Shown here in pieces: positions 1 through 64,000 of a stretch of 64,000 nucleotides of DNA. The stretch comes from Blasia pusilla. Its lineage: Eukaryota. Numbering within the stretch: position 1 is the first letter of the stretch; each line of letters starts with the position of its first letter. The notes below the pieces were generated by a model that ran no database searches, was not told where the DNA came from, and was given only the letters and a program-made list of their open reading frames with translations. Position numbers and translations under genes: made by a program. Location of the stretch: assembly GCA_050084515.1 (NCBI GenBank), contig CM114271.1:29140001-29204000 (forward strand). Direction: 5' to 3'.

Positions 1-3000
1 TGTTGATCCTTTGGCCGCCGAACGTTTGGTACATGCTGCCTGACACATTAAGTCAAAACGTGAAAGGCATGAAAATGAGCAATAGCAAAGAGTACGCGTA
101 CCATCCATGGAATCACCTTGAAGCGTGTCACAAGGGGATTGGAGAATACTTCATTCTCCGAATGAATGTAGCATGGTGAGTATAGATAATGGATGTATCA
201 TATACACAAAAGGAGCGAAAAAATGGAATAAGAGTGTTGTACTCTTGCATAATATAACTCCTCAAATATGGTCGCACGAGAAACTGAATTGAATACATTC
301 GCCATATCCACTTGAATTAGAACTCAGGTTGCACACGAAAAAAGTCCGTGTCCACGTCCATGAACTTATGTGCATCCCTAGGACAGACATGTCCGTGCAA
401 GCGCGAGTACGTGCGGCCCGCACGAGAGCCTACCTCGCCCGTAACGTACACACGGACTTGGCCCGCCCGCACCTAGTCTAAGAACCCGTCACCCTTTTTG
501 TAGCCTGCATTGGCGGGCCCTAAGCCCGCATTAGTCTGTAGGCCCAATCCCGCCCTACATGGGTCCTACGTGGGCTTAGGGCGGGCCGATGTGGGCTACG
601 TACCGGCTGATTCCTGTCCGCCTCCCTTAATCTGATTTATGCTCTCTATGTGGCCTTGACACAAATTGGGTTAGAAAAGAATAATTCCCAGTCAAGGTGA
701 CTTGTCAGTGAATTTAAACAGAAAGCTAGAGATATGATCATGTTTGTTCATGAATTTACTCTCTAACTACATGCGTTGTTTCACAACCAAATGCATTGTT
801 TTCTCACCATGTTGGTCATGTAAGGTCCATATTCATCTTTTCCTAACCACATTTGTAGTTTCATAACTACCGTAACATCAAATGCTTCGTGAGCAAGTCT
901 AGGATTTTGAGACCATGGTCTTGTTGGGAACTTACTATATGTGAAATCAAGTAAAATTTTAAATTAGGTTAGGATGTTTCAGATTTTGCAATTAGAACTA
1001 GCATTTCCCAAATTAGCATTTCCCAAATTTCAATTTTGTTGAATAGAATTAAAGAGATTTCTCACAATGGTCCTACAACCAATTGCATTTATGCATGATA
1101 TCTTTGCTTTTCTTTTTACGTATTTTGTTGAGAATATGACTAATTTGGGCTAAAAATTCTACCATGCCCATTTTTCATAAAAAATTTTGAATTTCAGTCT
1201 TTTCAAAAATAATAAATTTTGCATCATGCTCCAAAACGGAGAAAATCAACTATTTTAGAAGATCAAAGGTTTACAAAGTTTTCGAATGTGTATTCTCTTG
1301 GGGTAATCTTACGTAGAATGTTGAGGAATCTATACAATTTTGCATATCCCGCACTCCATGGAAAATTGGGAAATAAAGATAATTCAAAGAGGGCTAAATA
1401 AGTGGACAAAAAGTTGAAATATTGCATCAAGAAGATGGTCAATCTAAATCTAGGCACGTGTCAAGGAAAAGGGGGGGTGGGGGGTTGCTTATTAAGGCAT
1501 TAGAGGCAAAAGCCAAGGTATCTAGTATTTTGATTAAGACCGTTGGTCCTACAAATATTATGAATGCTTGATATCTTCTTCACCCCATTTTAGGATTTTT
1601 GTGGAGTATATGATAGACATGTACTTATCTCAAACATATATCTGAATATCTATAGTAAAAGAATATTTTTAAAATTCTTATGCATTATTAGTTCAAAATA
1701 TAATGTGTATCATGTCGCGATTCCCAATACTATTATAACCCATAAAGATTTTTCATTCTTTTGGAGATATGATTATCCTATAAGATTGAAAAGAGTCTTG
1801 TGTCCATTAATAATATTAAACAAAGAAAAAACATAAATTTTTTTATCAAAATGAACCTCACATATTGATCAATGGTTTGAATTGGGATAGAATAGGATCA
1901 CTCATTTAATAGATTGGTTTTGCAATATTTGGAGGAACTAAAAATTTTCATCTACACTTTAGTCCACTTTCATATATGGATTCTACAGATATTCCCACGA
2001 GAGATCAAGAATTGATCAAAATAGTTTTGCCGGAGTCCGAACCTCAAACAAATTAATGGATACTCCTCTTGTTGAGGCATTAGCTATTGTTGATTAGAAA
2101 CCTCTTTAGTCACAAGAGGAGTGTCTCATATTGGAGGTCCTCATGGAGATCGTTGCTGGTTTGAGGGCTGATCTTGTAACAGGGAGTTCTTCATGTATGG
2201 TGGATGACAAGAGTGTGGACATTAGTGTAGTAGAACTGCTGTCCATTGTACCTCTGACATATCCTTTACTATCATTTGGGGAATTTTACACAATTTTGTG
2301 GAACATGGTGGCCAAGCTGAAACCTTTTTTCCATAGTTCGATGGGACAAAAGGTGTGGGATGGCGGGCAACACAACATTCTCTTGGATTCATATGATCCT
2401 GGGATGAAATGTATTTGGGAGGAGAGGAGATCTTGCTACATCAACCTTGGAGGGGATCTAAGAAGGAAGGTATAAACTCAAAGAACATTCATGCAAATGT
2501 TATTTTTTGAGCGTTGGGGGATGGATATGGATTAGAGTACTATGCAGATCGGGACAAGTAACACAAGGTGCTACAATGAGGACTTTGGAAAACTTCTGAC
2601 GATCACCAAAAAAGAAGGAACCATCTACATTATCCACACCTAACCAAATGAGCATGAATCCATGTCTCAGGGAAACATGATCTATTTTCTTTGGGAGGAA
2701 TTATCCCAAAATCTACCAAGGCATCAACCCCAAGCAATTGAGTTATGGCAACTAGGGAGGCATCCAATGCATCATTTCCTTTGCTTGCTCACATGAATAG
2801 AGCTTACCCCTCAACGCAACAATCTCTCTTCACCAACACATCAGTGCTATTGAACAAAAGTGGTTCTACATCCTAGCCATCTTTGAGTTATATCCAACCC
2901 ACGCATTGTTGAGAAGGACTCGGCCTCCTTCTCAACGATTTACCATTTTGGATTGCCTTTGGAACTCACTTTAAGGAATTTATGAAATGGAAAGGGAAGA

Positions 3001-3349
3001 AATTAATTGAAATATTTTTTGTGCAGATGATGGAGCAAATTGTCTAACATATCAACTCTCTCAAAGTTGAGATGGTGAGAGCTATGATGAAATGAAAGTC
3101 AAACCTCATAACAAGAAAATCATTGAGGACGTGAGGGGTAGGGGACGTGTTTTTCAGAAATATGATAATAGTGTGAGGCAAGAATCCAAGGGAAAAATAA
3201 GATGATGTCGAACATGATTGATGTTTGCGAAAAGACTGACGAATACGTGACACTGTAACATTGAAGGGTAAATCCATCTTGATTGTGAATCAAATGAAGG
3301 TGGATATCTATTTGGGATCTGACTGGAAGATGGTTACTTGAAAGTCATG

Positions 3350-3870
3350 TCTAGAGTTCTTCCATTTTTCATTTAATATCTAGGTGGAAATTTGGAGAGT
3401 TTGTTTAAATATTCTCTTAGGGTTTAGAGGCATGGCCGCATGGGGGTATCATCTCCCAAAGTCTCATGATTTTCTAGTTTGTGACTAGAAAGCAAGGCCA
3501 AGAATATAAGAAGATAAAGGAAGAAGAGGAATTTACTTGGGGATTCACTTGGCTTACATTACTTTTCTCATTCATCTTGGGCCAAGACTTGTTTCTAGCA
3601 TCCATCCGATTGAAGTAAAACTCAATGGGCTTGGTCTTGGTAATCTACTCTCCCACTTTAATGGTTTTGAGTTTGTAATATTGACTCTAGGATGTAACTA
3701 AAAATCCAAGATCATGTTTGTTATCCCATATTTTTATTCAATCTCTAGATGGGAATTTAGAGAGTTTATTCTTCCATGGATTTTGGAGGCATGGAGGCAT
3801 CATCTCACAAAGTTTCATGATTTTGGAGATTGTGACAAAAAAGCAGGTCCAAGAATAGAAGAAGAGGTGG
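3350..3870. repeat. Degenerate ~160-bp direct repeat pair (~3360-3520 and ~3725-3870) in TE debris
   Basis: tcatctcccaaagtctcatgatttt...gtgac...ccaagaata vs tcatctcacaaagtttcatgatttt...gtgac...ccaagaata. Confidence 0.7.
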
Positions 3871-4607
3871 GCATTAGGAGAGGATTCAATCTCAAGAATT
3901 CAAATGGTTGATGTATCCATGGAAGAAGTTTGGATATTTTTCATTTTTCCAATTAAAAACTTCTTAGAGGATACATAATGCTTAGAGGGATAATTTTTTC
4001 ACTTCTAAGGATGAGGGAACTCAAAATTTTACCTTCAAGGTGAAATTTTGAGCAGAAAAGTCATAATCTAGTTTGTGTAGAACCACATGATAATGGTTAT
4101 ATATCCTCACGCCTTAGTGGGGAGGAGTTGCCTCATCTTGGACGTTGAAAGGAGTGGCTAGGATGGTGTATAGGGTTACATTTAGGGTACCTTTTTGAAT
4201 GTCTCTAATGAGACAATCCTCTAGATCTTGGAAGATCCAACTGTCTATGTTTTTAGATGGATGGGGAGGGGATGGTTGCATAGGGAAGGGGTAGTGTGGG
4301 AGCCCTGAATGGGAGCTTCATTAATTACTAGTTTTGCTACAGAGTCAATTGGAAGGCCCAAATTGTAACCTCAAAGGCCATAAAGATATTGCATGCAGTT
4401 CAAAATTGGAGAGCTTCAAATTGGATCCTAGGTGAGTTAACATGCACATGACGAGCTATTTTTGTATCTACTCATAACGTTTTCATTTCTTCTCTATGTT
4501 GTTTTTGGTTTCGGAAATCTGACATTACGATGTTTGTAAGTGGGATATTATCAATCATCACTAGGTAAAGATGCGTTGGAAAAAATCTACACTATTGAAT
4601 CCAGGTT

Positions 4608-5267
4608 TGGACTCTCCATCGAGTTGTTGTGCGCATACACATTGCTAGACAACATACATCGCTGTCACCAAACACACACACAAACACGCACAATCCCGTG
4701 CTAACTCATGGCATCCAAACAACAAGACAAGACGTACCAAAATATCTCCAATCAAAGTAAGATCCAATCTCTCTCTACACCATCTCACACCATAGCTCTC
4801 AAAGGTGTGCACTCTCTCTCTTGTCAAACCAAACCCACTCTCCTAATGAGAGGCTTGGATTACACTCACAAGGCAAGGGACCATAGCTCCGCCGCCTCAT
4901 GCCAAGAGGTTCAACAAAGAGAGAATGAGCTCTCAAGCTCTCTCTCATTGTGGTATACCCCTCCCCTCTCCCAAGCTCTCTCCATGGTAACCTATTCTTC
5001 CAAGTCACCTCCTTGGCTCCTGACCTGATGTAGGAGGTCAAGGTCCACTTACCACAAAATAGAAAGTCGATCATATACTCAAAATGATACTTACCTAAAA
5101 TAGTAAGTTCCTCAATATGGCTCCAAATGAGCCGAAACGAAGGGAAAACCTGCTCTCTGAGGTTTCTAGGAGCCTCAGCCGGTCATCCTCGACCTATTAA
5201 GCTTGTCCTCCACTACTCATAAAGGTGCTCTACTAGATCTCACCGATCTATCCTAAAAGACGTGACA
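4608..5267 (-). repeat. Putative 3' LTR of the Gypsy element (TGTCAC...GTCCA on the minus strand); may instead begin at 5395 after a G-run
   Basis: The reverse complement of 5267-4760 aligns by eye with 38787-39280 (e.g. tgtcacgtcttttaggatagatc vs tgttatgtcttttaggaaagatc; ccaagcctctcatt.ggagagtgg), which precedes gag in the second copy. TG...CA ends. An AGGGGGG tract at 5398-5404 (minus) resembles a polypurine tract. Confidence 0.6.
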
Positions 5268-5575
5268 ACTCTCATGCGCATGCACATCGATACACAACAT
5301 ACATCGTTGTCATCGAACACACACACAAACACGCACCATCCCATGCTAACTCATGGCATCCAAAAAACGAGACAAGAAGTACCAAAATATCTCCAATCCC
5401 CCCTAGCTAGTGGTTAGGTCCCTCTAACTCCAGATAGCCATCTATCCCTACCTACCATGACATACATCTCTTGGTCGCTAAGAGCTAGAAGGCCGGGTGC
5501 TCATGTGGCCCCATCGTTAGTCGTCTTCTTGTCATCCATGTCACACATACCAATCGGAATGTAGAACTACCTACT

Positions 5576-5722
5576 CTATGTGCATTTGGGACACATCCAT
5601 CGTCCTTGAGGAACCCTAGTGAGAGGTGGCGTCAAACATGCCATATGCCATCCTCTCGAACACCCATCACAGACTAGCATTGTGGCCGCACCACGGGCAT
5701 AACCACACAATATACAACGCAA
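5576..5722 (-). other. PHD finger at the polyprotein C-terminus
   Basis: CILC...MLVCDGCSRGWHMACLTPPLTRVPQGRWMCPKC matches the canonical C4HC3 PHD spacing, with the conserved W before the last CxxC. Confidence 0.95.
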
Positions 5723-6960
5723 GCCCGAAGGAACTACTGCTAAGCTTAGATCTATTGTACCATCAATGTTAGGAAGGTGACATGGCGCACAATTACGCAC
5801 ATGGTCCTTCCATACCATACCATCACGTCCCTCCAGCAAGAGAACACCGGATGACAAAACTTCACGCACTCTCACGATAGTGCGCCCTGCAGTCACATCC
5901 AACGTCGTCGGTGCCGTCTGCTGCAAGAAGACATAATCTCCCTGATGAAACCTCCCGATAGTTGGTCGATAACCACCATCCCAAATAGTCGCATACCTCA
6001 ACGTATCCCGATGTTGCGCAATCGCCAAGTTCTTGAACGCCATGGGCATCACTCTACATAACAACTCAGCCCTCTGAGAACATGCTCACATCCATACATC
6101 TGGGTCATCAAGGTCCAGCACCTCACCAGCCTCTCGACGAATGGCCGCTCGTAAATCTGGCTCTCGGCCATAAAGTAGCAAGTACGGTGAAAAAGACGCT
6201 AAGGATGCCTGCCTAGTGAATATGTATCCCATCGCCAACCACGTCAACTGGAGGTTCCAATCTCCTAGGTTACCTCTATGCAAGCCATACTTGCGTAAAC
6301 CCCTCTTCACCGTCTGCACAACTCTCTCCGCTAATCCATCCGCCTCAAGATGATCTCGCGAGGCCGTGCGGTGGTCGATCAACGCCTGATCACACAAGGC
6401 CTGGAACTCACCGCAAAACTTGGTACACTTGTCTGTCAACACCTCAACCGGTACGCCATAATGACTCAACACTCTGTCAAGGAAGGCATAAGCTACTCCC
6501 TCACTCGCTTTGTCAAGCAATTCAACCAACTCGATCCACTTCGAGAAGTGCTCGACCATCACCAACACATAACGACTGTGACGCTTTTTCAAAGGCAAAG
6601 GTCCTGCAAAATCCAAACTCCATCTATACCCTAAGCCCATGATCGGTAATGGATGCAATTGTGGAGTTGGAGCATTGAACGATGCTCAGACCCGATCACA
6701 CACCATACACTTGGCAACAAAGTGATGAACGTCAGTCTCCATGCCTCGCCAGCAATACTGAATCAGGAGCAAGTTGTACGTCGGCTTCACCCCAAAGTGA
6801 CCCAACTCCTCGTGGGCATGCTGCACTAGTCGTACTCTCTGTAAAGGATGTGGCACTACGTGTACTCTATCATCCTTCCAAACCATCAAAACATGTGTCC
6901 CCTCCCAACGAAACCGTCTAGCCCGCTGTAGGATCCGATCCCGCTCTCTAGCACCCACGA
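5723..6960 (-). pseudogene. Retrotransposon integrase (HHCC zinc-binding, DDE core, C-terminal FHQGDYV segment)
   Basis: AHEELGHFG...CMVC; WSLDFAG, VLTD, DGLAERVVQTVK; SPYLLLYGREP in ORFs 6686-6958, 6086-6658 and 5576-6064. Confidence 0.95.
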
Positions 6961-7199
6961 TGCTCGCAACGCTACGAGTACTCCAAGACTACTCCATCAT
7001 CATGAATATCTCGGCCACCTGTGGTCTCCTCACTGGCCTTGGGATCCAAGGACTCTCCACTAGACCTCGCCATCGAAGTCTCCACACTTTGGCTCTCCAT
7101 AGCCAACATGCCTAAATAGGCTGACGCGTGCCATCCTGGCACTGACTCCTCATCACTCTCTCCATGCCATCGAGCTCTAGTCGCATCTCGATGACTCAG

Positions 7200-7600
7200 G
7201 CATGGGTTACGACTCAACCCATCTGCATCCTAGTGGACCGTCCCAGGTCTATGTACCACCTGAAAATCATACTCCTGCAACAACAGAGCCCATCTGGCAA
7301 GCTTCCCTGTAAGCTTGTCGGACTCCATCAACCACTTTAGTGGTTGATGATCAGTGATGATGGTAAAGGGGTTGCCAAATAAGTAACACCTGAAATACGC
7401 GATAGCCCACACTGCAGCCAAGCACTCACCCTCATACGAGCTGTACTTTGCCTCTACAACATTGTTCAAGCGGCTAGCGTAAGCCACCACGAACTCTCTA
7501 CCCTCATCATTATGCTGGGTGAGCACCGCTCCAAGCCCCAACATACTCCAATCTGTGTGTAGTTGGAAAGGACGCCCCTTGATCGAACTCCTCAAGATGG
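7200..7600 (-). pseudogene. Retrotransposon RNase H
   Basis: FQLHTDWSMLGLGAVL, YSSYEGECLAAVWAI, ITDHQPLKWL, RWALLLQEYDF, HRPG..DADGLSR. Confidence 0.95.
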
Positions 7601-8645
7601 ACGTAGACATCAACCTGTCCTTAAGCAATTGAAATGCTTGCTCTTGCTCATCCCCCTTGTACCACTCGTGATCCACCTTGGTTAGCAAGGTCAGCGGCTT
7701 TGCAATCAAACTGAATCCCTTGACGTACCGCCGATAGAAGTTCGCCAATCCCATGAATGCACGAACACGGCTCACATCTGTAGGGCATGGAATACGTGAG
7801 ATAGCCTCTACCTTCGTTTGCTGAATACCAAGGCCCCTTGGGTATATCGTATGACCCAAGTACTCAATATGTTTGTAGAAGAACTTGCACTTGCCTGGAT
7901 GTAGCTTTAGCCCATGTAATTGCAATCATCAAAATACCTCCTCTAGATGTCGCTCATGCTCCTCAACCGTGGCGCTAAAGACTACAATGTCATCAATATA
8001 ACATCTAGAAAAATCCAGACCAGCCAAGATCTTATTCATGACCTTCTGAAACTCAGCCACGGCATTCTTTAACCCAAATGGTAAGAACCGCCACTAATAC
8101 AAACAATCCTTCCCGTGAGGATCGATGCCCCAAAATGCCATCTTTTGCCTGTCCTTCAATCTGATAGGCAATTGATGATATCCGACTCACAAATCCAATG
8201 AACTGAAGACCTTTGCGTGACCAATCGCATCAAAGATCTCCTCAGGGGTGGGCATGGCATACCTATCGGACTTCATCTGCCGATTGATAGGTCGGTAATC
8301 CCCACACATCCACCTATCCGTCCAGTTGCCATGCACATCCTTCTTGGCGGGCATGACAGTGGTAGATGCATACTCCCCATGCGACATCTCCACTAGTCTT
8401 GCTCCAACCAAGTCCTGGCTCCTACTGTGAATCAGATCCCTCTCCATATCACTGTACCTCTAGGGTCGTCGGAAGATCGGCGTATTACTCGAGAACTCAA
8501 TGCACATCCCTAGTCCCTTCAGCTTAATCAAATCCTCCATGCTAAACGCAAAGCAGCTCCTATAACTCCTGAGGAACTGATGTATTCGGCGCCGCTCTCC
8601 TCTTGTCAACTTAGGGCCCATATTTGGCTCCCAAGTCTCCATCAT
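7601..8645 (-). pseudogene. Retrotransposon reverse transcriptase
   Basis: MCGDYRPINR, VFSSLDL*VGYHQL, LPFGLKNA, CYIDDIVVFS (YIDD at ~7989-8000), KCKFF..IEYLGH; several premature stops. Confidence 0.95.
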
Positions 8646-8984
8646 GACTTCGGTAGGACTCTCCGGCGTGGGTATTGGTGGTTGCTATGGTGCAACCCTG
8701 TCTCAAACACCAACACTCCACCGCTCTTCTGCAACCAGCTACAAACTCTGATCTCCTCCACATGCAGTGCCCGGAATCACTCTCGATGTTGTGGCTATCA
8801 TCTCCTGGCGTACCTGCAAAACATCCCAAGAAGTCCAAGGGTGTCTTTCATGATCTCCCCTGGTGTGTCGACCTCCTCGAGTCTCGCCCCAACCACTGCC
8901 TCCACCGTCTCGGTAGGTATAGGGCTCACCAACGCAACCGCTGTGATCTGTCGTGATCTCATCCGATGCTGCTCAGCCACTCCC

Positions 8985-9929
8985 AAGTTGAAGATCCATG
9001 TCAAGCAGTTCAGGTCCATCGCTTGACCCAAGACATGGCGTCGTGATGCCTCTGACACTGACGGTACTGTTGTCACTCCTGTTGGAAATCCCATCGCTCG
9101 CTCTCTCTCGTGGGCGTTGGGCTCCACCAACCGCTGAACCTGGTCATCCCAAACCAAGGCAAGATCGGCCTCCTTGTATGGATAGGAAGCGGGAAAACTC
9201 ACGAAGGTGGGAAAGGCTGCCCGCGGCCTGCCTACCTTGTTGACCACAGTCAACGGTGGTCGATCATCGTGCCCCATTGCGTATGATCGACGACCTGGAT
9301 CCAGAATGGAATCCACTAACAAATGGGAGTGGCGCTCCACTCTCACATACGCCCTTCGTAACACCGCATGGGGCACCAAGTTGGTCCACCATAGAGGCGG
9401 GCGATGGGCTCTAGAACCTACACTCGCGGTATCCAAGAACATTGTTGGGCCGATCCATGCACGCACGTGATGAGCACTCGTCACCAACCGTGACCTGGAG
9501 TCTCCTAAGATCGGCACATTCTCCAGAATGTAGGCTGGACAACGAGACTGGTGCTTCTGCAACTGACATAAGACCCTCAACATCTCCCAAGAAAACCTAG
9601 ACCGAGTGTCAGCCAACCCCTTGCCTCGTCCTGCACTGGATTGGCCCTGACATGGCTAACCGGCAATGACCAAATCAATGGTCCCTACTCGCTATAAGTC
9701 CTGCGCCCCCAACAACAAAATATTCCTCGGTAGGGAACTCTGGTAACCCCTCTACCGTGGACATAGATAATAAGTCGGGAAAACGTTGGCGTAATTGGGC
9801 CACATATCATAGTGAGACGCGCCTCGCAACATCATCACTCTCCACATACAGGTACTGTTGTACTCGCACTTCTGCCTGTAAAATAGCAGCTAACCCGGTG
9901 CTAATCCCTCCAAAGAGATCTAACACTCA
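8985..9929 (-). pseudogene. C5 DNA cytosine methyltransferase catalytic domain (DNMT3-like) inside the Gypsy polyprotein
   Basis: Hand translation: motif I *VLDLFGGISTGL (from 9926); II YLYVESD; IV IDLVIAG*PCQG (PC at 9655-9650); V GLADTRS; VI YILENV (E at 9523); VIII SRAHRPPLWWTN (~9380-9415); IX EPNAHERERAMGFPTGVT (~9071-9125); X RRHVLGQAMDL (~9010-9045). Four stops and one frameshift (~9748). Confidence 0.92.
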
Positions 9930-10361
9930 AAAATCCTCCTCCGGGGTACACCACACAATGGGTGTGGTATCCAAGGGTGTCATCGTAGCACTCCCTGCTA
10001 CTTCGGGTTCCTCAGACCCGTCATGCTCTGGTGTAAATGCCTCGCTCCACGCGGTCTGCACGTGCTCATCTGCCAATCGTCGAAGCTCCCCAGTCAAGCC
10101 CCACAGCGGCACCTCTCCTTCACGGAATAATGCGGCTACCATAACACTCCTCTCCATAGAAATTTCAGGAACAGGAGTATCCCTTGCATAGACATGTCCC
10201 TCAATCAAATCACTAGGCCAAGTGATGGCACCGCTAAATGTTGCTAAGGTCGCCATCTCTCCTGGCCGTTGCTCAATCATTGCACTTGTGAATCAAACGA
10301 GTAATGAGCTAAGGCGCCCATCACCTGACTACCATCTTGGTGTGTAGGACGTTGACTCCTC

Positions 10362-10784
10362 CTAGTAATCCAGGGCAAATCCCATCAAGTATAACACTGC
10401 TCCACCAACCAAGACGTCGTAGGACTCTACATCAATCACTATCGCCTTGGCTCGCACCACGGACTCATCTGTAGGATGTCCCGGGCGAATCCTCACCACG
10501 ACCTCTTGTCCGGTGAGATACTGTGTGGTACTCGCTCCACCCAAGGATGTCTGTATCCGGAATGGACAACGCTCCACATCGGCTCTCATAAAGCCCAATC
10601 CTTTGAATGACGCTTTCCCCAACATCAAGGGTTGCACTCTTGAATCCAACAAGACGCAATACGGACTAAAAGCTCTACCTCCGAGACTCACCAATTGGAA
10701 GACCTCTCCCCGGTTATCGAGCAACGCAACACCAGGAGAAGCCATGGCATGCTCTATCACGGGTTTAGCGGGCATCTCCGCCAT
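10362..10784 (-). pseudogene. Retropepsin-type aspartic protease
   Basis: VLLDSRVQPLM (degenerate D-S-G-A) and YDVLVGG (hydrophobic-hydrophobic-G motif), located between Gag and the MTase. Confidence 0.8.
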
Positions 10785-11489
10785 CCTAGCAGCCGCAGCC
10801 TGCTATGAATCTGACGTGGATGGCCCGAGCATCCGCTCCAAGGGCAGGTCCATCACCTCCTCTCCAATCACCTCTGAATGTGATGCAAGAACTCCAACTC
10901 CACGCTCATATAGCGTAGCGGCCAGCCAAAAAGCCTGGGCGGGCGTACCCCCCAACGTCATAACATCGGAAGCAGAAAATAAAGGAGCGCGGTACACAAT
11001 GGTGGCCGCCCCCAACAACGTGCTCGACACATGCCCCTCCTGAGCATCAACAATAGGAGTCGTCGCACTCGCTTCTCCCATCGCCCTCCATGCCTGCACA
11101 CCAACAACATCACCAACTCTCCAAGAAATTTGATCAGGACCCATCGATACGGTCTTTATCGCCTCGGACAACGTGAAGGACTGAGGAAGCCTAGTCTGTT
11201 TCCTGGCTTCCACTCGCTGTGGATCCAACTCTGCGGCTACTCCACGCGTCGCAACTGCGGGTGCCTCTATTTGGGCAACCCCGCACATCCAACCAGGATC
11301 CTCCATATCTCTGGCTGCTCCATATGATGTCGATGTCACGGATCCGACATCGGGTAATCTCAATGACATAGCGGCAATCTGGTCCAGTAGCTGATGTATC
11401 TGAGCAGCCATCCTAGCCTTACGCCCGGCATCTCCCTCGACGCGTCTAGGTTGCGGGACTCTACCTCCTCCACGGGCAGCTCCACCACC

Positions 11490-12691
11490 CTATCGGGCAA
11501 CTCCAGCTCCTCGTCCCCCAACAAGACCACCTGGTGCACGATCTCTAGGCCCACCCGGACCGGCTGCTCGCTCTGGTGCCCTCTTTGGCCCTTGGTCCGG
11601 ACGTAGCTCAGGATGTAAAATCAAACACCTAGCACGTGTATGACCATACCTCTGACAATAGTCATAGTGATAACCTACTGGTGCAGCACCATCTCCTCCT
11701 CCATGCTGAGCCACACGTCCATTACCTTGACGAATGCAATTGCGCTGATGATGGGCTCCACCATATGACCAACAAGTAATAGTAGGCGATTGCTGTTGAA
11801 CCGCATATGAAGGTGTAGGTCTCTGTGGCACAGCCTCTCGATATCCTCCTTGAGCTCGTGGGACCACAGTCGACCTATCTTGGAGTTCATGTTGCTGCAT
11901 AGGTACTGTAGGCAATCGTGAATGCTCTCGCCCAGAACCCATGGTGGCTACGCTCTCCTCCGCCATGTTGCGCTCAATGTTCTCTACAATCCTAAAAACA
12001 TCTCTCAACGTAAGGGAGGTATTCATAAGAAGCATCCCCTCCCGCACCGATGTCCCAAGGTCCGGTCCAGCATCGCGTACCATGACTGGATAGCCTGAGC
12101 CTCTGTCACCCCCTGAGTGACGTTGATCAATCGGCGCAAGCGAGTGTAAGCCTCACACAAACTATCACCCGGGCGCCTCTGGAAGTCGTGGATGCTCCGC
12201 AACTTCTCCGTTCGTACCCCCTAGTAGCTCGCCCTCAACTCAACCACGGGGTTGAACCTCAGACAAACCCGACTAGACGATGCAATTGCTCCAGTGCGAG
12301 TGACCCCTCCTAAAACATCACTAGTGGAAGAGGAAGAAGCCTCTCCAAACTCCTCCTCATCTGGGAATGGCTCGGTCCATGACACATAGTGTGGGTCATA
12401 GTAGAGCCTCCACGCCTCGATCTCACGTGCATATCTCTGAGAGAACTTATGGTAATCGTCCATGGGCGCCCCCTCTAAATGCTGGAACATACCGTTCCAT
12501 GCTGTAAACGGGTTGAACTCTCTAGAGTTCTTGGCCCGTTGGGAGTCGCACCACCTCCTAAACTCTACTATGAAATCGTGCAACTCAATCGTGCCTACTT
12601 CACTTGAAAACCTACACGGTCCTCTACCCCGGTCGTCCATCTTGTACGCCCAACTGGTAGGACCACTCATAATGTGTGGCGATGTGCTCAC
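11490..12691 (-). pseudogene. Gag (capsid and two degenerate CCHC zinc knuckles)
   Basis: FQRRPGDSLCEAYTRL (major-homology-like; ~12185-12138, stop-flanked frame); knuckles TCWSYGGAHHQRNC and YDYCQRYGHTRARC, each with one C>Y change. Confidence 0.85.
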
Positions 12692-13810
12692 AAACTCCTC
12701 TACATGCTCCCCCTCGTCTGAAGGAGATCGAGGTGGTCTCTCACGTGGAGACCCTCGAAACCTCGCACCACTCCGAGTAAACCCTCCAGAACTACTCTTA
12801 AGTCCACTACCTAACCTCTCAAAATCCTGAAAGGATGCCGTGATGGCCCTCGTGCCCTCTCACACGATCACTCTCAACCTTGTGAGTAATCCCTCAATCA
12901 CTCATCCCAAACATTCGGCACTCAATCTACACTCTCCCTCCCCGAGACGTGTAACATGCGGCAATAAGCGGCGTTGTGCGGCAAATCAACCAGACTATCA
13001 TCTCATCGACAACCTACCCTCAACTCCGGACATCCCACACAGGTCTATGTCCCCTAAACCACATACATAAATGATGCTCTCAGCATCCACACAACCCAAT
13101 ATCCCCAAATAAACTACCAAAATCCCAGAATCCCTCATACGTGCTGGATAAAGGACCAGAATGGGTAACCTGAACACATGTCGATCTCGCTCCCCAGCAA
13201 CTGCAAATCTCAACCCCAACTCGGTCGTGGAGACAACTCCTCCAATCAGCAAGTCATACTCCTCCCGTACTAACGCTGCTCAAAACTCCTCGATAGACAG
13301 TGCGGTTCCAACCAATCGGTGCGGCGTTGCAGGCGGCACGGAACGGCTACGAACGGCACAGCCCTCGATGGTGAAATGCGGCACTCGGCGGCATACCCTC
13401 CTCAATCAACAATAAACCCACACTCTGCTCCGCAATGACGGTGGGACTCCGCGATCGAGACGATGCGGTGCGGCCAAAATCGGCACGGCGCGGCAATCAA
13501 CGGCGCGTTGCGGCTACGGGCGTCACGGCACGGTACTCGATCGTCATCGAGCGGCTACCAATCACAACATAGCAATATGAAATCAAAACTCAAACACCAT
13601 AACCGGAGGTCATCTTCCATCATTGGTTGACAACGAAACTTCGATGACGGTGGCGGCCAAAACAAAGTAAGTGGTGGCGACGCAAATCAGAGAATCAACG
13701 AACGTCGTGGAAGACCCTACACTCCGTAATGGCGGCAATGGCAACCAAAGGGTGGACAATGGCCAAATGCGGCTCTAAGCAACAGCAACGGCCGACGATG
13801 GCCGGTGGCC

Positions 13811-13895
13811 GGTGGACCGTTGACGGTGATGGTTGACCGTTGATGGTGACGATGGACCGTTGATAGTGATGGTTGACCATTGACGGTGACGGTGA
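13811..13895. repeat. ~20-bp tandem repeat (GACCGTTGAYRGTGAYGRTK, ~4 copies) in the retrotransposon 5' leader
   Basis: ggaccgttgacggtgatggt / tgaccgttgatggtgacgat / ggaccgttgatagtgatggt / tgaccattgacggtgacggt read directly. Confidence 0.85.
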
Positions 13896-15810
13896 CTATG
13901 ACGGCGACGGCCGCCGCCGGCATGGCGGCTAGTTTAGGGTTTGAACAATTTAACCCTAAAAATTGCCTAGCAATGGAAATTTTTCAAGATTGACCATAAC
14001 TTCTTACTCGCAATCCAAATTGTGCATTGTTTAATGCACAACATGCACAACTTGATGATCTACGATGGCATCAAAAAATATTTGGAATTTAACATTCTAG
14101 TAAAAACTTATAGGGATTGTTGTAAAGCCCAATGTCTCTTTCTCCTACACAAAATTTGGCAACGCTTCCGCGCTGATTTCTCCCAACCAAAATGTAAAAC
14201 CTATAAAAATACAAATCAGCAAGCTATATGGTACTCCCGAGAGCACCAGCATGGGGAAACCCTCCCCCATAATCAATCCCTATCAGAAATTAGGCAGCGC
14301 TTCCGCGTGCCATTCTTCCACAAAAAAAATTGGCAAATGCAAAGAACAATCAAAGCAGCCCTTGCTCCGGTGAGCACTCCCATGAGCCGCTTGGACTCAT
14401 TCATCTCCTCCATTCTCCACTTGGACTCATCCCAGCGATCGAAACCAACGTAGCATAAAACTCATTGTGCAAAGCAAAGAGGGGAAAATTAACATTTCCT
14501 AGAGTTTAAAATATTTAATTACAGTGGTGAATTTATATTATTATTGGAATATATTATTGGAGAGTGTCTCATTTTGAGATCTTCTCCTTTTTTACTAGTG
14601 TCTTTTTTTTATCCGATAGTATTGTTCATTGTCTAAGCCGATGAGATGACTCGAATGGGAATTTAAAGTTATTAAAAAAAATGAATGGAAAGGAAGAAGT
14701 TATTTGTGGGATGGAAGATTTGTAAACAAAGAAGAAAAGAGGTTTTACTTATGAACTTCGCGGATATGCATGCTATACCAAATGTGCACACCCGCGCATA
14801 TTTGTCGATATTGATACACCTAAAAATCTATACTATAATGCGAGGAGGGGGGGGTTACCTCTTATGGTTTTTTTTTTTTCCCAAAGAAGTGAAGCCTTCC
14901 ATAAGCAATCATCTTGAAATGGCCGCTTTGAAGAAAAAGTTAAAACAAATAAAAAAAATCGAATCGATGGGAAAGTTTGGAGGGCTTCCATTTGAACGGC
15001 TTATATTTGAATGAGCCATGATTTTTTTTCTTTACTTGGGACACTTGTCAGTTCGGAAGTAAAAGAGGAAACTTTTTGATGTAACCAACCAAATTAAGAC
15101 ACCTATGAACTTCCTAGCTCTAGCTCATTGCACATAAATCATCCGCGTCTCTTAGTTGGAGTAGACTCAACGTAGGTGTCAAGGAACTGAAGAAGGAGCT
15201 GGCGAAGAAGGTGGCGGCAAAGTGGAGGCAGCATCAAGGTGTTATCAAAAATTTGGAGAAAGCTTATCGACCGAAGAGGGTAAATCTCTGTTTCCAAGTA
15301 GGAATTGGTTTGGATTGTTTTACTTCCGCGTGGGTTCCTCCATGTGAAAGAGGAGAAGCGCTCTCTCGCTCACAAAATCTTCGAACAAGCTGGCTGCAAC
15401 CAAATTCCAAGAATTCGTGACTTTTTAGTGTAGGAATTACATTGGTTCAGATCAGACTTCGTAAGTTTGCGATTTCCCATTCTGATTTGCTTCAGAGGAG
15501 TGAAGAACTAGCCGCACTACATCTTTGTGTCAACGAATCACAGGGCGTCCCTGATTCACTTTATTCGCGCTGGCGTATCACAATCACGGGGAGTCTATGA
15601 TCGACTTTGTGTAGGCAGGCCTCGATGTATATCACGTAACCTCGATTCCTTAAGTTCCACACGATGAGAAACTCATCATGTGGAACTAAAGGACTTGCTT
15701 CCTACTTCCGTCCTCTTACCGCTCAAAATTTTTTGAATACGGGACTGTTATCTGCAGAGGTGGGGAACCAGTTCGACCAAGAATTCTATGAAAAGTCTCG
15801 AAAGGCCAGT

Positions 15811-15915
15811 TCGACCAAGAATTCTTTGAATTTCATCCACATTGTTCCAGTTAGACTCTATCGACCAAGAATTCTTTGAATTTCATTCATATTTTTCCAG
15901 TTAGACTCTATCGAC
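15811..15915. repeat. 50-bp tandem repeat (2 copies, plus a partial copy at 15773)
   Basis: tcgaccaagaattctttgaatttcat....att.ttccagttagactcta starts at 15811 and 15861. Confidence 0.9.
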
Positions 15916-17485
15916 AACAAACGAGTTGCCCGTGAAGAAATGTCCCTCACAGCGACCAATGACAAATTAGCTGTTTCGCTCTCACTCACTCAAGAGCCTG
16001 AAGGGAATTCCCTTGCCCTCCGACTCTCCCTCGCTTGCCCTCTGACTCTCCCTCCTTTGGATGGCATCTATTTCTCTCCCATCTTCTCTCCTTTTTGATG
16101 GCGTCTTTCTCTATCCTATCTCTCTCTTCGTCTTCGGACGGCATTTTTCTTTTTCTGCACAGGCTCCTCCGCCAGCTTTGATCTTCTCTTGTGGCTAGCT
16201 GCAGCGGACGTCTGACCCATGTATCTCTACCACATGCCCATGTTCTTGGTGACTACATGTAGGGTCTTAATTTATCTTACGTTGCTTAGGCGTTTTCGTC
16301 CGTCCCCTGAGTGGATGCGTTGGAGCTCCTTAGGCATTTTCATCCGTCCTCTGAGTTGGAGCTCAGCTTCTCTCAGCTGTTGGATTCTTATTTGCTTCTC
16401 TCTATGCAAACGAAATAGAAGAACAGTACTGTTCCTTCGTCATTTTTGTCTGTTATGTGAGTTGGATCTCCGCTTCTCTCAACTGCTCGAACGAAATAGA
16501 GGCATTTTCGTCTGTCCTATGAGTGGGGATGCTGTGAGCTGGATCTCCGCTTCTCTCAGGTGCTCGAATGAAATAGAGGGATCCAACTCGCAGTTGAATG
16601 GATATATTCTCATAGACAGCATAGCACACAAGGTGGATGGGGCTTTCCGTCTTTCCTTCGCCAACACGAGACGAATCGTATTCCATCATTCATCCATCGA
16701 AACGGTTGCTTTGATGAAGGACAGATACCCATGTAGTGTATTTGGGCACGCTCTTTGAAGACCTGGAAATATTACAAAGCATGTCAAGATTGCAGAAAAC
16801 ATCACGTTTCCGAATTCCTCACTGATAGGAACAGGTCGACCAGAGAAATCTCATAATTTGAGGGACGAAAATCGGCCTCACTTAACCGGCACAAGATCAC
16901 CGCTCGTTTGTTCTACTTGAATTATATCAGTGATGGGATCATCTTCTTGACATGAAGTGATCCGCAGCCCTATGTGGTGGTAAGCAGAAAGCTTACCACG
17001 GCACATTGCATCCCGCGCTTAGGGGCTGCCCGTGCCTTCCTCAAAGCTCCGCTCTCTTCAATGATGCTGCTTCATCCCACTTCTCCTCCACCTCTTCCTC
17101 TCGCAACTTTTGTCATTTTGCTCCTGGCTGGTTACTCTCCCATCAGCTTCATAGCACAGCAGCTTCCTCGGAGAGCCGCTCCCACAAAGAGCAATGAGCC
17201 AAGTCAAGAGGAAAAGCTAATTGTGTTAGCAGCGGGTTTCGATCCCCGCCCACTTGATCCGAAGCCAACGACCCGGCCCTACTGATGTAGGCCTCCTAGA
17301 TGTTGGGAACAGGGGGCTTCCCGATTTTATTTATGAAAATATTTTTTTCCGTGCCCAGATCTTGTTCTCTTCCAAATATCATAGCCTTTTTTTAAGGTGA
17401 GCTTTATGAAATTATACAAATAGTTACGTTTTTCTTACTTGAAATATCTAATTTATATTGATAATTTAATCTGCTCAGTGTCGAA

Positions 17486-20240
17486 TTGAGCCTAACTTAT
17501 GCCATGTCAATTCTCTCATTGAGCTACAAGAGGCCGTTAATTGTGAAAGAAATTGTAATAATTACGAGTCCTGAATATGTGGTAGAGAGAGATGAGCATA
17601 GATTTTCATTATCTCACTCACAACAAAAACGAAATTTTTTTGATGTGGACTCTAAATTTTCTTCTGCTATTTCAAATGGTTTCAATGAGACTGAGGAGGT
17701 TAGAGAAGTCTCAATAGGCCAAGAAATTTTGATTACTCTCAATAGTAATAAGAGTTACTCTATAGATAGTTGCCCTCTTGAAGATCTTGACGATGGGGAA
17801 TATTCTTCTACTTCCCTCTATGATTCAGAGGGATGGTATGTTGGTGATGAGTTTGACCTGGAATATAGGCGTATGGATTATGCAGATTTAGACATTAGTG
17901 ATGATAGTCGAGATATTGGAGATAAGTAGCCAAAAGAGTACTATATATTGTTTATATTCAATTAATCATCAAAAAACCATCTTCGTTTTGTTTTCAGATA
18001 TGTCTGTTTGAGATTGTTGAGTTGAGCAAACGATCAAGTTTCATTTCTTTGGGAGTGGAGTGACTCAAAAAAGTAAGTCTTCTCTGCTTGTGTACTAATA
18101 TTCATTTGTGGAGATTTAGTATCCTTTTCTATTGAGTATTTATTTTATTATTTCAAAATATTTATTTTATTAAAATAATTGTATGGATAATGCAGGATAC
18201 TTTATAAATGAGTGTTGAAGATTTACGCTTTAGCGATGGTGAGTTCTACGTTCCTCTTGATGAACAAGAAAGGGATTATACACCTATAGATGTCGACATA
18301 GTAGAGGTAATACAAATATCAAGTCCGAAGTATGTTCCATCACCGATCATTGAAAATAGGAATAATGCTTCAAGTCCTGGCTATGTTCCATCGCCGATTT
18401 TTTAAAACAGGGATAAGGCTTCAAGTCCTAGCTATGTACCATTTCCGATTTTTGAAAATGGGATTAATGCTCCTAATGTTAGTATGAGCCCTTTGAGAAA
18501 TGATCAGAGTTGTAGTTATGATGAGAGTACATCTAGGATTTTAACCACGCTTGTGGTGAATCATCATTGTATTTCACAAGGAGTAGTTGGAGGTCAGGAG
18601 GGAGAAGAAGATATAAATTCCACACATGATTGCATCCCTTCCTCGGACCCTATAGCATCTAGCCATTCATTTGTGCGTGATTGTTGCGGGTCGGGGTCAT
18701 GGGAAATTAGTGATTGTCATACAATTTGCTCGGAGGACTCAAGTGAGACGAGTACGGCTGAGTCTCATTGCCCGTTAGAATGATTTTCCCATTTCAGATT
18801 TTTATAAAAACTTAAGTTATGTGTTGCTCTATTTTTTATATAGAATATAATATTCACGTACCAAGACTTGAGTTTAAGCTTTTTTGCAAATTTTTTTCTT
18901 TTTTTTCTAATATTTTTTGATATATTGTCAATACATATTTTTCTTGGATGGTTGATTTTGTCACAAGATGGATGAATCTCAAGAGGAACCATCGAGGCGG
19001 AATGAAAAAAGGCCATTCGCAGACATCACCAATGTAGTCTTTTTACCTAATGTGGAGCATGATCACCACATTTCATGTAGTCCACCATCTCCTATGCGGA
19101 TTTCGGAGGAAACAGAGAAGCTTGCATATAAAAAGGCTAGAAGGGTTGCATCTCAAAGAAACAGAAGGGCGCTTCAAGATATACGATTTGTAACTCATTC
19201 AACGACTTTGTCATCTCCACTGTAAGGATGCTTTGCATTATGATTATATAATGATATCGTAACCATATGTGCACACTCTAGATTTGTTGTGTGACTTTAA
19301 TATCTTTCATGTTTGTGCTATAGACTTCCAAATCCATCGAACCCGCAACGGTTACGTGATATACATCAAATTGTGAGAGCTCAAGGACAAAAGCAAAGAC
19401 ATGCCAAATTAGTTCAATTGAGATCTATTGAAGCTATTGTGAATGTTCCTTTGATGGAAGAATTACAACCACCCATTATCGATGACTCATCTGGCACAAA
19501 TAGTATAAGGTATTTATTTATGTATAACATTTCTACCTTTTCTTAAAAATATATTTAGAATTTTATTTCCTATTTTGACTTTTCTTATTCTTTGTCCAGG
19601 TTGGTAGCAACACCTACCAATGGCAATCTTCATGCTTCCATAGACACTACATCATCTCCCATGTATGTTTCTTCCACTTATTAATTTCTTATTTTTGATT
19701 GGTCTTTTTTGAAGTTGAATTTTTTAATAGAATTATTATGATTTGATTTTTATAAATATTTTTTTTCTCAGTCTTCCACTTCCGTCCAACCCTCGAGGAT
19801 TACATGCTATGCTTCAAGTTGCACGAGCACAAGGCCAGAGAAGGAGGAACAATCTTCTTCCTACAGAAGAAGTCGAGGCCATGACTACTAATGACTTTCA
19901 TGCTCAAGCTAATATGAGGTATGCTTAAATTTATAAGGTGGTCTTAAATTTTTATGAATGATTTCTAATAACAACATTTTTTGCAGGCCAATAATGGTAC
20001 ATCATGAAGTTGAAGCTATTCCAAACTCTAGGACTGTGGTCGTACCATCTCCAATGTATATTTCTAAATTGTATATTCAAATTATAATATAGATATGTTT
20101 GTATGTATATTTATTTTTATTATAATCATATGTATTAATTTCTTAACCTCTACTTGCAGTCTTCCAATTCCTACCAATCCTCTACGATTATGTCACATGC
20201 GTCAAGTAGCTTGAGCTGAGGGCCAAAGAAGAAGACGTGC
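17486..20240 (+). pseudogene. Probable upstream exons of the Helitron protein (acidic, SP-rich, repeat-built N-terminal extension)
   Basis: Same-strand coding-like blocks separated by AT-rich GT-AG introns; the last block runs straight into the RepHel frame at 20240. Contains stops. No known domain recognised. Confidence 0.55.
18320..18470 (+). repeat. 51-bp coding tandem repeat x3 (SSPxYVPSPIxENxxxA)
   Basis: caagtcc recurs at 18320, 18371 and 18422. Confidence 0.9.
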
Positions 20241-23200
20241 TCATTTAGATGAAGTACATGAGTTTACAAATGTTGGTGATCCGTTGATAAGGAGTGATGC
20301 CAATGGATCTAATCGTGAAGGCCACATGGAAGTGAATGAAGACAATGTATATGCCTCGATTCCAAATGTGGGATCTTTTTTGGATGAAATACATGAGATT
20401 GCACATGTTGGCGATCTGTTGATAAGGAGTGATGCCACTGGAGCCAATTGTGAAGGCCACCTGGAAGGAAATGAAGACAATGTACATGCCTCAATTCCAA
20501 ATGTGGGATCTAGAAGGGTTGTGAATTTGAAAAAGTTGCTTAATATTGCACGTATTCCTAACTTTGAAGAAAAGCACATTCGAATTCTTAGGTTGGGAGA
20601 TCATATTGATAGTATGACTGGCCGTTTTAGTGTTGGACTTATAAATGTTATTTGTCCGAGTTGCAATGCTCTACATTGGAAGTGTGAGAGAGTGAAGTAT
20701 ACTAGGTTTATAAGCTCGCCTTTTGGTATGTGTTGTGGGCATGGTAAGATTCAATTACCATATTTGACAGCTTCACCTTCTATACTAGCAAAATTACTTT
20801 CTGGTAGGAGTTCAAATAGTCTTCATTTTTTGCGCAATGCACGTGCCTATAATAGTGCTCTTCAATTGGCATCTATTGGGGCCCATGTGACAGAGCAACG
20901 AGGTGGTACAGGAAACTTCAGGATTCAAGGTGGTGTATATCATTCTATTGGACCTCTTCATGCTGAAAGTGGTGCTCCTCCACAATTGCGCAGATTTATG
21001 TTCATGATGATGAGCATCAGATGGAATATAGAAGAAGGATTATGAGTGGAGATTACCGGGATCAATTGAGGCTAGAGATCTTAAGGGGATTACAAGATAT
21101 GTTACATGCCCATAATCCATATGTGGCTCTATTTCGAAATGTGGCTATTGATCCATGTAATTATGACTTCCACATTGTTCTTAAGGGTAGTAAGCGAGGT
21201 CTCGATGCGAAACGATACACCTTGCCTGTTGCTTCAGAGATTGCAACTATCTTGCCGGGAGATGGGAGTGAGCCAGTAGAAGGACGTGATATTATTGTTC
21301 GCTTACATGGAGGAGGAATTTTTCGTCTATCACATCTGAATGAAGCCTATATCCCATTGCACTTTGTTTTGCCTTTTGTTTATGGTGAAGCAGGTTGGCA
21401 TCCAGGAATACCTTTGCAAGTGCAACATGATCATAGACATGATGCGCCGTTAAGAGGGGATGCTATCATGGAGGAGGATGAAGATGATATTGTACAAGGG
21501 GGAATACAAGGTGAAGTTACCACTCATGAGGCGAGTTCAAAGACCATTACAGCTTTACAATTTGCTTCATTTAGACTTCAAATACGAGCTAACGCTATGG
21601 ATAATAATCGGTTGTTGAGGTTTAGTTGTCTTACTCAAGAATATATGGTGGATATGTATGCGACTATTGAAATGCAGAGGCTAACTTGGATACGATTGCA
21701 TCAAAAAGAGTTGAGAGCTGATTTATACCAAGGTGTCAGAGATGCCATGACTCGGCATGATGTGAACGGTCAAGGCTTAGGGAGACGTATTATCTTACCT
21801 TCGTCTTTCATACGAGGACCCCGTCACATGCATCAATTGTACCATGATGCTATGACCATTGTGAGACATTTTGGGAAGCCTGACTACTTTTTGACTATGA
21901 CTTGCAACCCTAAATGGCCTAAGATTACTTCTGCTCTGCTTCATGGGCAATCAACGTGTGATCGTCGTGACCTGGTTGTACATGTTTTCCAACAAAAGAA
22001 GAAGGAGTTATTGAGACTTATATTGGATAAGCATATTTTGGGTCGAGTAGTAGGATGCATTCATGTAGTCGAGTTCCAAAAGAGAGGGCTACCACATGTG
22101 CATATCCTAATTATTCTTGCTTCTGAGGATAAGCCAAGGACAACCTCTAATTTTGACGATATTATATCTGCTGAGATCCCCAATCCTATCACTCATCCTA
22201 GGCTACATTCTATTGTAAGAAATTGTATGATTCATGGTTGGTGTGGAGTAATACATCCAACTGCACCTTGCAAGGATAAAACGACAAAAATATGTTCCAA
22301 AGGATACCCAATGCCCTTTGCATCAATGACAATGGAGAATGAGGATGGATATCCTATTTATAAGAGGTAATTCATTGCTTTTGTTGTTTATTTCATGATT
22401 TAATGCTCTTTTATTAGTGTGTTATGTATTTTCCTCAACTACTAACAAGCTCTATATGTGTTTATGCAGGCGTGATAATGGCAGATTGATTAATAAGTCA
22501 AATCATGACTTCGATAATCGTTGGGTGGTTCCATACAATCCAATGTTATGTACTTTATTTGATTGTCATATAAATTTGGAAATAACAAATAGCATCTTGG
22601 CTGTAAAGTACTTTTATAAGTATGTATACAAGGGATCTGATGCCATATCATATACCTTGGCAAATACTACATCATGCGAGGATACTATTGATGAGACATC
22701 ATTATATCTTGATGCAAGGTATTTCGATCCTTCTATCTTTCAAGATCTCCCTATTTTTTCTTATGATATTATGTGGGAGCCTAACAATATTTATATTGTG
22801 TGGTATGAAGGTATGTTTCTTCTTCAGAAGCATGTTGGCGAATCTTCAAGTTTAGTCTACATGTAGAGCAACCAAGTATTATGAGATTGATTGTTCATCT
22901 TCCAGACAGTCAAATGGTATATTTTCATGGGCAAGATTCATTGGGTAATATTCTGGAGCAAAGTAAGGAAACCACTCTCACTCAATGGTTTGCAACAAAT
23001 GTTTCTGATTCGATTGCGCGACAATATCTTTATTTGGAGTTCCCTTCTCATTACTCTTGGAATAAGAAGCAATTGCATCTACGTAAACGTGCAAGAAAAG
23101 GATGTGGACATCCTATTGGACGTTTGTATATGACAAACCCAAGTAAAATTTCTATTCTCTGTTAGAATACAATTATTAAGGCAAAAATTTATTTTAAGTT

Positions 23201-25757
23201 ATAAACACATTCGTGCTTCCTTCCTAATATTTTTTTTGGCTAATCCTAGCTGAAGGGGAGCGTCATTGGTTACGATTACTTCTCCATCATGTGAGAGGAG
23301 CTCAATCATATCAAGATTTGAGAACTATCGATGGTGTTGTTTATCCTACCTTCAAAGGGACTGCTATTCAAATGGGACTTTTGGAGGATGATAGAGAGAT
23401 CTTTTCTTGCTTTGAAGAGGCGGTTGTCATTCGCACTTGCTATTCATTACGTCTACTCTTTGCCATCAGTCTTCTATATAATACACCTTCTCTTCCGGCT
23501 ATAGTGTGGGAACATTTTTTGGTTCCATTAACTGAAGATCTTCTACATCAAAAGCGTGAGGTAATATGCATGCCTTTTGTTAAGTTCATTTTTCTCTTAT
23601 GAGTTTTTTTATTTATGTTTTAACTTCTATATTTGTTCCTTGTAACAGAGAATTGGTATTCCGACCCTTCCATTGGATGTTCACATTATAAATCTTGCGT
23701 TATTGGAGGTCCATTACCATCTTCAAGATCATGGTAAGAGTATGGCGTACTTCCCCGACATGCCTCAACTTGATTTCCAAGCTCGTAATTTATCTATTTC
23801 GCGTCTAGAAGAGGAAGAGCTCTGGTACGATCATGATCTGCTTTGTGAACGTGTGAGAGCAGGAGAGATATCTTTAAATGATGGAAAACGAGCTATTTGG
23901 GAAGTTATTTGTAATGTTTTTTGCGATATCTTACAGGATGCGCCACCTTCTGTAAGTGGATATTATGCATAGTACATTTTAAGATGACTTTTTTACTCTT
24001 TAAATCTCTTTAAGTTTTATTCTTTTTAAAGTGCATTTTTATCACTAGAAATATGGATTTTTAGGAAAAACTTTTCTTTATTGATGGTCCTGGCGGAACG
24101 GGAAAAACCTTTTTGTACAACCTTCTTCTTGCAATGGTACGGAGCGAGGGTCATATAACTGTTGCAGTTGCATCTTCGGGAATTACCGCTTTATTATTGG
24201 ATGGAGGTCGTACTGCTCATTCTCAATTCAAGATTCCTATTCAAGTACATGAAAGCTCCACTTGCAAGTAAGTCTAGATTTAAGATTTTGTTTCCTTTTA
24301 CTTTATAATTATGGCATGCATATTATTGTTATATTCTTAGATTTATCCTTCATAAATGTTCCTCACATATTGTTTTGTTATCTATTTTCTAGTCTATCGG
24401 TCAATAGTCATATGGCCCGCCTTATACAAAAGGCGAAGTTGATCGTGTGGGATGAAGCTCCTATGACCCATTGTCATGCATTCGAGGCCGTTAATCGTAC
24501 TTTCCAAGATATCATGGGTTTGATGGATACTCGATTACGAGACTTGCCTTTTGGGGGGAAGATCATTTTATTCGGTAGTGACTTTCGACAACTTCTTCCA
24601 GTTTTTCGTCGTGGAGATCGTGCTACAATTGTGCGTGCAACATTGAGGAGATCTCTTATTTGGTCTGACGTGAGATTATTGAAACTCACTACCAACATGA
24701 GAGTTAATACTTTACAAGGTATTTAAGAATTAACCTAATATTTTTCCTTTTTCATTTCATGTGGTTTTTTTTAATTTTTAATATGTACTCATTTCTTGAT
24801 CTTATATTTTTGTAGGATATGCACGAGAAGAGCAAGAAGCGTTTGCAATGTGGTTACTAGAGATAGGAGAGGGTCGAGTACCATTACATTTGGACCTTCG
24901 AGAGGATTTTATACAAGTTCCGGATGCGATAATTGTAAAAATGACAAGGATGAATGATCTCATTGACGTTGTTTATGGACACGATGTTAATAAGTGGAGT
25001 GACATTGATTTCTTGAGGGGTACATCCATTTTGTAAACCAAGAATACAACTGTGGATATTATAAATTACGGAAATCATGTCTCAATTTCCAAGAGAGGTA
25101 ATATTTATGTTCTTGAATATCATTATTATATTTTCATTACCTATTGCTACATTTTTCTATCATCGCTCTTATTATTAATGATTTATTTTGTTTTTGCAGG
25201 AGCATACTTTCTTGAGTGCTGATACTGTTTTCGACGATGAGATGAGACTTGTTTATCCGACATAATTTTTGAACACATGTTTACCATCTCGACTGCCACC
25301 TCATTGTTTGACTTTGAAGATTGGAGCTCCGATAATGCTATTACAGAATATGAATGGAGCCAAGGGACAAGCAAACGGGACTCGGCTGGTGATAGCTAGC
25401 TTTAATAGACATCTTATAGATGCAAAAATTATCACAGGAAAAAACATCGGAGCTCGAGTTTTCATTCCACGCACTCCATTGATTGCGTCTGATTCTGGCC
25501 TACCTTTTGATTTGCAACGATTTCAATTTCCTATAAGTCCTGCTTTTGCAATGACGATTAATAAGTCTCAAGGTCAAACATTATATAGAGTTGGTATCTA
25601 CTTGCCTAATCCAATATTTTCTCATGGGCAATTGTATGTTGTCTTGTCGAGAGTAGGCTCGAGAAATTCTATTCATATTATGACAGATAGTGAAAAGGTT
25701 ATTAACAAAATAGGTGTTTATACTAAGAATGTTGTATATAATGAAATGCTAAATTAA
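20240..25757 (+). pseudogene. Helitron RepHel protein (Zn finger, HUH Rep endonuclease, Pif1-like SF1B helicase), multi-exon, disrupted
   Basis: CPSC..CCGHGK; FLTMTCNPKW (Rep motif 1); EFQKRGLPHVHILI (HUH); KYFYKYVYKG (Y2); [12 protein letters not shown] at ~24074-24109 (Walker A); IVWDEAPM; DFRQLLPV; FAMTINKSQGQTL; FSHGQLYV. About eight AT-rich GT-AG introns (e.g. ~22368-22469, 23561-23648, 24719-24815). Frameshift near 20987 and stops near 25034 and 25238. Confidence 0.95.
20245..20511 (+). repeat. 135-bp (45-aa) coding tandem duplication
   Basis: gataaggagtgatgcca at 20286 and 20421; peptide LIRSDAxGxNxEGHxExNEDNVxASIPNVGS occurs twice. Confidence 0.9.
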
Positions 25758-28700
25758 AATAATATACATATTATATTGGTATGTTTTTTTAAATTTTGTA
25801 ATTGATATGATTAATTTTGTATATGCTAAATTTTGATGGGGGTGCATGGCACTCGCATTTTTCCGTTTCTCTTCCATAACTTTGACAAACTCACATAGAA
25901 AACTTTGAAGATTACCGACACTTTTATTGCGGAAAGTACTTATGGTTCCCCACTTAGCTCCAAATGTTGGAGAGGAAGTGTGGTTCCGAGAACGAATCCC
26001 GGTAAAGCTCGCAGTGGAAATGTTAGTTTACATTTACAGATTTATTTATTTTTCTTAGCCCCGTCGGGTGCGGCTTGGTATTTTTAGACTCTCCGAATGC
26101 GCCCCTCCAATCGGTTCCATCTTTCTTTTACCAATGTACTTACTAGCTGTCCAAAAATAAGAAAAAGTATTCTCTTTCCGTGCTACCGAAACCTTTACTT
26201 GTTCGACTAAAATTTAGACAGGATAGCTTCATGATTTGTAAACACATGCCAATTCTGCAAATCCTGTACGCAGATGAACGCATGATGAATAGAAACGACG
26301 CGGCTTCCATTTCTAGAGTCCGTAAACGCAATCGTGACAAACATGCGCACGTACGGGCCGAATGAGATCTTAAGACTCACATTTCGTCCTTCCAATCCTC
26401 CACCGAACCACATACTTCAGGATACACCCAAAACTCCGAGCTTTGGATTCGAGCACCAGGCCTTTTTGTTGTTTGGATAGGAGTAGGTATAGTACGTTCA
26501 GTGGGAAATGACGATCAAGGGCTTCAGAGTGGGCCTGAGTTAAATCTGTCTGGTAGTTTAGATCTCCGGGTGCAGGATCAGTAAAGGGACTGGAGCCGAG
26601 TCGCACACCCTTTGGACAGTTATCAATTGGACAGATGCGGTGGTCCATCGGTGAATCAGTTTTCCATAATGTTGTGGAGCCCTGCGCCGAGCTCTTGGTC
26701 CGGGGATCGGAACCGAGCCGCGATGGCGACCCGTGGAAAGGAAACTTTGCAAAGTTGCAAACCTCGATGGTACAATCGAGAAATGCGCTGTCCGCGCCGC
26801 GGCCGGGGTGGTTGGGGTCCAAAACGCGGAAGAATCACCAAGGAATTTAGAGAGTTGAAAAGGTTGGAACGGGGATCTCACAGCGTTAATTTCCAATCAC
26901 TGCTACAGAGAATCGTGAGAATTATACGTTGGTACAGTGGAAGTAGCTATAGCTATAGAACATTCGCTCGACTCTTCGGCCTTCGCTAGATTCCCTTCGA
27001 TGGCGATAGGTGACCCCAATGTAATGTCGGACGGCTAACATTTCAAGAGAGGGATCCTTCGAACACGCGCAATCCTCGCTAGAGCAGTTCCTCGCGTTCA
27101 TCCTCGACGCAAATAAATAAAGGTACAGCTCCCTTCTTTACAAGGAGGAATTGGGTCAGCATTCACTGCAGACAGTTGAATGTACCAAGAACTAATGGAG
27201 TCATAAGTTTGATGAGCTAGATCTGTTCGGATTTTTCGGGGATTTGCTATATCCATGCTTTCTATAACGTGACAATCAGAAAACTTCCGACTTCTGAGGC
27301 TTAGTCTGATATGAAAGTGATCCGGAATAGATAAGTTATAATTCCGGAAACCAGTCAACTTCAGCGCTAACGCGTGGAAACACGAAACGTTGTGGATGGG
27401 ACCCATCGGAAGTTTAAAAAAAGGACTCAAAGAGTCGAGAATACTAGTGTAAAGAGCATTTACCAAGAGCAGAAACCTTAAAAAGGAATGTTGCCAACAC
27501 TGGCGTTTCCCATGGCCTGAGCCTCATAAGCCCATCGGCTTGGCCATTAAACGTGACAATGATACATAAATGTGACGAGTTCATTAACGGCAAGTGATTT
27601 CCTATGGCTTGGACGATATTTGCAGGATCATTGAAGTTTGCGCTTGTAGATCCAGCTTATTTCATCCATAACCCAAGAAAATGCGAACGATTTTAAAACG
27701 AAAAGAGAAACGTAAGCTTGATGCCCCATGGCAAACTAGGAAAAGAAACAGGAAATTTGAGGCTTTTTCAATCGCTAGTGTCCCGGTGATATGGCTATCA
27801 TCCGTCAGTGACTTCTCTTGGCTGTCCTTCGGTCACTGCCTCTTTCGAGCTGAATAGAAATCATGAGTGCTCGAGTCTAGAACCAGAAATGATTCCTTCC
27901 GCACATCTACGAATACTACACTCGAATCGGTTTACCTGGTGGTGCTCGTGCGAATTCTCTACACTCGATTTTGAATCTAGAAAATGATATCTAAAAAATG
28001 GCAGATCAGCCGCCGATCCGGTGTCTTTTCATATGGTGAGCAGTGCTGAGATAGTCGCTTAGCTTAGAGACGTCCCCACACATATTCAGGGAACAGATAC
28101 AGATACATGGACCATCGAAGAGTAGGCAGTACTTCGCCGAAGAGATCTAGACACGGTCAGGCGCATGTGCCTCATTCCTGATGCGCCTCATCATATCCAG
28201 GAGTCCTGTCACCTGCAAAGCACTTAGTCGATCTAGATCCAGATCATCTCTATTTGCGTTTACAGACATCTACCTTCTAGTATCAAAAGACCGTATTTTA
28301 GATAACTGGCAAGCTTCTTGAACCAGCGACAGAGTGTCCTGTGAAAAGTCCGAGATATATCTCTATGTGAAGACCACCAAAAAGCTACAAGTCGTGGAAG
28401 TTTTTCATGACGAGTCTTGTTGGACTAGATCTGGAAGCACTTACTTAGTACAGGTGCCCCAAACTACCACATGCCGCTCAGTGCCGCCCAACGAAAAGCA
28501 GGAGTGCACCATTGTCTCGTGGAAACTGAGGCAATTTGACCGCGGTCCAGAAAATCTGATCGATTTTCAAGGTATGGCTGCCTACTGATGCTCGTCCCAT
28601 CATATATCTGGACACTTTTGAAATTCTCGGAAAGTATGTGACGGGCCAAAACCCTCTCGAATTGACCCTAAACGTTCCCCGCGCACATTTCCCCTAGTGT

Positions 28701-30408
28701 GCGCGGGGAAACTTTCGATTTTCTTTGGACAACAATTCGAAGATAATTATTCAGTTGAATTCAACTAGTGATTTTGTAGCTAGCCACCTGGGACCATTTG
28801 ATCCACAATGCGAGACCAGTTGACCTAACGTGAGACCTACTATGCTTAAACGTACTGAACCACATACGGCATTCATGGGCTTTATAAGGCCCCGGAGCAT
28901 GCAAAATGAATATGAGATAGTAGTGAAAACACTCTGGTAACATCACGGCAATATAAATGGAATCATGAAATCCATGTCAGAAGAGATCCTCCATGAGAGC
29001 AAACTTCTGTTAAATGATCGTAGAACGTTAAAATCAGAAATATCCCATTCATAGAAGACTTTGATCGGTTAGAAACTCGAATGCGGTTTTTAATGGGTAT
29101 CTGAAAACCGGTTCCAAATCCGGTTGAGGGCTATGAAATATCGGCCATGTATACCGGTTCCTACCAACATACGTGTAAGAGTAGTCAAATCCCTCCTCAC
29201 ATCTAGTCCGCATGAGATTTTATCTTACTTTTTATTGAAAATTAATATGCATAAAAAATCCATTTTGAAAACTTATCTCATTTTTTAGAATTGAAATTCC
29301 TTCTTACAAATTCTCTAATTCTGATCTTTTCTAGATAAAAAAAATTATTGACCTCCTCATCAATTTCTTACAGAACTTATAATGTAAGAAGAGAAGTTTA
29401 AAAAAATAAAATATAGATACCTATTGTTTATTATCCAGACCGCCCTTTCAGCATGAAACACCCGTAGGCGGGAGTCCCTTCCCAAATTCATTGGGTTTTG
29501 GATGTTTTTAGATGATAGTTTAAATTACTATTTCTCTGAACATCGACTACAATATTGTAATATCGATGGCTTCATACTTAGGGTTAGCTTCTTGGAACTG
29601 TCATGTTTTCAACCAGACACTTTCGTGTGCGGAAGTCCATCGGAGTTGGTTGTGGGTTACGGGGATCTCGGCGGTGCTCACCTCGTGATGACAAATTAAG
29701 TTGCATGCTAGATTCTCACCCAAAACTCGCAGGCATCGAATGGGGATCTGTCACGGTGTGCAGAATGTCCGCTATCGGAGATCTGTCCGTAGCGTTTGAA
29801 ACTGCTCTACAGTGTGGGATACTTTGCACGATAATCGCACGCGCGAACTTTCGTGCTCGCAACAGCTGGTGATGTATAATTAGATGAGATTCGGGCCCGT
29901 CCTTATTATCAGCGTCAACGTCTGATTACATTTACCTGGGCAATTTACATGGTCTCTCGACATCTATACATGTGGGAAGGTTGTATGACCATAACCTACC
30001 AACTACATAACTATAATCTCATCGCCACAGCAACGCGCCTTCCAATTACCTCGTCGGTCGCTAAATTGATAATCAGTTTGGCCATAACAACCTCGCCGCC
30101 TCCAGATTCAATGGATCACAAAACCCTATCATCATCACTGGACCTATTTCGTCGATGGAAAGGGCTCATAGTCACTAAGATATACATACTCACTCTTGCT
30201 AGACCACAGCTATCGGTGGAATGAGGAATCGTAGCTGTAGGCATTATGGTCACGAAGTCTCGGATCCCTTGAGATCGACGAGTGCGAACCATCGTGTATG
30301 TATGTGGATGAGAGTCAACCTGTACAAGGTTAACGCTACGGCTAAACGTCCTCGGATTAGGTGCATGACTTTCTGGCATTTGAAAACTGAATGAGCTATA
30401 GCCTAACA

Positions 30409-32028
30409 TTAGCTAATGATTTGAACCCATGAAGCAACGCTCGGGATCCCGTCATTCACCACGAAGATCATGTAGTAACCAGAAGGTGCTACCATCTTAG
30501 TCGGTGGCGCAGTGACCGTCACTATGTAGACGTCGTCCTCCAGCGCTTCGGGTAACGTGGTTTCGAGAATCAAAAGCCGTTGACCTTGAGCATACGAGTG
30601 AGTCACGAACGGCGCGTTTGCAATATTCACTTCAATGTCTACCGGTGCATTCTCCAATGAGAATGTCACCGAGAAATCGGCCCCATGAGCGACGGTAGTA
30701 TTCATCGCGGTAACATTCGCTGGCCTCTTGTGGCTATTCGCAGGCGACAGGTAGGGCGGGGAGAAAGCCTCGATGCGTAACTCTGTAGGGTACGCGCCAT
30801 GGAAATAGTAGTACAGATGGGTATTGCTGCCAGCAGCCAAGATACGACCGTCGGGAAGGAGATTGGCTGTGGAGTGGTACATTCTGGGGATGGTGGTAGG
30901 AGCAAGAATAGTAAAGCGAGACCCTAGAGCACCGCCCGGACTGTAAAGGACGGGGTTCAACACGGCACCGCTGGCGAAGCCGAAGCCCTGCGACCCATTT
31001 AGCGCACCGTTGATGATGAGTACCTGTTTATCCGGCAGTAAAATCATGTCTCCCATACACCGACGAATAGGCATTTCCTCCATCAACCACGTAGGGTCTT
31101 CAGCGGTGACAGTCATCAGACCACATGATTGCAGCGCCTCCATGGTTAGCCTTCCGGGATTGCTGAATGCGCCAAGCTGTGAGCCACCGCAAATCAACAC
31201 TTGCACATCGCTGAAGTTGTTGTTGTGAAACAAAGGCAACACCACCGACGACCCGGCGGCAGGATAATTTCGGGGTCCGTCGGTGATGTTAGGCAGGGTC
31301 TTCAAGACTGTGTTGGTCTTGTAGTCGTATATGATCGATTGAGTACTTGCAAAGATCCAGAGGTTCCCGTCGGGCAGCAGGACCACAAAAGGATAATAAT
31401 TATTATGATCCCGGTTCTCGAAATAAGTGTCTCGCAGCAAATCCAGCTCAACTAGGCCCTGACCTGGATTCGGCGGCATGAACTCAAGCGTGTACACGTC
31501 TAATCCACCGATAACAATCTGTGTTCCATCCTCCAGCAACTGGTTTGTGGCGTACCACCTCCCTGCTTCCAGCTCCAGGTTGCTGTCTTCCACCCAATCG
31601 CAGGTGCCTCCAGGCGGACAAGGAGCGAAATATCGGACTTTTCTAATACCATCAGCATAGCCACCGGTCTGCACAAGCGTGCCATTAGCAGTCACTTGAC
31701 CCGATGAGCACCAAGTGTCAGTCTGAATGAAGAGAGGCCGGATGTGGTTGGACCCGGGAGTGAACTCCACCGAATGAGCGGTGCAGTCGGGATTCAGCCT
31801 CGTATCTTGAGTATCGTTGCGGCATCGCCCGTCCGGCAATTTGATCTGCGACGCACCGATGTCGGTTCTGTCGAGTAGAACCACCGTTCCAAAACGGGTC
31901 ACCTGAGAGTGCATGGATGCAATACCCGCATTCTGCACCAGAAGATCCCAACTCCCGTTCAGTGCATGGGATGTCCACACAGTAACCAAAAGGATAGCCA
32001 CCACTGCAAGTTTCTTGTACTCTGCCAT
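30409..32028 (-). CDS. GLOX: Glyoxal oxidase / aldehyde oxidase GLOX-like copper radical oxidase (AA5), secreted, intronless, 539 aa
   Basis: ATG at 32028 followed by a signal peptide (KKLAVVAILLVTVWTSHA); GIASMH, DTWCSSG, RWYATNQ, NYYPF, RNYP, RMYHS, FVTHS. The Cys/Tyr/Tyr/His/His copper-radical ligand set is intact; uninterrupted ORF. Confidence 0.95.
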   Translation of the reverse strand: MAEYKKLAVVAILLVTVWTSHALNGSWDLLVQNAGIASMHSQVTRFGTVVLLDRTDIGASQIKLPDGRCRNDTQDTRLNPDCTAHSVEFTPGSNHIRPLFIQTDTWCSSGQVTANGTLVQTGGYADGIRKVRYFAPCPPGGTCDWVEDSNLELEAGRWYATNQLLEDGTQIVIGGLDVYTLEFMPPNPGQGLVELDLLRDTYFENRDHNNYYPFVVLLPDGNLWIFASTQSIIYDYKTNTVLKTLPNITDGPRNYPAAGSSVVLPLFHNNNFSDVQVLICGGSQLGAFSNPGRLTMEALQSCGLMTVTAEDPTWLMEEMPIRRCMGDMILLPDKQVLIINGALNGSQGFGFASGAVLNPVLYSPGGALGSRFTILAPTTIPRMYHSTANLLPDGRILAAGSNTHLYYYFHGAYPTELRIEAFSPPYLSPANSHKRPANVTAMNTTVAHGADFSVTFSLENAPVDIEVNIANAPFVTHSYAQGQRLLILETTLPEALEDDVYIVTVTAPPTKMVAPSGYYMIFVVNDGIPSVASWVQIIS

Positions 32029-35000
32029 AGCTGCACTCCGACTAACTAGTGCTTGATCGACCAACCCGTCGAGCGATCAATATTGGCTGAAGCGAGTGTA
32101 TAGAGGTACCTAATAAAATGAGAAAGACTCGACAGATTCAACTCCTCTGCCTACGTACTCGATCTGGACCTGTAGACAATCTCTCGGATCAGATTGATCA
32201 TGTCTAGCTAGACTCTCTAGTTCGATTCCTTGCCACGTAAAAAACGCGCACTTCGGAATTTCAATGGCCTCCTGCAGATCCTCAAGAGGCTCACAGGTAC
32301 CGCTTTGGGCAATTTTTGAGATATCGATTGAATCTTCCAAAGCTCTCGTACACGACGCTTGCACTTGTTTCCATCCACAGGCTTTCAGATGTAGACGATG
32401 TTACGTCCACTCTCGAAACAGGTTTAGCCGAATGCGATCGGAAAGAGGTGTACGAAGAGGTTGGGGGAAAATGAACAATTGAACCCGATTTCCTCACAGC
32501 GCAGCCAGGAATTTATAGTAGCTCTAGAGCGCACCACTGCCTGCGGCTCGCGCGTCTCTACATACGACAGCCTGTCTCTCGTGTGGAAGCAACCACCTCC
32601 CATGCTACAAAACTCTGTGTCATCCGTTACTGTTACTCGATTACGTCGTGGTAAGCAAATTGCTGATTACAAGGAAACAGGAATCCGAATGAGAACATTT
32701 TCGCCAGGCAAGCTTTGTCATTCACCCCAAATTTAATATACGCAGGTGCCTTGCGGACTACTTATTGCAGTTGCTGCATTAATGAGTCAACCTAGCAATT
32801 CTACTGAATTACCTCTCCAAATTTTTTCAATTTTTTCAGATTATCGAGATGTAGATCTACCGTTTAAACACGAGTCACGAACACTGTACAGCGCTGCATT
32901 TTTTCAGATACGTCAGTCTCTGAATAGTGTTTGCTGCTACACCAAATTGCAAATTTCCGTGTTTACTCCAGGACCGGGACATCCAACGAATCGCTTCCAC
33001 AGGCTGGTCGGCTCGAAATATAGAACGTGTCCGGTGGTGAAACGTAGGAAAATTCGGTGTAATTGCAAGGCGAGATAAAACTCTTGGTAGCCTCAGGTCG
33101 ATTGAGCGAAGAATTCGAATGCATACCGTAAATTTTACTGGGAGTCAAGGCGCTGTCCGGGATTCCACTTGTTGGCACGTGATCATATGCAGGTTTAGGG
33201 CACGTAGCCATAAGAGCTCTAGAGGAGATCGAGCTTGCACTCTAACCACAAGCAGTCCATGAAAGAGGAGGATGAACTCCTTGGTAGACGTGACTGACCT
33301 TGACAGCATTCACTGACGCGCTTACTGAGGCACAGCAGTCAATGCATATTGAGTCGATGGCTGCGAACTGATCGAGGAACTCGCATGAACTAGGTCGGGA
33401 TCTGCAATTCTAAAATTAAATCAGTGCTCTGACTCTGCTACGTGGACGTATTTGTTAGGACCGGATATAATGCACATACATAGGCTGTTGGAACTAAATT
33501 TAGGCGAGCTGGGTCGCAACTCATTTTACGTGCAGAGGAGATCATCTGGAAAAAAAACTCTCCGTGAGGATTTAACATTCCATGGTTGCCTGTTTAGTCG
33601 CTTCGTTCCAGAACTACAGGTACTATGATTTGAACTCCAAAACAGAGCTGGGTGGTTTGCCGAGTTTGACTATATAATGCTCGAGAGCTCGTGCGGTTGT
33701 GGGCACTTTGATACATTAGGTTGAAGTATCCATCGATTTTAGCTTTCTCCTGCCTCCGTCTCTCCCGAGTCTTTTTAGGGTCGATTGTGGCCCTCATGTA
33801 GCTGGTCTCCCTTTTAGATTTTGCTACATCGATCGGATTCCATGCCTTTCGTTTGTGAGTAGTTGCGCTCATCTATATACTCGGGCGTAGCCGCATCGAT
33901 GGTTTCCTCTAGTTTACTATTGATGAGTCAGACTCAGATCCAGTCAGATCAGTCATTAGTAATCGAAATCGAGATTGTATACGTCATGAGCGAGGGATAT
34001 AGATACTGTGGTAGCTTCGAATTATGGATCCTATAAGATGGCCTGCCCATGCCCAGAAATCACGTTTACAGTGGTCAATTGAAGCTGTTATAGGTACAGG
34101 TCTAGGTTGTTACAAGTTGGATTATCGCTCAACTTGTAACCTGAGCTTGGGAGATGGCCTCAGTAACCGGCCTGTGATGTCAATCGTGCGGAATGGCACA
34201 CGAATCTGTATACAATTGTATATGTATGTCAGATTTCACTGGTTACGTGAAGCCTCTCAATCTTCCTCAGTCATCTTTGATGAATATCCTAGAATTTTCG
34301 ATGCATGATAATGATTTAAATCTAGCTCAAAACTGTGATCTTGAGTCTCAGAGGATTATCAACACTCATGAATTATGTCCACCTGATCATGATAGGGCAT
34401 CATGAGGTTTGCACGCTGCACACGTGCAACACTTCCGAACAAAGCCTGTTCAGAGTGTACCTTTGATTCTAGGTATCGAAGTAATAATACAGAATTCTAG
34501 AAATTCAGCACTGCCAAGATGACTGATGATCAATAGAAGCTGCGTTCAAGAATGTTACCATTCGTGAACAAGGATTAGACTGGCACGAAACCGAATTCCC
34601 CGGCGTCCGGCTATTGAGGGGCCCCATAGCATCCTTGGCCCGATAATCGGACATGGAAACTTTGGGATCAGAAGGCCCAACACAGGACTAAAACATATTG
34701 AGCAGTTTTTACAGAAAACCCGAGAAAAATGCGACAGAATTTGATGGTAGTACTAGAGTTCTTTGCTTGCAACTCTCTATCAAAGAATTTCCTCTCCAAT
34801 TTCGGAAGCTTATGCACTCTTTACACCAGCTTCCATGGACGGCTTGGAAGTGTCGACTTCCACTTTCTATTACTATCATTGTTTCCGTATGACCTTGGGA
34901 TTATCGCTCAACTTGTAATCTGACCTTGGGAGATGGCCTGAGAACATATGATGATTACTTGTCCCAACATTAGGAAATCAGAAATCAGTCCCTCGAAAAT

Positions 35001-38000
35001 TAAATCTATCGTCGTCCTAATTAGTTTTCTTATGGACTTTCTTGAACTTGCGAACCGACAAAGTCCGTCCACTGTAGATGAACATGCCAAATGATACCTT
35101 GTCTTCTTCTGGTAAAGCTGGAGAAAGCAATTCAACCTTCCTGCTTGACGGGGACAATATTAGTCCAAATGACTCAAGTGCATGGAACGGTCAATTGGGT
35201 ACTGTTTCAGATTTCCTCGGACTGACCACGTCTGTAGAATCCAACTCTGAGCGAATCGAATCCCACCTTGTGCTTGTGCACGTATACATGTACCTGTAGA
35301 GAGAGTTACCTGGTTATGAAATGTAGAGACTTGTGCATCGAACTGCTGCTCATCCGAACTGGCGAAGTTTCTCAAAGCGAACGGGAACGATTTTAGAGCG
35401 ACTATGTGGATATCTAGGTACCGGCTCTTTGTTGATTAAGTAAAGCTGGACCAAACTTGTCTGGGGAATCAGGAATTGCATCTCAAATATCCTCCGTCGG
35501 GAAAAGCTTCGAAAGCTCCAGAATCTGGTGGAGCTCGCATGCGCAACACAAGTATAACTTGTGCGTGGACATCCAGAGAGGATGAAAACAGCAATTTGAA
35601 ATAGTCAGGATTACAGGTCGACTTGATGCGCTTCTCCTCATGTCTACAGTAAGTAGTAGCCTCCTGACCATGGCTGAACCTCCTATACCGATTTCCACGG
35701 TGCAGATAAACCTCGGCCCATCTTGCAAGCTTCCCTGGGGCTGCCCCCCGCCCCGCGATCGACTAAGCGCTGTTGTTCCTAAGGGGCTTTTGAAAATGTC
35801 CAGTGGGGCCGGTATAGCGAAACCTCCTCACCTCACTCAAGCTGAGTGCAATACGATCTTGTATCGAACCTTACCAATGTAAATGGCCAGACTGTCCCGC
35901 GCGTCCTACGAGGAGAACACACCAAAAGCGGTTTACACGAGGAGCGGCTTGATCCAGCGTTACTTAATGCGAGTTGAACCCTGGCATGTGCATGAGTATA
36001 TGACATTGTCTCACGCGAGCTAGCGCTAGGAGCACTCGCGCGTAGATCTCGGTGCACACGCTCTCCGATCAATCCGATTATGCAGAAGTACTGACTCCCA
36101 TAACTCCCACACTAGGTTTCAATACCAATTGCTTCACAAGTCATAAATTGAAATGTAAAGATTGGAAGCGGACGCGATGGGAGCCCGGAATTTCAATGAT
36201 TCTTGCCCGTATAACTAGTAGCACTGATCGAAGCGTGCAGACATAAATGCCTTCACAGACTGACTTTTCACTCGAAAATTCAACACAGATAATGTAAAGA
36301 GGAGGATGATCATTGGGCGCTGAAAGTAACGGATTGAATGACGGATGGCCAATGACACAGGTAAGGACAGGCCCAGGACTTCAAGGGCCAATTCAAGGGA
36401 TTTGTGGGCAAATGGAAACCCTTAATGGAAAGGGCGAGAATAAAATTATGCCATGGACGTTTGAATTTTGATAGAGACAATATATTTGGATGGATGCTGG
36501 GAACAGTGTAGACATGCTTGTGAAAAGCATATCTATGGAGAGGAACGAAGGTGTGGATGAGTAGGACCGACGGTGGGAGAATATCTCTCGTCACTGAACT
36601 CTTTTCAAGATGATAGAATCATTTTCGATGCAGCAAGTGAAGAAAACTTCGTCTGAGTTCCGGCCTCGAGATCGACAAGCATACAAAAAACTGAATGGAA
36701 AGTAAGTGAAGTCAGATGTGTCGCAGTGATCATATACCTACTCTGCACGATCATTTGCTCCGCACATGTACAGGTTGATCGAGTATTGACCGTATTTTCT
36801 CAAGGGAGGATAAAATATACTCTAGTCATATTCATATTCACCGAACACTGTGAGGAGATCCTAGTACTGGACAATCTTACATATTTCGTGAGCTTCACAT
36901 AAACCGGAGAGTTTAGTGGAGTCTTGAATATGTCAATCGTCATCCGGCAGTTCCAATTGTGCGTTCTCAATGAAGTCATCCGCTGCTGTAATTAATGAAG
37001 ACTAGAGGTTGTATTCGAGACTGCGACTGTACTTCCAATTTTCCTTGGACATTAACTTTAAGTCCTCGATCCGTAATATCATAATCAGTTGACGATTTCC
37101 CCAAGTAGGAATAGAGACCTGTCGTGGAGACCTGTCACAAGAGAGGAAGTTTCACTTTCGGTCGAAAAATTAGAGTGATTATGAATAACGAAACAAGAAA
37201 TTCGATGCTCTTAAGAGTCTCGCGAGATCATACCATTACTCCTCCAAATGTGAAGAGCACAAATTAAAAGAGTGCAAGCATAAAAACATCCTACCAAATT
37301 TCTGTGGCGCTGGGTACATTTCAGTGTTTACCACATCCTTTCACTCCCAAAACCATACAAAAGTAAGAATACAAAAATTACCTTCCTACCTACTTTGATC
37401 CAAGCCTATCTAACCTGACGATCGGTTGTCACATTTTCCCACTCAAACGCTTACTGATCCAAAGTAACATCAGAGTGACTTCTCTGAACAATTCCAAAAG
37501 AGAATTCCCAAATATTGATCCAACAGTAACCAATCCGTTGTCTATTTTCATGGTTGCAATGTTATGCATGAACTCAGGTACCTTGGATCCTGACCGTGTC
37601 AGCGAAGGGCTTGCTACAAGACCGTCAGATCTGATGATTTAATACACATTTCAGAGCAGTACGTAATCGCGGAAGAGACTCTGCAAAATATTGTTTTTTG
37701 TGAGACTGTCCGAGTTAAGGGCGATGCTGGTTGAAGTGATCGATCAAATAAAAGCGCGAGGATGAAAGAACATGCAAGTGAACAGATTTGAAGATGACTT
37801 GTGCTGAAGTATAAGTTACATTGTTTGAAATCAAACAGCAAGTCTTAGAGCGAAAGCGTTAAGATCTATCAACATCCGTACACCTGAACTTATGTGTAAC
37901 ACTCTGTATGATCGGTAACATAAGTTAGGATTCTGATCACGGTAAAGTAAGTTCGCATTTTGATGAAATAACCAAGGATTGAGGGGTCCAAACATGTGAG

Positions 38001-38513
38001 AGCTCTACCGGTGATGATTCCTAAGAAAAGAGAGATCGCACCGGAGAACACTTGCATGAGAGAGAGATCGAAGAGGGTGATCTTCACAAGGTAGATGAGA
38101 GCAATTAGATTCCTATGGTATCAGATTTTACGACATAGTGGATGACCTCCGCGGGGACACACGAGCCAAAAAAAAACTAGATACCAAGATGCCTAGCTTG
38201 AAACATGCGCAGGCTTCTCGGGCTAGGACAACGAGGAACCAGAAAATTAGCACTATGCGGTAGGGCTAGGAAGTCGCACGACCAAGGTTAAGGATATGAC
38301 ATTCATTCATGTCATTATGATTTCTTTAAGACCAAATTAAGTTTCTCTTCATGGTTGCACAAAATGGACAAATGTGTTCTAGGTAAGAAAGATAAATTTG
38401 AACATGATTATAAGAGATGGGGTTCATACTTCTAGGTCACAATAATGGAAGGTATTGGAGGCAATAAGGAAGGAGGGAATGGAAGTGGCAAGAGAAAAGA
38501 ACAAACAAGTGTA

Positions 38514-38605
38514 GAAGGCAAGTGGGGGAATAAGAAAAAGTGGGAGGTGGGGCCATATAAACACGAAGGCAAGTGGGGGAATAAGAAAAAGTGAGAGGTG
38601 GGGCC
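38514..38605. repeat. ~41-bp direct repeat, period 52
   Basis: gaaggcaagtgggggaataagaaaaagtgRgaggtggggcc at 38514 and 38566. Confidence 0.9.
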
Positions 38606-38786
38606 CACATGGATAAGTCCTACTTCAAGACGGACTCAAGTCCACAAACATGAACATGTCTCAGACACGAATTTTATCAATTTATAATATTGTTTTGCAC
38701 CCACCTATTTGAAGAGGGAGATTGATAAAAAGAGTGACATCTTTATAATCATTCCCTTAGTCATTAATAAGTACACGGTTAGGGGA

Positions 38787-41700
38787 TGTTATGTCTTTTA
38801 GGAAAGATCATTGAGTTTTGGTAGAACCTCATGAGGTCGAGGATGACACATTGAGACCTTTGATAACATGAGAGAGTCAATTTCCCTTTCATTTTGGCTC
38901 ATTTGGAGTTATATAGAGAAACTTAATATCTCCACTAAGCAAATTTAACTTTCCATTTTGGGAAATGGCCTTTAATCCTCTAGAGCATCTCAAAAGTCAA
39001 AGAAATGACTACGAGCATAGATTACCATGGAGATAGGTTGGGATAGGGAAGGAAGTATACTTAAGGAGAGAGAGTTTTGGAGCTCATTCTTTTTTTGTTG
39101 AGCCTCTTAGCATGAGGCTTTAGACCAATGGTCTTTTTTGCCTTGTGAGTAACCCAAGCCTCTCATTCGGAGAGTGGTTTTGCTTAAACATATAAAAGAG
39201 ATGGTATTTGTGTATATATTGTGAGACATTTGAGTGCTAGTAATTTACAAAGAGAGAATAAGAGATTTAGAGCTCACAATACGGGAGATCGCTAATATCT
39301 TTCTATTTTTGCATGTTGAGGACTTCGTTCCCTATTCAGTGGCTCATAGGAGTGCTCACGGGAGCAAGAGGCGCTTTTTGTGTTTTTTATTGTGTGATTT
39401 TTTTTACGAGAAAGTGGTGCTTAGAAGCCCTGCCTAATTTTTAATAAAAATTGAGTATGGGATGGCATTCTCCATACTGGTGCTCTCAGGAGCACCCTTT
39501 AGCTTGCTGTATAGCAGTTGTTCAGGTTTGCAAATTTTCTGTATTAGTTGAGGTCACACGTTGCACGACCATCTCCGCCAATTCTAGATGCAAGGTCAGG
39601 TGAAGGAGTTGATTTGATGACATTGTAGATCAAGAAGTCATGCAGGTTGTCAAAGAAAGAGTGTGAAATTTTAATGTTGGAGCTCAAAGTTTTGGTCATT
39701 CTCATGGGACTGCCATAGCCAATGCAAGAAGGTAGAAATTTCAAAATCTTGTAACTCTCTTAATTTGGTCGGGTTAGAAAAGTAAAAATATTTTTATTAT
39801 AGTACATAAGACAAAGGAAAAAGTGATTTGAGGGTGAGAGTAAGTGAAAACTTTATTTAATGGATATTGACCCAAGATTTATGAGGCTCAGTGGAGTATT
39901 AGCCAAATTTGAGATAATCCTAGTGAGTTCACCATCTTTTAAGGGCTTAGTCGAGTGGAAAAAAAACAAAAGAAATAGACTTTTGAATAAGGTTAAAATA
40001 GAGCAACATTGATCTTAACCAACTATCTACCATTCAACCACTGTCATCTATTTGATCTCCGTCAACTATCGCTCGTCGCTACTCGACAATCGTCAATGAA
40101 TAGGGTCAAGTTTCGAGCGATGGTCTGCCATGCATAGTGATTGGTATCCGCTTGAAGTTTATCAAGTACTATGTTTTGACCCCCATAGTTATTATGCACT
40201 GCTGATGGCCATACTGTGTTGCTCATGGCAGCAACGCACCATCTTGATCGCACAACGACACTAACACTAAGGAACATGGCGTGTATTTCCGCTAGTGGAG
40301 GGGATACCATTGATTGTCGCATCTCGACATCACATGTCGAGCCATTTGTAGTCGTTGCACCGTACTATTGATATACACGCATCGCATATCGAGGAGGTTT
40401 GTGTACCTTCAACATCTAGGAAGTACGACTTGCTAACTAGAGGAGTTTGTCTTCTTGACCAAGTTGGGATTGAGGCTTGCTTTTTTTAGGAGCAACATCG
40501 ATATTATTTTTCAGATTATTTTTCTATTAGTCTCTACTCTTCACAAGTGAGGAATTCTGGATATTGGGGAAACTATTTGGGATATTTGGGTTTTTACGGA
40601 TATTGAGAGTATTCTGGATGTAGGAGGTTAGGGGACATGGACTTCTATAGGATGTCCAGAGTTGAGGGTATGGCATGCCGATGAGACCATAGACTAGTGC
40701 TGCTTTGTCACACCACGCCGTTTGTTGTCACATTACATATATCTCACGGGAAAGTGGTGGAGATTGAGTGCCGCATGTTTTTGTTCGGAGTGATTGAGGG
40801 ATTGCTCGCCAGATTGAGAGTGATCATGTGAGAGGACACGAGAGTCATGAGGGCCTCCTTTCAGGACTTTGAGAGGCGAGGTGGTGTACTTGAGAGTAGC
40901 TTTAGATATTTTATCCAAAGTGGCACAAGGTTTCGAGAATCTTCACGTGAGGGATTTTCTCAACCTCCACCTCCTTCTATGCCTTCTCCCTCTCAGACGA
41001 GGGAGAGGACGTAGAGGAGTTTGGAAGTGCATCATTGCACTTGTTGAGCTTTCCTATCGTTTGGGCGTACGAGATGGCGGGTTGTGGTAGAGGATAGCGC
41101 AGATTTTTGGGAGTTGTGGGTACTATAGAGTTGCACGACATCATCACGGAGTTTAGGAGTTGATCTGACTCATAGAGGGCCAAGAACTCTAGAGAGTTCA
41201 ACCCTTTCATAGCATGGAACGGGATGTTCCATCACCTATAGGTGCCCATGGACGATTACCATCAGTTTCCCCATGGATCTGCATCTGAGATTGAGGCCCG
41301 GAGACTCTACCATGGCCCATATTACGTGTTATGGATTGAGCCATTTCTAGATGTGAAGGAGGATCTAGGAAAGGCTACTTCTTCTACCATTAATGATAGT
41401 CATGGGAGATGGATTCAAAGTGGGGCAGTTACATCATCTAGTTGGATTTGACCTAGGTGGTCTAGTTCTTTGCGGAGTTGTGGAGGAACTACCAAGGGGT
41501 AAAAATTGAGAAGTTGCAGAGCATCCATGACTTCCATAGGCGCACATAGGAGAGTTTTTGGAAGGCATTAACTTGCCTCCTTCATTTGATTAGTGTCAAT
41601 GAGGGAGTGACAAATATCGAAGGTGTGCAGGCATGGTATGGAATACTGGAACGAGACCTGTGGAAATTGATGAGGGATGCAGTACTTCTAATGCGCCCCT

Positions 41701-42880
41701 CACCTATGTTGAGAGATGTCTTTGAGATAGTAAAGTACATTGAGCACAATATGGTCGAGGAGAATGTAGTAGCCATAAATTAGAGGCGAGAGCAACCACG
41801 ATTTCCTTCACCACCAATGTAGCAACGTGGATTTCGAGAGAGGAATGTGGCATCATGAGCTTAGGGAGGTTATCATGATTATGTGCCACAACGACCCATA
41901 CCATCATATGTGGGTCATATCAGGAGTTATAAGTTAGGCATACATACGGTGCTCCCCATTCCCACCAAGATTCCACCCGTCACATATTGGGTACGTGCCT
42001 GAACATGGAGGAGTAGATGGGCCACCAAGCATGTTCCAATGTGACCATTTTTAGCAGTATGGTCATATCCGCACTAGAATTTTTGGCCTACACCTTGAGC
42101 TACCATCCCATCACGGGCTAGAGAAGGCACCAGAGCTAGTTGGCGGTCCACGTGGACCGATAGCTTGTACGCCAAGTGGTCTCGTATGGTTTAGGATGAG
42201 GAGTTGGATTCACCCATGTAGGAGATAGGGATCTGCCATCTAGATACGCCGAGGAAGACACAAGGCATAAGGTTGGGATGCTACTCAGAAAGAGCAATTG
42301 CATATTGTTGTATGGCATTGAGGTTACATGATGTTGGATCAATGACATCCACCTTATATGAAACAGCCAAAGATATTGAGGATCTTGGATATGGAGGCAG
42401 CCATTGTTATTACTTGTGGATCAACCATTGAGTTGGATCCACTGAGAGGGAAATCCAAGGAAAATACCAAGCTTCCTTGGTCTCTTACTTTGTCCAAGGT
42501 GTTGAGGACCCCATTGATGGATCCTGATTAGAGTTCCCAGAGATGGATGTTGGTGGTATGCAGATATGATGGGCAATGGGAGAAGCGAGTGTGACGACTC
42601 CTATTGTTGATGCTTAGTTGGAGCCCGTGTCGAGTACGTTGTTGGGGGAGGTTACTATTATGCCCCGTGGTTTTCAGCTTCTAATGTTACGACATTGGGA
42701 GGAATGTCTGCTGAGATTTTCCAACTGGCCGCTACGCTATGTGAGCATGGAGATGGTGTAACTACCTTACGTCCAAAGGTGATTATGGAGAGGGTGGTGG
42801 ACTTGCCCTTGGATTGTACGCTCATGCCATCCACCTTAGATTCATAGTAGATTGCGACTGCAAAGATGGCAGAGATAGAG
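38787..42880 (+). mobile_element. Older, truncated copy of the same Gypsy family (5' LTR, leader, gag; ends just before the protease)
   Basis: Nucleotide similarity to the reverse complement of 5267-4760, 14390-14220 and 13300-10770, e.g. gccaagaactctagagagttcaaccc (41179) and gcgagtgYgacgactcctattgttgatgct (42586). No long ORFs remain. Confidence 0.9.
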
Positions 42881-45644
42881 GATCTCCAACATGCAAGAAT
42901 CAACATCTCGGAATGAAATTTTCATTTATGACGTTTTGAGAAGGTTAGTTTTCTCCTTGACTAGTGAGGATGGCTAACCCCATTCAGTAAAGGCCTTAGT
43001 GGCAATTTTTTACTTGTAGCATTTGGATGCTACAGTTCCAAAGGTCTAGGCATGTTTGTAAAAATTGTTCAAGGTTATGAACCTTTTCAATTGATGATTT
43101 TTCCTAGTGACTTATTACTCTTATGCATGCTCTTTCTAATAGAACTTATGTTGTATTAATATAGCCACCAACTATTCACTACAACTCCCTATACCATCCA
43201 CATGGATTGTAAGGGGAATGAATATACAAGATTTGATAATGAACCTCCATTAGAGCTAAAAACATTTCTTTCATCAAATTCATGATAGCCATAGAATGTG
43301 TCTGCTTGCAAGAGATGCCCAGGCACTTGTGGTAGGAGGAGAAAAAGGATAAAGAACCCTAAACAATACCTCCGTCCTTAAAATCCTGAAAACCTCTGAG
43401 ACTCCACTTCCAACATGTTGTCTATGGGAAGAACTACTTTCCACATTTTCCACTCATATTGCACTTGAAAAATTTAATCAATGCCCTATTAGCCTTGTCA
43501 CATGCACCAAGCCTAAGATTTATTTTCTCCATTTCAATTGACAACATGCACATTGTGCACTTCACTTCCGCAAAGCATCTCTCCAAATCCTCAACTTGTA
43601 TGAGAGCTTCAAAAAGACCTTCATGGGCATCAAGCTCTTCCCCTCTACGCTCCAAATTTGAATTTTCTCTTTGTGAATCATGAGGACCCAAAGATTCAAG
43701 GGATTATTTTTTGACAACTAATACTAGTGGATGGGATCTACACGGGTATGGTGCATGTCTTCTAGCTCAGTGCACAACACTCTCCAAAGCGTCAAGTTTG
43801 TGCTTTATAAGCAACATCCACACACCACTTGATTGAATTCGAACATGAGAATCTTAATTGCCAATGCACAAATTCTAAAAATGTGTGGAAGACGCGTCTA
43901 TGAGTGCATCTCCACCTTCCCATATAATATACTTCGAGAGATCATGCAAACTGTGTACTTCATCTTCAGCTCCATCCAAGTCTACACATCGCAAATAAAA
44001 CTTCCAATTCCAAAAAAATCCGTGTTTACCACAAACGTGGCCAGTACATCCTATATTTTTTATTGGAGGCCCTATACTTTTGTTGCATTGATTAGTGCAA
44101 TGATTACCCAAAAAAGTGCACGCCTAATATGTAAAACGCCGAGATTAGTCAGCAAGAAATTGGAGCATCCTAATAGTCACCAACATGGAAGGGGATTGCA
44201 AATTAGTAATCCTTCCCATATGCAAATCAGCCTACCTTGTCCATGTCAACACTAAGCTTCTTATGCCTATTTCAGCATTGTCCCATATTTCCCCCGCTGA
44301 AAAATTCAGGTTTCCTACCACTTCACATGACAACAAAAATTGTGGTTATTTTCCATACTTATACTAGGACGCAAACGAACTAGGACCATTCTCACAATAT
44401 CATCGGATGTCCCCAAAGAGACATCGACTAGAACTATGGTTGTTGCCGATACTTGTACCAGGACGTAAACAAACTGTGACCATTCACACAATATTAGAAC
44501 CCTTACCGACTGGTCCAATGGCCGCACACTAGTGGAAAGGTGATCGTAGGTGAGGCGGCCACTATAGCAATAAATGATCAGAAGGGGGCGTTTAAGGCCT
44601 GGGGATTCCGTAAGGGGGCACTTAACAAAATATCTGCAATTAAAAGGGGCCTATCATTGCTATCAAAGATTGGGAAAGGAGCCGCTTAAGTAGTAACCTG
44701 GAGATTGGGATGTAACCACAATTGAGATATTTATGACGAAATGAACTCATTGATTCAGCACTTGATTAGTGAACCCAGTCATAAAAGTTTAGTCCACATC
44801 TTCTATATAATGGGTAACCCCACAAGTACAATACGACAAAATTAAGATATAATAGCAATACTCCAAAATATTGGTTGCACAAAGACAAATAATAGATTCC
44901 AAGAAGTGGGACCTATATTTATAATTTATAATTTTTATAAATTAATTAATAAATTAATTTATTTATATTATAATAAATGATAGTAAAGTGGAATAATTAT
45001 GATAATTATTTTTTCTTATATTATTTTTGGGAAGAGAAAATAAATCTTGATGGAAAAAGAATAGATCTTTAAATTTTATGGATGGATAAATTTAATTAGG
45101 GGATTAGAATAATATCATTTCAATTTTATTTGAAAAATGGAATGTTATTACTCTTCCCAAATATAAAAAAAATTAGATTGAAATTTTTTAAAAATTTAAA
45201 ATATATGTATTATTATTATTATTAATTTACATGTCATATTTTGGAAAAAGAAAGTAAAGTAATTAACTAAGAATTTAATTAATTACTTTACTTTAGATAA
45301 AGAGCAATTGCTGCTGCGAGCATTGCTCTTTATCTTCAATGTGATTCTTTCTGGGAAAATAACTGCCTCGTCCCGGAGTAGCAGCTAAGCGCCCCACAAA
45401 CGCAGCGTCGCAGCTGCCACATAAATGAAATCTGTCTCTCAATCAATTAATGTATACTCCGAACGAGCTTATCCCGGCGGTATAATCCCGCTAGCAAGTA
45501 GAATATCGCTTTACCTTTGTTGGAAGGGCCTTCAAGTTGTGCTAAAACATAAATCGCAAAATCTCGGTTGCGGCGATCGCACGGAGGGGGAGCGTTCGAG
45601 AGTAATTTACAGTATCTAAGTGGACGACGAGTGTCGGTTGAAAT

Positions 45645-46025
45645 TGGATATAGAATTAGAACTTTCCTGCAAAGATCCACGCTCAATTTCGAAACCCTTC
45701 CAGATTGAGATTTTATGCGTCTTCCATAATTCGACGGTGCCCGGGGGATCTATGGCACGCGACTTTGAGACCGGTCCTCTTGAAATGCGAACACTACCGC
45801 AGATTCCGGGAGGTTATCGAATTTTAAGTAAGTGAGTGAATTAGAGAATCTTGAATTTGGCAATAGAAGTGGATGTAGCCTGCAAAGATCCACGCACTAT
45901 TTCAAAACCATTTCGGGTTGAGTTTTTATCCTTCTTCTATCAGGAGGTCTGTAGCACACGAATTCGCAACCGGTGCTTAGAATATGAGAACAGTAGTGCA
46001 GATTCCGAAAGATGACAGATTTTTC
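45645..46025. repeat. Degenerate ~190-bp tandem duplication, period ~213
   Basis: cctgcaaagatccacgc at 45666 and 45879; gcagattccg at ~45799 and ~45998. Confidence 0.8.
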
Positions 46026-49000
46026 AAACTATCGAAAGTGTGGAGGGAACATCTGTGCTCTAGTGCAATCTTAATTCACCTTTGTAATCGAAAGTGGCCA
46101 TGAAGTGAAAACAAGCTCACAATAAGGTCATGGCATGATTCATCAAATAAGTGATAGCGGGCCAACTCCTAGTGGCTATGCCTTAAGTGTCTTGTGAGTA
46201 ACATAAGCACAGCGTAATCAAACATAGCAGTGATAGCACCGAACCTTTTGTTACTTCAGCTCAGAGCGTTGCTCATACGTACCACTCCTGCGTCGAAATC
46301 CCTTTTATGACAGACACGCTGAATGTACTTTACGCTTCCGCAATATTCGTGTAGTCCCAATGAAGGAAAGAGTTTAAATGTGCGTACGTCCGTCAATATG
46401 CGAGATGAACAGAGAATAGGCTTTCCCATGTTGTCAGATACTCAGAGGTCCGGTCGATGAAACTTCAGAACTCCACCAAAGGGATCGAGCGCTTGAAAGT
46501 TGAAACCTGCTTCTCTACGGTTCCTCTGAGAACTTTGTGAGCTCGTGGACCAGTCCCGCGTACGCGAAGTTGGAGGAAGTTGCAGGTTGAAAAAGTACGT
46601 GCGATTAAAGATGAGATATCATGAGCGCACTGACCACAGTACAGATCAGAGCGGTACAAGATCATACAAAAGTCAACCACTTGAAAAACCGGCTAGGGTG
46701 AGAAGTTAGAACTTAGAGTCTTAAGACGGTAGGTGCACTCTAAAGGACCGTCATTAGGGTGCAAAGGAAGAACTCCACGACTTGACACTTAAAGACAGGG
46801 AGAGGAATTGCGAATTCGAGTGTCAAGGGAATGACTTTAAGAAGGAAAAAATATCATGGAAGAGGGAGAAAGAAAGAGGGACGATTGGAGATTAATTAAG
46901 TGGTCCAAGCTTGGACCAAGGAGAAGGGATTTCTCCTAACCCACGACGAAAGCATAACCTTTGTTACACTTTTGTGAAGTGTTTGAAATTAACTTAAGTT
47001 TAATTAATACTCAACATTCAATACTACTAATTAGGACCCGCAAGGGGCGTGCATGGCGCGGGTGCTCGTAACTTCATTCTCTTTATTAGTTTCATAGCTT
47101 CATTCTCTTTAGTTCAGACCTCGTTAAGATGACAAAAGTATTTATGAAAAGTTTAGTTACAAATTTAAGTACATTCTCCGATTAACATACATGATTTTTT
47201 AAGATGATTATTAAAAAAAAAGTAATTTTGCATGTCACAAGCAGGCCTAATGTGAATCCGACCACTAAAGGGGACAAATTCCAAAGGTGATCATGCAGAC
47301 CCTAATCGGAAGTGGCGGAGCAAAGCCTCAAGGGCTCGTGCACATACGTTGGGTATTTAAAAAATTTAAGAAAAAGCGTTAGAGAGGTGGAAATATTATT
47401 AAATTACTAAACATGTGTGAAGTACGCGTGGATCTAAACGAATGAGTTATGAGATTTAATAAAATACCTAGTTTAGAATTGTATCTAGTAATTGAAAGAA
47501 GGGAGTTATTCAAATGAAATGATGAGGTGTTTTCTTTTCTTGAGTTGGAATACGTTTAAATGAAATAAAATAAATAACACAAGTTTCTAAAGAAGAGATT
47601 ACACTAAAAACTTTACATGTATTACGGGACATCGAAATCTTATGAGCAAGAATTTCTATTTGGAAGGAGGTGATTTGCATGAATGTTGTGACAAACTACA
47701 TGAGCACGGGACGGACGTTACACGGAAATCATCTTAACCCATGAATGGTAAAGTCTTCCAAAGTAGAAGACAAACCAATGCCAAACCAACAAACATATCT
47801 TCCTATCAAGTAAAAGAATCCACTTTATTATAGAATAAAAGAGGACAAAGAAAGGTAATAACAACTCAAAAGAGGAGTTAAAAAATGCATAAAAAAATGA
47901 AAAATGAAAATGGCAACAAGCCCACATAAACACCGGCTCAACGAGCAACTCGATTGATTGCCTTAAACAAATCTGACAAGAATCCTATCCCTTCTCCTTG
48001 AAACAATCTTCATTCGTACTCTCTATCCAATGGCATACATCATGGGTCGAAACCTTCTACTAGGCAATGATATTCTATTGGTACTTTTGAGCCCATGCGA
48101 TGCACTACGTCTTAAGGATCCTTTCTAGCCCTAGAGAGAGTCTCAGGTCCCTCTAATGTTCATTTGCGTGTCCACTCCTCCTTTACTTAAGCTTTTTCCC
48201 ATTACCCTCCTATTTCTCTCATGATCCGTAGCCTATGGAAATTATTTTCCTTGTCTCTCCTTCTTCTTCCCGTTGAAATCAAGAATTTTCAAAAAAAAAA
48301 ATCATTAATTTCTCCTTTCTTGAAAATTGATGTTTTCCCCCTATTAAAAATTTTCATTTAAATTAATTACTCATGAAAAACTCCCTTGTTAAAACTTCTC
48401 CTTTCCAATCTTCCCCTCCCTTATTAAAAAAAATCCATTTTATAAAAAATATTATAAAACATTCTTTTGCTGAAAAAACACACTCTCTCTCACATAGAGA
48501 CAAACTTCTTCATGAATTATTCATGAGAACTAGAAAAAATATCTCAAATGGAAAGTTTAATAGTATGTCGGGATGTCACATGGATGCGCCACAAAGAAAA
48601 GAAAAAAGTATAGAAATCATAGTTTCAATCTATTGAATCTCCATACAATACCTTCACCTACCTCCAATATAAATATATTAAAACCTATGGTTCCTATGGC
48701 ATACGTCATCCTCCTCCATATTTCCTTGTAACGCACTAAATATGACTGGAGTTGATATGATCGTGGATCCCACTTACGCTATGAAAAAAAAAATGTTGGA
48801 CATATCTTCAGCTAAGTTCATGCCTAAGGTCCATCGCCGGAAGGAATCAATCCCAAGGTGTTTTGTATTCTTCGCCATTAGATTCTTTTCCACACAAGAG
48901 GAAAAAAATCTAATGCCGAATCTGACAGCGGAGGCGACAAGAGGAGTGCTCGAATGGTCTGCTCAACTCAACTCAACGCACCAAACAGTGACAACCGTCC

Positions 49001-51562
49001 ACTGTGTATTCAGTGCTCCGCTGCTGGAAGGAATCTTCTTAAGGGGGAATGCGCCGTCTTCATAGCGACCGTATGCAGAAATGTGGACAAGAGGATTATA
49101 GAACTCGTAGAAGAGAAAAATCCATTCGCGCACAACTGGAAGGCATCGACCAAGAATCTTTGAATCCGCCCTCGCTTGACTTGGTCCACTACCTGCTCTC
49201 CGGTCTTTTAGTCTCCTACGATCAGTCTGGTGAGGTTATGAGGTGACAGGCATCAATCAATGAATTAAACGTCTCCAGAACGTGCGTGAGCGATACGATG
49301 CCCACTCCAGGCAGGACTGCCAAACTCTGCACACCGCCATGCTCCTCAGCCGCGGACTCCCATTTCAGATGACAGACACACTATCTTTCTCGAGTTCGAG
49401 GGTCGCTTGACGGAGTGCGTCGGGCAGAGGAGGCAAAAGCGCTGCGACACCGCGGCGATTTAAGGACTTCGGTTCAAACAGGGTGCGCGATTCGCTACCA
49501 CCACTTACAGCCTGGGAATATGTTAGGGGATCACTACGATTAATTAGAACCTAGATATCTAAACTTTTCGAGATGATTGAAATTATTTCATGAGATTTTT
49601 ACGAGTGCTAGCATTAGACATAACAACAAACAATCGCGGCAAAAGAAAACGCCTACCCTAAACTGCATGCATCCTCACCAGAGTCTTTTCCCATCACTAA
49701 GGTTGGATCAAACTTCAGCTTAATCTCTACCTTCAACTGGACGTTGCACGACATCCCTTGGATGGATAGGTCAAACCGAGAGAGATAAGTAAACGAGCTA
49801 CTGTCATACATCTTACGAGATAGCCCACAAAACGCAACCAAAACATTTGGAGTTCCTACAGACGGCGGATGCCAGACCGCCTCTACATTGCTTCTAACAC
49901 AAGAGCCTAGTACCCAACCATTCTCGGCATGTCAAGGCTGTGTTTTCCTCACTACTTTCTATTGTCGAGGATTGCTATTAGGACCACCTAAGCTGAGACT
50001 CCTCGCAGCTTACAGTTACGGCCACGAAAGTGTATGTGTACCTAATGGGTGACCAGGAGATAACCTCAAGATTAGACACTGCAGGTCACAGGACAGACAT
50101 CGCCTCACTATTATAGAATTCTCCACATCAAAAGAGAATAGGGTATCCTTCCCATTTCTTGAAAGAAATTTATGAAGGTAGACTACTATGCATCAGGATT
50201 CAAGCCTGTCTTCAATACCTGTGCCAGCCCTTACATTACTGCTCTTCCAAGTAACTGGGGCTTCAAAAGCAATCTCTTGCTCCAGGCGACTGAGTTACAG
50301 AATCTTCACTGCAAGCTCAACACATCAACAACAATAGCGATATTTTGGACAGATCACATTCAAGACATCGAACATAAATAGCAACAGCACATTCCCATAT
50401 ACACAGCCAACAGTCAGTGAGTCTGTGTGTGTGTGTGCACGCATGCCAACAAACAATTGCCCAGAATATGGAGTCACCACATTATACCACACAACAGAAA
50501 GACATTCTTTTCTAAAACATTGACCACAGTAGGAACTCGATATGACCTATCCTGTGTCATCAAATTCTGTTTGGGCATTTCACGTCACCTTTCAGCACTA
50601 CTTCTCACTGGCTAAAAGAGATAGCCAAGCTGAGAGCAGCAGACAATTGTCATTCTTTATACTCTGATCAAATCTCTTGTTGACATCTTTCAGAACATAG
50701 AAGAAAAGGCGGTCACAACACCTGTGGTTGGATATTCGATTCGAAATTATTGCACCGATATCAATGGCTGAACTAAAAGAATGAGTAATGCCTAGATCCA
50801 GAGCCTACAAAAGCCCAAATGAGGCTCACCAAACTGCCTCCACCAGTTGTCTCCGACATAAAGGGATTTTAGTATCTAGGTAATCACGAAGGAATATTTC
50901 TAAAGTTTCATCTCTGCGTGGCTATATCTACTAGTAAATTATGCAAGTCTACCATGGCCATTCACAACTATTGCACAGTGGTGACATTTTCAGACATGCA
51001 GTGTTTGCACCTGGGCTTGCATAGTTCCATGAACCAAACCTGAATGTCAATCTACACTCATTATGGTCTCAGTTATGTGGGAACTGAGCCAATCTCTCCA
51101 AACCGATGGAGATTTTGACTTGCTAACTTGATAGGTACAAAGCCCCAAAAAGTTCCCCACACACGCTTGGTAGAAGAACAGATCATGCACGAGCATACTT
51201 ACTCATGCACCAACACCAACCATGAACTGTTAACAGACCATGGGGGCACATAACTGAATAGAGATTTCATTTGACTAATGGATGAAAGACGCAGTTGGAA
51301 CAACAGGGTGAATAATCCTCAGACCAGATGCTCTTATTATACCTTTCACTCCCCTACTGATCATGATCTTATCTGAGAATGTAAAGGCTGGTTTACAAGA
51401 GAATCTGACAAACTTAAGTCGGTCCCATCCAGTGAGCAATAGGTGTCATATTCCACCCATCCATACTGCAGAACTACAGGCTTCAAAGCCCACTCTCCCA
51501 AAAAGTCGCAGACGATATACATCTTGCACTTAACAGTAGCAGAAAGTTGAAGTACGAAGCCC

Positions 51563-52474
51563 TTATGCATTAACACCAAACACGAAGCCATTACTGAACC
51601 AAGGCACATTGGTGGAAGGAATTTGATTTCGAACAGGTGACCGGAAAGTATTAGGGGTGACAGGATGACTTATTTGTAGCCCAGAGGCACGAAGGACTTG
51701 TTTGGCATTTATACAGCACGGCTCTGCATAATCAGTGAAAAATGTTGGCGCTCCTTGAGATTTGATGACCTCCAGAGCACCAGCCCAAGTTTCTGAACGG
51801 TCCAGTCCCGCATTAAGAGCCACCACAATATGAGGTGGTTGCAGAGCATTGGCTTCTTCCTGATAAAGGCCCTGCACGTACGTCACCTTCATCTTCCTGC
51901 CCAGGCTGGTTACCTCACCTGACAAAGAGCTTGGAACTTCTGGTCCGACCATCACAATGTGCAGGCTCCCAGATCCACTCAGTAAATAGCCGATCTCAGT
52001 AAATGCTGGCAGCCAGTCAAGCTCGCCTTCAGGTCCCAAGTAATGAACCACAACCTCCCTACCCTTCGCCAACAAGTTCTTGGTTGTTACGCAAATAGAC
52101 GTTAGAATATTGTAGACAGTGAGAGGGAAAGATAGGATTGCTGCCACCGGACTGGACAGAGGCAAACCTCGCAAATTGTAGTACTCTCCCCATCCTGACA
52201 AAAGAATTGCGCTTGAACCATTACTCTTATCAAAGTCTAAGAGAGGCGCATCAGGCGGGTAGTTTCCATGCTCTACGCCCCATGCGCCAGCCCAACCACC
52301 TCCCTCTGGAGGAGGCAATTGACCAAAAGGGCAATGTCTAAAGCAGCCACAAAGTCTCCTCCACATTCCTTTGCCATGGAGTCCCACGTGTTCCAACCAC
52401 TTGCAAGGTTGCTCCGCCAGGTATGGAAAAGTAAAACCTTTGATCTCCAACTCATCTACTCGCTCCATCATTGC
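51563..52474 (-). CDS. MYND zinc-finger protein, exon 2 (MSS51-like C-terminal domain)
   Basis: AG acceptor at 52476-52475 gives an in-phase join YK|AMMERVDEL; LSFPLTVY, VVHYLGPEGEL, IVMVGPEV, VALNAG, FFTDY, PNTFRSP, SNGFVF are typical of the MSS51/ZMYND15 C-terminal domain. Confidence 0.88.
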   Translation of the reverse strand, partial: AMMERVDELEIKGFTFPYLAEQPCKWLEHVGLHGKGMWRRLCGCFRHCPFGQLPPPEGGGWAGAWGVEHGNYPPDAPLLDFDKSNGSSAILLSGWGEYYNLRGLPLSSPVAAILSFPLTVYNILTSICVTTKNLLAKGREVVVHYLGPEGELDWLPAFTEIGYLLSGSGSLHIVMVGPEVPSSLSGEVTSLGRKMKVTYVQGLYQEEANALQPPHIVVALNAGLDRSETWAGALEVIKSQGAPTFFTDYAEPCCINAKQVLRASGLQISHPVTPNTFRSPVRNQIPSTNVPWFSNGFVFGVNA

Positions 52475-52931
52475 CTACAGCAGAACACATTCAACCATTA
52501 AATCACAAAAAATGCTTTTGAATATTGGAATAACATCCTAGACTTGACTGGCAGTGGTTGGCAGCGACAGAGGACTTCCGTGAACTATCATCCTCTTTCC
52601 AACAGACCAATGATCAAGCGATTCTACAGGTGCAAGCCCGAGGTACTGCCCACCACAAGCTCAGATGACCCAATTTAGGCTGACATCCTCAAAAGAACGA
52701 CTCCCAGCAGACCCCAGGAAGGAGGGTACCACCACCAGAAAAGAAGCAACATGTTGCGATCTACTTCTCTTGCCCGAACAGGGTACCATAAGCAGGAACG
52801 AACTTCTAGAGTAATACCCCAGCGTACACCGCGAATTTGAGATTGACTTCAAAATGTAACTAACTCATACGACACCTGAGAATAGTTCAGCTGCATACAA
52901 AACTACGCGACAGGGACTCGGCCTTCATTAC

Positions 52932-53885
52932 CTTGTAAACCTCGCAAACGCCTTTGTGCACCTCCTTCCAATCCTGCTTTTGACAAACGTGCCCGCAATA
53001 TATGACAGCTTTGCATCGGCTGCACCTTGGTGCTCGTTCTGCTGGCACCTCTTTCTCGCAAACTACACATTGACGAGGTACTTCCGTCTTTCCAGAAGAA
53101 AGATCCAAAGTTTCTGCCAGCTTTGGAATCGAATTACCGTTCTCATCGTGCTCATCTCGAGGGGGATGGTTAACTCGCACAACCACGGACTTTTCCCGCA
53201 AGTCTTCAGTCGGATAAGAAACGTCCACAGTCTGCGAAAACTCCTCAAAAACCTGAGAGACACTGTCGGCTACCTGAAGTTTCGGATGAACTTGTGCAAG
53301 AGCCCTCACACAGGCATACAGCCATCTCAGCTCCTCGATCAACGGATTCCGGAAAGATGGGAATCCATCTGCGATCGACTTGCTAGAGTGCAACACATCT
53401 AATGCTGGGTAAGCTTTCGGTCCAGCTACTTCTAGGCCCAGTGATTTAAACATCTTTTTATTACCAGGTGAGAGCTCTGCCTCGGGACCAAAGGTAATGC
53501 GCAAGAGACCCCTCTGGGGAATGTACTTCCCATTCCCTCCCTTGACTCCATTTATTCCAACAGCATCCTCCTCTGAACGCAGGACATTCAGCCCAAAATC
53601 ACCCGCTGCACGACCTCCGATAAACTGTACACAAGAGAAAGGTTGCCGAGCATCTGGCCAGTCGGAAGCCTTGCCCACTCTTACACCAAATAAATGTGAA
53701 GACTTCAAGCGCTTCCAGGGATGCGACCGCCACAGTGCCGCAAGGGCCCGGAATAAAGCTTTGATAAAGGCAATGCTCACGCCCTCCACCTTAAGCAAGG
53801 AAGTACCAGAGCCCGAGCCCAATCCTGGGCCAAGTCCGAATTGCTGTTGAAAACTGCCAAAAAGTTCCTTCAGATGAGTATCCAT
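52932..53885 (-). CDS. MYND zinc-finger protein (ZMYND15/MSS51-like plant family), exon 1
   Basis: ATG at 53885 (MDTHLKELFGSFQQQFGLGPGLG, recalled as a conserved plant N-terminus); MYND finger CVVC...CSRCKAVIYCGHVCQKQDWKEVHKGVC; GT donor at 52931 after YK. Confidence 0.88.
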
Positions 53886-56800
53886 AGTTCTAGAGAAACC
53901 TCTTTCCTCTGTCAGACCCGCCCCCAAAAGATCGGCTTCCCAAGATCCGCGGCTTGCATGTGGATGAAATGTCCTTCCCCTGCGTCCAACCCTCGCAGAG
54001 TGGCTGATGCCGGAGAGATCACCTCCCGAAACAACGAGGAAATCCCTGACTTTCGCTTGCGAGGCTGAGGAAGCCTCGCCTTCAAAGACCAAAGAATTTC
54101 AAGCTCGCAGCTTCTCCCGCGTGCGCCATGGTATCCATCACGGAGGATCCCACGGCAGGGCAGGAATGGCAACGCCCCAACCCACCAAAACGAAATAAAT
54201 ATCCTCACGATAGGTATGAAGATGTGAAAAAGATACGTGTCAATCCAAAGATTAAACCCAGCTTGACTCCACGCCTGCAGCAAATGTCTCGTTCTCCAAA
54301 TTGTCCTTAGTACGTGAGCACCATCGACAACCTCTTCATAAAAGACCCCAAGCGAAACGCTAACGATAAGTACAGAGCTAGCGCTACCGCACTTTCTACG
54401 AATCCCATACAGCGAGACACTTAAAAGCCCGTCTCCCGGCCTCAATGTTCCTTCCCCAATCAGCCGACCGACCGACCGACCCAAGGATCAAAGCTCTCTC
54501 GCGCCTACACCAAAAATCTTCTGCACTCACTCAGCAGCACATCGAAAAGTCCGGAATCACCAAACCTGTACAACTACAAAAATTTACCGCTGAGATACCA
54601 ACATGCGCCGCGCATCAGGTATTCCACCGCCTCCGCAAACTATACCGAACCTCGGGCAATGCTCTGATAAAGACAAACTCAAAAGAAATGTCACGCCTTT
54701 GTGCGGGTCCAATTGTCCTCTCCACTGCTTCAACTTTCAGGAGCTTTGCAGCGTCGCCTTCCCAATAATGCCTCTCGCACTTCGGCTACCTCTGTCCGAC
54801 GGTCCTTCCATCCTCTGGGACCCGAAGGCGCGGCTACCGCCAGATATTTCGGCCCACATGAGGATAATACGGAGGATAAAGAATGGCCGTCTTCTATTTA
54901 CACCGGCAGTCAGCGATCCGACAGGCGATGCTCTAATCGGTCCTTCACTGCTATTTCAAACCAAACAAAAAGGATCCTATCGCTTGCCGGTGCACAGCAC
55001 AGCGATGCCCTTGTATCCAGCGGATAATATATTGAAACTGGTGACTATTACTTATCATCGGTCCACGACTGGCTGCAGCACATCAATAAGCTTCTATCCA
55101 TAATCCGGACTACTCCCTGTTTAAGATAATGTTTTTAATTTTAATTAATTATAAAATGAATATGGAGGCCTAATTGGGCTCTAAAAAGTATACTTATATA
55201 AGACTTTCTATGTTTGGCATCTCCATGAGACTACCAAAAGTTTTGGTGGGGATTGAAATATCCATGGCCCTCTCGCCCCTCTCGATTGCATGATAGATGG
55301 CGGTAAAAGTTAGGCATTTGTTGCCGCAGCAAACTAAATGTGTTCGAAGGGCTTGATACGGAAAATGATGAGTGAGACTTGAGTGGTCTCATGAATTTTG
55401 TCATACCAACATACCCATAAGTTGGTTCCACTTGAGTGGAACCACCATGTGAGGTTGTAGAGGATGAGTAGAGGTCAAGAAGGAGGACTGTTTTTTATTA
55501 GAGTTTAAGTGGTGATTCCCTCTTAGAGAGCCATGAGGATCTAAAGGAGAGTATGAAGACTAATGCAGACCTTGAAGTATATTGATAGAGAGATTTATGC
55601 AACACATGCACAATTAGATTCCTTAGATCATTTTCTTAATTAGCAACTCCAAGAAGGCTAGATCGAGCTTAAGCGTCATGCATATTTGCACCCAACTGTG
55701 ATGATCGATTAAGTGATGAAAGTCCATATTGGGTTGGAGTAGGCATTATGCCTTGCTTAGCCACATGCAAGCATAGATGATAGATATGATGGAGCCATCT
55801 TAGACTACTATAACAAAATAAGAGATATAGCTCAATATTGTACTTCTTTGCATAAAAGATTGTGTGGCACACTAGTTACGTACCCTCTAGCCACATAAAA
55901 CAAGTTAATAGCTCTATTATCATGAGATGAGTATATAGGCCAACTTTGGATCAATTTACATCATAAATCATTCACATTGATTTAATTGAATGTGTTTGCG
56001 TGACTTGCATAAGGATTTCGGTGGAATGGATTTATCCTATTTTCTTCTCATGCAACATACAAAACTTGTTGTAAAATAGGATATTTGACATTCTTTGATA
56101 ATAATCAATAATCGTGATTAAAAAATAATTGGGAAATAAAAATATGCCATTTTTTTGCTTTTAATTTTTTTTGAGTTTCTTTTGAGTCTCTTTCATAACT
56201 TTTTGAGTATAAATTCCCTCAAAAGTCATTAAAAATAAGACCTTTTGTATATCTTATAAGTGTTTAACAAGCATTCTGTTGCAGTAAGAAAATAGCCTTT
56301 CATATTCACAAAGAACTTAAAGTTTGCATTTCCTTGATAACTTATTTGCGAATAGGTTGGATTCCAAGACTCTTAAGCTTACTATTGGTTTTCAATTGTG
56401 GTATGATTAGTTTACATGTATCTTTTGAGTCTTTGAATCCTCAAAATGTTATTACTTAGAGTAGTAACGGTGGGCCCTCTACATAAAACTTGAGAGCATT
56501 GCACTTGCCTAGTGCATTGCATGAGGAAAAATAGTGGTGGAACTTGAGAGGTGAGGAAGATAAGAGGTGCACATGGAATTGTGCCAAAAAAAAGTGGATA
56601 GTAAAATATCCATTTTGATGGATGAGAACAGATTAATGAGATAATTCTTGGGGTGATTTTCTTGCATTAGGAGAGTTAAGATACATACAATGTTATGTTC
56701 AATGAGGGACAAATAAAAATGTGATTTTATTTGGAATTGTTAGTTTATTAAACTTATTAAAATAGTGAAAAAGTAATGAGAGAGAGAGAGAAATAGATGT

Positions 56801-59800
56801 TATTAAAAAATTCCAGATTGTTATCATTTCAATCCAGTTCATTGGCCTTCATCAATCTCTCATTGGATGTTATTGAATTTTCCTCTCTCACTCCCTCTGA
56901 AAGCTATACAAGTGAATGAGAAATTAAAATCAAAAGCATAGGGAGGTAAAGTAGGAGAAGAAATCTCATAAACATTGATGGCTCTTCAATGATTCTTAAG
57001 AAACCTCTAGCAAAATGGCCTTTCCATTGATGTGAAAGAGAAATTTATGGACTAGGTGATGTGCGTGTTTTTATCTTGGTTGTGATCAATCTACTGGAAA
57101 AAAAATCCACAAATTCTCCATCATTTCCCATCGACTGAAAAGATAAATAAAATTATCTTACAATACTTCCATTATTTTTATCAATGCATTGCATTATATA
57201 TATATTTATATATTTATATATTTATATTTATATTTATTTATTGGGCTCCATATTAATAAAATTTCTTAATATGCAACACAACATTCCAAAACACTTAAAA
57301 ACAAGAATAAATAAAAACTTTAATTAAATTATTTTTTTCACTTATTCTTGTTTTTTTTTTCGCGAGATTTCTCCCATTATGTACCTTCTCTCTCATAAAA
57401 ATTAATTAAAGGATCCCTCCATCTTTATAATTTTCCTATACTATCCACACAAATCTTTCTTACCTCCACACTTTTTGTACCTCTAATCTCTAGAGGAATG
57501 TAGAAAATCATTTTGTCTTTCTCTTCCTTTTCTACTCTATGATCTATTTTATTCCCTCAAATCGTCATGAAAGGGTAGGGATGGGGAGATGGAGATAGAG
57601 ACAAATTTCCTCCCTTGCTCCTGGGGAATAGGTAGGGATTGATTGATCATCCTTTCTCTTTAGAGAGGACCTATTTATCTCTGGCCCTTTGGATACAAGA
57701 AAGAATCCTCTCCAACTCTCCTATCTTTATTCCTCTCTAGAGGGATAGAGAGCTTATCCCTCCATTTGTCTCCCTTATCTATCTCGCCCCATCTATAGAT
57801 AGGAAGGAATATAGACGTCCTTCAAGCTCTCTTAGCATGAATGACATCTACACAAAGTTTATCCCTCCATCTGTCTCCCTTATCTATCTCGCCTCTTCCA
57901 CATCATTATCTTTCTTTATCCTCTCTATACCTTTCTATAATGTCATACATATGAATAGTTTGATACAATTGCAATCGAAAGATTCATTCGCCAAGAGGAA
58001 TTTCATAGAAAACAACAAATTATCATGTATACTATTATACATATAGGTTAAAGCACCCACATTTTTTTTGCATATATGAATAATCTATGTTGTTGGAGTG
58101 GTGGAGTAAATAGGTGGGTATGACCAAGAGAAAAACATGTGTCCTACAATAATAGTATGAGTGTGATTTTCCTAGTTTATAACCTATATAACTAATATTC
58201 TTCAACGATATCGTATTGGAAAGGAGATGGAAAATTACCTTGCATTAGACCTTAACCTTGTAGAGAGATTCACCCACTCTCTTGCCAATGCTCAATCATT
58301 CACGTAATTATAATGGCATTTTTGGATCAAGAACTTGGATGAGCGACGTACGTTGACTAAAAAATACCGAACATGTTGAAATTTTGAGCAAGAGTCGCAA
58401 GCATCTAAACATGACACAAATGTTTTTTGGAGATATTTTGGAGTGGTGGAGGAGGTATTATAGTTGGACTTCTACACCTTCCAAGTGCTTGCCTTATAGG
58501 GATGATGGCATTGGATTCTCCTTTGAGGCCTCGTGCCTCCATTTTCAATTTGTTATGGATGATTTTGGTGTGTTTAGGGCGGAGTCCTTGTGGACACATG
58601 ATGCCACCAACAAGACAATAGAGAGATCAATGAACCCTTTATCTTTCACTCACAAGTAGAGTAGTGTTTCTACATCAAACACATGTCCCTTAATGGATAT
58701 ATGGAAGTATATTATTTACATATAGGAATAGACAAACTTTGCAAAATATGGGCAATGTGCATCGCCATGTAGAATAACAGACATAATAGATTGCATGAAC
58801 ATTATATATTTTTATTACGCTCCAATGGATAATTTACATGCATAATTAATAATGTTCCTAAGTTATTATCTTACCTTCATACGGTGCTCCAATTTTTTGA
58901 TCATTGATGAGTTTGCATAATTGCCTCTACTGGGAAGCCTTCATGACATTGAGTCTATGATAAACTCTCCCGACCATATTATACGTATCTCAACGTAGTA
59001 CTCCTTGAAAGGTTTGAGGCTCTTCCGTATGAGACACATATTCCCTCTTTTTTTACTTTTTTGTGTACTCAAACTTGGGTTCAAAGTCTTCCTATCATAT
59101 GCATCCTATCAAGCATATCCTAATATTGGTAGCTTGAGGCATCCTATGATGTTTTAAGAGGTACTACGATTGATATTCAGATTTCATTCAATCAATATAC
59201 ACACAAATAAATATACATCTCTCATCAAAGGAACTAACAAAAATAGAACCTCTTGCACCTCATTGCAGTGCCAACTAGCCATATCACGAACTCAATTATC
59301 TCCCTCCTTTAACTCTCAAGATATTTCCCATTTCCATTCTAACCAAGCATAATTACAAGCATGAAATGAGAACCATGGCCTCTAGGAGAACCCTTTTTCA
59401 AGGAATGGATATCGGACGCCTACTCTTCTTGAACGTCAATATCAAGTATTGCGGAAATGATACACACACACACACACTACGAATCCGCACCCCAAACACA
59501 CTCACATTAGTTTGGTTTGGGTTAATGAGCCTTCCAACTCCACAAGTTTTCAACTCGGGCTATTCATCAAGCTCAAACCTCCTAGTTCTTCACTTTCCAA
59601 CATGGGTAAGTCTTTCTAGATTTGGGACAGACTTTCTACATAGTCTAAGCACCTAAAACAATGTTTGCACGCATATCGGTTCTAACTGTCCAAAGGACCT
59701 CGCATGAGTCCCTAATCGAGACCCAAAAAATGAGTCATAGGTTGGAATCCAAGAGTGACCTTTAAAATCTACTCCTTTGGACTTGGCCAGGGATTCTTAC

Positions 59801-62800
59801 CCCAATACCAACCTCTCAATCCATTCCGTGCCCTTGGTTCTCCCTGTGGCTCTCCAAAGTGGATTTTAGGTCCCCAGCACCCTTGGAGACTCTCCCCCTT
59901 ACTAGTAGTTGTGGGGTTCTCCGCCCTCCCCCTATCTTTGGAAGAAGGACTCTTAGGCTACTCCTTTTGGTCTTCAACTCAACTCCCCATTCAATTGTTT
60001 TTGGAAAGTTTCTCAACCTCTGCTATGCGCTTGTTAATATCTTTAGTGAGTTAGAACCGGATTTGCATAAGCTTTCCAGTGCTACCTTATTCGTTGCAAA
60101 TGCATCTTATGTCCAAAATTTATGGTCCAAAATATAATAAAATCCCAAATGCTAGTCATGTTCTAAATGCTATTCTCAACCTATATGGTAACCACTCTTC
60201 CTAGACTCAACTCCTCTTAAATATTGGTTCACATTTGGTTTGGTTTTCCTTAGTCGCGACCATAAACGTATGAAATTCTTTATCTTGCTCTCGTCTAATA
60301 TCTTGTGTCTCCTAAGACTCTTCTCCAAAAGACCTCTCCAATGTGCAACCATCCTAGTATGAATCCACTAAAGTTTTGAAGTTCCACCTTGGCACATGTT
60401 TGACTATGAGCGTCGTGAAAATGGAAGACAACTTTCTATTTGCGACTCTTGATAGTCCAATCACAAGTCTCTTGCAACTTCAAAGGAAGATTCCATACTT
60501 TCAAAGAAAAATTCTCAATAGTTGCTCTTTGTATCAGATTTGCGAGTTCATTGCAAGCTTAGTGTGTGTGAGTTGTTACGCTCGCAATAAGTGATTTGTT
60601 GTATTGAATTGCAAAAAAATGTGAACTTGCAAATTTTGGTCAAACCGAAATCGAATTGTATGAACTGAACTCACAAACTGAAAATGAAAATAGAGTTGCG
60701 AAGGGGCAAAAAGTGGACTTGCAATGAGCTCTCGTCAATACCATTATCCCTAATAGTGACATGTTTTTATTTTCATAAAATTTTTATTTTTTATTTTTTA
60801 TCAACCACGTATAACATAATATGACTATCAAAAGAGAAAAAGTTATGGATATCTTATCATTCTTTGAGATGACACATGTTAACTTCTTAACATGATAAAG
60901 TCACAAAAACACACCTCAATTGATCTAAGATCTTTTTTTAAATTATTCTAACCTTATATAAGGTAAGATACACCTCATCATTCCTTTAAGAGATTTCACT
61001 TATTTTATATTCTTCTAAAAATAGTAAACATATAGTGATGAGCCTATACCTAATATCCATATTGGCACTCACTAGTTTATTAAAGGTTTTTTAACAAATA
61101 TTTGAATTTTAATAAGCATGAAAAAATCGGAGAGAAGATGTATTGGAGAAGTTCTTACCGTGATAATTTTTATTCGTTTATGATGGAAATTTATTAAACC
61201 AAAATTCACATCTTGGAAGAAGAAATTTTCAAGTTAAAATTCTCTCGAAAATTATTTTTTGAGTCATGTAGATTGACTACTTAGAAAACAAAAGTGTGAC
61301 CTCGTGCACTTGGTTGATGATAATCTAATTTTAAAATATGAGAATTTGTATTGATGTTTCTTTTGCCTCTAGGTATGTGCTACTAATTTTTTCGGGGTGT
61401 AAATTTTTGCATATTTATTCATTTTCCAAAAATAATCGTATGTACATAATAGAAAAAAATTGCTATAGAATATGATGCACCCAATTAATGGGTATTTCTT
61501 GAATTTTCATGGATAAATGCGTTTTCTAATCTTATGAGTTGTACTGCGAGGGCCAAATTGAAATCTTCATCCATAAGCACGGTTTGGAGACCAAAATTCA
61601 TTCATGGATTGATCAAGGTTCTCGATCGCAACATTCAACTTTGGGCGAGGGACCCACACTACTTATATAGCATAAAATATATAAATATAAATAATAAATT
61701 AAGGAGAACATATGTTATGAAATGTTTTTTAAAAATTAAATCTTGATTTATATTTTTCAATGAGAATACTTATACTATGCAAGAAACATGTTGAAAATCA
61801 TTTTCATGATAAGAAAGTGTGAATTAATAAATCTTATGTAATCCAATGAGATGTTTACATCTTCTTTCTTTTCTAGAATTATTCAAGGAAATTTTTATTG
61901 ATAGGTCACACCTATGAATGAACACTAATAAGAACTATGATTGGGTGTGCTTTATGCCATGTGTGAGGTTCAAATGATCATCCAATTTTTAACTAATACC
62001 TATAAAGTAAAGCAACCCCAAACATAGAAATATTGGAAAAGCATAACACCGAAAATAATGGAGGGCAAGTTTTGACTAGAAATGCACTTTGAAAGAGGTG
62101 AGAAAAAGCACCAGAATTATACATTATAAGGCCATATTCCAGAATCCAAAATTGAAGAAGTTAGCGGATCTTAAAAGTGACGAATGTGGTTCATTTCCCT
62201 ATAAAGAATGATTTATTTTCTAGAGAAAAGTGCTCATATTTACACTTTATCATCTATGATTTATCACACATGTGGCCCGGATTCGCTGGCACACGGTGAC
62301 TAACTAATGAGAAAGCACGAATCGCAAACAAATGCATGCCTTTATAGGGATCCATCGAGAAAGTTTCCAACATCGCATGTACAAACAACCCCAAAGGCCT
62401 CGTGCAAATATGGGCACAAGAAATTGGAGAGATCACTTTACAAGCATTCATTACATATTATAGGGCGTATCATGCAGAGCCTGAGGAATTATCTGATCCC
62501 CTTAGATTCCCCTTCTCTGGTCCCACTTACGAACTAGTACAACGGTACCCTCCCATATCGACCTCCGCAATTCGATGGTTTTGCATGTGATACTTAAGTA
62601 ACGTTTTATGATACGGTTACAAACTTTGTGTGTGTGAGGGAGAGTAGATCGAAATGAATTCAGTTCAGCCGGCGGCCTAGTCCTGAAGTGAGGCCACATG
62701 GCTTTTCATTTATTTAGGGACGGAGAGATTTACTAGAGATCAAACTTTAACGTTATTTGCGATGTGCACAACTTAGTATTAAGAAAAAATAAATTGAGGT

Positions 62801-64000
62801 TTTGAGAAAGTGTGTAAAATAAAACGAGTCTTCGCGATTGGTCCCATGCAATTTTCGTCATAATGATAGTCTCTAGAATTGGTTGCATATAAGAATTAAG
62901 TGGTGGGATTGGACCATTATTTCTTACCCATCCGATTGGATTTGATTAGTTCTTCGTACCATCTGTTTACTCTCAAGGGATCGGGTGTTTAATGTATGGA
63001 AATGAAGAAATTTATTTTAGATTTTCGAAGAGACATGCGATATGAGTATGTAATATATTTGTGGATAACGGATAAAATAATCCCAAATATATTTAAATAG
63101 TAAAAATATCTGCACAACGATAATTAAAAAACCAATAGAAATAAATGGGAAACTATGAAAAAATAATAAAGTGAAGGGGTAACAGATAAAAGAGGAGTAA
63201 ATTTTCACAAGAATTTATGGAAAAATCATTTTGTGTACCTCTTGACTTTTTGAAAAAAAAAAAAAATTGAAATAGAATTTCTCTACCCAATATTGGCCAA
63301 AATTTTAGAGTTTCTAAATTTAAGCGAAATAGAAATTCTAGAAGAATCAGTGGTATGACTTTACTTTTCAAGCTTGATCCCCCTTTATTTTTCAGAAAAA
63401 TATTTAAAAGAATCATAGGGAAAAAATGAAAAATGATTAAATTTAAACTCTTCTCCTAAAATATCTGAAATAAAAATAAAACATCTCCTGCCTCCCTCTC
63501 ATCCCTTCATTTAACTATCCCCTCTCCACGTTTAATTATTACTTTTCAAGTTTAAAAATATGACACCCTACACCAAAGAGATGTCGCCATGGAGGGATGT
63601 CTCCTCCGTTAACATTATCTATGTATATAATTAAAAAAGGACGGGGGTTAGAGAAACCCTCCTCATGTGTTGACACATGTTCTCTAAAGGTTCTTATGTT
63701 GTTGACACAATGAATTTTAAGGTGTCAACCAGAGGGTGTTCAATTAAGAGGAGATAATAAAAGAAATAAAGACCAGATGCATTTAAAAATTTTAATATCA
63801 TCCGTGCTAATAGATTATATATGTACATGATTACATTTATCATATTTCTCGACCTTTACATTCAATGTAGGATACTAGAAATGATGCCAACGTGATGCGC
63901 TTGTATTGCTACCACTAGCATCATCACAGAGCATCTTTGTAAAAGAAAAATTAATGGAGGAAGAAGGATCCACTGAGACAAATCTAAACAACAAAGATGA

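Follow-up and report, generated by a model that had tools for sequence, protein, structure and literature searches.

In 64,000 nucleotides of Blasia pusilla DNA (contig CM114271.1, positions 29,140,001 to 29,204,000; hereafter the window), a DNA methyltransferase and a PHD finger lie in one retroelement. This raises the question whether a writer and a reader of chromatin marks have been combined in a mobile element, and whether they could act as one unit. The original prediction assumed that both domains belong to the same polyprotein and that, by the logic of animal DNMT3 and its ADD domain, they form a self-contained mobile epigenetic system.

Structure and decay of the element

The element (e1, minus strand, ~14391 to 4630) is of the Ty3/Gypsy type, with the domain order gag, protease-like region, DNMT3-type C5-methyltransferase (MT), reverse transcriptase (RT), RNase H (RH), integrase (IN) and PHD finger (Table 1). 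Pfam places the MT and the PHD where they had been predicted, on the minus strand. RVT_1, RT_RNaseH, Integrase_H2C2 and rve follow one another between these two domains, which is the Gypsy-type pol order (RT, RH, IN); the best PDB match of a relative, P0122, is Ty3 Gag-Pol (6.5e-77). Upstream of pol, residues 204-983 of the Marchantia protein P0003 align to 12062-9612, continuing into the MT part. Pfam searches return no family for the gag-like N-terminal region and no protease match in e1; Asp_protease_2 is present at the protease-like position in the relatives P0014 and P0020.

Table 1. Features of the element e1 and of the related copy e2 (window coordinates).
Feature	Position	Strand	Evidence or details
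5' leader of e1, internal, upstream of gag	12860..14391	-	resembles copy e2 at 39338-40891
gag-like N-terminal region	12026..12859	-	tblastn, Marchantia P0003 residues 9-215, 51% identity; one stop, 12223
decayed gag C-terminus (Cys/His knuckle-like stretch) and the protease-like region following it	10002..12062	-	
DNMT3-type C5 cytosine methyltransferase domain, pseudogene	8831..10001	-	PF00145 E 2.1e-5
TAG CAA CCA, UAG-CAR-YYA context, boundary of MT-bearing and RT-bearing parts	8679..8687	-	direct reading; surrounding frames decayed
Reverse transcriptase	7845..8306	-	RVT_1 E 6.2e-27
RNase H	7269..7652	-	RT_RNaseH E 6.4e-35
Integrase	6359..6841	-	H2C2 zinc domain 6686-6841 (PF17921 E 1.1e-13) and DDE core 6359-6628
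Integrase DDE core (rve)	6359-6628	-	PF00665 E 2.6e-10
Integrase C-terminal five-strand beta-barrel (SH3/Tudor-like)	5783..5935	-	AlphaFold2 model, mean pLDDT 85.3, strands residues 51-101
C-terminal PHD finger (C4HC3) and stop codon	5576..5716	-	PF00628 E 3.1e-10
3' split direct repeats of e1	4630..5398	-	B1 5275-5398, A2 4754-5274, B2 4630-4753
Second related copy e2, 5' part only: repeat A, leader, gag	38787..42876	+	blastn 72-77% identity to e1

Measured against intact relatives, e1 shows 18 in-frame stops, together with four or more frame changes (near 12060, 9750, 8886-8640 and 6975). Stops interrupt the gag C-terminal and protease-like part (11492, 10805, 10364, 10331, 10295), the MT (9929, 9809, 9694, 9658, with one frame change), the RT-RH part (six stops; 61.6% identity to P0031) and the integrase part (6688 and 6088). 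Open reading is confined to the last 169 codons, PHD included, and a stop-free run of this length is not unusual, its chance being arithmetically estimated at ~0.27 for ~18 stops in ~2350 codons. The copy e1 is a dead, 5'-truncated Ty3/Gypsy-type retrotransposon that encodes nothing functional; as such, it is ordinary genome debris. Two parts of the original prediction stand, namely that MT and PHD share one retroelement and that the PHD is intact. A single polyprotein is not confirmed, in view of the stops, the frame changes and the broken MT, and a self-contained working system is not what the window copy encodes.

The Gypsy identity of the element rests on its proteins, not on its termini. 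No LTR pair (two identical long terminal repeats) is present in e1. The 3' end carries split direct repeats, in which B1 and B2 are 90% identical across 124 nt and A2 aligns with the stretch that precedes the e2 leader. A1, the repeat expected at the 5' end, is absent: no copy of A was found upstream of 14391 in the window. Among the 12 relative loci examined, the complete A1..B1-A2-B2 layout occurs in L008, L052 and L063, partial repeat pairs occur in L026, L014, L032 and L078, and five have no such repeats. In the second copy, e2, tblastn detects gag pieces alone, and the copy ends before MT, RT, IN and PHD.

Relatives with 90-95% similarity to the element are transcribed in RNA runs with the same species label. 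About 4600-4800 reads per run, mostly 90-95% alike to the element, are spread across all 30 bins and favour one strand by ~20:1, a strand assignment that presumes the usual stranded library chemistry. Reads of these relatives connect repeat A (end 4754) straight to 14389.

Properties of the methyltransferase and the PHD finger

The PF00145 match of e1 falls within the frame 8798-9655. The e1 domain is 59% identical to the MT of P0003 and, aligned to it, retains motifs I (FGG), IV (PCQ), VI (ENV) and X (GQAMD) and an RxP remnant of motif VIII; the order I, IV, VI, VIII, X is that of the non-rearranged Dnmt3 type. Position 9929, taken earlier as the upper end of the feature, is the stop codon immediately before motif I. 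Catalytic residues are kept in e1, yet the uninterrupted frame of an active enzyme is lost. In relatives such as P0001-P0005 the MT is uninterrupted and has the catalytic Cys (IV), the Glu (VI) and the AdoMet motif (I).

By sequence, the MT of the element has DNMT3 affinity. All 25 of 25 PDB matches of P0003 are DNMT3A, 3B or 3C. A related clade, described below as the sister clade, has a DNMT3-like domain placed after RNase H and before integrase, mostly below the Pfam threshold; the profile of 11 of its MT-IN-PHD proteins matches DNMT3A (1.4e-13) and DNMT3B (2.5e-12), the only methyltransferases among its best 60 matches.

The MT could, alternatively, methylate no DNA in the life cycle and act on RNA or as a nucleic-acid-binding or structural module, leaving the PHD alone to target chromatin. 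In yeast, no methylation by the Klebsormidium Gypsy DNMT domain was detected, an outcome that its authors regard as inconclusive (PMC5890265). Motif IV reads ECQ instead of PCQ in 62 of the 142 sister-clade MTs, which is unusual for active C5 enzymes, and catalytic residues are lost in a few lineages that retain the domain, one example being the Chlamydomonas reinhardtii protein P0107. Location in ORF1 with Gag would suit an RNA-binding role. Nevertheless, motifs I, IV, VI, VIII and X are present in more than 90% of the 142 sister-clade domains (motif IV Cys in at least 131, EN of motif VI in 134, RxR in at least 133), beyond what binding would need, and the nearest relatives of solved structure are enzymes that act on DNA. 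Nearly all domains of the window's own clade likewise conserve motifs I, IV (Cys), VI (EN), VIII (RxR) and X. A role apart from DNA methylation is considered unlikely.

The PHD match (5582-5716) ends one residue short of the stop at 5576-5578. All 8 zinc ligands are present in e1, and each is conserved in 191-193 of 193 relatives. The best PDB match is CHD4 (E 5.3e-17); other best sequence matches are PHF12, KAT6A/B, KDM5A/B, DPF3, PHF21A, ATXR5, AIRE, BAZ2A/B and UHRF1. The best 60 of 109 PDB matches include no ING, BPTF or TAF3 type and no ADD, DNMT3 or ATRX type. The modelled finger lies at 0.5-1.3 A rmsd to DPF2, DPF3b, ATXR5, BAZ2A/B and BHC80, and some entries matched by fold mention unmodified H3 tails in their titles. 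The best matches by sequence and fold that bear on this class are CHD4, KDM5A/B PHD1, BHC80, AIRE, BAZ2A/B, ATXR5 and UHRF1, whose specificities are in part stated by such titles. In sequence and modelled fold, then, the PHD resembles readers of unmethylated H3K4, a resemblance that does not fix its specificity. The best Foldseek matches of the barrel region are barrel-plus-PHD proteins (PHF1, UHRF1 TTD-PHD, MTF2).

PHD fingers bind varied ligands, and the finger could read no histones but contact a host protein, a nuclear import factor or DNA, with no bearing on target choice. The acidic patch before the central strand (family consensus P-D-D-E) differs among subfamilies and is replaced in the window's subfamily. 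This reading appears distinctly improbable: the finger stands at the integrase C-terminus behind the barrel, the position of the chromodomain in chromoviruses; its nearest fingers in sequence and modelled fold were solved with H3 tails; and a PHD-bearing Gypsy element is described as inserting non-randomly (PMC9940879).

Joint inheritance and reading-frame plan

The survey of MT and PHD co-occurrence proposed in the original prediction, run in part, indicates that the domains are not independently distributed. Of the 148 MT-bearing proteins whose integrase is complete and followed by at least 170 residues, 144 have a PHD; PF00628 occurs in 119 of the 120 integrase relatives listed. Among RT-RH-IN-PHD proteins the MT is present in 111, absent from 3 and not assessable in 31. 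The protein sets behind these counts were collected by IN-PHD and MT queries, which biases them toward finding both domains. Of 80 metagenome loci, 41 could be judged for both: 33 have MT and PHD, 8 were scored as PHD only and none as MT only.

The RT-RH-IN tree (81 rows) divides into two clades with support 100. The window copy belongs to the clade with the MT upstream of RT (clade A); sister-clade elements carry the MT after RNase H and ahead of integrase, 108 proteins having the order RT-RH-MT-IN-PHD. The MT tree (168 rows) agrees with this split. Named clade-A relatives come from land plants (Marchantia, Calypogeia, Sphagnum) and Closterium; chlorophyte proteins, P0107 among them, fall in the sister clade. 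Judging from these sequences, MT and PHD are inherited together through a large green-lineage Gypsy group.

A copy split over so many frames could, from the window alone, arouse the suspicion of a mosaic, in which a piece of a host gene, or another element nested within the copy, supplied the MT or the PHD and the pairing is accidental. This has practically no probability left: it is refuted by the single open protein P0041 (MT-RT-RH-IN-PHD), by the likewise uninterrupted order in P0042, by the same order in 33 metagenome loci and by the congruent MT and RT-IN trees.

A single UAG divides gag-PR-MT (ORF1; PR, protease) from RT-RH-IN-PHD (ORF2) in those intact relatives that stand closest. A lone in-frame TAG lies between the ORFs of L001, L002 and L012, followed by CAR-YYA in L001 and L002; in L012 it is UAG-G plus a GC-rich hairpin. 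CAR-YYA after a stop marks leaky stops, and e1 keeps this context at the same boundary (Table 1). The read-through plan is not universal, because MT and RT share one open frame in P0010, P0041, P0042 and P0110.

These arrangements bear on the possibility that MT and PHD are an integrated unit, in which the PHD reads chromatin and directs or licenses both MT and integration, and the copy or its neighbourhood is marked according to histone state in an ADD-like manner. Nearly lineage-wide co-inheritance with conserved key residues would suit such a unit, as would the PHD class, which by sequence and model matches H3K4me0-type readers. In the 108 sister-clade proteins the MT stands directly upstream of integrase-PHD, and a single mature MT-IN-PHD protein is conceivable. 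In the window's clade, on the other hand, MT and PHD are ~1100 residues apart, the polyprotein also contains a protease, and the closest intact loci place the two in different ORFs. Given this spacing and the protease, cis regulation such as ADD exerts on the catalytic domain of DNMT3 is unlikely there. The PHD is also kept without the MT in four RT-tree rows, which form one nested clade (3 with long N-termini), and in three distant loci (L019, L022, L023), and MT-only cases were not seen among these sets; the PHD thus works without the MT, since some lineages keep it while the MT is absent. An integrated unit is accordingly rated improbable.

Known systems and the proposed life cycle

The ADD domain of animal DNMT3 reads H3 without K4 methylation. 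In the element, too, a DNMT3-type catalytic domain stands alongside a zinc-finger reader whose sequence points to the H3K4me0-type class. The likeness to DNMT3-ADD drawn in the original prediction is apt as a functional analogy, because the unmodified H3 tail, with which the nearest fingers were solved, is the mark that ADD is said to read. It does not extend to the domain itself: unlike ADD, the PHD is a plain C4HC3 finger, fused to integrase and not to the MT; it lies at a distance from the latter, which the closest relatives encode in the other ORF. On sequence grounds it is an analogue, not a relative, of ADD.

REM1 of Chlamydomonas, reportedly described by Perez-Alegre in 2005, is said to be a PHD-bearing Gypsy element. 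Retroelements with either module were known before, since Gypsy elements with a PHD (PMC9940879) and with DNMT3 (PMC5890265) are already published. Algal and protist DNMT3s are reported to be without companion domains (PMC12344493). KnitGypsy-Dnmt3 of Klebsormidium nitens shares with e1 a Gypsy-type pol, a non-rearranged Dnmt3-type domain and a streptophyte host, and its copies are described as silent and methylated in the host (PMC5890265). Its split repeats are of the DIRS type (A-coding-B-A-B), whereas e1 has B1-A2-B2 without A1, the full layout being found in the three relatives named above. This comparison draws on the published description; the term PHD has 0 occurrences in the main text of that paper. 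No Klebsormidium-named protein is among the relatives found in the protein searches.

Gypsy-7a_cRei of Chlamydomonas has a PHD finger in Gag-Pol and a 2.6-fold excess of intergenic insertions, for which targeting is suspected (PMC9940879). It is, like e1, an LTR-type element with a PHD, and chlorophyte relatives stand in the sister clade. Its published domain list contains no methyltransferase, whereas most sister-clade proteins here have a DNMT3-like domain; in P0107 this domain is present with its catalytic residues lost, which does not imply equivalence to Gypsy-7a_cRei.

Chromoviruses carry a chromodomain at the integrase C-terminus (Gao et al. 2008, cited in PMC6673714 and bioRxiv 10.1101/2021.11.30.470311). 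As with the putative reader of e1, the histone-reader module lies behind the integrase barrel, presumably anchoring integration to chromatin of a given state. The chromodomain binds H3K9me, in contrast to the putative unmodified-H3K4-class PHD, and the predicted target chromatin therefore differs. EpiLTRs (2026), LTR elements in which DNA methyltransferase domains accompany a chromatin reader, forming what their authors call a "complex epigenetic toolkit" (bioRxiv 10.64898/2026.05.21.726589), are similar in principle. Found in Cymbomonas and Euglena, they carry a chromodomain, a DAM (6mA) domain and a DNMT4-like one, in contrast to the PHD and one DNMT3-type domain here; the preprint treats the streptophyte Gypsy-DNMT3 acquisition as distinct.

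Taken together, e1 belongs to a green-lineage Gypsy group whose DNMT3-type MT and integrase-terminal PHD probably serve one life cycle at different steps. Live copies could produce ORF1 (gag-protease-MT) in bulk and ORF2 (RT-RNase H-integrase-PHD) via occasional UAG read-through. The PHD, at the place of the chromodomain in chromoviruses, would bind the integration complex to K4-unmethylated H3 tails and thereby keep insertions off active promoters. Packaged together with Gag and cDNA, the MT could methylate the element's own new DNA; such self-methylation was proposed for DNMT-bearing retroelements by de Mendoza and co-workers (2018, PMC5890265). MT and PHD would then share the life cycle in separate steps and would not be one allosteric reader-writer unit.

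A more far-reaching version of the favoured reading, to which we give little credence, is that writer and reader have been together in one Gypsy lineage since before the chlorophyte/streptophyte divergence, with only the MT position shifting. The logic of ADD-DNMT3 would then have a mobile counterpart in the element: integrase-PHD would place the copy in K4-unmethylated chromatin, and the Gag-linked MT, or a mature MT-integrase-PHD fusion in the case of the sister clade, would deliver it pre-methylated. If this were true, the element would select and set its own epigenetic state rather than await the host.

DNMT3-bearing Gypsy elements seem to be no oddity of Klebsormidium, as their presence in liverworts, mosses, the zygnematophyte Closterium and many chlorophytes suggests; nearly always, their sequences suggest, they carry a PHD of the class that reads unmethylated H3K4. 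The UAG between gag-PR-MT and RT-RH-IN-PHD bears on the amount made of each module. The family is a concrete system in which the use of a chromatin reader and a DNA-methylation writer by a retroelement within one life cycle can be studied, and naturally intact, transcribed copies exist for such work.

Anatomy and decay of the element

The Ty3/Gypsy-type element e1 occupies ~14391-4630 of the window, has a GC content of 50–54% versus 35–40% in its flanks, and is coded on the minus strand. Its Pfam domains, from the C5 methyltransferase (MT) through reverse transcriptase (RT), RNase H (RH) and integrase (IN) to the PHD finger, are listed in the table; gag-like and protease-like (PR) parts upstream of MT are identifiable via relatives only. 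A methyltransferase and a PHD finger had been claimed for one retroelement, and Pfam bears out both in place.

This copy of the element is dead. Mapping by tblastn of intact relatives against the window revealed frame changes near 12060, near 9750, between 8886 and 8640 and at 6975, together with 18 in-frame stops across the aligned parts. The MT domain (~10001-8831) contains stops at 9929, 9809, 9694 and 9658 and one frame change; motifs I (FGG), IV (PCQ), VI (ENV) and X (GQAMD) are retained. The final 169 codons, spanning the IN C-terminal barrel and the PHD finger, are open. By our own arithmetic, an open run of this length is expected by chance in about 1 of 4 cases at the stop density of e1, and the intact PHD finger is therefore no evidence of selection on this copy. 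Programmed frameshifting was rejected near 6977 and 8886, where about 1/3 to 4/5 of the RNA reads of relatives (depending on run and site) are off by a non-triplet number of bases; the frame changes there are thus lesions private to e1. The CpG observed/expected ratio (0.74 in the coding part of e1 versus 0.46–0.94 elsewhere in the window) is uninformative on self-methylation.

At its 3' end e1 has the repeats B1-A2-B2, which are part of the split terminal-repeat layout A1..B1-A2-B2 of some relatives. In RNA reads of relatives the end of A is joined directly to 14389, so A is a terminal repeat and e1 is without its 5' copy. Among 12 relatives with enough flank, the full layout is found in L008, L052 and L063, the A pair in L026 and the B pair in L014, L032 and L078 (all metagenome loci); five showed no repeat pair. 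A 5397-to-4754 joint, considered as a mark of extra tandem units, is explained by the likeness of B1 to B2, and that reading was rejected. An 11-base word is present in two copies 30 bases apart at 14390-14430 (minus strand), where similarity to the second, 5'-only copy (e2) and the A-to-leader joint start. The full layout of L008, L052 and L063 corresponds to the DIRS-like one, combined with Gypsy proteins, that the Fig. 4 legend of PMC5890265 gives for KnitGypsy-Dnmt3.

The remainder of the window fits a plant nuclear genome. It includes a Helitron-like region, with short tandem or direct repeats at 20244-20511, a glyoxal oxidase frame that is probably an intronless host gene, and MYND/MSS51-type frames that are likely exons of a host gene.

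Features of the window, and in-frame TAG codons in three related metagenome loci
Feature	Position	Strand	Remarks
MT		minus	Pfam PF00145, E 2.1e-5; first in order
RVT_1		minus	Pfam, E 6.2e-27; after MT
RT_RNaseH		minus	Pfam, E 6.4e-35; after RVT_1
Integrase_H2C2		minus	Pfam, E 1.1e-13; after RT_RNaseH
rve		minus	Pfam, E 2.6e-10; after Integrase_H2C2
PHD finger		minus	Pfam PF00628, E 3.1e-10; last in order, after rve
TAG CAA CCA	8687-8679	minus	just before start of RT homology
B1	5398-5275	minus	3' of PHD stop; 90% alike to B2
A2	5274-4754	minus	matches stretch upstream of e2 leader
B2	4753-4630	minus	90% alike to B1
e2	38787-42876	plus	~73% identical to e1; repeat A, leader and gag only
Helitron-like element	20215-25757	plus	Helitron_like_N (E 3e-54) 20967-22370; Pif1-type helicase piece 25266-25757
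Glyoxal_oxid_N (E 1e-99) and GO-like E-set domain	30409-32076	minus	uninterrupted 555-codon frame
zf-MYND and MSS51 C-terminal domain frames	51563-54098	minus	GC-richer stretch
In-frame TAG	L001 5083-5085		followed by CAR-YYA
In-frame TAG	L002 4661-4663		followed by CAR-YYA
In-frame TAG	L012 848-850		next base G, then a GC-rich hairpin

Joint occurrence of the two domains in the family

The MT query retrieved 30 longer proteins; MT relatives came from Calypogeia fissa (63% identity), Marchantia polymorpha (many), Sphagnum, Closterium, Cymbomonas and metagenomes. The IN-PHD query retrieved 266 proteins at E ≤ 1e-10, with PF00628 in 119 of the 120 listed, and its named relatives are chlorophytes (Chlamydomonas reinhardtii, C. 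eustigma, Haematococcus, Volvox, Pleodorina, Tetrabaena). A search of 1.84 billion cluster representatives with the barrel-PHD tail alone gave 230 relatives at E ≤ 1e-30. Scanning of metagenomes with profile A3 yielded 355 relatives, and the same kind of scan with the relative protein P0041 alone found none.

Probes taken from intact members served to map the domains of the 241 proteins collected. The order RT-RH-MT-IN-PHD is realized in 108 of them and MT-RT-RH-IN-PHD in 3; another 34 have RT-RH-IN-PHD only, most of these beginning too near RT to reveal an upstream MT. The PHD finger is present in 144 of the 148 MT-bearing proteins in which a complete IN is followed by 170 or more residues, a result favoured by the gathering of both protein sets with queries that hold one of the two domains. 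Metagenome DNA loci (n = 80) are independent of ORF-calling bias. In 48 of them RT is preceded by MT, and L039, in which RT is deleted, also has MT. As scored, the 41 loci judgeable for both domains comprise 33 with both, 8 with PHD only and 0 with MT only. On inspection of the PHD-only loci, L039 actually carries MT, L057, L060 and L066 are 5'-truncated and L064 is partial. MT is truly lacking in L019, L022 and L023, which are only distantly related (39% identity). PHD without MT does occur, and the reverse was not seen among the judged loci.

From the domain mapping and the locus counts it follows that the two modules are not independently distributed, which is the outcome of the co-occurrence survey proposed with the original prediction. 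Origin of the pairing by nested insertion or as a chimera was rejected, since uninterrupted relative proteins and metagenome loci share the order.

The RT-RH-IN tree (FastTree, 81 rows; proteins without near-complete RT or IN left out) divides, with support 100, into two clades. The window copy falls in clade A (31 rows), and so does each of the four rows with upstream MT, at scattered positions. In its sister, clade B (50 rows), 45 rows have MT between RNase H and IN, and a nested group of four is without MT. The MT tree (168 rows) is congruent with the RT tree; its upstream-type MTs are on one side (25 rows), except P0239 and P0240, the two longest branches. Provisionally, the named members, a minority of the rows, are all streptophytes in clade A and all chlorophytes in clade B.

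Additional domains were observed in several proteins. Some sister-clade elements have a second reader: it lies behind the PHD finger in P0143 (Chlamydomonas eustigma), with a second SH3 and a sub-threshold chromodomain, and for P0215 (sister clade) PF00385 is listed alongside PF00145 and PF00628. A G-patch domain (PF01585) occurs in the sister-clade proteins P0113, P0069, P0090, P0155 and P0227; in P0113, the sole one of these mapped, it is situated between MT and IN. The source label of the polyprotein P0209 is a Minisyncoccia bacterium MAG, which for a eukaryotic retroelement protein probably reflects misbinning or contamination.

Domain identity, reading frames and transcription

The MT of the Marchantia protein P0003 has 59% identity to that of the window, and all 25 of 25 PDB matches of P0003 are DNMT3A, 3B or 3C (best E 1.7e-8). 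An ESM Atlas search with the window MT frame returned generic DNA methylase clusters only. The clade-B MT, in the RH-MT-IN arrangement, is mostly under the Pfam threshold; in four sister-clade proteins it was sub-threshold or blank, and a single-sequence PDB search with Haematococcus P0122 gave no methyltransferase among the best 60 matches. The weak Pfam result was resolved by a profile built from 11 RH-MT-IN proteins, which matched DNMT3A at 1.4e-13 and DNMT3B at 2.5e-12 in PDB. Among 142 clade-B MTs the motif IV Cys is conserved in at least 131, the motif VI EN in 134 and RxR in at least 133. In 62 of the 142, E-C-Q takes the place of P-C-Q in motif IV, which is unusual among C5 methyltransferases. 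In a small number of lineages, C. reinhardtii P0107 among them, the domain persists with both its catalytic Cys and its ENV motif lost.

The window PHD is a C4HC3 finger, each of whose eight zinc ligands is conserved in 191–193 of 193 sequences. Its top PDB sequence match is CHD4 (5.3e-17), and other best matches are PHF12, KAT6A/B, KDM5A/B, DPF3, PHF21A, ATXR5, AIRE, BAZ2A/B and UHRF1; the best 60 of 109 matches include neither an ADD domain nor a finger of the ING, BPTF or TAF3 type. Modelled with AlphaFold2 (mean pLDDT 85.3), the final 169 residues of e1 form a long helix, a barrel of five strands and the PHD finger. Foldseek ranks the barrel-plus-PHD proteins PHF1, UHRF1 TTD-PHD and MTF2 at the top, and the modelled PHD alone lies within 0.5–1.3 Å of DPF2, DPF3b, ATXR5, BAZ2A/B and BHC80. 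Titles of several fold-match entries name complexes with unmodified H3. Fingers matching the window PHD, partly according to such titles, prefer H3 without K4 methylation. This likeness, in sequence and in the model, is a lead to the specificity of the window PHD rather than a test of it. The acidic patch before the central strand, present in most family members, is replaced in the window's subfamily.

A single open frame from MT to PHD is found in none of 33 loci. In the best-preserved loci (L001, L002, L012), ORF1 (gag-PR-MT) and ORF2 (RT-RH-IN-PHD) are in frame with one TAG between them. The contexts UAG-CAR-YYA and G plus hairpin promote stop-codon read-through. The sequence around these codons suggests that read-through could be the expression strategy. 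MT and RT are in one frame in some relatives (P0010, P0041, P0042, P0110).

Transcription was followed in three RNA raw-read runs with the same species label as the best-matching DNA set. About 4600–4800 reads per run cover all 30 bins of 4500-14500. Likeness to e1 reaches 99% or more in only 4–9 reads per run and is 90–95% in most, so it is related copies that are transcribed, not e1. About 20 first mates map to the plus strand for each one on the minus strand; assuming the usual stranded chemistry, this bias corresponds to sense-strand transcripts of the element. DNA contigs of run X1 gave 269,724 aligned pieces, so the family is highly repeated.

Proposed working and published elements

Beyond the observed anatomy, relatedness, co-inheritance and conservation, and the transcription of relatives, the following working is the most likely. 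ORF1 would be made in bulk and ORF2 via read-through. IN-PHD would tether integration to H3 tails without K4 methylation, in a role analogous to that of the chromovirus chromodomain. Gag-linked MT would methylate new cDNA, as proposed in PMC5890265. The original prediction was tighter, joining PHD and MT into one coupled reader-writer unit. Such coupling is unlikely; it would better suit the sister clade, where MT adjoins IN-PHD, and fits the window's clade more poorly. In yeast no signal was obtained from the Klebsormidium MT; the authors of PMC5890265 call this outcome inconclusive, and the blank counts against any strong claim.

Gypsy-DNMT3 elements (PMC5890265) and PHD-bearing Gypsy elements (PMC9940879) are already published. 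Gypsy-7a_cRei, a PHD-bearing family that is active in laboratory strains of Chlamydomonas, has 86 recent insertions according to PMC9940879. Fusions of PHD or chromo domains to transposons generally (bioRxiv 10.1101/2021.11.30.470311) and LTR elements with a chromodomain and two methyltransferases (bioRxiv 10.64898/2026.05.21.726589) are in print as well. Full-text searches, which for PMC5890265 covered the main text, found no paper on PHD paired with DNMT3 in Gypsy elements, and literature searches with the Marchantia gene identifiers of three relatives found no mention. Since Gypsy-DNMT3, PHD-Gypsy and reader-plus-methyltransferase LTR elements are in print, the window element belongs to a known kind. 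What is added is modest: a lineage-wide pairing of MT and PHD, two positions of MT and a UAG junction, all of which merit study in live copies.

Follow-up and report, generated by a model that had tools for sequence, protein, structure and literature searches.

A DNMT3-type cytosine methyltransferase domain in the Pol polyprotein of a Ty3/Gypsy retrotransposon family of bryophytes

A truncated retrotransposon copy and its methyltransferase domain

The window, by which we mean the whole 64-kb stretch of Blasia pusilla DNA that was analyzed, contains on the minus strand at positions 4630-14391 an old, inactive, 5′-truncated copy of an LTR retrotransposon of the Ty3/Gypsy type, an ordinary dead member of its family. 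The leader upstream of gag (12860-14391) was placed by repeat search and by a joint seen in RNA reads, and the element breaks off near 14391 and has no 5′ LTR. The gag region (10803-12859) comprises three open stretches that are 28-59% identical to gag in Marchantia proteins, and is also similar to a second element in the window. Next comes the protease region with a further stretch of about 120 residues (9927-10802), in one frame with four stops and 40-48% identical to Marchantia proteins; the place of the protease active site reads DSR (10652-10635). Beyond the methyltransferase domain lies a broken reverse transcriptase (7926-8684) that matches the corresponding parts of relatives at 56-83%, and a tblastn search with the relative P0014 covered 8633-6978 at 60% identity. 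The RNase H domain (7269-7652; PF17917, E = 1.4e-35) is followed by the zinc-binding part and rve core of the integrase (6086-6988; PF00665, E = 1.2e-10), pieces of which match relatives, and by a PHD finger at the extreme C-terminus of Pol (5582-5716; PF00628, E = 3e-11). The Pol stop codon (5578-5576) comes right after the PHD finger. All of these features lie on the minus strand. Pol thus has the order protease, reverse transcriptase, RNase H, integrase, with an integrase of the DDE (rve) type, and the methyltransferase is inserted between protease and reverse transcriptase.

The 3′ LTR (4754-5274, minus strand) matches 38787-39190, upstream of the leader of the second element. It stands between two direct repeats of 124 nt that are 90% identical to each other, B1 just upstream (5275-5398) and B2 downstream (4630-4753), both on the minus strand. 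RNA reads join position 4754 directly to 14389, as expected for the junction of LTR and leader in a complete copy. This joint fixes the end of the LTR at 4754, and since it links the LTR end to the start of the leader it indicates that complete copies have a 5′ LTR that has been lost from the window copy. The window holds no LTR pair, with no upstream repeat of 4754-5274 found, and inspection by eye after the inferred LTR-leader junction recognized no standard tRNA-complementary primer binding site. LTR pairs are found in relatives on metagenome contigs, with identities of 94% (L001), 92% (L044), 88% (L050) and 86% (L040); these LTRs are about 310-340 bp long and lie roughly 8.7 kb apart (e.g. 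L001 and L044). The B1 region is kept before the 3′ LTR of relatives, and the full B1-LTR-B2 layout is also present in L050 (96%, 11785-12353), in L039 (92%, 7606-8179) and, by cross-match, in L040. Part of the internal sequence is thus found again beyond the LTR, an arrangement reminiscent of the split direct repeats in DIRS-like elements. The ratio of observed to expected CpG is 0.77 in the element and 0.73 in the window, which is uninformative either way.

The methyltransferase domain occupies 8981-9926 on the minus strand, with its 3′ limit near 8981. It was assigned from PF00145 (E = 2.5e-9) and from alignments. The first-pass annotation had reported all six diagnostic motifs of a C5 cytosine methyltransferase in order on this strand, and each can now be placed by translation. 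Motif I, VLDLFGGISTGL, lies at 9926-9891; motif IV reads DLVIAG-stop-PCQG (9676-9644, with PCQ at 9655-9647); motif VI is ENV (9523-9515); motif VIII is AHRPPLWWTN (9409-9380); motif IX is ERERAMGFP (9109-9083); and motif X is RRHVLGQAMD (9043-9014). The domain is therefore complete and non-permuted. The motifs were aligned to nine homologues and to DNMT3A. The piece downstream of a frameshift (P0004, stops read as X) scores 37.4 bits against PF00145, where the cut-off is 22, a match well above what chance would give. No Pfam family was found at E ≤ 0.1 in either the N-terminal methyltransferase piece alone (P0001) or the protease piece (P0005). Their identity is taken from alignment to relatives, and the stretches of relatives homologous to the protease piece carry PF13650/PF13975. 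The roughly 120 residues that separate the protease core from motif I (10292-9927, minus strand) match no Pfam family and are conserved in relatives; they may form an N-terminal extension of the methyltransferase.

The damage to the domain is as first described, i.e. four in-frame stops and one frameshift. The stops are at 9929-9927 (directly before motif I), 9809-9807, 9694-9692 and 9658-9656, and the frameshift is now placed at about 9752, after which a second frame carries motifs IV to X and continues to 8798. The frame read from 9929 with stops as X yields motif I, and it is the frame of the protease piece, as had been proposed; from 10802 to 9927 it is interrupted by stops alone, four in number. 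At the other end, the methyltransferase and reverse transcriptase are in different frames in the window copy, where a stop lies at 8800-8798 and the frame changes before 8684; relatives such as L013 have the two in one frame. Motif VIII is damaged as well: its second arginine, present in all nine aligned homologues, is proline in the window copy. The stops, the frameshift and this substitution leave no open reading frame able to yield the enzyme, and Pol is broken at further points. The window copy is a pseudogene that can make no enzyme, and the view that it is dead holds with more damage than was known, including the lost motif VIII arginine and the missing 5′ LTR.

The remainder of the window contains other features. 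A second, related element fragment on the plus strand (38787-42876) consists of an LTR-like stretch, a leader and gag only, ending before the protease, and has about 60-77% DNA identity to the first element. A Helitron on the plus strand (20215-25757) encodes a Helitron_like_N domain (E = 3e-54) followed by pieces of PIF1 helicase, and includes a 133-nt tandem duplication at 20244-20511. On the minus strand at 30409-32076 there is an uninterrupted glyoxal oxidase reading frame of 555 residues (PF07250, E = 1e-99; PF09118), apparently an intact host gene lying among the transposons. The reading frames at 51563-54098 (minus strand), with an MSS51 C-terminal domain and a MYND zinc finger, are probably exons of one host gene.

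Kinship with DNMT3 and conservation of the domain

The sequence of P0004 was compared with those of proteins in the PDB. Its best match is the catalytic domain of DNMT3A (E = 3.8e-6), aligned in two stretches that cover motifs IV to VIII and IX to X. A family profile based on an alignment of 22 rows (A1) gave much the same answer, with DNMT3A (5.9e-26), DNMT3C (1.5e-23) and DNMT3B (4.4e-22) leading, followed by tobacco DRM (7.3e-16), Arabidopsis DRM2 (1.5e-11), M.HhaI (2.3e-8) and DNMT2 (1.6e-5). No chain named as DNMT1 or as a chromomethylase was present among the 57 PDB matches of the profile at E ≤ 1. P0054, a complete relative with 44% identity to the window piece, was also modeled with AlphaFold (pLDDT 94.2, pTM 0.92). 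A Foldseek search of the PDB with this model found DNMT3A (6w89_A) as the best match, with E = 1.2e-20 and TM scores of 0.70/0.79, and all 35 rows listed were entries for DNMT3A, B or C. DNMT3A thus heads the sequence, profile and fold searches alike, which bears out the DNMT3-like label given at first reading. Judged by profile and predicted fold, the window domain is of DNMT3 type, and closest to DNMT3 among the C5 methyltransferases of solved structure.

The resemblance to the animal DNMT3A, 3B and 3C catalytic domains extends to the order of the motifs, and motifs I, VIII, IX and X of the window-family domain align with DNMT3A residue by residue. The differences are that identity is only about 24%, that the stretch between motifs VIII and IX is longer in the retrotransposon family, and that the domain sits within a polyprotein, without PWWP or ADD domains. 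Pfam found neither of these in the 292 upstream residues (P0005) or in the relatives scanned. Plant DRM2 belongs to the same DNMT3/DRM superfamily and represents the second-best group in the profile search, but the motifs of DRM are circularly permuted whereas those of the window family run from I to X unrearranged.

We examined selection by pairwise Nei-Gojobori comparison of codon alignments of natural copies, skipping stop codons. Between the window and the loci found on metagenome contigs the median dN/dS is 0.11 for the methyltransferase (18 pairs), compared with 0.13 for reverse transcriptase, 0.11 for RNase H, 0.10 for integrase and 0.26 for gag, all of them rough values given that dS is saturated at this depth (median 2.6 for the methyltransferase). 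For the protease piece there were just three such pairs, and these were not used. Among the loci themselves the median for the methyltransferase is 0.57 (444 pairs, dS 0.19), and those for the other parts are 0.40 (reverse transcriptase), 0.37 (RNase H), 0.39 (integrase), 0.72 (protease piece) and 0.88 (gag). Among these closer copies the methyltransferase ratio therefore exceeds those of reverse transcriptase, RNase H and integrase. The ratios among loci fit selection while the element is active with neutral decay after insertion. Rough as the deep values are, they indicate that the methyltransferase has been under purifying selection across the split between window and loci, as have reverse transcriptase, RNase H and integrase. 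The catalytic positions, i.e. the Cys and Gln of motif IV, the Glu of motif VI and both arginines of motif VIII, are kept in at least 90% of the 22 rows of A1. Stop-free copies with all motifs are present at three of the 39 loci that have the whole domain (L001, L007 and L013); the other 36 have stops or frame changes.

A domain might be kept and yet no longer be a DNA methyltransferase. It could be a module that binds DNA or chromatin, it could act on RNA or an RNA-DNA hybrid, or it could be a regulatory partner in the manner of DNMT3L, which plays that role for DNMT3A. Enzyme activity in the window family is predicted from sequence, and some members of a sister group discussed below have altered motifs (ECQ or SCE in motif IV and ENT in motif VI, in P0061 and P0078). 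KnitGypsy-Dnmt3 moreover produced no methylation in yeast, in a test that its authors call inconclusive (PMC5890265). Against this, intact copies of the window group have kept motif I (the SAM-binding motif), PCQ, ENV and the two arginines of motif VIII, which would be unexpected for a purely structural role, and enzymes of the DNMT2 type are far weaker matches than DNMT3. We therefore regard loss of DNA methyltransferase function as unlikely, and prefer the reading of the domain as an enzyme in active copies.

Occurrence and gene order in the family

A search of longer proteins with the window methyltransferase gave 42 hits, led by one from Calypogeia fissa (64% identity, E = 2.6e-102); Marchantia polymorpha contributed many, and there were further hits in Sphagnum fallax and S. 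troendelagicum. A search of proteins of similar length brought in Marchantia paleacea and Riccia sorocarpa. An exhaustive search of cluster representatives matched 1324 of them at E ≤ 1e-3; at the stricter limits of 1e-10 and 1e-30 there were 483 and 80. Relative to Marchantia copies the window is 55-65% identical in the methyltransferase and 61-80% in reverse transcriptase and RNase H, with the lower values given above for gag and the protease piece. The order of domains was then read by mapping the window's own pieces onto 278 retrieved proteins. In 60 of these the methyltransferase adjoins protease and/or reverse transcriptase as in the window, and they include proteins of Marchantia, Calypogeia, Sphagnum and Closterium; in Closterium this order is seen in P0282 and P0283. 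It lies between RNase H and integrase in 141, and the remaining 77 are fragments with the methyltransferase only. A scan of metagenome contigs gave 64 loci, with protease directly before the methyltransferase in 49 and reverse transcriptase directly after it in 40; both junctions are present in 34, and the order RNase H-methyltransferase-integrase in one. At L013 gag to integrase can be read in a single frame, with two stops in 6.5 kb.

These data bear upon whether the domain belongs to the element. The first-pass annotation considered it part of Pol rather than a later insertion, and named as the opposite case a private capture, in which a single copy acquired part of a host DNMT3 gene at the place between protease and reverse transcriptase while the family lacked the domain. 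The second element in the window, which shows no methyltransferase, might seem to favor such a capture, but it is a gag-only fragment that ends before the protease. The same order and junctions recur in 34 of the 64 loci, and in named proteins from Marchantia, Calypogeia, Sphagnum and Closterium, and the trees described below agree on their main split for methyltransferase and RNase H. One-off capture is refuted by this family-wide order in proteins and metagenome loci, and we give it a negligible chance of being correct. The DNMT3-type methyltransferase is instead a stable component of Pol, maintained by selection, in a lineage that includes liverworts, Sphagnum mosses and the alga Closterium.

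The second gene order, RT-RNaseH-MTase-IN-PHD, is found under species names in chlorophytes (Haematococcus lacustris, Monoraphidium neglectum and Chromochloris zofingiensis). This sister group shares with the window family a homologous methyltransferase (33-41% identity), reverse transcriptase, RNase H, integrase and a C-terminal PHD finger, and differs in having the methyltransferase after RNase H where the window family has it before reverse transcriptase. One apparently intact member is L060, a metagenome contig with an uninterrupted reading frame of 1997 residues at 3-5993. In a tree of 84 methyltransferase rows one branch (SH-aLRT 99) parts the two orders, with the window, 35 rows of window order and three rows without assigned order on one side, and 36 rows of the other order plus nine without assigned order on the other. 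A tree of 48 RNase H rows has the same split (SH-aLRT 98). Both are unrooted trees from quick searches, with the other order sub-sampled (35 of 108 and 35 of 95). Because the two trees share their main split, the enzyme and the backbone appear to have diverged together. One capture followed by a move within Pol, and two separate captures, are equally possible origins of the two orders.

The PHD finger ends Pol in both gene orders. Chromoviruses are Ty3/Gypsy elements with a chromodomain after the integrase, and the window family resembles them in having a chromatin-reader module fused to the integrase C-terminus, here a PHD finger in place of the chromodomain. Its best PDB matches are the fingers of CHD4, PHF12 and KDM5A/B, and there are also matches to KAT6A, DPF3, PHF21A, ATXR5, AIRE and UHRF1. 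Many of those PHD fingers recognize histone H3 whose lysine 4 is unmethylated. Should the same be true of the window family, the PHD finger would steer the element to chromatin that is also preferred by DNMT3 enzymes.

Related copies are transcribed. Three RNA runs, whose species label is that of the best-matching DNA run, each have about 3300 reads on 4600-14400 at a likeness of at least 90%. Nearly all are 90-95% alike, with four to nine per run at 99% or more, so that most must come from sister copies. First mates lie on the plus strand about 6- to 100-fold more often in most bins, the methyltransferase part included, where the counts are 9-43 (plus) and 0.2-4 (minus). Given the usual type of stranded library, this bias corresponds to RNA of the minus strand, the sense strand of the element. 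At the place of the first stop (9929) another letter is found in 40 of 41, 20 of 20 and 35 of 36 RNA reads, and in about half of the DNA depth. Most reads thus differ from the window copy there, and the stop is not general in the family. On the assumption of a stranded library, RNA of the sister copies reveals transcription of related copies in the sense direction; translation of an intact Pol is outside the reach of these data.

Precedents, proposed role and meaning

The first-pass annotation pointed to retrotransposons carrying a DNMT in dinoflagellates and in Klebsormidium, and this precedent is correct, with both Klebsormidium and Symbiodinium elements described in de Mendoza 2018 (PMC5890265). 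According to the text of that paper, KnitGypsy-Dnmt3 of Klebsormidium nitens has an intron-less, non-rearranged DNMT3-type domain inside a Gypsy-type Pol reading frame, under purifying selection with Ka/Ks < 0.2, and is treated as an acquisition in the K. nitens lineage. In yeast it produced no methylation, a result that the authors call inconclusive. Compared by description, the likeness to the window family is close (a DNMT3-type domain within Gypsy Pol, no introns, purifying selection). The Fig. 4c legend ascribes to the Klebsormidium element a DIRS-like arrangement of repeats, which may be the same feature as the B1-LTR-B2 layout. The Klebsormidium element differs in its host, since the window family is in liverworts, Sphagnum and Closterium, and no protein named as from Klebsormidium was among the matches of our protein searches. 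The Symbiodinium elements SymbioDIRS-Dnmt3 and SymbioLINE-Dnmt are likewise retrotransposons bearing a DNMT, but are of other classes (a tyrosine-recombinase DIRS and a LINE) and from another host kingdom. The same text reports that the DNMT3 of SymbioDIRS-Dnmt3 methylates CG de novo in yeast.

The earlier statement that no land-plant case was known stands in part. Our literature search, which had subscription journals and supplements outside its scope, found no account of DNMT-bearing elements in land plants or chlorophytes. De Mendoza 2018 was the only paper it found that describes DNMT-bearing retrotransposons, and its Fig. 4c and Supplementary Figs 13-14 may already give the order of domains or contain sequences from bryophytes. 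The matched passages of PMC12344493, PMC11982613 and PMC9033089 contain no mention of such elements, and for six Marchantia gene identifiers there was no account in the literature searched. The implied rarity was overstated, however, in that the family is large in public sets; it is present, unremarked, in the public protein sets of Marchantia, Calypogeia, Riccia and Sphagnum. The kind of element is therefore already known from KnitGypsy-Dnmt3, and the absence of land-plant reports from print is provisional. From the sequences, the family appears much wider than the K. nitens acquisition that the passages of PMC5890265 describe.

We think it highly probable that the window holds a dead copy of a family with a gag-PR-MTase-RT-RNaseH-IN-PHD polyprotein, whose selected DNMT3-type methyltransferase would be a de novo enzyme in active copies. 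In such copies the methyltransferase would be made as part of Pol, and either released from it or active within it; as the first-pass annotation suggested, the element's protease might cut it out and it might be packaged in the particle. It would methylate cytosine de novo, at carbon 5, in the new DNA copy of the element, or alternatively in DNA at the insertion site or close to it. In this way the element would set its own methylation state, which could serve self-limitation or concealment, and the PHD finger at the C-terminus of the integrase may help to choose the chromatin that is entered. We propose this mechanism because the motifs are kept and because the DNMT3 carried by the Symbiodinium DIRS element has CG activity, as described in PMC5890265.

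The enzyme might instead act chiefly on the host genome in trans, for example by damping defense genes or spreading heterochromatin, and not on the new copy of the element. Abundance of the family in the DNA run, together with its transcription, speaks for this reading, and effects on the host epigenome are raised in the text of de Mendoza 2018 (PMC5890265). The same source, however, describes the methylome of K. nitens as ordinary and plant-like despite the presence of such elements, and we consider a principal action in trans improbable. Methylation of the element's own new DNA, or of DNA at or close to its insertion site, remains our preferred reading.

A broader view can be put forward as speculation. 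A Gypsy lineage with DNMT3 and PHD domains might be ancient and widespread in the green plants, its gene order differing between streptophytes and chlorophytes, and might be still transcribed and possibly moving in bryophytes, where the enzyme would methylate new insertions. We would give this composite picture a rather low chance. If it were true, part of the de novo methylation of bryophytes would be transposon-encoded, and the Klebsormidium case would be the visible tip of a lineage.

The interest of these observations rests with the family and not with the window copy. Transposons are normally the targets of DNA methylation, and an element with its own methyltransferase reverses this relation. 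The only case from the plant lineage that we found in print is a single alga, whose enzyme could not be shown to be active; here such elements prove abundant and conserved among bryophytes. Gene models annotated as 'DNMT3-like' in bryophytes may be fragments of transposon Pol. Marchantia polymorpha is a genetically tractable model. With the family present in Marchantia, what a transposon would gain from methylating DNA becomes testable in a laboratory plant.
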